64,000 bases of DNA, from assembly GCA_946965045.2 (NCBI GenBank), contig OX337235.1, positions 1,736,001 to 1,800,000 on the forward strand. The letters run 5' to 3'. The position numbers and the translations under genes were made by a program. The notes under the pieces were generated by a model. The model did no database searches and had not been told where the DNA came from. It saw only the letters and a program-made list of their open reading frames with translations. The stretch's first letter is position 1. Every line of letters begins with the position of its first letter. Shown one piece after another: positions 1 to 64,000 of the stretch. This DNA is from Epithemia pelagica (taxonomy: Eukaryota; Protista; Bacillariophyta).

Positions 1-1278
1 GGTCGTGAGTTCCGACGCTGTGGCGCGTTGTACCTGAGCCGTGGTAACCGTGTTGCGGGACACTCGGTTTTTAAAAGTATCTTCGTCAAGCAATGGATCT
101 ACATCTTCCAATTCGCTCTCTTCACTGGTTGGGGAAGGTACTTCCACGTCTTCCAATTCCAAGCGACGAGCTGGGGTGAAAGCCGTTTGGGTTGCATCAG
201 CTTGGAGCTGCTCTACCGATTTGTGACGAAGAGGCGTCCCTGGCAAAGCGCTACTCGCTAGCTCCCTTTCCTGACCCTGCATCTCGCCACTGAGCATTGC
301 GAACATAGACGACCATAGCCATACGGGCTTATGAGCTTGGAGCATTTCTTGAACCTTGGAGCGACCCAACCGAGTTGTTTCCAAGAACGGGTCTTGAAAA
401 GCAAGCGTCGGAAGCTGGCCATGGTTAAGATTGCCTTTCGGCACAGGGACGCAAATGAACAAACATTCTTCGATGCCTTGGTCTCGAAGACTGCCCAGGA
501 ACGAAGATGCCTTGCGATGCGATTTCTTGGGGCACTGGCCCTTGAGATGGAGGCAAAACTTGCCCGCAACTCCCACGACTGCACCACAAAACTTGTCTTC
601 CTTTAAATCCACTGCAAATAGAGCAACCGAATTTTGCAACTCGGCAGGATAGTTCACACTAGGGTTAGTCTCAGCAATCGCGGGAAGCTCACCTTTCGTA
701 AGATTGGACCGAGCGTCCGGATGGAAGGACACTTCTCGCGTCTCCGCGAGGCCGTAATCCGCAAACTGACTCGTGTCGCGAGCCACCTTAGCCGCTTCCG
801 GTTTAACGATACTCTTGAACAAACTAGCGGAAGATTCGCGTCCCTCGTTCGAACTTTCCTGCACCGAGAAACGATTCGCAGCCTTAGCTTCCACGCAAAG
901 AGTGGCCGCAAGCAAATCCGTCTCCGTGAGACCGCCTAACGAGAAGGACTCGCGACTTTCCGTGCTCGCACCGGGATCCATCGTGGCATCCACTAAGAAC
1001 TGGTCCCCAAACGAACGACCGGAGGGCACGGACACAAAATCCCCCCCCATACTAGCCGACGCAGAGCCACGAGAGCCCCGCGCCGAAGGGTCCTGCACAG
1101 TCGATACGCCCACCCCCAAGCCAAGGTCCGACAAAGCCACCGCGAGTTCACCCGAAGGAGACGTGAGCGGCGGAGCAGGAGGCGGAAAAGACACCGGGGA
1201 AGCGGAACGCTCAGTACGCGAACCAGAACGCAAATCGCGATAAAGCGAAGCGCGAGCAGAGAAGCCAGACGAAGACAT
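1..1278 (-). CDS. Hypothetical protein, at least 426 aa, truncated by the window edge and absent from the ORF track; contains a C-x10-C-x6-C-x4-H motif; possibly TE-derived
   Basis: ATG at 1278 on the minus strand; the frame translates without a stop to position 1 (MSSSGFSARASLYRD...FCGAVVGVAGKFCLHLKGQCPKKSH...EDTFKNRVSR). Confidence 0.7.
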   Translation of the reverse strand, partial: MSSSGFSARASLYRDLRSGSRTERSASPVSFPPPAPPLTSPSGELAVALSDLGLGVGVSTVQDPSARGSRGSASASMGGDFVSVPSGRSFGDQFLVDATMDPGASTESRESFSLGGLTETDLLAATLCVEAKAANRFSVQESSNEGRESSASLFKSIVKPEAAKVARDTSQFADYGLAETREVSFHPDARSNLTKGELPAIAETNPSVNYPAELQNSVALFAVDLKEDKFCGAVVGVAGKFCLHLKGQCPKKSHRKASSFLGSLRDQGIEECLFICVPVPKGNLNHGQLPTLAFQDPFLETTRLGRSKVQEMLQAHKPVWLWSSMFAMLSGEMQGQERELASSALPGTPLRHKSVEQLQADATQTAFTPARRLELEDVEVPSPTSEESELEDVDPLLDEDTFKNRVSRNTVTTAQVQRATASELTT

Positions 1279-1570
1279 GGGGGCGGTGGCAGGGCGAAAT
1301 CGACAACAAACAAAATTCAGATAGTCACAAGAAGAGATACAATACCTGCAACGTATAGCACCTCAACCAACAATCAACCTGAAAGACAGTGACCCGATCA
1401 ACTTTCATTCCAAAGTTGAGTTCATGCAAACTGGTAGATCTTTGATCTTCAAGATACGCACGAAATCTCTTTGGGATATTCGGTCGCTTATTCGACCCGT
1501 GTGTCAGTTGTTCATTCGTCAGTTTACCTCTTGATTCTTGTATTGCCAGATTAGCTTGAGCACATTAAGA

Positions 1571-1714
1571 GTTTCCAGTCGTGTGTCCGATGTTTCCACG
1601 TTGTTTCCATTTGATTCCACTTGTTTCCATTGTTTCCAGTCGTGTTTCCACTTGTTCCCGATGTTTCCAGTCACGCTTCCAGTTTTGGCGATATGTTTCC
1701 ACTCGTGTTTCTAG
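1571..1714 (+). repeat. Cluster of degenerate TGTTTCCA repeats
   Basis: About ten copies of (T)GTTTCCA or close variants within about 145 bp. Confidence 0.75.
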
Positions 1715-2396
1715 AAAAGTCATTAAATATTTTGTTTACCCCTGTGTCGTAGAGGACTCAAATTCATGTCCTTGTTTCTAATTTAAATAAATAATAGAGT
1801 GTGTGTGGTTCGCATCTTCAGAAACATATCATCACCACTAATTGGAAAACTCAATGCTTAAAAATCCTTATCCCTATAATAGGAAGCAGTCATTTTGGCC
1901 ACTGGGAACAATATTCGTAGGTGTCCCTGTGACTGATCATCGGCAAGTGTGTTGGGCCAGATTTTTAAGTCCCGTTTCTCCCATCGATTCGTACAATCAA
2001 TACTCCTATTCGTCTGAGTTCAGTATGAACGGGACGGGTGGGCCGGAAGGCTTGGGGTCTGGGGTGGGAATTTCCAGAAAGACCAGCTGTTCCGAAAACG
2101 GACGGACACTAGAGTAAAAAGTACAATTGAGCAAACATGGCGGTTGATGAAACGGTTAAATATATAAGGCAATGATATAGAAATGAATATTTTAATGGTC
2201 AGTCATGGTATGATTTGGAGGTGCACCTACAACCGCGTAATTTGCGAGTAAGGTCTCACCCTTGACGTATCCATCATATTAATGTACGACTCCCAACCAT
2301 CGATCTATGACCACTACAAGCGTTTTTGTGTTGAAGCCTGTAATTTGACGTTGAATGACGTTACTAGCATCACTCATCACTCTCCAAAATCGCTAA

Positions 2397-3105
2397 GGGG
2401 GTATGTTATCGGGCGCGCGGAGCATGGGCGGAGCATGGATATGGGGGGAGCAATGCATGCTCCACGATGCATGCTCCGCGCGTCTATATTATCGGTGGGC
2501 GGATGCAGAGATGCGGAGCATGCGCGGCGCGCGCGCTCAAAATCCTGGACCGTCATGGAAACGCGTATGGGTCGCCTTAAGTATGGAATCGAAAAGGAAG
2601 GAGAAGAGCAACTTTGGGAAGACGATGGCAAGCAAAGGGGTGGTTTCCGGACACAATAATCATTCCCTTTATAGACTACTTATCATTTAGAGTATCCATT
2701 GGATATTTCACCTGTTGTTCTGTTGGCCCTACGAGCTCATGTGGGAAAGACACGTCAATTTCCATGCTCTATGGAAACACAACCTCCACCATGAGGATGG
2801 AAAAGACTCCTAAAGAGCAAGGCAGCAACAGTTGGCCGACTATATGTCCTTGTCTACAATACTAGTGCCTAGATAGACTCTGTCATCGCTTTTGTCCATG
2901 ACAAATCCATCATCGGAAGACTTCGACTGTTCGACGCATTGAGTGTGTGGTGTGTGGGCGCGTGATTTTGCTTCCAACCATGCTCCACCCGCACTCTTCC
3001 TCCGCATGTAAATTTTGCGGAGGAAAGCTCTATATCCGGGTTGGTTTGGCCTTTCCGCCCATATCATGCTCCGCACATGCTCCGCGCGCCCGATAATATA
3101 CCCCT
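2397..3105. mobile_element. Tourist-like (PIF/Harbinger-type) MITE, about 709 bp, non-coding
   Basis: Imperfect TIRs of about 45 bp (GGGGGTATGTTATCGGGCGCGCGGAGCATG at left, CATGCTCCGCGCGCCCGATAATATACCCCT at right). TAA lies on both sides (2394-2396, 3106-3108). GCGGAGCATG motifs recur internally. Confidence 0.8.
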
Positions 3106-3828
3106 TAAGTCCTCATCCCCATGAAATACACCATGACGAACAGTCGGCCGCCGCAACAGCAAACAAGGAAAAGGGGTAGTAGTACCAAAGGGGGACTGGA
3201 CATGGTACGGAAACGATCGAGGGAAGAGGAAGACGATAGCAATTCCACCACTCCAACACCAAACGAGCAGCCGCCGCCACCGGCAAACAACTGTGTGTCA
3301 CCATCACCGCCACCAGCACGACGCCGAATCTTGTAGATTCCAAAGCCCACCAAGGAACAAGGAACCCAACAGCAGCAGCAGCAGCATCGGTAGCAGCAAC
3401 GAGCTCAACGGGCAGTTGCAACAAACCATAGTACCAACATACGAATAACTACAGTAAGAGTGACATCCGAGAATCTCTGTCGACGGGTTGACTTGTTGGA
3501 ACAACAAGCACAGCAGATTATGTCGACAACAACAACGACAGAGGATCCCATGTCTCTCCTCCATCACAGAAAAGAAAGGTTGCTACCACAATGAGGGAAG
3601 CGCCAACAGCGACAGCGGATGACAACAAGACGTTGGTGGCACCACCAAGCGCTGCTTGTTGTTCCGCCGATGCTGAGTTTACTCGTCGCTTGGTGGCGGG
3701 ACTGCAGAATCCTCAACTGATGGCGGCACTTCGAGAAGCATTCGCTTCCAAATTCGAGGAGCTCAAAGGAAAGTACCAGCATCTTGAAGGAAAGTACCAG
3801 CAGCTCAAAAGGAAAGCATGTTTCCTCT

Positions 3829-3897
3829 GTTCTTGTGACTCTTTTCGTTTAGTCTTCGAAAATTTTTCTAAGAGTAAACGAAAAGAGTCACAAGAAC
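3829..3897. repeat. Hairpin with 23-bp perfect arms
   Basis: GTTCTTGTGACTCTTTTCGTTTA (3829-3851) is the exact reverse complement of 3875-3897; the spacer is also partly self-complementary. Confidence 0.85.
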
Positions 3898-5702
3898 GAA
3901 ACAAATCATTTGGCGAGCGATTCATGGACTGGCGTTCTATATTGATGATGAAGATAAGGAATCTTTAATGAACTGCCCAGTTCATTAAATATTCCTTATC
4001 TTCATGATCAATATCAACATTTTGTCGCATGACGGTGATTTCATCAATGCCATCTATCGAACTCCGGACGGAAAGTCAACGAACCAAGACGGAAATAGCT
4101 TTCAGAAAACAACACGAGCGATCAAAGAGTACCAAAAACTTTTGGAAGAAAAGTCTGTGGAAAATCTCCCCTGGACCACCTTGGCTGATGCGCTGGAGGA
4201 AATTGTCAAGGCGTTTACATCTAAGGGTGTAGAGGTTATGACAGCGGCGAAAGATGAAGTTGTGACCGAACTCGAAAAATTGGCTGGAGACAAGGCCGAC
4301 AAATGAAAGAAAATCGAAACACAACAGATCCACTCGAACGGAACTTCTCCCAAAATTCGGGGGAGGAAACTCAAACTGTGGTAGTCCTCGAATAATTAAC
4401 CAAACGAGGAGGACGAGTAGTAGCACCGCCCCAATTCACCAAGACGACAACACGAGAAAGACACGAAACGAGTGGCCAAGCAGAATCCGTCCAAGAAATG
4501 TCTTCGTTCGTTTGGAACCACTCGTAAAAGAAACAAGAAAACAAGCAATTTTCGATGCGCCTCCCAAGGAACGAACGGACTTGGACCAGAAACCGACGGC
4601 TCGAGATGAATTGGACTTTGATAAAACGGATGACAATGAGGATGAATCGTCTTTGGTCGTCCGTTGCCTCGTCCCAAGGATCCTCGCAATCGTCCACAGT
4701 CTTGGCATTATCAACATCAACAGTATTGTCGGTGGGGCAACGCAAAAACGGAGTAGGGAATTCCTCTGGTACATAAGAGGAAAGCTCCTCTCGATCCAGC
4801 AGCCGAGGCCATCGCAAACCAACCGCCACCACGAACCCTGCCAAACCGACTGTGGATGCTTTTCGCTAGTCACACGACAATACCCACTCCGCCATGATAC
4901 TCCAAACCAAAACCACGACAACCTCGGATGAATCGGACTATTGAGGCTCAACTGTTGGCGTCCAAAAAGGGCTTTCGTTCGCGACTCTTTTTGGCATCCA
5001 CCGCCCACAACAACAACAAGGACGCGGACCGACGCCACGAAACAGGACGACCATAAGAGTCCATTGTCTAGGGACGAAACATCTCTCTTGTTGTCGTCAG
5101 TTTCCAAGAAGAAGAAGAAGAAGATGGCATTACAATTCCATCACAACAGTAAGGATCCTGACACGGCCGACGATCAAACCACTACCAACGATTCAGTTTC
5201 GGCCCAACACACGTGACAACAACAACAGCAACGGCCTCTGTTGTAATGGCTTCTTGTCGATGTCATTGTCATCACACGGTGGAGATGAAAGTTTGACCAC
5301 CGCAACCGAGAGGGGCAGTTTGGCAATGCCAACCAGTTCCCAAAGCCCACGTCGTCGTCATTGGGACGCACCAAAAGTGCTCGACTCAAACTGCGACGAC
5401 AACAAAAAGAACAGCTGCAGCAGCGGCAACCAAACAAAGAAGGTCTACAGCACCAGGACGATGATGGCGTTCCCCAACAGTCGCGGAGAAAGGTAGGGTT
5501 GTGGACTGCCTCGTGACAATGACCAAAGTTGGACCGTGAATGCTACAATCAATTAATCGAGCATCAGCAGTTCCGTTCCATCCTATTCGTCCCTTTCCTA
5601 CACCTCCTCGTACACGACATCTCATAATAGTACACGAATGACACGACGGCGCTATGTCAATGCCCCCACCACCCACCACACTCCACGACGACAACGAGAC
5701 GG

Positions 5703-6056
5703 TTGCAATCAAAACATGCAGGACCCGTGGAGGAACCACTGGCCGACAACAACGAGAGCATGACCGAGTCGCCCACAGCGCCAGCACCAACCCATAGTAA
5801 AAGACTGTCAACGAATGCAACCAATGGTGGAGTGGGGGCCAATGTCTACAATTTGCAAGACAATGGTCAATTACAACTCTTGGCGGACGAAGTGTCCTTT
5901 TTGTGTGAGGGATTCTGGGAAAATATTGAATCAGGATCCATCCTAGAATTAGCCTGGCTCTTGAGTCTGGAACGCAACCGGAAACTGTTGTGTAAGTCGA
6001 ACCATGTGGAGGCGTGTGCTGGTGCTGCTGCCACCTTCAAGCTATTTTGGATTTGA
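5703..6056 (+). pseudogene. Possible WAPL-domain N-terminal fragment in a frameshifted or degenerate gene
   Basis: GQLQLLADEVSFLCEGF...SILELAWLL resembles, from memory, the start of the WAPL domain (GExQxFxDDIEYLLSGL...SVISLA). Neighbouring frames are broken by stops. Confidence 0.25.
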
Positions 6057-6262
6057 TGGGGCAATTGCCTGTAACTCTCCTTCACCAACAACAGCAACAA
6101 GAACCATCCCTTCTCACCAATACGCCAGAGGATGCCTTGCTCCCCCTGTCTTGTGAAACGACACCAGATGGAGTACCGAATCGAAATGACTACGAATGCA
6201 ACAATCATACGAGGCAAATCGGAAACAAGCGGCGACACCGACAACAACAACAACACCATACT

Positions 6263-6416
6263 CAACAATCCACTCCTCGTTTCGGCCGAACGAAACAACA
6301 TCAACACCAACACCACACTCAACAATTGACAACCAGACGCAAGCTATCCAAAAGAGCAGCATACCAGCGACAACAGCACCCAAAACAACAATCCACTCCT
6401 AGTTTCGGCCGAACGA
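6263..6416 (+). repeat. 31-bp direct repeat within a CAA-rich low-complexity tract
   Basis: 6263-6293 and 6386-6416 (CAACAATCCACTCCT[C/A]GTTTCGGCCGAACGA), one mismatch. Confidence 0.75.
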
Positions 6417-7440
6417 CAACAACACCCAACGCAACCCAAACGCAACAATCAAAAGCTGACAACAAGAGATGAGGATGGAGGAATGACAGATCCATGGACC
6501 AACCAACGCAGCAATCAACCTCTTTGACGAGCAGCGACAACCACAACTAGCAACGACAAGGAGGAGCAACAAGACCAAGAGAAATGACTATACGAGTACG
6601 ATGATGCACAAACAAACTACTAGTCTAGACTTCCTACTGTGAAAGCGAGCAGCGCATATGGAAACCAACCCCCACAACGATAACCTCAACCGACGATCCT
6701 CCCAAAGAAGTAGTAAAGCAAAATGGAGAAGGAAAGCAACAATCAACTACGGTCAACTAGACAGAATAAGATGAGAAAGACATGCAACAATCAAACCAGT
6801 TCCCTTTCTGATTCCACTTTCCCGTCTGGTTCAAAATTCTCCCTCTCTCGCACGCATGTGGCCATAAGTACCATGAACATCAGCAAACCAGTCCTGGTCT
6901 GGGGGTATATCTTGGGTAATTTTTGGATCCGAGTGGCGAAAAAGGGAAACTATCATCACGCTCATCATGTTCGTCCAGTTCCTGTTCCATCCTCATTGTC
7001 AGTTTTTGAACAACAACACGGGTTTATGAAATGAAGGTCTCTTACTTAAAAAAAACCGTTGGTGGAAGCAGACAAATGCAGCGGAATGTCTGCTTAGTGA
7101 TAAGAGTTTCATGTTCATTTCAGGCCCGCCAAGCATCCACCAAAAACACGTCTCTTTAATTCACTCGTACTCCTTAATAATAGACCTATGGCCGCTACAC
7201 ATCATGTAGAGAAAACTACTGCTCCTGAATACGGATACTGAACTCAGCCGTCCTTTACCGCCTTGGCGGTTTCAATTTAATATTATTCGTCGAGGGCAAT
7301 ATAAGTCTACACCACCATTCGTCCAGCAAGTCTTACAAAATTATTACGATTGGGTCTGTCTTCCCCCAATCGTCAATCAACGTCATGGCAACGACCAGGG
7401 CGACCAAAACAAAGTTTCAATACATGAACACATTCTGTTC

Positions 7441-10400
7441 ATGAATCAAAGGACAAGTGGTGGTGTTACCATGCCTTTTTTCGCAAGGACGTTGCATCCA
7501 AAGCCTTTGCGAGGTTTAATCGCGTTCCTTATCTTGATTCAATTCACATTGATCCAATCACAGAATGATAGCTGCGTTCGTCGTTTAGTGCGTGAGAAAG
7601 GGGAAATTGCGGAGCAAATAATTATGAACAACGGCTCGGTTCCAGAAGGATTCTTTCAGGGGTTTGCGGAAGAGTTCATGGGGTTTCACATGAAAACCGA
7701 GCGGACATTGTCCGAAGATGTAAAGCCGACACAAAGATATCATTTTGATTCCGAACGGTGGACCGTTCATCGGACCGACGAAAAATGGATTCATCTGGCC
7801 AATGCCTGCTATCAGCTATACGAAGCGCTGGAAACTCAATTACAAATATCCAAAGAGTCAAAGCAATATTGTATAAATGCTGTGTCGGATTTGTCCAAAG
7901 AGAGAGCGAGGAATTTCCAGTTTGACCGTGGGGACTTTGTCACGTTGGCGCAGAGAATTGGTTCACCACAAGGGGGATCTGATGAAGCCAACATCTCGTT
8001 GAAAATGAGCCAATTTGATGCCTTAAACGTTAACTTCCAAGAAGTTTTTGCTGATTTTGAGTATCAGAAAACTGGAGTTACGTTTGATTTGGCCAGGGAG
8101 AAGATGGTATCGCTGTTTTGTACACGAATGTTGGTCTCGAAAGTGGCACATGCCATGAACCCTCAGATGACAACAAAACTACATGTTGGATTATCTTCCA
8201 GGTCTGTCGTGGACGTCCCTACTCCAGGTGTTCGAAGAGTTCATCCTGGTGCTCCTGCAATAGTGCCCGTTCCCACTCCAGCATCCGTTGCTCGGGATCG
8301 CCAACTCCAAGCGACAAATCCTCCCACAATCAACGATGTAGAATTCAGCATGTGCTTGTTTGACCTTTTTACTTCGGATCAAGAATGCTGCCCCAGAGAC
8401 TCTGCCATTAGTGAAGACGAATTTATTTTTGTTCTCAACAATCGGTTCGATCTGGGACTTCCAGAGGGTTATCCTTTTACCTCTCTCAATAATATCTACC
8501 AACAAGCTTATCGTTCCGTGACTCAGGGGTCTCCGCAAGGTCTTGACATTACTGGTAGTATTCCTGGTACTGCGCCAACAACTTCTCCCACACAAATGGA
8601 TAATTTGAGATTCTTTTGCTCCGAACTCGAACGGGCACACGAGGCTGTCGTGGCCTCGACCGGGCCCGTGCCAACCGCTCCTACAACTCCACCGTTTTCG
8701 GGCTCACCTCGACCCACTTCGACTTTGTTCTTCCGAAATGAATGTAATCTTGCCGTTCTGTACAACGAGGATGACGTTTCCGGCCTGGACGCAACTGAGT
8801 ATGTGAAAGTGATTCAAAGATTGTTGGATGACACTTCTATTGGGACCAATCAGATTACGGGTACACCCTCCTTCACTTTACTCCCTACACCTCTAAAGGA
8901 TCCGTTCAGTTCCTACGGAACAAGCACAATCCCAATACAAGGTTCTCAAGGGCAAAGGAGTTCTGGCTTGAACCTATTTTGCGATAAAGTTGACGCTGCT
9001 ATCCGACAGTATCTCAATCCACAGCCCACTCCTTCTCCAGTAACTGAACCACCTCGTCAATCTCCATCGTCTCCTGTACCAGTTCCCACGAGTAGCCCTA
9101 CATCCAGTTCAAATGTTTGTTTTAACGGTATGGTGGGTGCAGATGTAGACCAATCCGAAACACTCGATGAGGCAGAGTATATTGCCTATGTCAGTTCTGT
9201 CGACGGGACCATTCTAGATGCTGAGACCTCGTTCTCGAACTCGCCATACATTATTCGCGACAATTTTCAATGGATAACAGGTGTTGACGCTGAAGTGGAG
9301 CTGGCTGCCGCCATTGAATCACAGAATAGTGTGCGTCTTACCGTCCTGCGGACAATATTAACCGCGTCCTGTGAGCGAACCGACAGTGTTATTCGCGCGG
9401 TAGCTGGCGGAAATGACGTAGTCTCTCTGCGAGACCATTGTTTTGCAGCCCTCGCTGTCGCCGATGAAAACGAGGACGATGTAATATCGGAAGCAGAATT
9501 CATAGTGTTTGTCAATCGCTTCAGTGGCGTGGAGCAAGGGATAGACTCTATCAGTGACTTGGAGGCGGCATTCCAAATCTTTTTCAATTCAAACAGTGGT
9601 GGCCAGACTTCTCCAGGTATACAGGTTTCGGGTACCAAACCCTTCCAGACACCCACTGATGAGGACCTCCTCAGACTAGATTCCTTCTGCAGTTCGTTTG
9701 AGACCACGCTTGCTGAGGTGCGATCGTCCTCTGTTCTTTTGGAAAGGTGCCGCCTTGCGGTTGAAGGGTCTGACGCAAACGCGGACAATACTCTTTCTCA
9801 GGAGGAGTTTGTAATATTTATAAGCACAATGGCTGGTGAAGATTCTAATGGGCTTGAATTTGGGGAGTTGAGTGAAGATATTCAAGCCTTTTTCCCCAGC
9901 CTAACCGATTCCCTCGACACCGTGGACTTGAACGCCTGGTTGACTGCCCAGACTCTCACTGATTCGCAGCGCAACACAACCGAAAGCACATGTGAGCAAG
10001 CTCTACAGCTTTCAAAGACAATCACTTCAAAATCGGTAGGATCGGAGACCACTACGATCTTTAGTAGCTTCCTTTTCTCCAACACTCAAGGCATTGTGGC
10101 ATCTCAGCTTGAACCTACCGACACCAACCGCCTCGACTTGGAACGAGCCTTTGACCTTTTCGTCACTTCGGAGGTTACTCTTTTATCAGAACTCCCTTCT
10201 CGAAATTTGCGAAGACGCCTCGATCTCGTTGGTATTGTTACCGATTCGTCCGAGCTTTATCAATTTGACGACACAGCATGCGCCGAAATGGGGAATCAGA
10301 CGTGCCAAACGGCCTACGGGAGATTGGAGATGATGTACCGAAACGAAGAGAATGTGGACGCGTTGAGGAACAGAGTCACCGCGACGCTTCAACAAGCAAT

Positions 10401-11547
10401 TCTAGATGGGAAGCTCCAGATTTCTCTTGACGAGGTTAATCCTTCGTCCCCCTTTACAATTTTGGGACCTGGAGCACAAGTCCAACCACCAAGTGATTCA
10501 GACGATGATTTGAATAAGTTGCTCATTGGTCTAATCAGTGGAGCCTTTCTTGTGGCATTGGTATGTGGGGTAATCGTGATCGGAATTCTGGCTCTGAGGA
10601 CAGTTGAAAAACAACGGCAGCGCAGGCGACATGACGAATATCTGTCTTCCAAACAAGCTCGGTTCTCGTTTACAGACAAGCCAAAGCAGGAGCAAGCACC
10701 ACTTGGAACATACCCTCAACGCAAAAGACCATCTACACAGGGACCGCGAGCAAGTCAGCGCCCTTTGCAGGGGCAGGGCCAGCAGCCCTCACGTGGTCCT
10801 CCGGTGTCACGCCCTGGTCAGAAGCAGAGTCAAAAGCAGAAGGGACGGGTAAAGCCTAGTGCTCCCGGTCGTCAGAGTCCTTCCAAGAAGAATGTTTCAA
10901 AGCCACGGCCTCAGCAGAAGGAAAAAGAAAACCTAACACCATATCCGTCGGCTGGCATCTTTTCCAAACAAAAGGAGGACAAAGGTGCAAAAGATGCAGC
11001 GGCTGATAACAATGATGATTTCTTCAATGAAGATTTTATGGATCTGGATGAATTGGAAGACCTCATAGATGACGATGTCGAATCTGAGGAGTTTGACGAC
11101 GAGGTTGATATTGATGATGAGAGTTACCGAAATGAAAGCGGTAGTGGAGAAGCGGAGAGCGCGGCGCAAGGCGACGGAGATAGCTCAGCGAATTCCATGT
11201 CGACAGCTGAACGAAGAAAGAACTACAAGGAAACAATTGAGAATCTTATTCGAGACGTGGTTCCCGATGAGATTGAACATGTCGATGCAATGATGGACCA
11301 GTTTGTTGGCCGGGAGGAAGAGCTTATCAGTACGTTGCGGAACATGGCGAACAACGGGAGCAGCTCGGACGAAGGTTCCGACGAAGAAGATGACTCTGGT
11401 GAGAGTGGAGATTATAGTGCAGATGACTCCGATGAAGAGGGCTCTGGTGATTTTTTTTCTGACGAAGAGTCGTCTGATAGGGAGAGCTACGAAGAAGACG
11501 ATAATATGATGGAGCTGGAGTCCGAATCAGAGTACGATGAAGGGTAG
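7441..11547 (+). CDS. Large single-pass membrane protein with EF-hand-like repeats and an acidic cytoplasmic tail
   Basis: 1368-aa ORF. N-terminal hydrophobic stretch (LIAFLILIQFTLIQS); Pro/Ser/Thr linkers; EF-hand-like loops DVDQSETLDEAEY, DENEDDVISEAEF and DANADNTLSQEEF; TM segment LLIGLISGAFLVALVCGVIVIGILAL; C-terminal VVPDEIEHVDAMMDQFVGREEELISTL motif. Confidence 0.75.
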   Translation: MNQRTSGGVTMPFFARTLHPKPLRGLIAFLILIQFTLIQSQNDSCVRRLVREKGEIAEQIIMNNGSVPEGFFQGFAEEFMGFHMKTERTLSEDVKPTQRYHFDSERWTVHRTDEKWIHLANACYQLYEALETQLQISKESKQYCINAVSDLSKERARNFQFDRGDFVTLAQRIGSPQGGSDEANISLKMSQFDALNVNFQEVFADFEYQKTGVTFDLAREKMVSLFCTRMLVSKVAHAMNPQMTTKLHVGLSSRSVVDVPTPGVRRVHPGAPAIVPVPTPASVARDRQLQATNPPTINDVEFSMCLFDLFTSDQECCPRDSAISEDEFIFVLNNRFDLGLPEGYPFTSLNNIYQQAYRSVTQGSPQGLDITGSIPGTAPTTSPTQMDNLRFFCSELERAHEAVVASTGPVPTAPTTPPFSGSPRPTSTLFFRNECNLAVLYNEDDVSGLDATEYVKVIQRLLDDTSIGTNQITGTPSFTLLPTPLKDPFSSYGTSTIPIQGSQGQRSSGLNLFCDKVDAAIRQYLNPQPTPSPVTEPPRQSPSSPVPVPTSSPTSSSNVCFNGMVGADVDQSETLDEAEYIAYVSSVDGTILDAETSFSNSPYIIRDNFQWITGVDAEVELAAAIESQNSVRLTVLRTILTASCERTDSVIRAVAGGNDVVSLRDHCFAALAVADENEDDVISEAEFIVFVNRFSGVEQGIDSISDLEAAFQIFFNSNSGGQTSPGIQVSGTKPFQTPTDEDLLRLDSFCSSFETTLAEVRSSSVLLERCRLAVEGSDANADNTLSQEEFVIFISTMAGEDSNGLEFGELSEDIQAFFPSLTDSLDTVDLNAWLTAQTLTDSQRNTTESTCEQALQLSKTITSKSVGSETTTIFSSFLFSNTQGIVASQLEPTDTNRLDLERAFDLFVTSEVTLLSELPSRNLRRRLDLVGIVTDSSELYQFDDTACAEMGNQTCQTAYGRLEMMYRNEENVDALRNRVTATLQQAILDGKLQISLDEVNPSSPFTILGPGAQVQPPSDSDDDLNKLLIGLISGAFLVALVCGVIVIGILALRTVEKQRQRRRHDEYLSSKQARFSFTDKPKQEQAPLGTYPQRKRPSTQGPRASQRPLQGQGQQPSRGPPVSRPGQKQSQKQKGRVKPSAPGRQSPSKKNVSKPRPQQKEKENLTPYPSAGIFSKQKEDKGAKDAAADNNDDFFNEDFMDLDELEDLIDDDVESEEFDDEVDIDDESYRNESGSGEAESAAQGDGDSSANSMSTAERRKNYKETIENLIRDVVPDEIEHVDAMMDQFVGREEELISTLRNMANNGSSSDEGSDEEDDSGESGDYSADDSDEEGSGDFFSDEESSDRESYEEDDNMMELESESEYDEG

Positions 11548-11960
11548 CCGTTTGTTACTGTTGGAGTGGACTTGCTTTTCCCGTGGCCCATTAGTTGAGA
11601 AGTCGAGAAGAATTTTGTTCTGGCACATTATCCCATTCACACACTTTGTCCTTCGATCTCGTAATTCTCGTTGCTTATGAACAGTCATGCACTTATTAGG
11701 GTAAGATTTCCATTTTGTTTTGTTCCATTGCCACTTTAATAGAGGAGCACAAGAGGTTGATCATTAGAATAAAAACTTATGAGTGACTATATCATAGAGG
11801 TCAACTACTCCTACTCATTTGTACCGCAACTAGATTTCATCCTTAGATGCTCCTACCTCTGCGCTGACAAGGTATTAAAACATTGTATCCGTGCCACAAA
11901 GATGCAACATACCACGCATCACCCCCAAGATTCCAGACCAGTATATCATCTCAAATTGGT

Positions 11961-12875
11961 TTATCCCTTGCGAGCAGCAAAAGCTTTATCTTCACTTCCT
12001 GTCCTTGCAAGTACGCCAAGGTACCTTTTGACTTCCACGATACTACGGAGTTTCCGCTCTCTCCCGTCCGTCGTAGGAGGGAACCAGTAGAAGTCAATGC
12101 GACTTTTTGTCATTCCACTTTGTCGTTCATACTGCCTCTCCACCCAACCTTCGGGCCAACCCTCTTCACGTAGGAATTTCGTTGGTACACCTACATACAC
12201 GGGATCACTTGCTGACTTGTCTGTGGAAGCTTTTGTCTGCCGCTTCACCGTTTCCTTCTTTGCTTTCGCAGGCGTTGGTTTCTTGACAGTCTTTTTCGCC
12301 TTGACAGGTGATGTAGTAGGAGAAGATGATTTCTTTCGAGGCGATGGAGCCACAGACTTTCTTTTGCTGACGGATCGTTTGGGGCTGCGTGTGCTTACCG
12401 TGCTCGATACAGTGGGTGGAGGCCCACCAGTTAACGAAGATTCTTGTTCCTGAGATTGGTCAACCAACAGAGATTTTGCAGCTATTCGTTTCTTTCGTCC
12501 AGATGGCAAGCGTTGGACAATGTTCTCGTCAGGAGAAGATTGGACAAGCACAGACTCAAATGCCGTCGTTTTACTTGGAAACTGGTTCGCTCCTGTTTCC
12601 GTTGCCTTAGAATCACCAACCGCAACTTCTTGTTCGATTATCTGGCTGACCACTTCCGCCTCTGTTTCCGGTATGGCGCCCTCAGGAACCCGACCAGCGC
12701 TCACCCCGTTTGCTCCAGATGCGGTTGTCTCTTTACCCTCTGGTTGTGATGCAGACTTCTCCTCCTGAGGCTGTGTATCCGACATTACAACGTCGGCCTC
12801 AATGTGATCCCCGTCTGATTCCGCCTGGACATTGCCAGTAGCTGATGCAGGAGACATAGTCGAAGGAGCATCCAT
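11961..12875 (-). CDS. Methyl-CpG-binding domain (MBD) protein
   Basis: 304 aa; disordered N-terminus; C-terminal PEGWVERQYERQSG...IDFYWFPP...KLRSIVEVKRYL fits the MBD pattern. Confidence 0.75.
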   Translation of the reverse strand: MDAPSTMSPASATGNVQAESDGDHIEADVVMSDTQPQEEKSASQPEGKETTASGANGVSAGRVPEGAIPETEAEVVSQIIEQEVAVGDSKATETGANQFPSKTTAFESVLVQSSPDENIVQRLPSGRKKRIAAKSLLVDQSQEQESSLTGGPPPTVSSTVSTRSPKRSVSKRKSVAPSPRKKSSSPTTSPVKAKKTVKKPTPAKAKKETVKRQTKASTDKSASDPVYVGVPTKFLREEGWPEGWVERQYERQSGMTKSRIDFYWFPPTTDGRERKLRSIVEVKRYLGVLARTGSEDKAFAARKG

Positions 12876-14045
12876 GGTGTACTGCTCGAAGCACTATTTC
12901 CGAAAAGTCTGAGAAATTTTTTTTGCGTGCCGCCGGTCGACGCCTATGCATACTATGTCCTCTATCACGGCCTGATAGCGCTATGACAAATGGATGTATA
13001 GTAGGAACACCAGTCTTTCTTCCAGGGGAACGTCATGAACAAACTACGAGGCAGAAAACGAGTCTAGGGAAGGAAACACATTTCGTTAGGGACAATTCAT
13101 TTTTGGTCCAAATAGATTTATTGTTTCGTCGTTTCGGCAGCTTTCTTTTGCTCATGATGTATGACTCCTCCAGATAGCAAGATCTTGGAATACCTGCGAT
13201 GAAGTGGGATTGTCAGGCGAATCAACAAGGAGTCTGGCTGAACGGCCGATCCGAATTGGTAAATCCGATGCCTCTCATCTTCCACCACACACATCCATGT
13301 CAAGACGGTCCCGTTGTAAGAGTCTAGAATCACTTCACTGCTATTCCAATTTGGGGGAACTACCACAGATGATGAAGCACTGTAGTGTCGTTCTAATAGA
13401 CAGAACAAGCTTGTTTGGGAGCCAAGGTACTCCTTCAAATAAGATTCACCCAGGTATGGTTGGTGTTTGGGGTGACTAGTCTTGAAGAGCGGGGAAAGAA
13501 GCCACTTGATGGAGCGTTCGAGTGATGACAGGCCATGGTGGTTATTGGAAGGGAACAAAGGACTATCGTAGGGTTTTTGATGGACAGAAAAGTAGGAGCT
13601 CGGGCCTTTGCAGCACGGTCATCGGTCTTGTTGTTGTTGCGATCCGAAACCCTTGAATTGAGAGCGTCTTGGTCCAATGAGTAGAGGCTTTGGAGAGCCG
13701 GCGCCTTCGTAGAACCGTCGTGGGTAGTATTGGTGAGAGCCTTGTGGTCGGGGATGGAGGCGCGAGTATCCATGGTGGATGCAATCGGCCTCACTCGTTT
13801 TGCTCCCTGGTGGCTCCGTGGAGGTGAAATGCATTTTGTATCAGCATCGAAAAATCCCTCGCGCCGAGGGGGTGAGTACGAGAATGCATCGAAGATGCTG
13901 ACCCACCTGCGACCTGGACTCACCCCCGCTGGGGGGTACACGGTGTGGTGTTAAGGTCAACAACATCATCAGCTCTTACCAGCCAAAGGAGTGCCCGGCA
14001 CCTTACCTACGGTGCCCCCTATTGCAGCCACTTTAGCATGCAGTA

Positions 14046-15806
14046 ATGAGCATCGAAGTGCGTATAAAAGAGGGGGATCTGGACCTCATTTCGCAACGAT
14101 ACCATGTGGAAGTCGTCACACCAGAAGAAAGACGATCTCCATTCCGAGTTCCTCTCGACGTGCAGGAGCGTCGCGCACTCGGATCATCAAGATACCAGCA
14201 AATGTTTGAAAGATTCATAAAGGACGGGAATATAAGAGCCGTGGATCATGGGGAATTCGGTCAATGCGCGAAAAAGCTTGTCGATCTTTGTGCAACAAGT
14301 GACTTTGGGACATCGAGGAAAGAAGTCGTGTGCTTGCAGCGGTGTCGGCGAGGCGGGAAGACTTTCATGGCTACCGCAGTTGCTGCAATGTTGGAATATC
14401 GGTTCAATGGTGACGCCGAAGGTCCGTTTGTTATATACATATCGATGAACCAGATGAGCAAGCTCTCGCCGTCTGAGACGGCTATGGGAGCAGTCCTTAG
14501 CAGAATTGCATACGAACTGGCTGATGAGCATCAATCATTTCTCATCTTTCGAAAAAAGTATTCAAGTTTCGCTGCGGTCGAGGAATGGGTGACAAACAAC
14601 AATGTTATCTTGTTAATTGATGAGCTGAACATCATCCCATTCACTCGCGAGACTTACGATGATATGAGTACTTTCCTTGATGCTATTGCCGGGAAGAAGT
14701 CCTGTGCACTTTTGTACACGACGCATCACAGAATCATACAAGATCTTCGTCGAGGAAGAGAAGGCGAAGAGCCCACGGATCATCTTTCAACGAGACCTCA
14801 TCATTGGCAACCTATGCCACGTCTCAATGCACTGGCTTGCGTCAGACACATGAAGAGACGAGAGCAGTTTTGGTCTGCGGTGTTGCGTGGCCGTATTCCT
14901 GCACTTCTCGTGCTTCCACCAGATGATATTGCCAGCTTTGTGCCCGCCGAACGAATCGAGAGTGAATCAAGAGGACTAATGTATGACGCTATTCTCGACG
15001 GTAGCATTGAGAGACTCGAATCTGGACGCAATGCTTTCCGCTCCTTTGCGTACTTGCTCAAGTCAACTGATGACAGATCAATCCACTTATGGCCTCCGTT
15101 TTTGTGCGCTCAAGAGTCAGTGCTCGGGAAAGATTGCCCTCAACTTCGCATAGTACTGCAGTCTCCAGACATAAATCACCCAAAAGCATTTGAAGCACTT
15201 GCCGAGCTTGCAGTGGCGCTCCAGCTAATGTCATCGAGGCCGAGGTACCGTAATGTCGTACCGCGGCACCCATCGGTGTCAATTGAAAATTGCATTGATG
15301 CAACAGCAATTTTTGAGATTGAAGATAAGTACCAAACCATCGAGGCTGTGCGCAAAGCTGTTGAAAGGCGACTGGAAGACGATAAGGAGCTCTATGCGGA
15401 GGTGTTGCAAATTGTCGTTATCCCGCAATATTCAGAGTTCCCCATCTATGATTTCTTTCTTTTTCATCGGAATCAACGATGGCAGAGATGGAGAGGTAAT
15501 CACTGTACAATTGCAGCAGGATACCAATGTAAATATGGCTGGAAGTACCCATCCAGGGATCAGGCAGCGGATAAAAGAGTGAAGCTCTCTGTTTGGATCG
15601 AAGGAAAGGGCCCCTCAACCAGACGAACAAATAGGTCTTATGGATGGACTTTACTTTCTCCAGATGAACATCGAAGATTTCTCGGAGAGTCTCTGTTTGC
15701 TTCGCTTCCTCCAAGTGATGACGAAGACGCTCCTTGTCCGTATTGCAACAACTCAGACTTCAATTTTTCCTTTCATTCCAACGGAGAAAGAGTTTGGGTA
15801 AGCTGA
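14046..15806 (+). CDS. P-loop NTPase with a C-terminal PD-(D/E)XK-like domain (Crinkler/RHS-like architecture)
   Basis: 586 aa; Walker A-like RCRRGGKTF; Walker B ILLIDE; C-terminal FPIYDFFLF...AGYQCK resembles a restriction-endonuclease-fold active site. Confidence 0.6.
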   Translation: MSIEVRIKEGDLDLISQRYHVEVVTPEERRSPFRVPLDVQERRALGSSRYQQMFERFIKDGNIRAVDHGEFGQCAKKLVDLCATSDFGTSRKEVVCLQRCRRGGKTFMATAVAAMLEYRFNGDAEGPFVIYISMNQMSKLSPSETAMGAVLSRIAYELADEHQSFLIFRKKYSSFAAVEEWVTNNNVILLIDELNIIPFTRETYDDMSTFLDAIAGKKSCALLYTTHHRIIQDLRRGREGEEPTDHLSTRPHHWQPMPRLNALACVRHMKRREQFWSAVLRGRIPALLVLPPDDIASFVPAERIESESRGLMYDAILDGSIERLESGRNAFRSFAYLLKSTDDRSIHLWPPFLCAQESVLGKDCPQLRIVLQSPDINHPKAFEALAELAVALQLMSSRPRYRNVVPRHPSVSIENCIDATAIFEIEDKYQTIEAVRKAVERRLEDDKELYAEVLQIVVIPQYSEFPIYDFFLFHRNQRWQRWRGNHCTIAAGYQCKYGWKYPSRDQAADKRVKLSVWIEGKGPSTRRTNRSYGWTLLSPDEHRRFLGESLFASLPPSDDEDAPCPYCNNSDFNFSFHSNGERVWVS

Positions 15807-16325
15807 CACATTCAATCTAACTTACAATACAGCATATAGTTATACGTACACCACTCTTGTCAGAGATATTTTTTGCAAAGAATCTCAATTTGACGCGAGG
15901 GGAGGAGCATGTTTCCGAAGACTAAAGTAAAAAGAATTGTCCAATCGAAGGAGCCATATACTGTGGACAATGTGTCGAAGATAGGATCTTAGTATGTAGT
16001 AATCTGACCTTCTATGAGTGCCCTCTGGATATGGATTATGGTTGGAAAATAGGTTGCTTCCGTTGAGTCGGCGCATTTCGCTCGTTCCATTCGGAACCAT
16101 CAATCGACTTGTCCCACCAGTCGTGCAAGCGCACAAATGAGTGAGAAAGATACTACATAGGCGCTAACAGACATACATAGATAACCTTGTGGGACGGAGG
16201 CGTCCTTTCAGCAAACTCCATGCGACAAAAACCACAAGTCCAAGATGGTAGTACACAAAAATGATACGCCATGCGTGCTAACTTTGGTACGAGATCTTCG
16301 ATGTTGAGATACAAGCCACCACTGG

Positions 16326-17492
16326 TTACCAGAACTTCCACCATGGCTTGGTCTCATCGCTTTTGTAGGCCTCTGTAGTTGAGTTTGAAACAGCATCTCC
16401 CTCGTTTGTTTCCACCTTTCCATGGTCTGCGACTGCCACTCCCAAATAGGTGGATGCTGGATCGGCAGCCTGTGAGACATCCGTTCCAGTTTGATTCCGT
16501 TGTCGCCGTTTCATTTCCTCAATAAAGTCTAAGCGTTTTTGACAGTTTGTAACAAGTTGGGTGACTGAATTCAAGACAGGTGTTGTCGGATTGTTCCACA
16601 GCTCTTGATCGGACGGCATGGACTGCATCGATGCGGCCATTTCGTCCAGGAGATGATCTGCACGCCCCGCCGTCTCATCTTCTCCCGACTCTCTTGCAAA
16701 GACTGACCAGTTAAAGGATTCCTCCTTGGAAGCCACCACTCGTTTGTAATGAGACACAATCTCAGGACACGCGCGTTGACAGAGAATCGAGTGGCCAGGC
16801 TGCAACGGCAAACGGGCAACGTTGCGGTGCATCCCATTTTGATCTGCGAAAAACCATGACGAAAACACCCCTACAAAGATTCCGACGGCACCCGCTAAGC
16901 CCCAATCCAATTGCGCATCCAGTTTCGCTTGAACAGAAGCTGCATCCTCCGTTTCCGCGGCGGTGGTCGCCGATTCGGTAGCGGTCGTGGACTTTGCTCG
17001 AGAGGAGTCCGAGTCCTTGACTGCTTGCTTTTTGTTCTTCTGGGCTGTTTTCGATGAGACACTGCTGATTGTCTCCCTCTTTCCTGCAATGCGATCAAGA
17101 TTGCTATACGAAGCGCTCGGTGGAGGAGGTGGCAGAAGGGGAGAATTTCGTTGTTGGGCCAATCGACGTGCTCGAAACAACCGGCCAAAACGAAGGACCA
17201 TGGCACATGACACAAGACCGCTCACGACTCCAGCAACGTTATTTCGATAGGTCGAGTAGCTTAACGCTTGTTTTTCTTTCTTTGTGACCCACTCCTTGGT
17301 CCTTTTCGTATTTTCATTGGATCCAAGGAGCATCTGCGTGCTTTCTCGGTCCACCAACACTTTGAAATGATGGTTTATAATGGACAGAAAGCTGTCGGCC
17401 AAGTTGCTCTCTGCATAGTATCGATAAACTCTTCGACGACGAATTGTTTCTGATGACGACTCTGCATCATTTCCAGATGCCGTCATGGTCAT
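16326..17492 (-). CDS. Hypothetical protein, probably membrane-associated
   Basis: Long ORF (first ATG at 17492) with two hydrophobic segments (VAGVVSGLVSCAMVL and WGLAGAVGIFVGVFSSWFF). Confidence 0.65.
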   Translation of the reverse strand: MTMTASGNDAESSSETIRRRRVYRYYAESNLADSFLSIINHHFKVLVDRESTQMLLGSNENTKRTKEWVTKKEKQALSYSTYRNNVAGVVSGLVSCAMVLRFGRLFRARRLAQQRNSPLLPPPPPSASYSNLDRIAGKRETISSVSSKTAQKNKKQAVKDSDSSRAKSTTATESATTAAETEDAASVQAKLDAQLDWGLAGAVGIFVGVFSSWFFADQNGMHRNVARLPLQPGHSILCQRACPEIVSHYKRVVASKEESFNWSVFARESGEDETAGRADHLLDEMAASMQSMPSDQELWNNPTTPVLNSVTQLVTNCQKRLDFIEEMKRRQRNQTGTDVSQAADPASTYLGVAVADHGKVETNEGDAVSNSTTEAYKSDETKPWWKFW

Positions 17493-18093
17493 GGTGATTC
17501 GGTCAACCAACAAAAGATGTCACCGACTAAAAAAACGATCTTTCTCGCATGCACCTTGTGGCTCTCCAGTTGGGTAACCATAGGACATCGATAGAAATAC
17601 GACACGTGGAAACCGCGATCCATAGCGCGGGATACAATAATAGGCACACGCTCCGCACGTGCATTCTTAGCGGGACCGGGACTCTATCTCTTTTGTTTGG
17701 CTGGACTTCAATCCAACGGTCGGCTCATCATCCAAAATGGATCTGGTCGGCATCACACGTCGCCTCGCTTCGGTCCTGCGCACAATGACAACCAAATAGG
17801 GATAGATTTGCTAGATTGGCTGCAACCTTGCACTTCCAACTTCCAACGTTTTGTCACAATAAAGGGAATCGAAAGCAAGGGAAACAATGTTGTCAGTCCT
17901 TCTAGGTTTCGTCAAGGGCTTTTTGCCAGCTTGGCCAGAATGGTACGTCTCGTCGAATGGCTCTCTCCTCTGTGACTCTCTCTGGTGTCCCATGTGTACG
18001 TCGTTTCTCTCTCCTGTTCCACGACGCTCGTCTGACCATGACATTCCTATTGTTGCGTGAACTGTTTCCAGGGCACTCGATGTTCTCATCATC

Positions 18094-19518
18094 ATGACCA
18101 TTTTGCTTGTCTTCACCGGAGCCTTGACTTCCTTCTATGAACCTGAAGATGAAAAGAAAGACAAGGAATTTGTCAAGGGGTCGACAGCCGATGGCGACGA
18201 AAAAGCCCAAACGCAACATGAACTATTGACCAAATACCATGGATTTCGTTTGAAATATGTCGCTGTGTATGCTGTTATCATGCTGGCGGACTGGATGCAA
18301 GGAACTCACATGTACACCTTGTACATGTCTTATGGGGTCAATGTGGCAGCCTTGTTTTTGACTGGTTTTCTAAGTGGGGGGATCTTTGCTCCCTTTTTGG
18401 GATCCTTTGTGGATAAATTTGGTCGAAAACGAAGTTGCATTGTCTATTGTTTATTGGAAATCGCCATTAATGTTTTGGAAGGATACGAAAACTTTACAAT
18501 CCTCCTGCTTGGTCGGGTGATGGGAGGTGTCTCCACCAACTTGTTATTTTCGGCTTTTGAAAGCTGGATGACGACGGAACATCGTCACCAGGGCTTTCCA
18601 GAATCCTGGTTGGCACGGACGTACTCACAGTGTTCGATTGTCAATGGAGCGACAGCAATTTTTGCAGGTGTTGTGGCACAATTATTGGAGGATGCCTTTG
18701 GTCATATTGGGCCCTTTCACGGAGCGGTTGCGTTGACAACCCTGGCGTTGTTGATGATTCTAGGTTGGAAAGAAAATTATGGAGAAGAGCATGCAGGAGA
18801 CCACAGCAAGTCCACGGTGGTCCATCAGTTTTTGGAAGGATGGAAAACGACCATCCAAGACTCGGGTGTCTGGCGAATTGGTCTCATTCAGGCATTATCG
18901 GAGGGTGCCATGTACACCTTTGTGTTTATGTGGGTCCCCACACTTTTGTCACTGGATTTTGCCGGGGGAGTACCTACGGGATGTGTGTTTTCCTCGCTCA
19001 TGATGGCAATTACCATGGGTGGTTTGATTTTCCCGTCCTTACAAGCCTTTATTACAACCATCTTGACCACAGAGGCTGGATCTTCCGAACTTTGTGCCTC
19101 AGTCATTTATCTCGTCGCGGCGGCGGCCATGGCAGTCCCTGTGGTTCTCTTGGGACCAGGCGGAGAATCATTCGGTCATCGTCAAGAACTCGTTATTGCT
19201 AGTTTTATGGTTGTGGAAATGTGTGTGGGTCTCTTTATGCCAGTGGCTGGAACTCTTCGATCCAAATATGTGCCAGACTCATTGCAAGGAGGAATTCTCA
19301 ACATTTTCCGACTGCCGTTAAATGCCATTGTCGTATCCGGCACCTATGCCACGGACGTTTTGGAAAAGCATGTCGTCTACCAACTAGTGTGTGGTTGTTT
19401 CTTGGCGGCTGCATTGTTGCAAGTCACCATGATTGAAGGGGCCATGAAAAAGGGACAGTCACCACCACCAACAGTGACAACAACAGACGCCAAAGACTCC
19501 AAGGCAAAAGCCGAGTAA
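18094..19518 (+). CDS. MFSD5: MFS molybdate-anion transporter family protein (MOT2/MFSD5-like); the 5' start may lie further upstream
   Basis: 474 aa with multiple TM helices; family motifs ADWMQGTHMYTLY, DKFGRKRSC, GRVMGGVSTNLLFSAFESWM, NIFRLPLN. Confidence 0.85.
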   Translation: MTILLVFTGALTSFYEPEDEKKDKEFVKGSTADGDEKAQTQHELLTKYHGFRLKYVAVYAVIMLADWMQGTHMYTLYMSYGVNVAALFLTGFLSGGIFAPFLGSFVDKFGRKRSCIVYCLLEIAINVLEGYENFTILLLGRVMGGVSTNLLFSAFESWMTTEHRHQGFPESWLARTYSQCSIVNGATAIFAGVVAQLLEDAFGHIGPFHGAVALTTLALLMILGWKENYGEEHAGDHSKSTVVHQFLEGWKTTIQDSGVWRIGLIQALSEGAMYTFVFMWVPTLLSLDFAGGVPTGCVFSSLMMAITMGGLIFPSLQAFITTILTTEAGSSELCASVIYLVAAAAMAVPVVLLGPGGESFGHRQELVIASFMVVEMCVGLFMPVAGTLRSKYVPDSLQGGILNIFRLPLNAIVVSGTYATDVLEKHVVYQLVCGCFLAAALLQVTMIEGAMKKGQSPPPTVTTTDAKDSKAKAE

Positions 19519-19722
19519 GGCAAATTCAAACCAATCAACTCATTCGAAAAGTTCCGTGACAGTAACGCATAAATAATATCACAAGTGCACAATAGCTACG
19601 GGAGTAGAAAGACAGTTACATGATATTGTTAAGCTACCTGGTGAAGTTTGTTTCACCTCCACATGACAAGCGGGAGACATCTGTAAGCACTTCCCGTGTT
19701 CATTTCCTTTGGTCATAGCGAT

Positions 19723-21288
19723 TCATTTTCCTCGTCGGCGGTGTTTTTTGGGTGGTTTCCCTCGTGCACCACGTTGATTCGGCAATGCTCCACCAGATCC
19801 TCCACTGCCACCCGCATAGCCTTGTCGTACTTCTCGCTGCAACACCTGTTCTCCGTCCAGGTCACCACCGTCTTCGTCTTGTAGACCTCGTCGTTTTCGT
19901 CTTCCCCCTCCATGCTTGCCGCCCCGCGATGACAATTGTTCCTTGAGTTCTCGTGTCGCCAAGCGTTGGGCTTCACTCACACGTTCCAAGAGAACCAACA
20001 CGGTCTCTTCGTCCGCGGTCGCATAGGCTGGTAGTTTTTTCCCCAACAATGCTTCTAGGCGTTGATACACTTCAACATCGTATTGTGTAACCATGGCCAC
20101 GGCTTGGCCAGATTGTCCAGCACGGGCCGTACGCCCAACACGATGGACATATTCCTTCCCATGCCCGGGCAAATCGTAATTGACCACCAAATCGACAGAC
20201 GGCAAATCCAACCCACGCGAGGCGACGTCGGTACACAATAGAATTGTTCGGGATCCGGTAGCAAATTTTTGCAAGGCACCCAGTCGCTTGGCTTGATTCA
20301 TTTGACCATGTAAACAAACGGCAGGAAAGCCCAAATTCCTCAACATCAAAGCCAGGCGCTGTACATTGTTGCATGTTGCTCCAAACACAAGAATGGATTT
20401 CCCGGCATGTTCATTAACGACATAGGTAAGATAACAATCCTTGTATTTCGCAGGAATGAACAGATAGGATTGTTTAAGCTGCGATGGAGTTTGGAACTTC
20501 GTGGAAACCTCAATTCGAACTGGGTCTGTCAGAGAAGCTCGTTGGAGTTTTTGTACTTGCGACGTCATGGTTGCAGAAAACAAAAAGGTTTGTCGTTCCG
20601 ACGGTACATTGTCCAATATTTGCAACAATTCTTCTTCAAAATCCATGGATAACATTCTATCTGCCTCATCCAAGATCAAATATCTCACTTGTCGCAGATG
20701 AAAGCCCTTGGTATCTTTCAAATGGTCGAGCAGCCTTCCTGGTGTGGCAATCAAAATGTGCGGATTACGAGCCAAGGCAATGGCTTGCGAGGTTCGATCG
20801 ACACCCCCCACAACGCAGGCACTGGTTGCTCCTATGCCCTGTCCCAACCCTTGTACAACGGTATGAATTTGAAAGGCCAATTCTCGAGTGGGTGTCAAGA
20901 TGAGGGCCGCTGTGGCCCGGACTGGATTCTTCAACAAGCCTTGCAAAATGGGCAAACAAAAGGCCCCGGTTTTGCCACTTCCCGTCTCGGCCAATCCAAT
21001 AATATCTCGGCCACTTTCTCCCCTTCCATCTTGCTTGTCGCTACTGTCATTGTTTTGATGAGAAGAAAACGCCTCGGACAAGACTGATGCTTGAATTTGC
21101 GTAGCATACGACCATTCCAATCGTTTGCACGCCTCTTGTAGGGCACTGCACACGCCCAAACTGGCAAATGTTTGCTTCGTCAAGACCGATGAGGATGATT
21201 GATTATTATTGGAAGTCTCGACTTCTGAACTGGATGCTTCCACTGTCGGGGATGGTGGTGATGACTCTTTGGCTACCCCTTCCGGCAT
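19723..21288 (-). CDS. DDX47: DEAD-box rRNA-processing helicase RRP3/DDX47
   Basis: Motifs AETGSGKT, PTRELA, LDEADRML, SAT, HRVGRTARAG; YLFIPAKYKDCYL is typical of RRP3/DDX47. ATG at 21288 (MPEGVAKE). Confidence 0.9.
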   Translation of the reverse strand: MPEGVAKESSPPSPTVEASSSEVETSNNNQSSSSVLTKQTFASLGVCSALQEACKRLEWSYATQIQASVLSEAFSSHQNNDSSDKQDGRGESGRDIIGLAETGSGKTGAFCLPILQGLLKNPVRATAALILTPTRELAFQIHTVVQGLGQGIGATSACVVGGVDRTSQAIALARNPHILIATPGRLLDHLKDTKGFHLRQVRYLILDEADRMLSMDFEEELLQILDNVPSERQTFLFSATMTSQVQKLQRASLTDPVRIEVSTKFQTPSQLKQSYLFIPAKYKDCYLTYVVNEHAGKSILVFGATCNNVQRLALMLRNLGFPAVCLHGQMNQAKRLGALQKFATGSRTILLCTDVASRGLDLPSVDLVVNYDLPGHGKEYVHRVGRTARAGQSGQAVAMVTQYDVEVYQRLEALLGKKLPAYATADEETVLVLLERVSEAQRLATRELKEQLSSRGGKHGGGRRKRRGLQDEDGGDLDGEQVLQREVRQGYAGGSGGSGGALPNQRGARGKPPKKHRRRGK

Positions 21289-21532
21289 GGTGGAAAACAG
21301 TGAGCAATATACGGAGAAGAAAAGGAGCGAAAGGAAAATTTTGGAATGGATGGAGATGATGAAGCGACACAAAAGCGATCAAAGGGATGCTTTCGGACAC
21401 AGACTGAAGCTGGCCGGAAGAAAAATTTCTCGAAGACACAATCAACCGTGGTTGGTGGTTGTGCCATCACACAATGATGAGCAGATACGTCGGCCTTGTT
21501 CATCTTTAGAAGACACCACGAGCTTTTCATCA
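21289..21532. promoter_or_regulatory. Probable bidirectional promoter between DDX47 and MnmA
   Basis: Head-to-head genes with only 244 bp between the inferred ATGs; no specific motif identified. Confidence 0.45.
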
Positions 21533-23323
21533 ATGCTTAGTCGATCATGTGTACAAGCTTCAAGAAGGAAGGCTCAGTCGCTTGCCGAACGGAATCATGT
21601 CTTTCTGTTTGACACAGCGGCGCGGTGCTTACGCCGTGCCATCATCGGAGGGTCACGCTCGCCAATGCCAGCGCCAAGGAATGTGACGACCCTGGCTGTT
21701 TCCTTGTCGGGAGGGGTTGATTCTTCAGTGGTGGCGGCTTTGCTGCAACAAAAGATAGATCCAGTGAAGATTCAGTTACAAGCCGTGCATATGACCAATT
21801 GGAATTTTCAAGATGATGGCGAAGATGTGGCGCTGGAAAACGTGTGCTACGAACAGGATTGGAAGGACGCCGTTCAAGTGGCTGAGCATTTGAAACTCCC
21901 CATTATTCGTCATCGCTTGGAGTCCGCCTACTGGACCCATGTGTTTGAGCCATACCTGGAAGACCTTGTCAAAAATGGGAACATGGGGAACCCTGATATT
22001 AACTGCAATGTCCACATCAAGTTTGGAGCCCTGCGTGAAAAAATCGTGGCACGCCATGGCAAGCAAACATGGTTGGCTACCGGTCACTATGCACGACTAT
22101 GGTATCCACAGTATGGAAAGGGTCATGATGCAGGGTATGAGGATTTGCCTTCCGAGCTTCTGAAAGACTACAAATGTCTGATTGAGGAGAACTTATCGCC
22201 AGGCACGGACGAATGGCTCTGGAAATGGTACAAAACAAACCAATGTTCCTCAAACCCATGGCTTTTGGCTGCAGCTGATACCACCAAAGACCAATCTTAC
22301 TTTTTGGCGGGCTGCTCCAATACGCAGCTTGCACAAGTTCTCTTCCCATTGGGCGATTTGCATAAGAAGTGGCCTTCCTCCCCAAGTATTGACTCTAATG
22401 ATGAGTCTGCCAGTCCTTACACCTTGACAGTTCGCGAATTGGCAATAAAACTTAAGTTGCCTACAGCGAACAAGCGAGAAAGTATGGGCATTTGCTTCGT
22501 GGGAAAACGAAAAAGCTGGATCAATTTTGTTCGAGATTATACGGCACCCGATCTGTTGCAGCAACATGTTCAATTCGTAGATATTGATTCTGGTCGAGTT
22601 ATAGGGCAATCGGACGAGAAATCTCATCCAGCCTTTTACACGATTGGACGAGGAGCTCGTGTGGGTGGTGCAGACCAAAAGTACTTTGTTGTTGGGCCTT
22701 CCATGTCGTCTCCACCAATCAGTCGCTGTCGTGCGTTTCGTCAGGACCAAAACGCAACAGAAGACAACGTAGTATGGGTATGCGCGGGAACGCACCATCC
22801 AGCATTGTTTGCAAATTCGCTTACGGTCAAGAAGTTCAACTGGATCATGGACCAGAGGATTCCAGATCCTTTGCTTTCCCCAGGACATGACGGACGTGCA
22901 CATAAATTTGGTGAGGGAAACACCGGTGTATTGCGCTGCAAGTTCCGTTTTCGACATTTGCAAGAACTAATGGACTGTGAGGTGGTCTATGATCCTTGTC
23001 AAAGAAAGAACAGCAATGGCGAGCTAGGGGTCTATACAATTTATTTCGAGGAACCCTTGCGAGGTATTACTCCAGGCCAAATGGTTGTCCTGTATGCCGC
23101 CAATGGTTTGGTGTGTCTTGGCGGAGGGCCCATTGCAACGGTTGGGATGTCCTTGTGGGAGCAGGAGCAACAACAGGATCACCTTCATGGATCGTCAACC
23201 ATAAAGAAACCCAAATATCTGGACATGTGTAAAGGGGAGCTATCAAGAGCTACCACGAAGACAGGGAAAAGTAAAAACGACGATGCTACTACTGATACCT
23301 ACATGGTGGAAATGATGAGTTAA
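21533..23323 (+). CDS. mnmA: tRNA-specific 2-thiouridylase MnmA/TRMU (probably organellar)
   Basis: SGGVDS, NPDINCNVHIKFG, LATGHYAR, KDQSYFL, ESMGICFVG and ITPGQ motifs. The inferred ATG at 21533 gives an Arg/Ser-rich presequence-like N-terminus. Confidence 0.9.
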   Translation: MLSRSCVQASRRKAQSLAERNHVFLFDTAARCLRRAIIGGSRSPMPAPRNVTTLAVSLSGGVDSSVVAALLQQKIDPVKIQLQAVHMTNWNFQDDGEDVALENVCYEQDWKDAVQVAEHLKLPIIRHRLESAYWTHVFEPYLEDLVKNGNMGNPDINCNVHIKFGALREKIVARHGKQTWLATGHYARLWYPQYGKGHDAGYEDLPSELLKDYKCLIEENLSPGTDEWLWKWYKTNQCSSNPWLLAAADTTKDQSYFLAGCSNTQLAQVLFPLGDLHKKWPSSPSIDSNDESASPYTLTVRELAIKLKLPTANKRESMGICFVGKRKSWINFVRDYTAPDLLQQHVQFVDIDSGRVIGQSDEKSHPAFYTIGRGARVGGADQKYFVVGPSMSSPPISRCRAFRQDQNATEDNVVWVCAGTHHPALFANSLTVKKFNWIMDQRIPDPLLSPGHDGRAHKFGEGNTGVLRCKFRFRHLQELMDCEVVYDPCQRKNSNGELGVYTIYFEEPLRGITPGQMVVLYAANGLVCLGGGPIATVGMSLWEQEQQQDHLHGSSTIKKPKYLDMCKGELSRATTKTGKSKNDDATTDTYMVEMMS

Positions 23324-23536
23324 CATGTTCATCATCAATCACATAGAAACAAACTCGCAATCACGGTCCCCATCGGCCAATACCTTTGGAAGTCATCAGT
23401 TTCTTCGTTGTGTTCCCCGTTGACTACGCGAAAGTATGTTCACGTTGCTCAAGACGCACCCGGTTGCGACACAACATGAGGGGAGCAAATACTGCCCACA
23501 GTATTTGTCTCTCAAACTTACTTGTACACAAATTGC

Positions 23537-23593
23537 CATCTAATCCAGTCCAGACTGTCATCTAATCCAATCCAGACTGTCATCTAATCCAAT
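23537..23593 (+). repeat. 22-bp tandem repeat, about 2.6 copies
   Basis: CATCTAATCCA[G/A]TCCAGACTGT repeated in tandem. Confidence 0.85.
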
Positions 23594-23674
23594 GGTCACG
23601 GAACCGATTGGTCTGCTCACAGACAAAACACCACAAGACATGTTACCGAAACACACAGTACTGCAATGTGCCTC

Positions 23675-24994
23675 TCACCCCCTCTTTGCCGCTGAAGAAG
23701 CAGATTCCAAATCATGGAGGCTTGGTTTTGTCCCCAAAGGCCGTTTCTTGTTTCCAATGTGGTCCATCCAACGAGCCCAATTGATCTGTAGATCAAACTG
23801 TTGATCAAGAATGCTCAGCACATGGAACCAATACTGTGCAGGACTGGAAGCGTCAAAACGATTCGAAATATCTGAGGGGAGCATGCCGCGTTCCCAGATT
23901 TTTTTGTTATGTTCATAGTCGGAGTAGGGTACAGTGGTACCTTCCTTACTATGAAAACGAATAGGGACATGACGGCGACATGATTGCAGCTGCAAAGGAT
24001 GGCTGGAGGTTCGATTCACAAGCACGGGTTGATCCACGAGAACACCGTCCGTGAAACTGTTGTCTTTCCAAGTTTCTACCATTGGTCCAACAGCGATGGT
24101 GACATTCCGCTTCACATATTTGACCCAGTGATACAAGAGTCCTTGATCTGCTGGTCCACCGTGAAAATCCCAGTGTCGCCCTTTCTCATGCCACCACGGC
24201 AACGTCCTTCGAACAAACTTGCTTCCGCCATAGGCCAGTCGCTCCCAGGGGTCGTTTTCGTCGATTTCGTGTCCCCAACCCCTCTTGCCATCCCATTTGC
24301 CCCTGTCCAACGTGGGTTTCACAATCTGCGTGATGAGGGTTTCATAGTCGCCAGCAGCAGGTTCCAAGAGGAAGAAGTTTCCTGCTGCCGGTGCATCTGA
24401 ACCGGCTAACACAAAGTTGGGTTGGATTATACCAGACATCGAAGCTTCAAAGAGGTAATCCAAGTTACAAAAGGGCACAATATCAGCGTCCAAGAAGAGA
24501 ACTCGTTTATATTGAGTCATTTGCAGGATCTTGAATTTTTGCAACATCACACTGAAAAAAGATTGCTGTTCTTCCTGATGGTCCATCACATATTGTACCT
24601 TGATGCCCATACTTGATTCCAACAGGCTTGTCCATTTGGGGAGGAGCTTCATGGAGGGTTTTCGAGGTTGAATCAACAATACAATGTCAGCTTGACTTCC
24701 AGTACTTCGAAGGGTAAACGCGGCAACCAAAATATTGTAAAGATACCCCAGAAAAGGTGTCATATTGTTGGGATCCAATCCTCCCAACAGGAACACATAG
24801 GCAAACCGAGAAGTGGCATCATTCGATGGAAGCACGAATGGAGGATCGGATGGTATCGTTGGGGGGTGGAAGTTGGAAAGTGAAGTCAAGACCCAATGGA
24901 TCGTTGTCAGCACCATTAACAACAGAGCAACGGGACGCACATATTGATTTCGGATCAAGCTTCCTGCCCTTTTTCTTCGAGTGAGAGGGGTCAT
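23675..24994 (-). CDS. Glycosyltransferase family 8-like type II membrane protein
   Basis: N-terminal TM (VALLLMVLTTIHWVL); YKRVLFLDADIV DxD motif; ADQGLL motif. ATG at 24994. Confidence 0.75.
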   Translation of the reverse strand: MTPLTRRKRAGSLIRNQYVRPVALLLMVLTTIHWVLTSLSNFHPPTIPSDPPFVLPSNDATSRFAYVFLLGGLDPNNMTPFLGYLYNILVAAFTLRSTGSQADIVLLIQPRKPSMKLLPKWTSLLESSMGIKVQYVMDHQEEQQSFFSVMLQKFKILQMTQYKRVLFLDADIVPFCNLDYLFEASMSGIIQPNFVLAGSDAPAAGNFFLLEPAAGDYETLITQIVKPTLDRGKWDGKRGWGHEIDENDPWERLAYGGSKFVRRTLPWWHEKGRHWDFHGGPADQGLLYHWVKYVKRNVTIAVGPMVETWKDNSFTDGVLVDQPVLVNRTSSHPLQLQSCRRHVPIRFHSKEGTTVPYSDYEHNKKIWERGMLPSDISNRFDASSPAQYWFHVLSILDQQFDLQINWARWMDHIGNKKRPLGTKPSLHDLESASSAAKRG

Positions 24995-25912
24995 TGTCGT
25001 CGTCGCATCAAAATGAGAAGCAAAAGTTCCGTCGAGTAAAGGTGTCTTCAGAATTAGTATGCTCACCGTTAGTGACCATGTGCAACAAACAACAACGCAC
25101 CATGTTGAAAGCGTTCCAGCTTCCGTTGAAACGAAGAAGCTGACTATAGGACTCGAAAGTACTTCCACTTACCCCGCACTTAAAGATAACAAAATTTTAA
25201 TTTTCAATTTGACCCTTGCCCATCATCACAGACAGTCATGAAGTCAGTACAAGATCTTTGCTTGGGACTATCCGGCTAACCTTTTCTTCCCCCCATTGAA
25301 GTGCATGCGCGTTAAATCATTGCTTCACTCCCTATCGGAAGAAGCCTGACTGCTGGACTAAAAACTTAAAATCTCTCGTGCGGATTTTTTAGCTGAAGAA
25401 GAGTATTATTTTTCCCCAACAGTCTGAGGTGGCCTCTCTGGGCATATGCTGCGGGCGGGCCGCCGGCCGCCCCGACATCATACATCTAATCGAAGTCTGC
25501 AATAAGCCCTCGCTCCTTGCTGTCGCTGTCGCCCTTGTTCTTGTTCGTGTTCGCCATTCGCCGTCCGAAATGGAACATCGCGAAATTGTCCGCAACGTCG
25601 ACAAGATGACACTCGTAGCAGTGGCTCGTAACAGGTAGAACTGTAGCTTAAACTGTTGACCTCTATAGATACAATCAATTAGCATCCAAATAGACAACTA
25701 GAACATTCATTAGCAACCGAATCAGATTCAGTCGCAGAACTAGTAGCTACAGAGTTTAAAAATTTGTCCAAGACCCAAGACATAGAGTTGGTGTGAGCGA
25801 CTCGGGGATCAGCACATAAAGAAGACAGAATCATTGCTAAGAAGGCTCAAGCTAAAAATTCAAACCGGGATATTAAATGGTCATGGATCAGTCCTACTTA
25901 CTACGTGCTCTA

Positions 25913-26202
25913 CCGTTTAGCTCTGATCTGCCGATTAGCTCCGATCTGCCGTTTAGCTCTGATCTGCCGATTAGCTCCGATCTGCCGTTTAGCGCCTTTC
26001 TGCCGCTTAGCGCCTTTCTGCCGTTTAGCGCCTCCTAGTACAAAATCCTACGTGTTTTCTCGTAGCTACTTCCGTGTAGCGCCTTTCTTCCGTTTAGCTC
26101 CGATCTGCCGCTCAGCTCCGATCTGCCGCTTAGCTCCGATCTGCCGCTTAGCTCCGATCTGCCGCTTAGCTCCGATCTGCCGCTTAGCTCCAATCTGCCG
26201 TT
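25913..26202 (+). repeat. 18-bp minisatellite in two blocks of about 7 units each
   Basis: Unit CCG(C/T)TTAGCTCCGATCTG; blocks at about 25913-26033 and 26072-26202. It produces the spurious LAPICR ORF. Confidence 0.9.
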
Positions 26203-26499
26203 TTGAGTTTTCAGCTTATCCTCATTATTTGGCTAGCTTCATCGTAGCTAATCCTATGTTGTGTGTGTGTCGTTTGTCTCCATCTCATTTTTTCATTCTA
26301 TCAGTGCATTGGTTTGTTGTGTCAAATAGCAGGGACACCCGGAAAATCTTCACACGCGACCAATCAAACAAAATTGTAGAAATTTCCTATTACAGTAGAA
26401 CGATCTTAAGTAATCTTGGAGAAAATCTAACGGACGCGCATGCATGGATTTGAAGTAATCTACTTAAGGATTTTGCGCGCACGCATAGCTCTACGAAAA

Positions 26500-26670
26500 T
26501 TCACATCAGATGCGAATTTTCACATGAGATGTGAATTCTCACATGAGAGGTGCGATTTTTCACGTGAAGAATCGCACCTCTCATGTGAAAATTCACATCT
26601 CATGTGAATTCACATCTTCTTCACATCCTCTTCAAATCATCTTCACATCCTCTTCACATCGTCTAACATC
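26500..26670. repeat. Left subterminal TTCACAT array containing a 90-bp palindrome
   Basis: Many TTCACAT/ATGTGAA units; 26519-26608 is self-complementary with two mismatched pairs and is centred on CACGTG. Confidence 0.85.
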
Positions 26671-26839
26671 ATGTTCGAATGGCCTTCTTGTCTTATAGAT
26701 CGTGGAACAAGAAGCATAATCAATTGATGTTACTTCGTTTAGGCACTAGTGTAGATTTTCATCATCCCATCGTCTTGTCGTCTTCTTATCCTCTCGTCTT
26801 GTCGTCTTGTCGTCCTCTGCTCGTCTTGGCAGGCTCCTG

Positions 26840-26945
26840 GTGGTCGAACTTCTTGTGGGAGTAATGGGATCTTGCACGCTGCGATGGCTCCTTCGATTTA
26901 CAATGGACGCCATCGATGGAGATGACACACATGGGGATCGGTTCT
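26840..26945 (-). pseudogene. Relic fragment of a second DDE_Tnp_4/Harbinger transposase
   Basis: MCVISIDGVHCKSKEPSQRARSHYSHKKF aligns with FAISVDGVDCKINEPKHP...KYYSHKF of the intact transposase at 27905-28837. Confidence 0.6.
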
Positions 26946-27191
26946 TCTTCTTGGTTCACCATTTGATTGTTTGTGTGGTGGTCGATGAACAAAAGTAGAG
27001 GTGCGGCACTCGTTTCCGTGTGCACGCGCGTTTGGCAACAAACGAAAAAACACGATACAAGCCACGATTCTCAATCTTGCTACAATAGACAAAGGAAATA
27101 CAAAGATATAAACGATTCTCGTTATTCGTCTTATACGCACACTACTTTAGGCAGGTTGGAATAATAGCATCAACCGCAACAGAAATGGACC

Positions 27192-27611
27192 TCAGTTGTC
27201 GAGGGGGTCTTCAACGTGCCTGGGTTTCTTGGTTTGCTGCTTTCGAATGGCTTCAGTCAGCATGTCTTCGAACCTTTTTGCCATTGGCTTGGCATCGTGG
27301 ATGTTGCATTTGGCCAGCTCAATGCACAGAACATGCATCTGGCTGGCAATGTCCGGATGCTGGTCCAAAACTGCCGTCTCATAGGTGAAATCGTCGTCTT
27401 CTTTCCACTCGCTGATGCTGTCCTTGTTGACCTGGGTGCGAATCAGCATAGCCTCTGGCTGACTGACCAACACCCACACCTTGACTTCAGTTTTCTTCCC
27501 TTCAACGTCGTACCATCCATGCCCACCCTTGTACGTTCCTTTCAGGAACCGAATACGCTCTCCTTTTCGGTCCTCCCATGCCTGGGTCAGTGCAAAAGGC
27601 TTCGGTGCCAT
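27192..27611 (-). CDS. Small accessory protein of the PHIS element with a KOW-like N-terminus
   Basis: 139-aa ORF inside the TIRs, divergent from the transposase; GERIRFLKGTYKGGHGWY resembles a KOW motif. Confidence 0.55.
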   Translation of the reverse strand: MAPKPFALTQAWEDRKGERIRFLKGTYKGGHGWYDVEGKKTEVKVWVLVSQPEAMLIRTQVNKDSISEWKEDDDFTYETAVLDQHPDIASQMHVLCIELAKCNIHDAKPMAKRFEDMLTEAIRKQQTKKPRHVEDPLDN

Positions 27612-27904
27612 CGTTCGTTTGGTTGCTGGTTGTTGTTGCTGGCTTGTTGTTGTTGCTAGCTGGTTGCTGCTGGCGGTCTGATTGCTGCTGCTGTTGTTGT
27701 ATTGGATGTCGTTCTCGCGTCAATTTGTCTGGTTGCTGCGTACTCCCACGCATTGACATCCTGCTCAATAATATGAGAACACGAGAATTTTTTGGCGAGA
27801 GTAGGATTTCTGTGGGGGAGTGCGCCATCGGAAAACCCTCACAAAACACAGAAGAGAAAGCATTCTCGTTATCAAGCAAAGCAGAGCGCAACCAGTCAGG
27901 TACG

Positions 27905-28837
27905 ATGATCATCTTAACACCTAATGAGATTGCCCGTGAAGGCCTAGAGCTCTGTAGTGTTGTGCATGGCATCGAGTGTAGCTTAGCACAGATCTACAAG
28001 GATTTTCGATCTCTCTATGGGTCTGACCCACTCACCGTGGCTAACATATGGTATGATATGAATACCACTGCTATTCCTGAAGCTTCTCTTTCTGAGAAAG
28101 AGAAGCTTCATGGACTAAAGATGTTTATGCTTGCGATGTACTTTTTGTGGAACTATCCACGGAACACAACAACCCTGGCACGTACATTCAAGGTGAATGA
28201 GAAGTATGCCTCGGGGAGAGCACTATGGAAGTGGATCGCTCGGATCCAGGCTCTAAAAGGTACAAAAATTGTTTGGGAGAAGAACTGTGCTCTCGATCGT
28301 GACGACAGGCCGCTCCCGAAATTTGCGATATCTGTTGACGGGGTTGATTGTAAAATCAATGAGCCAAAGCATCCGACAAAGCCTGTCGATCGCAAGTACT
28401 ACTCACACAAGTTCAACCACGGAGCGTTGAAGTATGAGCTTGCGATCGACATCTTCAAGCCCAAACTGGTGTGGATAAACGGCCCGTTTCAAGCGTCGAA
28501 ACACGACATTACTGTGTTTCGAGACCACGGACTCTTGGAGAAAATGAAAACCGACCATCCGGGAAGATTTGTGGTGGCTGATCGAGGATACCAGACGAGT
28601 CGTCCGGACGAGATTGGAATTATGAGCACCCCAAATGACATGGACCCCAAGTTGCTGAAGAACTTCAAGACTCATGTTTGCCAGAGGCATGAGAGCTTCA
28701 ACGGACGAATCAAGTTCTTCAAATGCCTCAGTGAGACATTCCGCCATACCCAGGAGAAACACAAAATCGCTTTCGAAGCGGTTTGCGTCATTGTCCAGTA
28801 TCAGATGGACAATGGAGCACCAATCTTTGACGCTTAG
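27905..28837 (+). CDS. PIF/Harbinger-type DDE transposase (DDE_Tnp_4), about 310 aa
   Basis: AISVDGVD, YYSHKF, WINGPF, HDITVF, VADRGY and RHESFNGRIK motifs. ATG 27905 chosen because the upstream in-frame part overlaps the antisense gene. Confidence 0.85.
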   Translation: MIILTPNEIAREGLELCSVVHGIECSLAQIYKDFRSLYGSDPLTVANIWYDMNTTAIPEASLSEKEKLHGLKMFMLAMYFLWNYPRNTTTLARTFKVNEKYASGRALWKWIARIQALKGTKIVWEKNCALDRDDRPLPKFAISVDGVDCKINEPKHPTKPVDRKYYSHKFNHGALKYELAIDIFKPKLVWINGPFQASKHDITVFRDHGLLEKMKTDHPGRFVVADRGYQTSRPDEIGIMSTPNDMDPKLLKNFKTHVCQRHESFNGRIKFFKCLSETFRHTQEKHKIAFEAVCVIVQYQMDNGAPIFDA

Positions 28838-28888
28838 ACGTATTGGAAGTTTGACCACTGCATAATAATTGATAATTGATATTAGTAC

Positions 28889-29671
28889 TGTTAGAATTCT
28901 CACCGTCTATGGTGGTTAGATTCTACATCTCATCGATTCCTCATGTCACATAGCCTCGTGCTATCGCATCATGCCATCTAGCTTCGAGCTATGTTCCCTA
29001 GCTTCGCGCTATATCGACCTATATTTCTTCGCAAATCATGAAAAGTGAGAATAGATTGACGAACTCACTCTCAAGACTAAACTGGGTCGTGCGGTATTAC
29101 AACGGACGTAAATTTGGCCGTTGCTCGGACATTATACTAACGCCCTAAGCGTACGCGCCCGAAATCATCGAGCGCGCCCAAGCGACATCCGAGCGCTGTC
29201 GGCATCTATCCGACCCAACGGTCTAAGTATCCCAAGCACGACACACGATCACGCGAGACCATATTTCCATTCCCACAATCTCCAAATTGTCAACAAGCTG
29301 CGCGCCATGAAAACAACTATGCCAACCCAAAGCAAGAGCTGTTGACCCTGTATATGTTATCCACCCACATATACATGTCATATACATCACATGAATCGAC
29401 TCCAACTATTCCAAACCTGTTGCCGCCAAGAACCTATGACACATGACCCTTGGCAGGACCGAACATTTCACGTAGACCTATCGTAGTAATCAACACACAA
29501 TCTAACAATATCACCATTTATCACATCCTCTTTTGTGTCCCGACTATCCTTCTGATAGACTTCGACTTGCTTGCTTCTCTGACCCTGAGAAGCTTGTATC
29601 GGTTGGTGACCTACCTGATTGTCTGCTCTACCGAGCATCAATGTCCCTACGATTCAGAAAGAATTGTAACA
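28889..29671 (+). repeat. 5' LTR of copia A
   Basis: TGTTAGAATTC...GAATTGTAACA; matches 36490-37272 with one difference noticed. Confidence 0.95.
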
Positions 29672-29684
29672 GATTAACAGTCTC
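29672..29684 (+). promoter_or_regulatory. Primer-binding site complementary to a tRNA-Asn(GTT) anticodon arm
   Basis: GATTAACAGTCTC abuts the LTR; its reverse complement is GAGA-CTGTTAA-TC. Identical in copia B. Confidence 0.7.
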
Positions 29685-29707
29685 AAAGCTTATTTCCTTG
29701 TGGTTTC

Positions 29708-30487
29708 ATGGATTCTAACGAGCTTATCACTCCTGTACGACAGATCTATCGAGCCAAACTGCATCCCGGGCAGCCCGATACCCTGGTGCAGCAGGAACTG
29801 GTGCCGACGCCGAAGGCAGCCAACACATCGGTCAACATCTCCGTCGACAGTTCCAACAGCAACCCATTCGAGACTCCAACCCAGCCTCACGCTCCGATCC
29901 CTGCGCCGTTGCTTCGGCCCCCGAGTCCGCCTCGTCGGCTCGTCCCTTCTCGATCCCGTCGTACCACCCGGTTGATTGCTGATCATATCAAGTACTTCCG
30001 TCAACCAACTTGTTCGACCTTCGATCCCGAGATCATCCGTGGGGAGACCCAGATCGAACACCAGTTCCAATCGGTGACCCACATCGTCGACCAAGAAGAC
30101 ATTGACCGTCTGAACGACCAACTTCACCGTTCTCCGAGGCGTCGCCTCATCTTGGCCGCCCTCTCGGGCAACCCCATCCGTACTGTCCACCTCCGCTTCC
30201 TAACCTTCGAGCGCCCAACTGGATACTACAATACCATCCACGTCGTGAACGCGACGACTTGCCCTCTGCCTCCTAACGTTGTACGCCTAGATAACTACGT
30301 TGCCTACATCCACGAGGTCCATACCATCGAGGACCATCGTGCAACTATCTACCCTTTGCGTACCGAGGTCGAGAACCACCTGGCTGAAGGTGATACCCCT
30401 TCTTCTGTTGCTTGTGCTGCCCCATCTGAGCCTGGAAACGACTCTGATCATTCGGAAGAGAGTGAGGATTCGGAGACCGAAGCTTAA
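29708..30487 (+). CDS. Extra upstream ORF (ORF0) of copia A, 259 aa, unknown function
   Basis: Homologous at protein level to 47012-47767, with many third-position changes. Confidence 0.8.
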   Translation: MDSNELITPVRQIYRAKLHPGQPDTLVQQELVPTPKAANTSVNISVDSSNSNPFETPTQPHAPIPAPLLRPPSPPRRLVPSRSRRTTRLIADHIKYFRQPTCSTFDPEIIRGETQIEHQFQSVTHIVDQEDIDRLNDQLHRSPRRRLILAALSGNPIRTVHLRFLTFERPTGYYNTIHVVNATTCPLPPNVVRLDNYVAYIHEVHTIEDHRATIYPLRTEVENHLAEGDTPSSVACAAPSEPGNDSDHSEESEDSETEA

Positions 30488-30540
30488 TTACTCATAGTTA
30501 ACTCCCGTCCTCTCAAAACCTTTCCAAGACTTAAACTCAA

Positions 30541-30833
30541 CGCACATCCGGGTACCCTTGGTCGCACAACACGCCACACATTCCCGTCAAATCGCGAAAA
30601 TTCGGCGAAAATTTGTTGAAACTCGGCGAAAATTTGTCGGAATCAACGGAAATTTCCAGGAGTCGCACATCACAACACACATCCGGGTATTACATACGTG
30701 GTACATACGTGGCACACGTGGTACATCCGGGTTCACATCACATCACACATTAAATAAACCACATCACACCGCACATTAAATAAACATCGAACCAACCAAA
30801 TAACACCATGGATCCTCAATCACCCAAGACACC
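30541..30833 (+). repeat. 293-bp leader block shared with copia B (47815-48107)
   Basis: Only two mismatches between the copies; internal CGGCGAAAATTT, ACATCCGGGT and ACATTAAATAAAC repeats. Confidence 0.9.
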
Positions 30834-33800
30834 TACGACTCCTAAGGGAGAAGATAACCAAGACAATGTCTCGGACACAGACCTATTCGACCACATCATA
30901 TTTACTGTCTGCCAATTCTTTACCAAAGAAAGGGCTGACTACTTAATGAAGTGGATGAAATACCATGGTTTTGAGAACATTACCCATGTTATCTCGTATA
31001 TGCAAACTAATACCGAGGAATCCATGAAGGAACTGACACAGTACAAGGTCAACAAACAGACACATGATCTACAAGGCCCCACAAGACAGCAGATCAAGCT
31101 CTTGGCTTATTGGGCCATATACAAGACCAATGAAATTCAAGACGAGCTATCCAATAGCGACTGGATGAACCTAACGAGGAAAGAGTTCAACACTTGGAGG
31201 ATCAACACAGATTTCTCTAAGGGACCACCTAGTCAAGTCCCAGTCTCGCCAATGAAGTCACCGTCATCTGTGAAATCTGTCAGCACAGTTACTGCCGCAT
31301 CCCAATCTCAACAAGACCTTACAGCATTCAGAAAGGGAACTAAGCGCGACGCAACTGCATATGAGGTATTCAAGGATGAACAATACTACGATTCATTCTG
31401 GCGTGTATTCAAGACTACAGCTAAGGCTCAAGGCCTATCCAACGTTCTGAATTTCAAATACACACCACCCCATGATGATGAATATGCCGAAGAACTTTTC
31501 CAAGAGCAACAAGTATTTCTTTACTCTGTTCTTGTCCGTATCATTCAGACTGACCAAGGTCGAGCCTATGTACGTGAACATGAACATGATGAAGATGCGC
31601 GTGCCGTATTGCAGAAGTTACATTCTTTGCATACCGAATCCGACCTAGCAAAGCGAGAGGTCCTCCGTTTAACCAACTACATTTCCAATCTACGTCTTGA
31701 CGACACATGGCGCGGAACAACACGTCAATTTCTTCTACACTTTCAAGAGCAGCTACGTTTGCTAGACAATCTAGTGACATTGTCTGATCGCATCCCTGAT
31801 CATACCAGGATGACCTTCCTCATGCAAGCTGTAGAAAAGGTACCTGATCTCCGCCGAGTCAAGATCTTGGATAATGTGGTGAACACCAAATCTGGTGCAA
31901 AATCCCTTTGCTATCAATCATACTTCCGTCTCCTTCTAGACGCAGCTTATGACCATGATCAAGCAACCCAGTCATCTGTTCATAGTCGCCGTCGACATGT
32001 CAAACAACATGAATCACTATATGGCCAAGATACAGATGCTGACATAACCTCACAAGATGATATGGAGTATCATGTCCACAACACCACAGCGACATCTGAA
32101 TCTCCATCCTCTTTGTCCAAGGTTAGTCTACCGCGTGACCTATGGTTCAAACTTTCTGAAGAAGATCGCAAGTTGATCATTGAGTATAACAAGATGATTC
32201 AAGCACCTTCATCAACAACACCGAGGAAAGTGCAAACACATGCCCTCGACATTGATCCGGAACCTGATCCTGACCCCAACCAAGTTGCATCTGATGACGA
32301 CTCACCTGGCGTAGTCCCTGAGCATCCAGATGACTCAGATCCGGTTACACAATTTATCAACCAAGCCATGACGGCTGATATCAATCACCCGGCAACTGAC
32401 CTGACTAGTGTTCTTTCTAACGCCAAGTCCAAGACGAGCAAGAAGGTTACTTTCAAAACCAACATGCATAAACAAGCAGGACATGTTCCACGCTATCTGT
32501 TTTCCAGGAAATCTACTTTACCAGGAAATCAATTGATTGACCGTGGTGCTAATGGAGGACTTGCGGGTTCTGACATGCGCATCCTTTCTAAGACTGGCCG
32601 CCATATCACTATTGTGGGTATTGATAACCATGAACTCACTGGACTTCCTGTCGTCACATGTGCCGCAAAGTTTGAGACCAATGACGGACCTATTGTCGGC
32701 ATCTTCAATGAATATGCTTATTATGGAAAGGGCTTATCTATCCATGCTCCTGGTCAATTCGAGCATTTCGGACTTGCTGTTGATGAACGATCTGTTAAAG
32801 TTGATGGTAAACAACGCATCACTACACTTGATGGTCGTGCCATACCCCTTCACATCAAGGATGGGTTAGCCTACATCCACTCCTTGGGTATCCCCAGCGA
32901 CAATGACATGGATACCTTACCTCAGATCATCTTCACGTCACCCGACACATGGGATCCTGGTGTTCTGGACCATTCGTATTCTCCCACACCCTCTGACAAT
33001 GATCCTGATTGGAAACACGTCAAGACTGATGGTAGTATGTCAAACCATCCATATGACAACTATGGGAAGTACACTGATCGTGTTGTTTGTAACCTCAATC
33101 TCCTTTTGGATCTCCCATATGATCATGGACCTGACGACGCACCCTTCTTTTCTATCTATGCTGACGCAGAAGGTAATGATCCTACACTTCATGCCTCTGT
33201 CCACCGTCGTTACCAGGAAGCGTATGACTGGAAGAAGTTCCGTCCATTCTTTGGTTGGCAATCTGAAGATGTTATTGCCGATACGTTCAAGCACACTACA
33301 CGTAATGGTAGCATTACTTTTGACCACGACACCCTCAAGAAACATTTCAAGGCTCGCAATCCGGTCCTTAATATACCTCGACGTCATGAACCCGTTGCTA
33401 CTGACTCGGTTTTCTCCGACACCCCTGCTGTTGACCATGGCGGTAAAGTCGCACAAATCTTTGTTGGTCGAGATACTCTGGTTACTGATATCTATGGGAT
33501 CAAGTCAACCAAACAGTTTGTCAATACTCTCCAGGATAACATCCGGTTTCGTGGTGCCATGGAGACCCTTATCAGTGATGGTGGTTCATCTCTCATCTCT
33601 CAAAAGGTCAAAGACATTCTTCGCACTTTGCTTATTGGGGAGTATCGATCTGAACCTTATCATCAACACCAGAATAAGGCTGAAAACCGTTATCAGACCG
33701 TTAAACGTATGACCAACGCTCTCATGAATGCCACTGGTTGCCCTGCCAACACCTGGCTTCTTTGCCTTGAGTATGTCTGTGACTTATTGAACCATACGTC

Positions 33801-36495
33801 ATCACCCACCCATTCCGGTCGCACTCCTCTTGAGGCTCTCTCCGGACGCCCACCCGACATTACTCATCTCTTGTTCTTTCCTTTCTGGGATGAAGTTTAC
33901 TACCGTGTCGACCCCGCTGAACCCAATTCTGGTTCATATCCATCTTCTTCTGATGAGAAACTTGGCCACTGGGTTGGTTTTGCTCACAACGTTGGTGATT
34001 CTTTTACTTGGAAGATTCTCACCCAGGATAACCAGATCATCTACCGTTCTGCCGTTCGCCGTGTTGCATCCACTACACCTAACCTACGTGTGGATCGACC
34101 TTCAGGGGAGGATTCGTCTGAGAAGGATGACAATGATAAGCAAGCTGATACTGTCTTCATTCGCAGTGATAGTGAAGATCCATCCAAACCAATGCCCACG
34201 ATCGATTTTGACGACATGATAGGACGCACATTCCTATGCGACACAGAAGAAAATGGGGAGCGACACCGTGCACGTGTCATCAAACGAGTCATTGATCTTA
34301 ATGAAGAAGCAACGAAACAGGAAGAACGTGTCAAGTACATCTACCGAAAGACAAATTCTGATGTTGATGAGATGATATCCTATAATCAACTCATGGAGTA
34401 TATCGAACGAGATAACCAAGCTCAAACCTCTGGAGATAATCTTTTCAGGTTCAGGGATGTCATTGCCCATCAAGGCCCACTGAACACAACTGATCCAGAT
34501 TACAAGGGGAGCAAATATAATTTGCTTGTTGATTGGGAAACTGGGGAGACTACCTATGAACCTTTATCACTCATCGCCAATGATGATCCGATCACTGTAG
34601 CAATTTATGGAAAGAAACATGGTTTACTCAACGAACCTGGATGGAAGCATTTGAAACGTTATGTCAAAACAAGCAAACGTCTCATTCGAGCAGCCAAGCA
34701 GTCAAGGATTAAACAAGTTCACCATTCCGTCAAGTATAAGTTTGGATTTCAAGTACCACGCAATTATGAGGAAGCTGTCGCTCTTGATAAACAACATGGC
34801 AACACAAAGTGGCAGGATGCAACAGAATTAGAATTGTCACAGATCCAGTCCTACAAGACATTCAAGGATTTTGGGAAAGCCATCTTCATTAAAGGGAAAG
34901 TATCCAATGCACCTGAAGGATATCATAAGATACGTGTACATCTTGTCTTTGACGTAAAACATGATGGACGACATAAAGCAAGACTTGTCGCAGATGGACA
35001 TCTCACAAAAGAACCTGTTGAGACAATCTATTCAGGTGTTGTTTCCATTCGCAACCTCCGCATTGCCTTATTCCTGGGTACTTTGAATGACTTGGAAATA
35101 TGGGGAGCAGATATTGGAAATGCATATCTGGAAGCCTTGACAGGGGAGAAAATTTTCATTGTCGCAGGACCTGAATTCAAGGAATTAGAAGGTCACATCC
35201 TGATTATATACAAGGCACTTTATGGATTGAAGTCATCAGGCGCACGCTGGCATGATGTCTTATTCGATGTTTTGACAGACATGGGATTTTCACCAAGCAA
35301 AGCAGATCCGGATATCTGGATGAGGAAAGCACCTGGAGAAGACTGTTACGAATACATTGCCGTATACGTTGATGACTTAGCCATTATTTCTACTGATCCT
35401 GGGAATATCTGCAAGATCCTGAAGGAGAAATACAACTTCAAACTCAAAGGAGATGGACCTATTGATTTCCACTTGGGATGTTGTTACACCAAGGATTCTG
35501 ATGGAACATTAGTAGCAGATCCAAGACGCTACATTGGTAAGATGATGGACACTTTCGAACGAATCTTCAAGGAGAAACCCAAGAAAGCCAAAACACCTCT
35601 TATTGGTGGAGACCATCCTGAATTGGATGATTCTGAACTCCTTGATGAAGAAGGTACTAGCTATTTCCAAACTCTGATTGGACAACTCCAATGGGTGATC
35701 ACTATTGGTCGTTTCGACGTCTTCACCGCTACAATGACGCTATCACGCTTTCGTGCTGCTCCGAGGAAAGGACATCTTGATAGAGCCAAGCGTATCTATG
35801 GATACCTTGCACATCTCCCAGAAGGCGCAATCAGATTTAGGATTGGAGAGCCCGATTATTCAAGTCTTCCTACCCAAGAATTTGATTGGACTCGCACTGT
35901 CTATCCGAATGCAAGTGAACGTATTCCTGAAGACTGCCCAACACCTCTTGGCCGCTATGTTACCACAACTCATTATGTTGATGCCAATCTCATGCATGAC
36001 ATAGTCACTGGTAAATCCGTCACTGCTGTTCTACATTTGTTGAACGGAACACCTATTGACTGGTACAGCAAGAGACAGAGCACGGTGGAAACTGCTACCT
36101 ATGGATCCGAGTTTGTGGCTGCAAGGACAGCAATAGATCAGATTACAGAATTACGACATTCTCTCCGCTACCTTGGAGTACCTATCCGAGAGCGAAGTTA
36201 CATGTACGGAGATAACAGATCTGTTGTGCTCAATGCAACCGTCCCTCATTCCATACTATCCAAGAGACACCATCTTCTGTCATACCACCGAGTTCGTGAA
36301 GCCATCGCAGCAAAGTATGTTGCATTCTACTGGAAAGATGGAAAGACCAACCCTGCCAATATCCTTAGCAAACATTGGGATTTCGTATCTATTTGGCCCA
36401 TGCTCAAGCCATTGTTGTTTTGGAAAGGAGAAGTTCAAGACCTCAACAAATCCAATGATGACAAGGCTGAAACGACGAGTTGTGGGGAGTGTTAG
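30808..36495 (+). CDS. Copia gag-PR-IN-RT-RNaseH polyprotein, 1895 aa
   Basis: Protease LIDRGANGG; integrase ATDSVF/ISDGG/NKAENRY; RT HKARLVADG, ADIGNAYL, LYGLKSSG, YVDDL; RNase H HYVDA, TYGSEF, GDNRSV. IN precedes RT, the copia order. Confidence 0.95.
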   Translation: MDPQSPKTPTTPKGEDNQDNVSDTDLFDHIIFTVCQFFTKERADYLMKWMKYHGFENITHVISYMQTNTEESMKELTQYKVNKQTHDLQGPTRQQIKLLAYWAIYKTNEIQDELSNSDWMNLTRKEFNTWRINTDFSKGPPSQVPVSPMKSPSSVKSVSTVTAASQSQQDLTAFRKGTKRDATAYEVFKDEQYYDSFWRVFKTTAKAQGLSNVLNFKYTPPHDDEYAEELFQEQQVFLYSVLVRIIQTDQGRAYVREHEHDEDARAVLQKLHSLHTESDLAKREVLRLTNYISNLRLDDTWRGTTRQFLLHFQEQLRLLDNLVTLSDRIPDHTRMTFLMQAVEKVPDLRRVKILDNVVNTKSGAKSLCYQSYFRLLLDAAYDHDQATQSSVHSRRRHVKQHESLYGQDTDADITSQDDMEYHVHNTTATSESPSSLSKVSLPRDLWFKLSEEDRKLIIEYNKMIQAPSSTTPRKVQTHALDIDPEPDPDPNQVASDDDSPGVVPEHPDDSDPVTQFINQAMTADINHPATDLTSVLSNAKSKTSKKVTFKTNMHKQAGHVPRYLFSRKSTLPGNQLIDRGANGGLAGSDMRILSKTGRHITIVGIDNHELTGLPVVTCAAKFETNDGPIVGIFNEYAYYGKGLSIHAPGQFEHFGLAVDERSVKVDGKQRITTLDGRAIPLHIKDGLAYIHSLGIPSDNDMDTLPQIIFTSPDTWDPGVLDHSYSPTPSDNDPDWKHVKTDGSMSNHPYDNYGKYTDRVVCNLNLLLDLPYDHGPDDAPFFSIYADAEGNDPTLHASVHRRYQEAYDWKKFRPFFGWQSEDVIADTFKHTTRNGSITFDHDTLKKHFKARNPVLNIPRRHEPVATDSVFSDTPAVDHGGKVAQIFVGRDTLVTDIYGIKSTKQFVNTLQDNIRFRGAMETLISDGGSSLISQKVKDILRTLLIGEYRSEPYHQHQNKAENRYQTVKRMTNALMNATGCPANTWLLCLEYVCDLLNHTSSPTHSGRTPLEALSGRPPDITHLLFFPFWDEVYYRVDPAEPNSGSYPSSSDEKLGHWVGFAHNVGDSFTWKILTQDNQIIYRSAVRRVASTTPNLRVDRPSGEDSSEKDDNDKQADTVFIRSDSEDPSKPMPTIDFDDMIGRTFLCDTEENGERHRARVIKRVIDLNEEATKQEERVKYIYRKTNSDVDEMISYNQLMEYIERDNQAQTSGDNLFRFRDVIAHQGPLNTTDPDYKGSKYNLLVDWETGETTYEPLSLIANDDPITVAIYGKKHGLLNEPGWKHLKRYVKTSKRLIRAAKQSRIKQVHHSVKYKFGFQVPRNYEEAVALDKQHGNTKWQDATELELSQIQSYKTFKDFGKAIFIKGKVSNAPEGYHKIRVHLVFDVKHDGRHKARLVADGHLTKEPVETIYSGVVSIRNLRIALFLGTLNDLEIWGADIGNAYLEALTGEKIFIVAGPEFKELEGHILIIYKALYGLKSSGARWHDVLFDVLTDMGFSPSKADPDIWMRKAPGEDCYEYIAVYVDDLAIISTDPGNICKILKEKYNFKLKGDGPIDFHLGCCYTKDSDGTLVADPRRYIGKMMDTFERIFKEKPKKAKTPLIGGDHPELDDSELLDEEGTSYFQTLIGQLQWVITIGRFDVFTATMTLSRFRAAPRKGHLDRAKRIYGYLAHLPEGAIRFRIGEPDYSSLPTQEFDWTRTVYPNASERIPEDCPTPLGRYVTTTHYVDANLMHDIVTGKSVTAVLHLLNGTPIDWYSKRQSTVETATYGSEFVAARTAIDQITELRHSLRYLGVPIRERSYMYGDNRSVVLNATVPHSILSKRHHLLSYHRVREAIAAKYVAFYWKDGKTNPANILSKHWDFVSIWPMLKPLLFWKGEVQDLNKSNDDKAETTSCGEC

Positions 36496-37272
36496 AATTC
36501 TCACCGTCTATGGTGGTTAGATTCTACATCTCATCGATTCCTCATGTCACATAGCCTCGTGCTATCGCATCATGCCATCTAGCTTCGAGCTATGTTCCCT
36601 AGCTTCGCGCTATATCGACCTATATTTCTTCGCAAATCATGAAAAGTGAGAATAGATTGACGAACTCACTCTCAAGACTAAACTGGGTCGTGCGGTATTA
36701 CAACGGACGTAAATTTGGCCGTTGCTCGGACATTATACTAACGCCCTAAGCGTACGCGCCCGAAATCATCGAGCGCGCCCAAGCGACATCCGAGCGCTGT
36801 CGGCATCTATCCGACCCAACGGTCTAAGTATCCCAAGCACGACACACAATCACGCGAGACCATATTTCCATTCCCACAATCTCCAAATTGTCAACAAGCT
36901 GCGCGCCATGAAAACAACTATGCCAACCCAAAGCAAGAGCTGTTGACCCTGTATATGTTATCCACCCACATATACATGTCATATACATCACATGAATCGA
37001 CTCCAACTATTCCAAACCTGTTGCCGCCAAGAACCTATGACACATGACCCTTGGCAGGACCGAACATTTCACGTAGACCTATCGTAGTAATCAACACACA
37101 ATCTAACAATATCACCATTTATCACATCCTCTTTTGTGTCCCGACTATCCTTCTGATAGACTTCGACTTGCTTGCTTCTCTGACCCTGAGAAGCTTGTAT
37201 CGGTTGGTGACCTACCTGATTGTCTGCTCTACCGAGCATCAATGTCCCTACGATTCAGAAAGAATTGTAACA
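36490..37272 (+). repeat. 3' LTR of copia A
   Basis: Follows the PPT GGGGAG, ends TGTAACA, then the AGTAC TSD. Confidence 0.95.
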
Positions 37273-37412
37273 AGTACTAATTCACCATTATTGCCTACCA
37301 CGCTATAGGTCTGTTGCTTTGTGCTGTTGTCTTTTCAAAAGTGGCTGAGACCTCACTACAATTGGCTCTCGATCTCATACTAGTCTCAGCTCACACATGC
37401 AGTCTCATGAAT

Positions 37413-38825
37413 CTAGTTGTGAACTGTGGAGTCATCCCCTCCACTAGTAGGGGCAATGGGAGTAGGGGCAGCGGGAGTGTGAGCACGACGACGAGAAGCC
37501 AGACGGTTTGCAATATCCGCGTCACGCCGAGAAGTGCTGGATTTGAGGCCAACGCGACGGCCCCCAGATTCGGCAATTGTCCAATAGGCATACCAGGTCA
37601 GTGAATCGTACGTCTCCCCTTGGAGGTGAAACGTGTGAGGGATGGCGGTGACTTCGGTAGGGACATAAGTCTCGTCGTTCGCAAGCGTGAAGTTGTCTAA
37701 ATAAATCTCCTCGCTGAACTTCAGGAGGTAGTTCATCAACTCGCGACTTTTTCCTGCGGCCTTGATGTCACTTCTCAGACCATTGATGGCATCCAGTGCG
37801 ACCGTCTGCGCACTGGCTTCCATGTCAATCACATAATCTTCGGCATTGTTGCGGGTATGATGGTCCTGGGATGGTCCGGTAAGTAAGATGCATCTGTTCC
37901 ACAAGGACTGGTCCACGTATTTGTGAGGGATCGACGCTGACCACAGATGTCGATCCTCACCCGCGATCAGCTTGCGTATGTGAATGGCATTGCGTATGTG
38001 GTTGTTGTGGCGCAATCCGAGGAGTCGAAAAATCTCAAACTCACGATTTCTCTCCAATTTTGATAGGTCAACATCGATCTCGATCCAGTTCAACGTATCG
38101 ACGGGGGATTCGTTGGAGCTGCTGTCGTCCATTGTGGTGGGTGAAAAGAGAGGGGGCCTGTTGGAGTGCTGTCGTCCTGGAGTTTGTTGGTTTCGCGGAG
38201 GAGTCCGTTGGTTTCGCGGAGGAGTCCGTTGGTTTCGTCGGGGAGGAGTGCGTTGGTATCCTTGTTGCCGACGATTTGGGGAGGCTTTTGTGGCGGGTGT
38301 TGGCTGAAACGACGGTGGTGCAAACGACAATCCACCAAACTGATCCGACAATTCACAAGCTTCGTCGTTGGAAGCGGAAACTTTGTGAGGCGGCCTGTGG
38401 ATTCGGACAGACCCGTCTTCGGTGCTTTCGCTGGAGGCAGAGGATGATGATTCAACAATCTTCGTCGCCTCGGGGATGGATGGGTCAACGTCTCCCTCGC
38501 ACTGCTTAAACGCGTCAATCTCTGCCCTGGTTGTCTCACTGACTTCGGAGACTTGGAGGCTCTGCAAGTGGACGAGGTAGTTCTTGATGGGCAGAAGTTT
38601 GTACCAACTAAACTTCTTTGCAAGCTGCTCTCGTCGCTTCTCGCCTTTGGTTCCGTAAAAGAAGGGGTTTTTCTCTGCAATCTCCAAGAAGCTGACCGAC
38701 TGCCGTGGAAGCTTCGACCTTTCGATGTCACCAACAATCTGCTTCAACTCGTATTGAGCAAAGAGTGTTTGCCTTTTCTCTTTGGCTTTTTTCTCGTTCT
38801 CTTGCTGTTCCTCTTCGGTCTGCAT
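37413..38825 (-). CDS. Accessory hypothetical protein of the PHIS element, about 470 aa
   Basis: Long open frame (likely ATG 38825, MQTEEEQQ) convergent with the transposase once copia A is removed; central 21-bp RNQRTPP tandem repeats. Confidence 0.65.
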   Translation of the reverse strand: MQTEEEQQENEKKAKEKRQTLFAQYELKQIVGDIERSKLPRQSVSFLEIAEKNPFFYGTKGEKRREQLAKKFSWYKLLPIKNYLVHLQSLQVSEVSETTRAEIDAFKQCEGDVDPSIPEATKIVESSSSASSESTEDGSVRIHRPPHKVSASNDEACELSDQFGGLSFAPPSFQPTPATKASPNRRQQGYQRTPPRRNQRTPPRNQRTPPRNQQTPGRQHSNRPPLFSPTTMDDSSSNESPVDTLNWIEIDVDLSKLERNREFEIFRLLGLRHNNHIRNAIHIRKLIAGEDRHLWSASIPHKYVDQSLWNRCILLTGPSQDHHTRNNAEDYVIDMEASAQTVALDAINGLRSDIKAAGKSRELMNYLLKFSEEIYLDNFTLANDETYVPTEVTAIPHTFHLQGETYDSLTWYAYWTIAESGGRRVGLKSSTSRRDADIANRLASRRRAHTPAAPTPIAPTSGGDDSTVHN

Positions 38826-39374
38826 TATGCTCTCGTCTTTTGTCTTGTGACAACAGAAACAATCAACCAGCATGACCGAGCCTTGCTTGCAAGTCAGAGG
38901 CGCCAAACAACAAAGACGAGGATGCCTATCTAGTTGATAAGAACCATAGAGCAATGATTGCCTAAGTCTTCTTCTATTTAAACTCTTTCTTAGGAACATC
39001 GTGGTCAAGCCCTTGACGTGCATGCTACATTCGTTTCCGTGTAGGAGACCAAATGACAGGCGTGACCCCACAACAAGTCAAAAGAGTCTCGACATGCGTC
39101 AAATGATGGATGCTTGTATATAGGGAATGCCGATTTGTGCCATGCATGCGAGGCAGGCTTCTGTCCATCCGTTTCCGCATGGTAGAACGAAAACACAACG
39201 ACGAGTAACAAGCATCTCGACATGCTTCGAATAATTATTGCGTGTATCTACCTAGGTAGAATGCCGATTTGTGCCATGCACGTGATCCCCGTCCGTTTCC
39301 GCATGGTTGAACGGACAGAACACAAGACTCATACATGTGACGGCCCCGGACGTCTCACAAAACAATCAAACACC

Positions 39375-39770
39375 ATGGCTCCAAGCAAGAACGACGGATG
39401 GATCAATTGGAGGTTCTGCAAGTCCAGGGACCTGGTGATCTCGGACCTGGTGGACGGGACGATGCCCATCGATGCGACAGCTTCTGCCGCATGGGACCAT
39501 TACAAGAAGACAGCTGTTTTTATCAAGGAGAAAGTTGTTTGGAGCCAGTTCGAGCAACGCTACAAGGATCACGTCAAGCAGACTCGTAAGAGCAAGTCTC
39601 TCAGTGATCAACAGATGGAGGCTCTACTGTTCGACAGGACCTACTACCCTCGACAGACGAAGAATGACCGTGGAGAGTTGACTTTTGATCTCTCGGAAGC
39701 CAAGATGGAGTTGCGTGCTGATGTTGCGGACGGAAAGCATCTCAAGACTACACCGCTTGAGCTACAACGC
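39375..39770 (+). pseudogene. 5' part of an accessory gene (about 193 aa) disrupted by copia B
   Basis: MAPSKNDGWINW...KTTPLELQR ends at the AACGC TSD and continues in frame at 54521. Confidence 0.8.
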
Positions 39771-40332
39771 TGTTAGGATTCTCACCGAAAACTAGGTGGC
39801 GAAACCTACAACTCATCGAATGATGCTAGTATTTTATGGCATCCGATGACATTTTCCTAAAAGTGAGAAAAGAATGTCGGCATGCTCGCGAAACTATAAA
39901 TTTGGCCACGGCATGCTCGCAGTGCACGCGTTATCGGCGACCGCTCGGATATTAACTATGGCCCAACACGTGCGCGCCCAAAACTATCAAGTGCGCGCCT
40001 CTACTATCCGAGTACGCGCATCCACGATTCGACCTAACGGTCTATGTAATCAAAGCACGAATCACGATCACGCGAGACCATATCTCTGTTCCCACAAATC
40101 CAAGAATGCAAACAGCAACGCGCCCAGGACAAGACTTATACCACGACAAAGCAAGAGCTGTTGCATCCCATACATGTTATCCATCACCCTATACATTCAA
40201 TATACACCAATGCCGGTCTACTCCAACCAGTGAGGACCTATCACATCAGATCCATGGCCGTATACAAGAGCCAGGACTTCGGCACCATCAACCACCTTAG
40301 TTAGTAATCTTCTCACAATCATTAATATCATC
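39771..40332 (+). repeat. 5' LTR of copia B, left part
   Basis: Matches the first 562 bp of 53758-54515 (one mismatch noticed). Confidence 0.95.
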
Positions 40333-40676
40333 CAATACGAGCTAACGTCTATAACCGTTTTTGCAGAACACGTGCCTCCAGCCCCTTTTTCTCACGCCAG
40401 CCTCAAGTTCAGTCCACCCGGCGCGAATATCTACAAAAAACCTCGACACCGAAATGACTAAAACTTCATTAAATAAAATATCTTAGTGACATCGTACCAC
40501 CACTCCAATTCTCCCCATTTTCTCCCAGTCTTGCAAACTCGGAAGCGTTGCTGCACCGAGTTGCCACCGAGTTGCCACCGAGATCAACCATGATCCATTG
40601 GCTGGATATAGACGAGACCAATGACTTCCTCCACGACAATCAAACCAAGAACCTGTAATCTACACATTCATCAAGC

Positions 40677-42251
40677 ATGGCTTTCCGATACCCTCCTGAA
40701 ATCAACTCTCCTCCCGTCTATGTGGATAGCATAGACGACAATCTTCGCGTCGGTAGCTTTGTACACATCAAACTGAAGGGGCAATCTGATGGTACAACAA
40801 CAATCGCCCGAATCCATGCCCGTCTCGGACCAACAGGAATGAGGTTTGTTCTATACCCGCCGTTATTCCCTCACAACAACCGACAACATCCCACTCACCC
40901 TAGTTTACCGAAGCATCATCACCGCAAGATCCTCCTGAACATTGGCTCTCGCAACACCGAACTCTACGAATCAGAAGTTGATTACGATGTCCCCTATAAT
41001 GCAAGTGCCATTATCCTTCACCCCGCCTTTGTATTTTCTATCGAAGAGTTCAAAGAACCCAAGAACTCATGGGCTCATGGGCTTAAAAACGTATTTTTTG
41101 TACGTTTTCGATGCCCCCAGAAACACACCGGAATTCCTGAAGACTCTATTCACAGTCCTCTTTTGCCTCTCAAGTCATACGATCAGAAACTGTGTTTTCC
41201 CAATCAACACACTAAACGTGTTGTATTGGACGAGGCCATTCGTCCTCCACGTTGTTTTCATGAGTCTGCATTCGTAGGCCTGTTCATGATCCGGAAGAGC
41301 ATAACCAAAATTTTGAATAAAAGTAGTGGACAAGCCGAACTGCAAGAAGTTGTTGGAGCACAAATTGGCCTTGTACCCACCGAGACGTGGACTTACATAG
41401 TCCATATGTCTCGTTCTCAAGGCATCAAGGTCCACGTCACCAAAGGCAGTGCTTCGTACATGGACGTAGACCCTGATTTTACCCGTAAGAAAGTGAAAAT
41501 TCAGTACCCGACGACAATCATACGGTACCAAACGAATTCTGAGTTACAGTTTCTCCGAGAAATGCTCGGATTCTGTTCGACTTATGGCTCTACTGAAAAA
41601 AAGCCTACATTGTCCGACGGTGACCGTGGGTTGCCCCTCAAGCGTGAGCACAGGCTTACATTGGTCAATGGATCGGGCAATGAAAATAACGACCCCGACG
41701 CCCCTTTCAAGATCAGGACCCGACAGCAACGAGTGGATCTTTGCTGGTCTAACTTTCACTTTCGTGTGATTGTGGGATATCAGCAATACCACTATTCTGT
41801 TAACAGGGATGGGGAGTTGACGAATGAGCCTCCCACAGAACACTTAGCTTCAGTTCTTGGTGCTGAACCGAAAGACAAACACGTTCTCCGTTCTGACAAA
41901 TCCAAGAACCAATCTCCCAAACAAGCAAAACAAGCTGGACTCCTCAAGGATCCATCTCAAGGCGACAGCCCCGACACCTTCAACAAGATACTCCAAGCGT
42001 CTGATTCTGACTGCAGCTCTGATGAAGGCAACCCCAATGATCTCCCAAATATTCATATTGGTGACCAATTCACGGACGACGACAACGTTTATGAGGTCCT
42101 CTCTGTCCAAGTCAAAGCAAAGGAACCATTTGCTCTTGTACGTGTGGTTGGTGGTGACCTTTTCGATCATTCTCTGCCATTGGACAAACAGTACGTCCGT
42201 AAATGGGATGACCTGGAAGAAGTTATGATGCTTATCGAGGATTTCAACTAG
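40677..42251 (+). CDS. Partner gene of the RAG1-like element, 524 aa, unknown function
   Basis: Intact ORF inside the TIRs, convergent with the transposase (88 bp between stop codons). N-terminal LRVGSFVHI...IARIH is weakly BAH-like. Confidence 0.8.
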   Translation: MAFRYPPEINSPPVYVDSIDDNLRVGSFVHIKLKGQSDGTTTIARIHARLGPTGMRFVLYPPLFPHNNRQHPTHPSLPKHHHRKILLNIGSRNTELYESEVDYDVPYNASAIILHPAFVFSIEEFKEPKNSWAHGLKNVFFVRFRCPQKHTGIPEDSIHSPLLPLKSYDQKLCFPNQHTKRVVLDEAIRPPRCFHESAFVGLFMIRKSITKILNKSSGQAELQEVVGAQIGLVPTETWTYIVHMSRSQGIKVHVTKGSASYMDVDPDFTRKKVKIQYPTTIIRYQTNSELQFLREMLGFCSTYGSTEKKPTLSDGDRGLPLKREHRLTLVNGSGNENNDPDAPFKIRTRQQRVDLCWSNFHFRVIVGYQQYHYSVNRDGELTNEPPTEHLASVLGAEPKDKHVLRSDKSKNQSPKQAKQAGLLKDPSQGDSPDTFNKILQASDSDCSSDEGNPNDLPNIHIGDQFTDDDNVYEVLSVQVKAKEPFALVRVVGGDLFDHSLPLDKQYVRKWDDLEEVMMLIEDFN

Positions 42252-42339
42252 TAATATCCTTCCATCAGCATGATTCTTCTACGACTATCAGATTTTGCTG
42301 TGTTGTGCAAACGATGTACTAGCAATATTAGTCCTAGTC

Positions 42340-45300
42340 TTACTCGCTGTCGGAATCCTCTTTGTTTCCATCGTCGAAAGGTAAGTCTTCCTCTGAAACA
42401 AATTCATCGTAATCCAAATCCTCACTGTCTTCTTCACTGTCGTGGTCGGTCTCAGGGTCCCAATCACTACCACTGTCAGTTTCACATTCGGGATCGTCTC
42501 TGTTTTCCTTTTCCGTTTCACAATCATCATCACTGTCCTGTAAACTGTCCAAGAGACCGTCCCAGCTATCAATAACTTCGGCATCAGGACATACTTCTTC
42601 TTTTTCAATGTCCCAATCGTGCTCCATTAGTCCATGCTCTGACAATGGTCCCAACTTGCTCACTTCGTTGATTAGTTTTCCGTATTGGATAGTTCCCCCA
42701 TTTTCCTTTACCCATCCATCAAACTTCTCCACCTCATCAGTGCTTCGATTAGCATAAGACTCCTTGATTTGCTCGTCAGTTGTTCCGGTCATGAAGACCA
42801 TACGCCGTTGCAACCAACGTGCAATCGATCTAAGACGACTCGATGTAGATTTTCCTGCGTTTACAGCTCCCCCTCTTTGGGTTCTGTTAAAATAAAACGA
42901 CTTAAATAAGTGATTAAAGGCTGGACACAGAACAACAAAATGAGACGACACTCCAAAATCCAATGGTACTGTCGCTGGCAAAGAACTTACCCTCCCATCC
43001 TTGTTGAGAATGGGCCCACAAGTTCCTCCACCGGTTCAAATATTCCATCAGGTGACCACTACCCAACATGTGGGCGTAGTTCGTCACCCCCTCCTCACCA
43101 TGCAACGTTAGCCAGTCCCTGAAGAAGTAATCAACTTGTCGTTGGAATGAGAATATCTCTCTCTGCTTCATGTCATGGCGGACGTTGACTTTTTTCAGGG
43201 CCAAACGGTAGTGTCCAATACATCGTTGCCACAACTCGCGTCTCACCTCGTCCGATACACACAAAGCAAGGAGAATCTCAAACTTCGCCAGGACCTTCCG
43301 GATTCGGACGTTGTCCATGCAAATAGTGGCAACCTTTTTCTTCTTTTCATCGTACGGCATTTTCCAGTGAGAAGGGAGAAGTTCACTTCCAAGTACGCGC
43401 TCACTCATATTTCTGTTGACTTCTCGTAGATAAGCCTGAATTCGCTTCTCTTGTGTATCACACTGGTTCGACATCCATAGGAAAGGTGTGGCACTTTCGG
43501 CGTTCTTGACGGTTGTAAGCCCTTCCTTAAGTACTAGCGTCAGAATCTTAAGACCCATCCGATTTTCAAGGTGTAAAAGACAGGGGATTGAGTCGAGCAT
43601 CAGCACCATTGCTGTACGTTTTCGAGATGTCTTGGCGTCCTGTAGACTCTCATAAGCCCTCCTGTATGACCACTCACGTTTATGCTGTTGCTTCAGGCGT
43701 ATTTGTCTATCCTCTAGACGCCCTGTCCCAGTGAGACGTCTGATCCTAAGATCATGTGTGACTGAACGAGAGTACTGTAGTCGTTGTTCCCTAGTCGCCA
43801 CGGACAGATCGAAATGAATCGATCTTAAACTGGACTTTTCGGCACTTGTCGGTGCGACACGTGGATCGTTGTCCACCCAAATTTCCGAAGTGTCGCGTAG
43901 AACCGATAAATCTGAACCGAGTTGGGGCATTGTCTGCTTGAATTTGTCCACTTCTTCCTGAAGTTCGACTAGGTTCTCTTCGGTACACATTGTTGTATGG
44001 TGGCATTTCCATTCTGGGTCGAGATCATGGCCCAACTGGATACATACCTTACAGTTTGTATGGTCAGTTGTTGTTGGTAAATGGAGGTTCCCACTTCTTA
44101 TGGTACATTTAGCGCACGGGAACGTGCATACCTTGGTCGCTCCACCCCGGCCCATCAACTTCCAATCACAAGACATATCACAGTTTGTCGTGCAGGTTAT
44201 CTTCTGAATTTTGAACTTGTTGGGTAAGACTGTACTACATGCCTCACGTATCTCCTTAAACATAGGCTCAAATGTATCTTCAACCACCCCAAGACTCTCC
44301 GGCATAGCTACACATGTTATAGGGAAAACTCCGTTCCTCGACTGCTGGTATGGGTTGCTTGGGTCGTTGAACTTGACCCCCCCCAGCGTGTGGGAGAGGT
44401 TCTTCGTGAATAGGGCCCCATCTAAACTTTGTGATATCTTACAGGAACGATACAATGCCTCTGTGTCAAGAATTTTCCCAGACCGAAGGAGATTGGTGAT
44501 AACATCCGCTGCACGGAACGAAAAACCTTCACTACCATTTTTCTTGTTTTTGATCATTACAAACGGACAAAGGGTGCGTCCATAAGCTTCTACCATCGCA
44601 GCGTACTCTTGAACGGAACTTGACGAGGGTATCAGTGTACGTTGGTTGGGAGTTCCATCTGTCTCTACATGTCGGAGGAGCTCGAGACCATGATAATTCA
44701 GCACACCTCCATGTTCGTCCATTGTCTTGAGTATCTTGTACGGAGTAAAAACATAATCCCTGACGTACTGCCGGAAGATGTTGTAGGTACACTGTTTCAA
44801 CTGCCCTCCGTGTATGTTCTCGTCAAGCATGAGCATTCCCAGTTCGTTGAAAAAATGCTGAGACGATTTGCTGGTGCTACATAAAGTTTTGGTTTTCTCG
44901 AGGATCAGGCTCCTAATGTGGTCCACTAGAATATCGCCATTTGCATCGGGAAAACATGATTTGGGTAGGCCTATTGCCTTGTCTTGTAGGTCGCAAATCT
45001 CCTTTCTAGCTTCTTCGAGTTGCTTCGTTGCATAGTTGTGCTGTCTTGTCTTTTGGTACATCTCTGCTGACAGCGTTTTGTTTCGATCTTTCGCTATAAA
45101 CAACTGACGCTGTAATTTATCAACTTGTCTTTGTAATGCAATGATCGTATCATTGTCATTTCGGGCAGGGGCTTGTGGTATTCTTGGTTCTATTGGATCA
45201 ATGGGTTCGTGAGGAGGTAAGGCTGGTGATGGTGGTGGTGCTTGGGTACAACTTGGTGTATTTGCGTCGGAAATATTGGAAAGGGAGTCGTCTTGAGAAC

Positions 45301-46189
45301 ATCTTGGAGGACATTCTTCGGATCTTGCTTGGGGAATGTCGTTGGTGAACACAACCTCTAAGGTATTCAGTGCTTCTTCGGGAAAATGGGCCAACAAGTC
45401 CTTGGTTGGAGCGTTGTCATGGTTCTTCGAGTCATCAACTACTCTATTATTCTTGTCTTCGCCGTGGTCTTCGTCATCCGAGACATATATATGGTCTGCG
45501 ATGACCTCAGGTTCGTACCGTGTTGAGGATTGGGCATTCGGAAAAGCTTTCGCGTGTGCATCGATGACACTATTGAAAGTCTGAGTTTGCTTGCTTCTTG
45601 AATGAGTGTTTCGCTGTTGTTTAGCAGGTTGAAGGCGCCGTCTTCTTCTCTTCTTCTTCTGGTACTTGGGCGGTGGTGGTACAACGGTGCGAATGTCCGT
45701 GGGTTCGAGAAGGTGAGTGTGCTTTGCGATGCAAGTAAATGGTCCTCGGCGTCGCGTCCGATTCAACTTGCGATTGGGTTCGGCGCGTTCTATGTCGTCT
45801 GCTCTTTTACATTGTCCACAGAAGAAAAACTCAGCACCCCATTCTTTTTGTCTTTCTATTCCAAATACAGAGCAGGGTTTGTATTTTCGATTGGCAAACT
45901 GGCGAGCAATGCGAGACACTCGGTTGAGTTCTACCACAGAGTCTTCAATCGTTGTCTCGAGGTTTCGTCTTGTGGAACGAGTTCTCTTATTGGGACTCGC
46001 AGCAGATAGGGGAGGAGGATCTAGCAGACGCTTTGTCTTCGCAATTCTTGTGGTTGCTTTTTGTTTTGTTATGATCACAGCTTGAGTGACGGAAGGTGAA
46101 CAGGGTTGGCAGATTCTGCCTTCGTTCGGTGGGGTGGGAGGAGGATTTCTTCTACCTCCTCTCTTGCATTGGGAACGGGTTGTGGGCAT
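42340..46189 (-). CDS. RAG1/Transib-like DDE transposase, about 1259 aa; exons 46189-42991 and 42920-42340
   Basis: SQSLDGA (D1), NCDMS (D2), FPCAKC, IPCLLHLE, NYAHMLGSGH. A 70-bp GTAAGT...TCCAG intron (42990-42921) restores SQQGWEAFNHLFKSF in frame. Confidence 0.8.
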
Positions 46190-46776
46190 GGTGGTATCCA
46201 AAGGTAATTGAAGTGGATGATGGTGTGTATAGATAAGAAGGTATTACTCCAGAAGCGTTGATGAAGGAGGACGTCCTGGACAGAGCAATGTTTCTCGTCC
46301 CATTATTGCGTCCTTCATTCTCTTTGAAAAAGGAGACTAAAGTGCGAGTGTGTTAGAAAGACTGTATTCATTGTTATATTAGTGTTAGCGCGCCGAGCGA
46401 GTCGATGTGCGTGACACATTTTGTGAACGACTAGTTTTTGGAACGATAATGAGTCTCTGTCAATAAGTGCATTTGTGTGGGCATTATGGATCCGGTAGCT
46501 CGAGACTAAGCATTGGCAACTCCTCTTGGATAGTCAACGGATGGGTGCCGAGTCTTAGGCACGAGCCAACGGATGTATTGGATGCGTTGAAACCGATGCA
46601 ATCCTATGTATTTGGTAGATTTTGGAAATTTGCTTCCGACGTGATCGAGGGTGAAATTATATTTAACAAATGAGTTTCTTACAGTTTTTTCTATAGTGGA
46701 TCTGGATGTTTCTGAGGGAGGAGCGTAGGCAATGAGTTGGGCCGGCGATGACGGTTATGAGCGTTTGCTCGTATTG

Positions 46777-46973
46777 CATTTTAACACTCATCTTAAGACT
46801 AACCTCTTATCAGTGGACCGACTGCCCCCACCCACGGCGGACTTCGGCTTGCAACTCTTCTCTGACCCGTGGAGGATTGTTGTATCGGTTGGTGATTCGA
46901 TTGTCGGCTCAGCGAGCCTTTTACCTATCCTAACTATCTGTCTAACCCCTGTTGAATCGAGAGAAGTTTATCA
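46777..46973 (+). repeat. 5' LTR of copia B, right part
   Basis: Matches the last 197 bp of 53758-54515 (one mismatch noticed); ends TTTATCA. Confidence 0.95.
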
Positions 46974-46986
46974 GATTAACAGTCTC
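46974..46986 (+). promoter_or_regulatory. Primer-binding site (tRNA-Asn anticodon-arm type)
   Basis: GATTAACAGTCTC directly after the LTR, identical to copia A. Confidence 0.7.
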
Positions 46987-47011
46987 ATCGTTTATTTCCG
47001 AGAAGCTTTCG

Positions 47012-47767
47012 ATGTCTCACGACGATTCCAACCTCTCTATTCGACACATCTTTCATTCCTTCCAACAAAGCGGGGAGGAACTCCATCCACCCGTGTCCCA
47101 TCCGGGCGAGCCCTTGGTTGAAACTCCGAAACAGACCCCGACTCAGGCCAGTGCTCCGAATCCCTTCCAGACCCCGGACCAAGTGGTCCAGCCTCCTTCG
47201 ATCCCGACTCAACCTTCGACTCCGCCTCGCCGTTTGAACCCTACTCGCACCCGACGTACGAGCCGTCTTCTTACTGCGCATATCCGACACTTCCGCGAGC
47301 CGACTGAGTCGACTACCGACCCCGACGTGATCCGTTCCACAACCGAACGCGAGATCGATTTCCAGTCCGTCCAACCCGTGACTGACCTTGAGGACATCCA
47401 ACGACTTCTCGACCTCTTGAACCAGTGCTCGAGACGCCGTTTCATTGTCCAAGCCCTGTTGGGCAACCCTGTGGAACCCATCCGTATTCGATTCATCTCC
47501 TTTGAACGTCCAACCAACTACTTCCACACCATCTGGATCGTCAACTCGACGACGAATCCGCTACCTACCCCGACTACTCGTCTCGACGAGTACGTCTCCT
47601 TTGTTCACGAGATCCATCTCTGCCAGGATTTCCGTGCGACTATCTACCCTCTCTTCACTCAACACGTGAACCACTTGTTGGAAGACGACGACGTTGAAGA
47701 ACTAGCCACTACAGTGACCGATTCCGCATCTCGTCTTCAGTACCGAGCCGAAAGTGACCAAGAGTAA
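47012..47767 (+). CDS. Extra upstream ORF (ORF0) of copia B, 251 aa
   Basis: ATG at 47012; homologous to 29708-30487. Confidence 0.8.
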   Translation: MSHDDSNLSIRHIFHSFQQSGEELHPPVSHPGEPLVETPKQTPTQASAPNPFQTPDQVVQPPSIPTQPSTPPRRLNPTRTRRTSRLLTAHIRHFREPTESTTDPDVIRSTTEREIDFQSVQPVTDLEDIQRLLDLLNQCSRRRFIVQALLGNPVEPIRIRFISFERPTNYFHTIWIVNSTTNPLPTPTTRLDEYVSFVHEIHLCQDFRATIYPLFTQHVNHLLEDDDVEELATTVTDSASRLQYRAESDQE

Positions 47768-48081
47768 GTAACTTTACGTAGTTTCTACACCAAACCAGAC
47801 AGAAGACCGAGTTCCGCACATCCGGGTACCCTTGGTCGCACAACACGCCACACATTCCCGTCAAATCGCGAAAATTCGGCGAAAATTTGTTGAAACTCGG
47901 CGAAAATTTGTCGGAATCAACGGAAATTTCCAGGAGTCGCACATCACAACACACATCCGGGTATCATATACGTGGTACATACGTGGCACACGTGGTACAT
48001 CCGGGTTCACATCACATCACACATTAAATAAACCACATCACACCGCACATTAAATAAACATCGAACCAACCAAATAACACC

Positions 48082-51000
48082 ATGGATCCTCAATCACCCA
48101 AGACACCGTTTACTCCTTCTGAGGACAAGTCAAGTCATATAACCAATCAAGATCTCTTCGACCATATAACTAAAGGCATCTTTGGTTGTAATGATGAACG
48201 AGCCCAATCACTTCAAAAGTGGATGCGACATCATGGTTTTGAACATATCCTTCATGTCCTCGACCATGTTGCAACTGATCCCGAGGAGACACTCAAGGAT
48301 CTCATGCAATACAAGGTTGGAAAACAAGTCAACGACCTACAGACAAGTACAAGATTACAACTCAAACTAATGGCATATTGGTTACTACAACAACGGCAAC
48401 TCCAACATGGAAAACTACCCCGTGCTACATGGATGAACCTCACGAGGGACCAATATGACGATTGGAGGATCAACACCGACTTTACCAAGTCTGGTATGAA
48501 CCAAGACCCAGTTTCTCCTCTGAAATCACCTGCACACTCCGTATCATCCCGATCTCCCACTACATCCTCTACAACATCTCAATCCATGTTAGATCTCTCT
48601 GCTTTCAAGAAAGGAACCAAAAGAGATGCAACAGCATTTGAATCATTCAAAGACGAACGATATTTTGATTCGTTTTGGCGTGTATTCAAATCAACTGCGA
48701 AAGCACAAGGATTGTCGAATGTTCTTGATTTCGATTACAAGGTACCCAAGGATGACGAATGCGCAGAGTTACTTTTCCGAGAACAACAAGTCTTTGTCTA
48801 TTCTGTACTTGTACGTATTATCCAAACCGACCAAGGAAGAGCATATGTTCGAGAACATGAACATGATGAAGATGCAAGAGCCGTCTTGAAGAAACTCCAT
48901 GTTCTACACACTGAATCTGATCTAGCTAAGCGAGAAGTGTTACGCCTAACAAGCTACATTTCGAATCTTCGACTGGATGACTCTTGGCGTGGTACAACTC
49001 GTCAGTTTCTCCTACATTTTCAAGAACAGCTACGACTTCTGGATAACCTTGTACCACTGTCGGATCGTATCCATGACCATACAAGGATGACCTTCCTTAT
49101 GCAAGCTGTTGAAAAGGTACCTGATTTAAGACGAGTCAAGATCTTGGATAACGTTGTCAACACAAAATCTGGAGCCAAGTCTCTCTGTTATCAATCATAT
49201 TTCCGCCTGCTTCTTGATGCTGCTTTCGGCCATGACCAAGCTACCCGAACTTCTGCGTCTAACCGCCGTCGTCATGTAAAGCAACATGAATTTCAGTTGG
49301 ATGAACCTTTTGAACCAGTGGAGTCCCCTGACTACCAGATCAACAACACGAATATCCAATCCAAAAAGTCCCCAACTTCGTCGAAAATCAGCCTTCCAAG
49401 AGATGTATGGTTTAAACTCTCTGAAGAGGATCGGCAAATCATTGTCGACTTCAATAAATCCGTCCAAGATTCCCCGACAACTCCACGCAAGGTCCAAACA
49501 CATTCTCTTGACATTGATCCTGAACCAGACCCTGATCCTGATGCCAACAACATTGGTGATACCCATCAAGATGCACCAGAACAAGATCCATTCGATACAT
49601 CCTCTGATCCGGTTACCCAGTTCGTACACCAGGCTATTGCATCGACAGATATCAATCATCCAGCATCTGACCTCAGCAACATCTTGTCATCTTCTACGAC
49701 AAAATCAAGTCCTAAAGTCAAGTTCAAGTCTTCTGCTGATCACAAGCAAAAGGTTCATATGTCACGATATCTATTCTCCCGCAAATCCACCTTTTCTGGT
49801 AATCAACTCATCGATCGAGGTGCCAATGGAGGCCTTGCAGGATCTGACATGCGTATCCTTGCCAAAACCGGACGTCATATTACCATCGTAGGTATTGACA
49901 ATCATGAATTGACTGGCCTTCCAGTTGTTACCTGTGCTGCCAAGTTTGATACAAGTGATGGACCCATTATTGGTATCTTCAATGAGTATGCCCACTATGG
50001 AAAGGGTTTATCTATCCATGCCCCAGCGCAATTTGAACATTTCGGCCTATCTGTCGACGAACGATCCGTTAAGGTTGATGGCAAACAACGCATTACTACC
50101 CTTGATGGACGCGCATTGCCCTTACGAATCAAGGATGGCCTTGCATACATTCAATCTCTGGGAATCCCTTCTAATGACGATATGGGTAAATATCCGCATA
50201 TTGTGTTCACTTCACCCCATATCTGGGATCCTTCTGTACTTGACCATACCCATCCAGACCCCCATCAAGACCCTGCACCGAACTGGACATCTGTGGAGAC
50301 TGATGGTAGTATGGAAACGTATCCCTATGACCAATATGGGGAGTATACCGATTGCGTTGTATGCACTTTGAATCTCCTCCTTGATCTCCCATATGATCAT
50401 GGCCCCGATACACCTTCCTTCTTTTCCATCTATGCTGATCAAGATGGCAACGACCCCACACTTCATGCGTCTGTCCACAAACTCTACAAGGAACAATACG
50501 ACTGGAAGAAATTTCGCCCGTTCTTTGGGTGGCAATCGGAAGACGTAATCGCCGATACGTTCAAGCATACAACTCATCATGGACACATTTCCTTTGACCA
50601 GGATACCTTGAAGAAACACTTTAAGGCCCGGAATCCTATCCTTAACCTCCCACGACGGCATGAACCCGTTGCCACTGACTCCATCTTCTCCGACACCCCG
50701 GCTGTTAACCATGGTGGCAAGATTGCTCAGATTTTTGTTGGTCGTGATACTTTGGTTACTGACATTTATGGTATCAAGTCTACCAAGCAATTCGTCAATA
50801 CCCTCCAGGATAACATTCGTACACGTGGTGTCATGGAGACTTTGATCAGTGATGGTAGTTCGTCACTTATTTCCCACAAGGTCAAGGATATTCTTCGCAC
50901 CCTTCTGATTGGTGAATACCGTTCCGAGCCCTATCATCAACACCAGAACAAAGCTGAGAACCGCTATCAGACCGTTAAGCGTATGACCAATGCTATCATG

Positions 51001-53763
51001 AATGCATCTGGTTGCCCTGCTTCTGCATGGTTACTTTGTTTAGAATATGTGTGTGACCTCCTCAATCACACTTCCTCTCCCACCCACTCTGGCCGCACCC
51101 CTCTTGAGGCTCTTACCGGTACCCCACCCGACATTACCCATCTCCTTTTCTTTCCTTTCTGGGATGAGGTCTACTATCGTGTCGACCCTTCTGAACCTAC
51201 CTCCGGTTCTTACCCTTCGTCTCCCGACGAGAAGATTGGCCACTGGGTTGGTTTTGCCCACAATGTTGGTGATGCCTTTACTTGGAAGATCCTCACTGCC
51301 GACAACGTCATCATCTACCGTTCCGCTGTCCGTCGCGTTGCCTCCACTACCCCCAACCTTTGTGTGGATATCTCTTCAGGGGAGGAGTCGCCGCATAAAC
51401 CCACTGACAAGCAAGGTGACACTGTCTTTATTCGTAGCAGAAGTGAAGACCCATCCACACCTATGCCAACAATTGACTACGACGATTTAGTTGGACGCAC
51501 ATTCCTTTGTGACATTGAAGAAAATGGGGAGCGCCACCGAGCACGAGTAATCAAACGAGTTGTCGACCTGGAACAAGATGCAACCAAACAAGAAGATCGA
51601 CTCAAATATATCTTTCGCAAGTCTAACTCCAATGTTGATGAGATGATCTCCTACAACCAGCTCATGGAATACATTGAAAGGGATAATCAAGCCCAAACGA
51701 CAGGGGATAGTCTCTTCCGATTCAGAGACGTTATTGCACACCAAGGACCTTTGAACTCAAGCGACCCAGACTATAAAGGGAGTAAATATAATGTCCTTGT
51801 TGATTGGGAGACTGGGGAGACGACATACAAACCTCTATCTCTTATTGCAAATGATGACCCCATCACAGTCGCCATCTATGCCAAGAAAAATGGTTTGCTG
51901 GATCTACCTGGATGGAAACATCTCAAGCGATACGTCAAGACAAGCAAAAGACTCATTCGAGCAGCTAAACAATCCAGGATCAAACAAGTTCGTCGTTCTA
52001 TCAAGTACAAGTTTGGTTTCCAAGTACCTCGCACCTATGAAGAAGCAGTGGAACTAGACAAGCAATTTGGGAACACGAAATGGCAAGACGCAACAGAATT
52101 GGAACTCTCACAGATCCAATCGTATAACACTTTCAAGGACAATGGAAAAGCCAAGCTCATTAATGGAAAATTGGCCAATGCACCAGAAGGATATCATAAG
52201 ATAAGAGTACATCTGGTCTTTGATGTCAAGCATGACGGAAGGCACAAGGCACGACTTGTCGCAGATGGACATCTCACCAAGGAACCCGTTGAGACCATCT
52301 ATTCAGGGGTTGTCTCCATTCGCAACCTTCGCATTGCCATATTTCTTGGAACCATGAACGACATGGAAATATGGGGAGCAGATATTGGGAACGCATACCT
52401 AGAAGCATTGACAGGAGAGAAGATTTTCATCATTGCAGGACCAGAGTTCAAGGAGTTAGAAGGACATATCTTGATCATCTACAAGGCATTATATGGTCTC
52501 AAATCCTCAGGTGCTCGCTGGCATGACAAACTGTTTGATGTTCTCATTGATATGGGATTTTCTCCAAGCAAGGCTGACCCTGATATTTGGATGAAGAAGG
52601 CTCCTGGAGAAGACTGTTATGAATATATCGCTGTATATGTTGATGACTTAGCTATCGTTGCCATGGACCCTGAAGCTGTCTGCAAGATCTTTACAGAAAA
52701 ATACAACTTCAAACTCAAAGGAGTCGGACCTATCGAGTATCACTTGGGGTGTCGTTATACCAAAGATCCAGACGGTACACTTGTGTCTGACCCACGAAGG
52801 TACATCGAGAAGATGATGGATACCTATGAACGATTGTTCAATGAGAAACCCAAGAAAGCAAAGCCGCCAGTCATTGCTAACGATCATCCTGAACTCGATG
52901 ACTCTGAGCTCTTAGATGAAGAAGGGACCCAGCATTTCCAGACTCTTATTGGACAACTGCAATGGCTAATTACCATTGGCCGTTTTGATGTCTTTCCTGC
53001 TACCATGACTCTATCAAGGTTCAGAGCTGCTCCAAGGATTGGTCATTTGAAGCGAGCTAAGCGCATCTATGGATACCTCATGTCATTTCCTGATGGGTCT
53101 ATCAGATTCCGCACTGGGGAGCCAGATTTATCAGCTTTACCTATCCAAGAATACGATTGGAGTCGTACCGTATACATGGACGCCAAGGAACGTATCCCTG
53201 AGGACTGTCCAACCCCACTTGGGCGTTTTGTGACAACTATACATTATGTCGACGCAAATCTCATGCATGATATGGTTACTGGGAAAGCAGTTACAGCCAT
53301 CCTGCATTTTGTAAATGGTACACCCGAGGACTGGTACAGTAAGCGACAAGCCACAGTGGAGACAGCCACGTATGGATCTGAATTTGTTGCCGCAAGGACT
53401 GCAGTTGATCAGATCACGGAGCTACGCCTTACACTCCAATACTTGGGAGTCCCTCTACGAGAGAAGAGTTATATGTTTGGAGATAACCGCTCTGTCGTTA
53501 TCAATAGCACCGCACCACACTCAATCATCTCCAAGAGGCACCATCTCCTATCCTATCACCGAGTCCGTGAAGCTATCGCTGCAAAGTACGTCGCATTCTA
53601 CTGGAAAGATGGAAAGACAAACCCAGCCGATATCCTCAGTAAACATTGGGAATTCGCCGCAGTTTGGCCCATGCTCAGATCTTTGTTATTCTGGAGAGGA
53701 AAAATCCAGGAAAGTGATGAGGGAATTGACAATCCTCATTCGACGAATTGTGGGGAGTGTTAG
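48082..53763 (+). CDS. Copia gag-PR-IN-RT-RNaseH polyprotein, 1893 aa
   Basis: Same domain motifs as copy A (DRGANGG, ATDSIF, NKAENRY, YVDDL, NPADILSK). Confidence 0.95.
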   Translation: MDPQSPKTPFTPSEDKSSHITNQDLFDHITKGIFGCNDERAQSLQKWMRHHGFEHILHVLDHVATDPEETLKDLMQYKVGKQVNDLQTSTRLQLKLMAYWLLQQRQLQHGKLPRATWMNLTRDQYDDWRINTDFTKSGMNQDPVSPLKSPAHSVSSRSPTTSSTTSQSMLDLSAFKKGTKRDATAFESFKDERYFDSFWRVFKSTAKAQGLSNVLDFDYKVPKDDECAELLFREQQVFVYSVLVRIIQTDQGRAYVREHEHDEDARAVLKKLHVLHTESDLAKREVLRLTSYISNLRLDDSWRGTTRQFLLHFQEQLRLLDNLVPLSDRIHDHTRMTFLMQAVEKVPDLRRVKILDNVVNTKSGAKSLCYQSYFRLLLDAAFGHDQATRTSASNRRRHVKQHEFQLDEPFEPVESPDYQINNTNIQSKKSPTSSKISLPRDVWFKLSEEDRQIIVDFNKSVQDSPTTPRKVQTHSLDIDPEPDPDPDANNIGDTHQDAPEQDPFDTSSDPVTQFVHQAIASTDINHPASDLSNILSSSTTKSSPKVKFKSSADHKQKVHMSRYLFSRKSTFSGNQLIDRGANGGLAGSDMRILAKTGRHITIVGIDNHELTGLPVVTCAAKFDTSDGPIIGIFNEYAHYGKGLSIHAPAQFEHFGLSVDERSVKVDGKQRITTLDGRALPLRIKDGLAYIQSLGIPSNDDMGKYPHIVFTSPHIWDPSVLDHTHPDPHQDPAPNWTSVETDGSMETYPYDQYGEYTDCVVCTLNLLLDLPYDHGPDTPSFFSIYADQDGNDPTLHASVHKLYKEQYDWKKFRPFFGWQSEDVIADTFKHTTHHGHISFDQDTLKKHFKARNPILNLPRRHEPVATDSIFSDTPAVNHGGKIAQIFVGRDTLVTDIYGIKSTKQFVNTLQDNIRTRGVMETLISDGSSSLISHKVKDILRTLLIGEYRSEPYHQHQNKAENRYQTVKRMTNAIMNASGCPASAWLLCLEYVCDLLNHTSSPTHSGRTPLEALTGTPPDITHLLFFPFWDEVYYRVDPSEPTSGSYPSSPDEKIGHWVGFAHNVGDAFTWKILTADNVIIYRSAVRRVASTTPNLCVDISSGEESPHKPTDKQGDTVFIRSRSEDPSTPMPTIDYDDLVGRTFLCDIEENGERHRARVIKRVVDLEQDATKQEDRLKYIFRKSNSNVDEMISYNQLMEYIERDNQAQTTGDSLFRFRDVIAHQGPLNSSDPDYKGSKYNVLVDWETGETTYKPLSLIANDDPITVAIYAKKNGLLDLPGWKHLKRYVKTSKRLIRAAKQSRIKQVRRSIKYKFGFQVPRTYEEAVELDKQFGNTKWQDATELELSQIQSYNTFKDNGKAKLINGKLANAPEGYHKIRVHLVFDVKHDGRHKARLVADGHLTKEPVETIYSGVVSIRNLRIAIFLGTMNDMEIWGADIGNAYLEALTGEKIFIIAGPEFKELEGHILIIYKALYGLKSSGARWHDKLFDVLIDMGFSPSKADPDIWMKKAPGEDCYEYIAVYVDDLAIVAMDPEAVCKIFTEKYNFKLKGVGPIEYHLGCRYTKDPDGTLVSDPRRYIEKMMDTYERLFNEKPKKAKPPVIANDHPELDDSELLDEEGTQHFQTLIGQLQWLITIGRFDVFPATMTLSRFRAAPRIGHLKRAKRIYGYLMSFPDGSIRFRTGEPDLSALPIQEYDWSRTVYMDAKERIPEDCPTPLGRFVTTIHYVDANLMHDMVTGKAVTAILHFVNGTPEDWYSKRQATVETATYGSEFVAARTAVDQITELRLTLQYLGVPLREKSYMFGDNRSVVINSTAPHSIISKRHHLLSYHRVREAIAAKYVAFYWKDGKTNPADILSKHWEFAAVWPMLRSLLFWRGKIQESDEGIDNPHSTNCGEC

Positions 53764-54515
53764 GATTCTCACCGAAAACTAGGTGGCGAAACCTACAACT
53801 CATCGAATGATGCTAGTATTTTATGGCATCCGATGACATTTTCCTAAAAGTGAGAAAAGAATGTCGGCATGCTCGCGAAACTATAAATTTGGCCACGGCA
53901 TGCTCGCAGTGCACGCGTTATCGGCGACCGCTCGGATATTAACTATGGCCCAACACGTGCGCGCCCAAAACTATCAAGTGCGCGCCTCTACTATCCGAGT
54001 ACGCGCATCCACGATTCGACCTAACGGTCTATGTAATCAAAGCACGAATCACGATCACGCGAGACCATATCTCTGTTCCCACAAATCCAAGAATGCAAAC
54101 AGCAATGCGCCCAGGACAAGACTTATACCACGACAAAGCAAGAGCTGTTGCATCCCATACATGTTATCCATCACCCTATACATTCAATATACACCAATGC
54201 CGGTCTACTCCAACCAGTGAGGACCTATCACATCAGATCCATGGCCGTATACAAGAGCCAGGACTTCGGCACCATCAACCACCTTAGTTAGTAATCTTCT
54301 CACAATCATTAATATCATCATTTTAACACTCATCTTAAGACTAACCTCTTATCAGTGGACCGACTGCCCCCACCCACGGCGGACTTCGACTTGCAACTCT
54401 TCTCTGACCCGTGGAGGATTGTTGTATCGGTTGGTGATTCGATTGTCGGCTCAGCGAGCCTTTTACCTATCCTAACTATCTGTCTAACCCCTGTTGAATC
54501 GAGAGAAGTTTATCA
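53758..54515 (+). repeat. 3' LTR of copia B
   Basis: TGTTAGGATTC...GAAGTTTATCA, preceded by the PPT and followed by AACGC. Confidence 0.95.
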
Positions 54516-54520
54516 AACGC

Positions 54521-54706
54521 ACGCGACAATCCTACAAACAGTTTTCGTCCAAAAAGTTCAAGGAGCATATCTACCAGGAGCAGCGCCGCAAAAAGTTTGT
54601 TGCTGAGTTGGAACTCAAACGAGTCAACGAAAAGAAGAAGAAAGAGCAGCTACGAGGAATCAATGAGGTCCCAGTGCCGGAGGATCAGGAAAACCAGCAG
54701 AACTAG
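54521..54706 (+). pseudogene. 3' part of the accessory gene disrupted by copia B
   Basis: TRQSYKQFSSKKFKEHIYQEQRRKKF...QQN-stop, in frame with 39375-39770 after removing the element and one TSD copy. Confidence 0.8.
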
Positions 54707-54759
54707 TAACTACTTTCTATAGTCCTTCATTCACCCTTTAAGACTCTCATTTTTGTCGT

Positions 54760-54965
54760 TTTCACATCGTCTTCACATTTCACATCGTCTTCACATCTTC
54801 TTCACATCTTCTTCACATCTTCTTCACATCTTCTTCACATCGTTGATGTGAATTTTCACATATTCATGTGAATTTTCACATGAAGTGTGAATATTCCTAT
54901 CGCCACTGTTTTCTTCACATCACAGATGCGAAATTTCACATCGTCGATGTGAAATTTCACATGAA
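54760..54965. repeat. Right subterminal TTCACAT array of the PHIS element
   Basis: (CTTCTTCACAT)n run plus short ATGTGAA-NN-TTCACAT palindromes. Confidence 0.85.
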
Positions 54966-55940
54966 GTTTCCCTTAAGTAAAATCACACGCCGTCCGGTTA
55001 GGTTACTTAGATACGAGAGAAGGCATGCGTGATAACACATAGAATACTTAGATGAGGAAGTACAGTACTACCAATTTTCTAAAATGTCAACCTACAGTCC
55101 TCTGTGAAGATTTTCCGGGTGTCCCAGTGCATAGCACACGAAGGGCTGATGCACACCGATCACAATTAGCTACGTAGATAAAGAATAACATTGCCCTAAA
55201 TCAATGAACATGGATCACACTCAATCGTAATCTTGATAGCGCTTCTATTATCTTATTCTAGCTAGCTTAGCAGTTTGATTCCACATCACTGATTTGGGAT
55301 TTTGGTTTGCCATTTGCCATCCAATTCTCGACCCAGAACGCAAAACGCAATTTCGCGGTGTTCCAATCAGACGGAGACCTTGCTTGCAGCCAGTAGGCTG
55401 TAGTCTGTATCTCCCTTGCATTTTTGAATGCGCTTTTGTCGATAGCATGAGCTAAAACATCATTATACTGTTGAAACCTGAAACGTACCAGTAGAGCGAT
55501 TGAGTGGCTGCCATCTCGCCATGGGAATAAATTGTTGTCTTGGTGAACCATCAAGTACCAGCTGATCGACTGAGAGTGTGAGCGGCAAGAGTTGATAACT
55601 CGAAGGTGGAAGCTCGACGAGAGAATACACATCCAAGCACACCACACTTGATCTGGAACTCAGGATTTCACGTTCCATAGTCCGGCTACGTTGCACTGGC
55701 AAGCTTTCTACTACGAATTGATGACTTGGGTGCCTATGTCATATCCTGACAGACAATCGCTGAGTACGAATCTGGTTTTGGCCAACACCGCCAGCCTAGT
55801 GGTAAGTTCGGAATCTATTTTGCTTTTGAGGCACCGTTGTAGATGATCATTGCCTCTGTTCTTAGCCACATCACATGTCCATGTAGGTGCCGCGTACATC
55901 ACGACTCAGCTGGGACACAGAGGTGGTGACTGCTGCTCGG

Positions 55941-58619
55941 ATGCCTCATGGTGCGCCCTTCTCCGTAATGCCCTCTGGCGCAACGGCCATGTCCACGGCT
56001 GTGGCAGAACAAACAGGCTTTCTCGCTCCGGCAAAATCTGGAGCACCTTATGATGATCGGCATATCCTTGGAGAGGATGAGGCTCTTCTGTGGCTACTCT
56101 CACGACGCAACCAGATTTATCGCGAACCCCCAGTAGCCAACTTGACAGGAACAAGTGATGTGAATAGCGCTCCACGTCGCATGTATTTGGCCCACATTCC
56201 AGGCCATTCTTTTTACGCAGCCCATCAGGGTCATCTTGCAGGCGTATCGGCTCCAGCAGTACCGAATAGTACTACTCTCTCCTCGTTGATGGGAAACACG
56301 GGACTGACAAATGATTATCTTATCCAGGAGGCCCAAGCGGTAAGATGATCGAATGATCGCACACAACTGATGTTGCCATAATCTAAATATCAATATTCAA
56401 CGTTTTGCTGACAGGAACTTCAACGGATGAATCAGAACACCTTGCTACTTGAGGAAGCAAGAGCTCGACAAGGGTTGAGAACTCTCGCTTACATTCATCC
56501 TGAGACAGGACTTCTGCTTCCTGCCACACGCTTGACGACTGGAGTGGGAGGAAGCACCATTGGTACACTCCAGGCACGTCAAATTCCGTGGAATTCTGTT
56601 GCTGGACTTAACCCTCGAGAAGTGGCCTCTTCTCGGTTTGAAGTTCTTGCTCCAGCAATGCATGCCAGAAGAGGAGATGTCTCGGGTGAATCTGTGTCAA
56701 CCACCACCCTCCCAATGAGAACTGGCACTCGACCTTCAAGGCATGATGAGTCGGCGTCCTTGCACCGCTCTTTCCTTGCACACAGTCACGTAAACCCCAA
56801 TCATGAACCTGTGGAGCAGGATAAAGTGGCGGGAGAGGAGGCACAAGCAACTCAACCGGTCAGAAAGAAAATGAAGAAATCTCATTCTAGGAAAGAAACG
56901 ATCAAGGACCGTGTGCCTGGAAAGATTTCCGGTACTTTAGAAATGAGACCAGAGCAAGTTCACTCGTCGTCCCCACCTTCACGCCTATGCTGTGCGGCAC
57001 CGGCGGTGGTACGTCCTGTCCAAACCACGGCGTCACTGCTGGACCATACAAGTGTAGGTACCACGGCGGCTGCCGTGTCTCGGGAGTATTCTACCGAGTT
57101 GGCAGGTAATTTAGGGCCCCGTTCCATGTTCCCTGCAGATGAAAACACAGAAGAACGTGACAATGCTCATTTGGAAAAGGATGAACCAGGGCTTTTCAAG
57201 AAGCGCCCTATGTTTGATTCTCTGAGCATTCAGTGCGGTACATCCTCACAACACGAACATCGCTCTACAACAAATGGCGCGGATTCCTCCAAAGAGTCTC
57301 ATATCGCTCAGAAAAGAGATACAAGTGAAGATTCGACATTTTCGGCTGGCTGCGAAGTTGTTGATTGCGTAGAAAAGAAGACTGGAGGGAAGAAGAAAAG
57401 CAGTTGTCATGATCAGACAGGTGAAACCAAGAATGGGCGAAAAAATCAAGGATCTGGTAATTTGAAAGAAGAGGAGTTGGGTATGCGAATGTCGAACAAG
57501 GTCAAATCTGATACCATGGGGCATGAAGACATGGAAGGATCTAAGCAGACCGCAAATGGTGGCGTGAGAAAAACCATTGCAAATCAAATATACTGGATGT
57601 TTGACAAGAACAGATGGGACTCGTATACCCTAGCAACTCGAGTTCTGGATTTGTGTCGAATTTTTCATTGGAGCGAAGTGGAGGTTGCTCTTTTTGATTG
57701 CTACCAAAGATGTCGTGCACGAGATCCTACTGATTTGAAACATGTTTTGAACAGAGCGAAAGCTCTCGAGATTATTCAAAGAAATGCGCCAACTGAAACA
57801 ATTGCTACGTATTGCGAGGAACTTGTTGGAGATTTTGTCAAGGCCTTGGAGCGCTTACTGTACTCTGAAAGCAAGTTGGAGAGTGGTGGTCTGCTACAGA
57901 GGCCCTTCCATACTTTCGAAGACATTGGAGTTGCTGTTCGAATGTTGCTTAGGCTTGGTACAAAAGATGACTTTCAACGAATCGAGGCTTGGGCCAGCAA
58001 GGCGACGCTACAACATCTTTCCACCTTGCGCAAGGTCTTTCATGCCGAAAGTCCAGCCGTTGTATCATCCAATAGCAGGGACAGTTCTTCGAGGGACCAC
58101 TGTGCCAAGACTGTGGAGAGCCGTTACAAAGCACTCAAGATTGACGACCTGAAGAAGCAACGTGAAGAACTGATAGGATCAACTCAGTGTGGCCAACAAA
58201 ACTTTGACTGGTGCATGCCAATGGCCGCAACGGAAAGCACAGCACTCAATGGATTTTTACATAGCAGTAGGAAAGGTCCCGAAACGATCGTTGTTGGGGG
58301 CGGCGAAGACTTTTCACAAAGTCTGTGTGCAAAATACAGGTTCCTCATTGATAACAGTGAAGAAACATTACGATTGGGTTTTAGCGCAATAATCCAGCAT
58401 AACCGTGCAACCGGAGACCAGGCGGCTGTCACAGTAACAAAGACAAAAGATTTGCATTTGGCACAGGTTGAGCAGTACCAGCGTCGCATGGCTATGCTTC
58501 GAAACGTATGTGTTGAACTTAGGCGCCTTGGAGCTCACGTGGAACTTATGGGAGCAAAGCCCTTGGCTGATGCACAAAGGGAACGGGAAAAGGAAGCTGC
58601 CTCGGAAAACACCAACTGA
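55941..58619 (+). CDS. Hypothetical protein, about 867 aa, two exons (55941-56339 and 56415-58619)
   Basis: A 75-bp GTAAGA...GACAG phase-0 intron joins the 153-aa and 730-aa ORFs in frame; the start codon is uncertain. Confidence 0.65.
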
Positions 58620-58930
58620 TAATCCATCATACCTCTTGGCCAGCTCACAAGTGCTTCACTGTTCATCTTTCAATACTCGCATTAACAATATCATCTCATT
58701 AACACTTACATGGAAACCACCGATGTGATCCCACAAGTGGTCGTGAAACAACATACCAGTGTATAGGAGTAGACACCGATCTACCTTCTAGGACTATGTC
58801 CTCTGCTGTTTTACTCCTCTAGTTGTAGAGAGGATTAGTAGAATTTATTGCGAAATAATCCTAGTTGAATCCTGTAACGGAAACACTAGAAAAAATAATA
58901 TCATGTCCTTTCTCATCCTATTGTATTTTC

Positions 58931-59020
58931 GTACTCGTACTTGTTTGAGTACGAGTACAAATAATACGACTACGAGGAACGAGTACGTACTCGTAGCAAG
59001 GATACGTATCCGTACGAGTA
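58931..59020. repeat. Cluster of GTAC/TACGAG-based palindromes
   Basis: 11-bp stem 58931-58941/58948-58958; 16-bp palindrome ACGAGTACGTACTCGT (58979-58994); 12-bp palindrome GGATACGTATCC (59000-59011). Confidence 0.8.
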
Positions 59021-60144
59021 TTCCGTATTGCCAATTCCTATGAGTACTCTATTATTTAAAATGACTGATATGTATATTGGATATGATATTCTGTTGGGAT
59101 TTTCATGGGAAATATTTTGTGTTGGTACTAGTAGGAACAAGGAGTAGGAGTACTTGTATACCCTCCGACTAGGTGTCCGCTTCTTAGCCGTCCGGCCGCT
59201 CTCCGCGACCAATCATTTTTATTTTCGTTTTTTTCGTTTATGAAGAAAATTTCTGGTCAAAATGAAAATGATCACGCCGGCCTTCTGGATCATCCTTTCG
59301 AATTCTTGTGAGAAGCCGTGCGCGCTTTGACCGTTGGTCTTCCCTGTTCCCTTTCATTCCAAAACTCCTCACAAATTTTGTCACTTCGTCTTTTCTCTTT
59401 TAGGTGTTTGTCATGGACATGCACCATGAACATGCATTCTGCATCATTTGCGTATCACTGACATTCGACATGCAAAGACCATAGATAGTGTTTGGCTGTG
59501 CCCCCTTCCCTCCTTTTTCTAGTGTTCTTTGTTCTCGTGTAGTTCTCGGTTTAAAAGCACACCTTCATCCACATCCGCACACCTTGTTTGTCTATGCCGT
59601 AGGCTTGTCTCTTTGCAAGCAAATGAGCTTGACCTACTACCACCTCTTTTAGAATGAATCTCTTCCTGCTTGTGTCATGGAGTATGCAGAGTCCCACATG
59701 CTGCTGAGAAACACATGAGATACTCCTGGCAAAAAAAACGACCAAGAGGCGCAAGTCGACAACACAAGACAATAAAGACTCAAACTGAGCAACAGGTGAG
59801 AAAGGAATGGTTCCACTAATCCTATCTTACTGAGGTTGAAAATTCTACTCCTACGAATGACATGTTAGAAGAATCCTACATTTGATTTTAGCTGCCGCCC
59901 ATTGAATGGACCAAAAATGGATGTTGAACGGCACAAACACTTGAAAGTGTGGCAAAGAAGTGAGAACGTAACCCAAACCATGGTCCATTACACTGCAGGG
60001 ATTAGGCCGTCCGGAACTTACCATGCGGACAAAGATGACATGCTCAGAGCTCAGTAACGAAGCATGAGGCCGTTTTGGGGTTTGGTTTGGTCTCATTTTG
60101 TTGCGGCATTTTAATTTTATGGTTCTATGTAGTGGTTTGTGGTG

Positions 60145-63100
60145 CTAAGCGGCCGAACCGCATAGTAAGTGGGGCGTTTCTTCTCGGGGGAAGAATGTGG
60201 CTATTGGGAATGGAGTGTACAGGGGCGGTTGTGGGGCGAAACCTTGTTGTGTTAACCTTGCCCGCTGGGTTTTCTGGTATCTGCTTTCATATTCTTGGTT
60301 GCGTAGCGCCGAAATTTGTTTGTTTAGATGTTTGGCCAAGGACGTTACTAGGGCGTGTCCGAGTGACGCCTTTGCGTAATGTCCTATCGAGTGGATGTGT
60401 GCTTCGTCGTATCGAAATCTTGGTGATCGTTTGGTGGCTTTGTTGGCGATGTTGTTTGGAGCGTATTCGATTTCCTGGTAGAGGTCAAAAGCGGCGGTGT
60501 GTTGTTTGCTTCTTGAGGGTGACCGTCCGAAGTGTGCATCTGGCCAGTGTGGTGGGATGGCCGAGGAGAATTCGTGTGGCAAGTCGTCCTGGTGGAAGAG
60601 AAGGCGCTGGGCAAAGGATCCTAGGGATCCGAGATGATCAACGGTAAACGGGATCAAATATACTCCGTTTGCAAGAAGGTGTTTTGCTGTGTTGTCGTCA
60701 TGGCAGAATTTCGAACGGGCTGCTTCCTGGTGCGGTCTGGAGGCTGCAAGGCCAAGGGCACTGTTGTCGACCGGGACGGGAAGGGGTGTTCGAGCATGAG
60801 GGGGCGGGATGGTGACATCGATGGCCACATAGTTGAAGGGTTCGTTCTTCTGTGGTTGTTTCAACAACAATCCAACGTCGGCTGGTCTCACATTTCTTGT
60901 GTGTTGTGGGGCCAAACCGGGAGGTTCAATGTGGACGTCCTTGCAGTCCTCTACGTAGCCGGCCGCGGGTGCCAGGCGGGAGAGGAGGTCGTAGACGGTG
61001 TCCCTTACTGCATTGGAGAGGGCCGTCTTCGGAGCCATGCTGCACGAAAAAAGATGATCGCCCTGTGGGTCTAGGGTGGGACAGGAGGGGCATCGGCATT
61101 TCCCTCGGAGGTGGTCTGGGAGGACTGGAAGGCGGAGCTTGCGTCTCAGGGCGGTGAGAAACAGGTCGTTGGGGATTCGGAAGTGTTCGGCCGTGCGTGG
61201 GAGGTGAAGGGCTAGGCTTGTGAGTGGTGACAGGGCTGAAGGGAGACTGGGGAGCAGTTCTGGTGGTGTGGCAGAGAGGAGGGATGGGACGAGGTGTTCC
61301 ACCAGAGTGTGGTGGGCCAGTTGGTGGTGGGTGTTCTTGTCGTACAGGTCGGTGTTCGTTAGTGGGGCCGGAGCAAGCTCGTGGGTGTAGAGTGCAAGGG
61401 AGCGACGGAAAGCCTGGAACCACGGGAGTTCACTGTGTTGCCAGTCGGTGAAAGCAGCCTTGTGTGTGAGAGGCACTGGCCAGTCCTTGGAGGAGGCCAG
61501 TTTGATGGATCTCACTGTTTGTGTCAATAGACGTGGTCGAGCGCTGGCTGCCGGGCTGTGGTAACCCAGTCCTCCAAGGCGGTTTGGAAGGGCGGCCATG
61601 ATTGTGGTCATGGTTGTGATTTGGTGTGCTGGTGTGGACGTGATCTTGGCTAGGAATGCAGCAATCAAACCGTCCGCCTGGGTGGTGGTGGGACTGTCCC
61701 AAAGGGTGGTGGTTGCCTCGTTGGAAGGGTGTGCGAGGACCATGTCTGCGGGCAGCAAATGCAGGATCGACGGTACGAGCGAGTACCGGAAAAGGTGACT
61801 TTGCGTTTGTAGGTCAGTGAGCTCAGTGAGCAGGTCTACGTTTTTTTGCATTTGGGTGAGTCTCTTTTGGATGTATTGGCGCGCAAAAGCTTGGGAGCCG
61901 ACCGGTTGGCCGAGGAACCTAGTTCCCGTGGTGATTTCCGCGGCCGTTGGGTTTCCAGGGTTGAGGTGTCGGAGGGCATCGTAGAGGTGTTGTTGCGCCT
62001 GTGTTGGTAGGTATCCGTCGGTTGTGGCGGTGATGGCGGTTGTTGTGGTGAGGATTTGTGTTTTTGCTTTGTTCAGTTGGACTCCGAGCGGTGCGCCGAG
62101 TTCTTCGAAACGGGCCAGAAACCACGGTAAGTCTTCGTGTGGCAGGCAAATGGATGTGTCGTCCATTATGGAAGCTGTGTGTGCTTGTCCGCCTTTGCCA
62201 TCGTCATGTGCGTCCCCTGCTTTCTTCCGGCGGAGAGCGCGTTGGAGTTGTTCTTTATTGATCTGTATGGTCACGGTGAGGAGGACCAGGCAGGAGAATA
62301 ATGGGCTCAGTGGGCATCCTTGTGGGAAGCCTTCGTCTTGGAGGAGTTTGTCGGCCTCTCCCTTGTCGTTGAAGAACCAAGAGGGTGTTTGTGTTTGCGT
62401 CAAGAGGTCGTACAGGGGAAGAAGGGGTGTCGTTTCTACGCGAGAGGCCAGTATTCGCCGTGCCTCTGTTCGTGACGTGTTGTTGAACATGTTGTGGAGG
62501 TCCAGGCACACCAAAGCTCTTGTTGGTGTTTGGGGTAGTTCAATGTATTTTGCTACTTCGTTGGTTGTTGTTTGCGCCACGAAGTCGATCCCTCCTGGGA
62601 TTTGGATCCCATACTGGCCGCCGCTGAGCAAGAGCGGCGTGATTTGGTCGGTGATGTGTGTGAGGGCGATTTTGGCGGCGACGCGCCGCAAACCGGTGCC
62701 GATGCCGATGGGTCTTAGGCGATGGAGTTTGTTTGGGTCCTTGTGGAGGGCAAGGAAGTAGTTGCTCCCCAGGAGTTGGTGGACGAGAGTCGGAACTTGG
62801 GCGGTGAGGATGAGCTGGAACAGGGCTTGGAGGTTGTGTCGGTATGGCCGTGTTGCCGTGGCAGCTCTGGTGGTGCGGTGTAGCGCCATTTCGACAATGG
62901 CGTCCGTGCAGGTGGCGAAGGGGCCCGATGCCGTGCCTCGTTTCATTTGTCGCATGGCAAGGTCAAACAGGTCTGGGTCGATGTGGATGCAGTTTTCTTC
63001 TGGTGGTGGTCGGTCTGGCTGGTTGCCGCGGTTCCTTGTTGTTGTTGGCGGTGGTTCCCGTCTCGCTGGGAACAGATCTTGTTTTATGGCGGCAATGCGT

Positions 63101-63999
63101 TCGGGCGTGAGTGTGGCGGTGGGCATGTGGGAGGTGAGCCGGGAGTAGGCGGTGGAGTAGTTGCCGAGGTCCGCGGCTCGTTGCGCGGCTGCCAGGCGGC
63201 TGAGATGTATGGGTCCGCCTTGGAGGTGTTGTCTAGTGTGTTGTTGTCGTTGTTTTTTCTTGTTGTTGCCGTTTGTTGTTCGCTTGCTGGTGGAGGTTGC
63301 TGGCGGTGGTTGTGACCATACCAAATGGTGCAGTTCTTCGATGCGTCCGGCCTTTAGCAGGGCGTTTCTTGCTCGGAAGGCTTCGGCGTGGGTGGTGTGT
63401 CCTGTTGTTTCCGGTGGCGCCAAGAGCATGGGTTCAAGAAGGAGGAGGAGTTTCCAGAAGGGACTTGCTTCCACGAGGGCTGCCGGTGGTTTCGTTTCTC
63501 GGATGATGGAGTCTTGGAGTTTCGGTGTGGCCTTGAGGATCCATTGCACGGTGTTGTTGTAGGTGACGTAAAAGGCTTTCTTGGTTGGATGTTTGAGGTT
63601 GTGCCATACGCTGCGTCGAAACGGGGGCGGTGTTGGGTCAAGTTGGTGAAGGAAGGCGAGGCCCGTCTTCCACTGCGTTGCTATGTGAGGATCATCGTGT
63701 CGGTATGTGTGGAGGACAAGGTCCAAGTTGTTCTCTTTTCTAGTATGTTTATTTTCGTGGTGGTTGTGTAAGTGGCCCTCGGTGGTGAAAATGGCGGTTG
63801 GTTTGTTGCAGGTGTGGCAGACATGGAGGCCGTGTTGTTGACAGAAGGAGTGGGAGAGATATGTGGACGGTCGTGTTTCTCCGTGTGCTTCGATGAGGTG
63901 TTGTTTTAGTTGGAGGGTTTGTGTGTGTTTGTTTTGGTTGCGTGACTGGTGTGTTGGTGGGTCGGGCCGCCATGGACAATGGGGGACAGGGCATGCCCG
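60145..63999 (-). CDS. Non-LTR retrotransposon ORF of the RLE type (CRE-like): C2H2 fingers, RT, Cys/His motif and restriction-like endonuclease; continues beyond the window
   Basis: The frame is open from 63999 (CPVPHC...HLIEAH; CHTC...HHENKH). RT motifs RLRPIGIG, LDLHNMFN, GFPQGCPLSP, SIMDD, RFLGQP; then CRCPSC...GDHLFSC and RPADV...IDVT. Confidence 0.85.
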   Translation of the reverse strand, partial: RACPVPHCPWRPDPPTHQSRNQNKHTQTLQLKQHLIEAHGETRPSTYLSHSFCQQHGLHVCHTCNKPTAIFTTEGHLHNHHENKHTRKENNLDLVLHTYRHDDPHIATQWKTGLAFLHQLDPTPPPFRRSVWHNLKHPTKKAFYVTYNNTVQWILKATPKLQDSIIRETKPPAALVEASPFWKLLLLLEPMLLAPPETTGHTTHAEAFRARNALLKAGRIEELHHLVWSQPPPATSTSKRTTNGNNKKKQRQQHTRQHLQGGPIHLSRLAAAQRAADLGNYSTAYSRLTSHMPTATLTPERIAAIKQDLFPARREPPPTTTRNRGNQPDRPPPEENCIHIDPDLFDLAMRQMKRGTASGPFATCTDAIVEMALHRTTRAATATRPYRHNLQALFQLILTAQVPTLVHQLLGSNYFLALHKDPNKLHRLRPIGIGTGLRRVAAKIALTHITDQITPLLLSGGQYGIQIPGGIDFVAQTTTNEVAKYIELPQTPTRALVCLDLHNMFNNTSRTEARRILASRVETTPLLPLYDLLTQTQTPSWFFNDKGEADKLLQDEGFPQGCPLSPLFSCLVLLTVTIQINKEQLQRALRRKKAGDAHDDGKGGQAHTASIMDDTSICLPHEDLPWFLARFEELGAPLGVQLNKAKTQILTTTTAITATTDGYLPTQAQQHLYDALRHLNPGNPTAAEITTGTRFLGQPVGSQAFARQYIQKRLTQMQKNVDLLTELTDLQTQSHLFRYSLVPSILHLLPADMVLAHPSNEATTTLWDSPTTTQADGLIAAFLAKITSTPAHQITTMTTIMAALPNRLGGLGYHSPAASARPRLLTQTVRSIKLASSKDWPVPLTHKAAFTDWQHSELPWFQAFRRSLALYTHELAPAPLTNTDLYDKNTHHQLAHHTLVEHLVPSLLSATPPELLPSLPSALSPLTSLALHLPRTAEHFRIPNDLFLTALRRKLRLPVLPDHLRGKCRCPSCPTLDPQGDHLFSCSMAPKTALSNAVRDTVYDLLSRLAPAAGYVEDCKDVHIEPPGLAPQHTRNVRPADVGLLLKQPQKNEPFNYVAIDVTIPPPHARTPLPVPVDNSALGLAASRPHQEAARSKFCHDDNTAKHLLANGVYLIPFTVDHLGSLGSFAQRLLFHQDDLPHEFSSAIPPHWPDAHFGRSPSRSKQHTAAFDLYQEIEYAPNNIANKATKRSPRFRYDEAHIHSIGHYAKASLGHALVTSLAKHLNKQISALRNQEYESRYQKTQRARLTQQGFAPQPPLYTPFPIATFFPREETPHLLCGSAA

Positions 64000-64000
64000 G

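Follow-up and report, generated by a model that had tools for sequence, protein, structure and literature searches.

The CMCT clade comprises EnSpm/CACTA, Mirage, Chapaev, Transib, Plavaka, ESTA, Lanisha and RAG1; its hallmarks are CA..TG termini and the C(2)C/HxnH motifs, with a histidine spacing of 3–4 and TSDs that range from 2 to 5 bp, and its members often carry additional genes that have no part in the cutting chemistry (PMC12730594). The transposases of Transib and of the RAGL elements share clear mutual sequence similarity (26–37% identity), and a true RAG1L–RAG2L transposon with 5-bp TSDs is present in Aureococcus, a stramenopile alga (PMC9435367). The initial annotation of the locus described here had put forward its position outside animals as a novelty, which, given the Aureococcus report, is not new in itself.

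The window analysed is a stretch of 64,000 nucleotides from the genome of the diatom Epithemia pelagica. Its positions 40333–46776 are occupied by a 6444-bp element that sits inside the 5′ LTR of an intact copia, and that is very probably an autonomous cut-and-paste transposon of a previously undescribed CMCT lineage, as judged from descriptions of the named families. The ends of the element and the interrupted LTR are arranged as follows:

39771 to 40332, plus strand: copia 5′ LTR, left part (99.8% identity to 53758–54319)
40332, no strand: TSD, left copy, 1 bp (C), a single C in the empty site of the 3′ LTR
40333 to 40358, plus strand: left TIR, CAATACGAGCTAACGTCTATAACCGT, the same terminus being found in the C2 copy L013
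46751 to 46776, minus strand: right TIR, reverse complement CAATACGAGCAAACGCTCATAACCGT
46777, no strand: TSD, right copy, 1 bp (C), from the same empty-site comparison
46778 to 46973, plus strand: copia 5′ LTR, right part (99.5% identity to 54320–54515)

BLAST of the flanks showed that the split LTR (39771–40332 plus 46778–46973) differs from the 3′ LTR (53758–54515) at 2 of 758 positions, and because its two halves, when joined, give the intact 3′ LTR, the element was inserted after the copia had integrated. The empty site in the 3′ LTR reads ...ATATCATC|ATTTTAAC, and the filled site reads ...ATCATC, then the element (CAATACGAGC...GCTCGTATTG), then CATTTT, from which it follows that exactly one base, the C at 40332 and 46777, was duplicated. 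The proposal that an intact 6444-bp TIR element had recently moved into one copia LTR was therefore borne out, both by the two LTR differences and by the empty site. One-base matching flanks were found in nine of nine copies belonging to two subfamilies (c, a, t, a, c, t, a, a, t), for which the chance expectation is 4^-9; at L031, the sole distant member whose TIRs were located, the flanking bases differ (g, a). The targeting of repeats or heterochromatin by the element was considered as well and is unsupported: in four other copies, the DNA to the left of the element is single-copy.

DDE transposases with very short or absent duplications are known, namely Mirage and ISL2EU with TSDs of 2 bp and Spy with none, but a duplication of 1 bp is not known from any of them. 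ISL2EU and Spy are members of the PHIS group, whose fold is unrelated in its details to that of the diatom transposase. A single-base strand offset is not known as a geometry of any eukaryotic DDE superfamily.

The TIRs are 26 bp long and imperfect, with 22 of 26 positions matching, and the element ends are 5′-CAATAC...GTATTG-3′ in all copies examined, with the consensus CAATAC(G/C)AGC. A genome search with the TIRs, as had been suggested, gave 21 occurrences of the TIR word against 1 of a control word, and these words pair up to delimit eight elements 6.1–6.5 kb in length. Transib and RAGL elements have heptamer-like CAC ends (CACxxTG) and TIRs with an asymmetry of the 12/23 type, whereas the diatom element shares only the first CA. 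CACTA termini and subterminal repeat arrays were absent from the element ends, and the distant member L031 ends in CAC(T/A)(T/A)CGAGC. These ends bear on the possibility, which we regard as quite unlikely, that the element is a divergent CACTA/Mirage-type (CMC) transposon in which the stagger has been reduced from 2–3 bp to 1 bp and the likeness to RAG1 is merely clade-wide. A CMC origin would be in keeping with the L031 termini and with the 2-bp TSDs and CA...TG termini of Mirage (in part from PMC12730594), but not with the want of CACTA termini and subterminal arrays.

The transposase gene lies on the minus strand and, once spliced, encodes a protein of 1259 aa, the length originally predicted, when read from the ATG (46189), or of 1263 aa when read from the TTG (46201). 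The splice junction yields ...QQGWE|AFNHLFK, and an intronless paralog (L022:4242-8132) that reads QQGWEAFNSAFKSFYFNRTQRGG across the junction confirms the 70-nt intron. For this organism, a search of the run index returned DNA contigs of a single study and no RNA. The gene and its motifs, with residues counted from the ATG, are laid out as follows:

42991 to 46189, minus strand: transposase exon 1 (from the ATG), with the N-terminal Cys-rich motif, a basic stretch, a coiled coil and the catalytic core
44420 to 44422, minus strand: catalytic D1 (SLDG, D590), invariant in 31 homologs, codon checked
44177 to 44179, minus strand: catalytic D2 (NCDMS, D671), invariant in 31 homologs, codon checked
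44105 to 44116, minus strand: CxxC (FPCAKC, C692 and C695), invariant in 31 homologs, codons checked
43997 to 44053, minus strand: second Cys/His cluster CKVC...CxH (C713/C716/C729/H731), from the alignment of 31 homologs
43052 to 43072, minus strand: HxxxxxH (NYAHMLGSGH, H1040 and H1046), invariant in 31 homologs, codons checked
42992 to 42994, minus strand: catalytic E (QQGWE, E1066), the last codon ahead of the intron, invariant
42921 to 42990, minus strand: intron, 70 nt, phase 1, GTAAGT...CCAG, from the intronless paralog
42340 to 42920, minus strand: transposase exon 2 (AFNHLFKSFYFNRTQRGG..., then an acidic tail), with the stop codon at 42340–42342

All of the motifs quoted in the initial annotation are found in this protein, in the RAG1-like order and spacing that it had claimed, and the two aspartates, the CxxC, the HxxxxxH and the glutamate are invariant across the 31 homologs, the identity of which goes down to 23%. 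The CxxC lies 21 and 24 residues past D2, as compared with 19 and 22 in RAG1, and the FPCAKC cysteines correspond by position to C727/C730 of RAG1 (mouse numbering). The His pair stands 26 and 20 residues ahead of the glutamate, and H937/H942 of RAG1 stand 25 and 20 before E962. The spacing from D2 to E is 395 aa, as the initial annotation had it, versus about 254 in RAG1; D2-to-E insertions are long in CMC elements, so that the length counts in favor of a CMC affiliation. In the second Cys/His cluster C716 and C729 are invariant, and C713 and H731 are kept in at least 90% of the 31 homologs. A further Cys-rich motif, C-x17-C-x2-C...C-x5-H, is conserved at the N-terminus, and the whole open reading frame is without a Pfam match.

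Measured against the CMCT clade as a whole, the element is alike in its DDE core, where a C(2)C follows the second D and a His pair precedes the E, in its 5′-CA...TG-3′ termini, in its structural similarity to RAG1 (see below) and in having an extra gene. It is unlike the clade in its 1-bp TSD (2–5 bp elsewhere), in a His pair that is invariant but spaced by 5 residues rather than 3–4, in the added conserved CxxC...CxH cluster, in a partner with a BAH fold, and in a transposase without detectable sequence similarity to the Pfam RAG1 or CACTA models. EnSpm/CACTA elements have Transposase_21, CACTA termini and a 3-bp TSD, none of which was found in the diatom element. Chapaev elements have an N-terminal Chapa zinc-finger domain, of the type found at the RAG1 N-terminus, and a 3-bp TSD; the diatom transposase has the N-terminal Cys-rich motif given above, and the TSD of the element differs.

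An AlphaFold model was made of the transposase core (641 residues, the first of which is residue 430 of the open reading frame counted from the TTG at 46201), and its 42 best Foldseek matches in the PDB were all RAG1, with a best E of 3e-5. With VIA, the Z was 12.1 for RAG1, 10.9 for BbRAGL and 8.8 for HzTransib, as opposed to 6.5 for the next-best, unrelated protein and less than 4.6 for Hermes. The VIA alignment runs from 116 to 636 of the model and from 532 to 957 of mouse RAG1; as model residue 636 pairs with RAG1 957, residue 641 would face E962 if the last five residues are ungapped. The model is of moderate quality (pLDDT 68.5, pTM 0.47), and its pLDDT drops below 50 at residues 164–175 and 244–268, exactly around D1 and D2, which makes it no guide to the geometry of the triad; the global TM-scores were low (0.25), and the alignments with a Z of 12 had an rmsd of 12–15 Å. 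In an ESM Atlas feature search, RAG1 clusters came first (0.96, with 187 of 256 features shared), and RAG1/Transib-type clusters scored 0.93–0.96 versus 0.85–0.86 for the CACTA-type Transposase_21. The shape search with the 641-residue model returned weak rows only, with Transposase_21 at low rank (TM 0.25). The transposase core is thus predicted to be a RAG1/Transib-type fold, in which the CxxC and HxxxxxH are placed like the RAG1 zinc site. The matches to RAG1, BbRAGL and HzTransib agree with the RNase H-fold DDE core and ZnC2/ZnH2 insertion that had been anticipated, with low confidence at D1 and D2.

Searches by sequence gave a different picture. Neither Pfam nor HMMER against PDB chains produced a RAG1, Transib or CACTA match, whether with the single protein or with profiles of 10 and 31 sequences; none of the RAG1/Transib Pfam models PF26100, PF26025, PF26101 and PF26104 was found in the 31 members at E values up to 10, and Transposase_21 (PF02992) matched no member either. 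A word-indexed homolog search with the 31-sequence profile retrieved close relatives only.

This combination of results has to be weighed in considering whether the element is a true Transib/RAG-like member, with Transib and RAG1 as closer relatives than CACTA, Mirage and Chapaev, and so stands for a branch of the RAG ancestor group that lies deep and is found in stramenopiles, which we see as a minority possibility. The feature scores of the RAG1/Transib clusters relative to Transposase_21 argue for such membership, as do the identical 20-residue spacing from H to E, a structural alignment that spans RAG1 from the pre-RNase H domain through the ZnH2 region, and the precedent of a RAGL transposon in another stramenopile (PMC9435367). 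Against it stand the failure of all 31 members to match the Pfam RAG1 models even at an E of 10, the TSD of 1 bp in place of the 5 bp of Transib and RAGL elements, the missing heptamer CAC at the ends, and the absence of a RAG2L gene. The Z is larger for RAG1 than for HzTransib, yet the model is weak. Moreover, RAG1 and Transib are the sole solved CMCT structures among the matches, which means that the RAG1 match does not place the element beside RAG/Transib specifically and that the structure searches cannot separate this affiliation from the CACTA/Mirage one. The CMC alternative gains from the low-rank Transposase_21 clusters in both the feature and shape searches and from the frequency of a second gene in CMC elements; it is opposed by feature scores below those of the RAG1 clusters and by the absence of a Pfam Transposase_21 match in all 31 members.

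The partner gene, ORF2, faces the transposase gene, and 88 bp separate the two stop codons:

40677 to 42251, plus strand: partner gene ORF2, 524 aa, from the open reading frame and a structure model

The protein consists of a BAH fold (aa 10–177), a beta-rich middle, a disordered acidic/Ser linker (aa 400–455) and a C-terminal beta-barrel (aa 455–524), and conserved aromatic residues are F118, F120 and W132. Its model (pLDDT 77) gave BAH proteins as all of the best 50 Foldseek matches (E 6e-5, probability 1.0), VIA aligned it with the ORC1b BAH at a Z of 10.5 and an rmsd of 2.7 Å over 119 residues, the top 19 rows being BAH, and a BAH cluster was the first row in the ESM Atlas. No sequence match to the Pfam BAH model (PF01426) was found in ORF2, and no Kelch propeller or PHD finger was among the best 50 rows of either structure search, which scarcely covered aa 190–400.

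RAG2 recognizes H3K4me3 through its PHD finger, and methylated histone tails are also what many BAH domains recognize. The diatom element shares with Transib, RAG1 and RAG1L (ProtoRAG, AanRAGL) a predicted fold over mouse RAG1 532–957, at Z of 8.8–12.1, and with RAGL elements the layout of two convergent genes between TIRs, the second protein being encoded tail-to-tail with the transposase as RAG2 is. However, the partner in RAGL elements is RAG2L, a Kelch propeller with or without a PHD finger, and RAG2 itself has a six-bladed Kelch propeller plus PHD, to which the BAH beta-barrel is unrelated; the diatom partner is a BAH fold with a small barrel. The likeness to ProtoRAG that had been proposed therefore ends with the orientation of the genes, and the partner is not RAG2-like.

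The genome contains no fewer than 70 matches to the transposase and 88 to ORF2, adjoining and convergent. Between the window copy and a copy of 92% identity, the dN/dS of the transposase core was 0.055, and for ORF2 the dN was 0.20 with dS saturated. Both genes are intact and linked even in subfamilies whose transposases are merely 37–57% identical. Beyond this genome, a metagenomic contig of Bacillariaceae type carries a homologous convergent partner beside a transposase of 27% identity (hhalign probability 96.7%, E 4e-10), and Seminavis robusta has the same convergent two-gene layout, with a partner whose similarity to ORF2 is insignificant (hhalign E 0.053). About 2300 related proteins without domain names are present in public data; the hits that carried names in three cluster look-ups were diatoms only (Seminavis robusta, a Bacillariaceae MAG and Epithemia clementina), and most hits were metagenome contigs. 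No description of the element was found in the searchable literature. As for the proposed two-component family of the RAG/Transib/Chapaev lineage, the RAG1-type fold and the lack of a prior description in that literature are in its favor, and the 1-bp TSD and the missing RAG1/Transib profile match are not.

ORF2 might instead be a passenger unneeded for transposition, for example one that counters or directs silencing, like the TET/JBP genes on fungal transposons. Accessory genes without relation to the cutting chemistry are common in the clade (PMC12730594), BAH domains are chromatin readers and not DNA-cleavage cofactors, and the four single-copy left flanks give no obvious sign of repeat targeting. 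A complex prediction of transposase core residues 100–641 with ORF2 residues 1–400 lent no support to an interaction, although its score of 0.00 counts neither for nor against binding. A passenger role nonetheless appears unlikely to us, since virtually all full-length copies, with transposases 37–100% identical, have kept an intact ORF2 in convergent orientation, as have other diatoms, and a required function fits this better.

The transposase would bind the TIRs and cut at the CA ends, probably with the flanking DNA forming a hairpin as it does with RAG, Transib and hAT, and the 3′-OH ends would then be joined to the target strands at a stagger of one nucleotide. The BAH protein may act as an accessory factor that ties the transposase to chromatin, a predicted functional analogue of RAG2 and not its homologue. 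A more speculative reading, which we offer tentatively and think rather doubtful, is that RAG1-type transposases gained a chromatin-reading partner twice independently, RAG2 (Kelch–PHD) in RAGL and BAH plus barrel in diatoms, with the diatom enzyme as a deep sister of Transib/RAG that has a single-base stagger.

The hallmarks of the element (1-bp TSD, CAATAC ends, BAH partner) match no named family, and it will escape standard TE classifiers, which depend on the length of the TSD and on Pfam models. Because intact copies of it are nearly identical, it is a candidate tool for diatom genetics. It also provides a natural experiment on why RAG-type enzymes pair with a chromatin-reading partner: if the BAH protein is needed for cutting or target choice, the division of labour between RAG1 and RAG2 would be a solution that has arisen repeatedly instead of once. 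The transposon group that yielded the V(D)J recombinase gains with this element a large lineage that was active recently and that apparently extends across the diatoms.

BLAST of the flanks of the element against the window showed that 39771-40332 and 46778-46973 together make up one 758-bp LTR, whose intact partner at 53758-54515 differs from it at 2 positions, just as the initial annotation had read a 6444-bp TIR element splitting one copia LTR with a partner about two bases different. The LTR pair flanks a 1893-aa ORF (48082-53763), the copia TSD is 5 bp (AACGC), the LTR divergence is 0.26%, and the copia integration is itself recent. The empty site, which it had been proposed to look for, is present in the copia 3′ LTR and reads ...ATATCATC|ATTTTAAC, whereas the interrupted LTR reads ...ATCATC, then the element, CAATACGAGC ... 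GCTCGTATTG, then CATTTT. The insertion thus comprises the 6444 bp at 40333-46776 and a single duplicated C. Because the element is present in the 5′ LTR only, it arrived after the copia had integrated: the element is mobile and inserted recently. The base before the left end matches that after the right end in nine copies of two subfamilies (c, a, t, a, c, t, a, a, t; chance 4^-9), which, together with the empty site, establishes a TSD of 1 bp and fixes both the termini and the one-base stagger.

The host element (39771-54515) is an intact copia with 758-bp LTRs (TG...CA) and a single gag-pol ORF, separated from the 5′ LTR by about 1.1 kb that holds a 271-aa ORF (46952-47767). A further copy of the same LTR, elsewhere in the genome (L005:4693-4881, G000 contig 17), is empty at the insertion site and has ATCACCATTTT where the window's 3′ LTR has ATCATCATTTT; as the two are equal in length, the difference is a substitution rather than a footprint of excision. 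A second copia (29123-36994) has an ORF of 1895 aa (30808-36495), LTR-like ends (29123-29393 and 36724-36994) with about 74% identity to the first copia's LTR, and a 286-bp leader (30541-30826) that matches 47815-48100 of the first copia at 99.3% identity, the rest having diverged. At 60000-64000 lies a GC-rich block (53-58% GC, strong positive GC skew) with a minus-strand ORF of 1193 aa (60145-63726).

The termini are 26-bp imperfect TIRs, identical at 22/26 positions. The TIR word CAATAC(G/C)AGC(A/T)AACG occurs 21 times in the genome, against 1 for a control, and these words pair as the termini of eight elements of 6.1-6.5 kb, so that the suggested TIR search did yield further copies; one on contig 2 is 98.6% identical across exactly 40333-46776. 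The transposase core has at least 70 matches in the 60.5-Mb genome (37-100% identity), mostly open frames of 1000-1300 codons, and the 88 matches of the partner gene, ORF2, adjoin transposase matches in convergent orientation; the two genes are obligately linked. The dN/dS of the core (window copy versus a 92% copy) is 0.055, and by this sequence comparison it is under strong purifying selection; for ORF2, dN is 0.20 and dS is saturated. In four other copies the left flank is single-copy DNA, and no sign of repeat targeting was seen. A distant member on a metagenome contig (L031:2003-7963) has 21-bp TIRs, CAC(T/A)(T/A)CGAGCATCTAGGGGGG, which share a CGAGC core with the TIR of the window element; it is flanked by g on one side and a on the other, and a 1-bp TSD is not evident.

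The two genes, with 88 bp between their stop codons, are as follows:

46201-42914, minus strand, transposase ORF before splice, 1095 codons
40677-42251, plus strand, ORF2, 524 aa

In the transposase ORF a GTAAGT donor directly follows QQGWE, and a CCAG acceptor 70 nt downstream is in phase with AFNHLFK...; the intronless paralog L022:4242-8132 reads QQGWEAFNSAFKSFYFNRTQRGG uninterrupted, which confirms the splice and with it the 1259-aa protein (from the ATG at 46189) of the initial annotation. Another paralog (L020:3917-7774) has an in-frame, stop-free stretch of about 21 codons at the intron position after QQGWE. Some subfamilies seem to keep the intron or read through it, and others, such as that of L022, to lack it. 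In an alignment of the N-terminus (window 45700-45900), a conserved Cys-rich motif, PCSVFG...FFFCxxC...FxC...H...PT, precedes a basic KKKRRRRR stretch and a coiled coil. The motif matches nothing in Pfam and probably represents a DNA-binding zinc-finger module combined with a nuclear localisation signal.

The transposase had no match in Pfam or, by HMMER, among PDB sequences. A profile built from ten genome copies, run as an exhaustive hmmsearch, found 2308 proteins at E <=1e-3 (283 at E <=1e-30), and those that are named come from diatoms: Seminavis robusta, a Bacillariaceae MAG and Epithemia clementina. Across 31 sequences, down to 23% identity, the invariant columns are D165, D246, C267, C270, C291, C304, H448, H615, H621 and E641 of the core, whose residue 1 is residue 430 counted from the TTG at 46201 (from the ATG: D590, D671, C692, C695, C716, C729, H873, H1040, H1046 and E1066). 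The CxxC lies 21 and 24 residues after the second catalytic aspartate (D2) and the His pair 26 and 20 residues before the catalytic glutamate, similar to the 19 and 22, and 25 and 20, of RAG1 in the numbering of the initial annotation; the RAG1-like motif order and spacing claimed earlier were thus borne out.

A protein-language-model search placed RAG1 clusters first (0.96, 187/256 features). With the most divergent paralog as query and RAG1 families excluded, the nearest clusters were unnamed or DUF1280-tagged, from Cnidaria and Mucoromycota (0.92-0.93), and CACTA-type Transposase_21 clusters reached only 0.85-0.86. The AlphaFold2 model of the core (pLDDT 68.5, weak near D1 and D2) gave RAG1 as the top 42 Foldseek matches (best E 3e-5, probability 1.0). 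In VIA, RAG1 scored Z 12.1 (model 116-636 versus mouse 532-957), followed by amphioxus BbRAGL (10.9), HzTransib (8.8), one of the comparisons originally suggested, and then unrelated helical proteins (6.5); the alignment ends with E641 opposite RAG1 E962. Because of these matches and this alignment end, a RAG1-type fold carrying the conserved DDE/Zn motif set is well supported at the level of the predicted structure, with the triad geometry, where the model is weak, outside the claim.

The initial annotation had compared the gene layout with that of RAG1L/RAG2L in ProtoRAG. The genes are indeed convergent, but structure searches with ORF2 (model from 20 homologs, pLDDT 77, pTM 0.69) showed no resemblance to a Kelch propeller or PHD finger, residues 190-400, to which no fold was assigned, being barely covered, and ORF2 is therefore not RAG2-like. 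Residues 10-177 have instead a predicted BAH fold: the top 50 Foldseek matches are all BAH (SHL, EBS, polybromo, BAHCC1, ORC1, Sir3, DNMT1; best E 6e-5), as are the top 19 rows of an unbiased VIA search (ORC1b BAH, Z 10.5, rmsd 2.7 Å over 119 residues) and the first cluster in an ESM Atlas shape search. Residues 455-524 weakly resemble a small Tudor/SH3/KOW-like barrel (Z about 5). A homologous partner (hhalign probability 96.7%, E 4e-10) occupies the same convergent position on a metagenomic contig beside a transposase only 27% identical; Seminavis has the same two-gene layout, with partner similarity to ORF2 that is not significant.

Mechanistically, the DDE site would cleave at the CA ends, probably via flank hairpins by analogy with RAG, Transib and hAT, and strand transfer would occur at target phosphates one nucleotide apart. 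The BAH protein may act as an accessory factor, in chromatin tethering or in regulation.

C(2)C and H(3-4)H motifs are common to EnSpm/CACTA, Mirage, Chapaev, Transib, Plavaka, ESTA, Lanisha and RAG1, the "CMCT clade", whose members mostly have CA..TG termini and make 2-5 bp TSDs, and HHpred is reported to send its new member ESTA to RAG1 (PMC12730594). As RAG1 and Transib were the only solved CMCT structures among the matches obtained, the structural result places the diatom family in CMCT without distinguishing the branch; the feature-search ranking hints weakly at the Transib/RAG side. Of the proposal of a possibly undescribed RAG/Transib/Chapaev-lineage family outside animals, the undescribed status is supported: full-text searches that paired Transib or RAG1 with diatoms or stramenopiles, or that asked for a 1-bp TSD, found no description of the diatom family. 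RAG-like transposons outside animals, however, had been published before: the pelagophyte Aureococcus has a RAG1L-RAG2L element that makes 5-bp TSDs, and bacteria, fungi and plants have Transib-like genes (PMC9435367). The element is a new lineage within the known CMCT DDE transposons, and its 1-bp TSD, CAATAC ends and BAH partner lie outside their described range.
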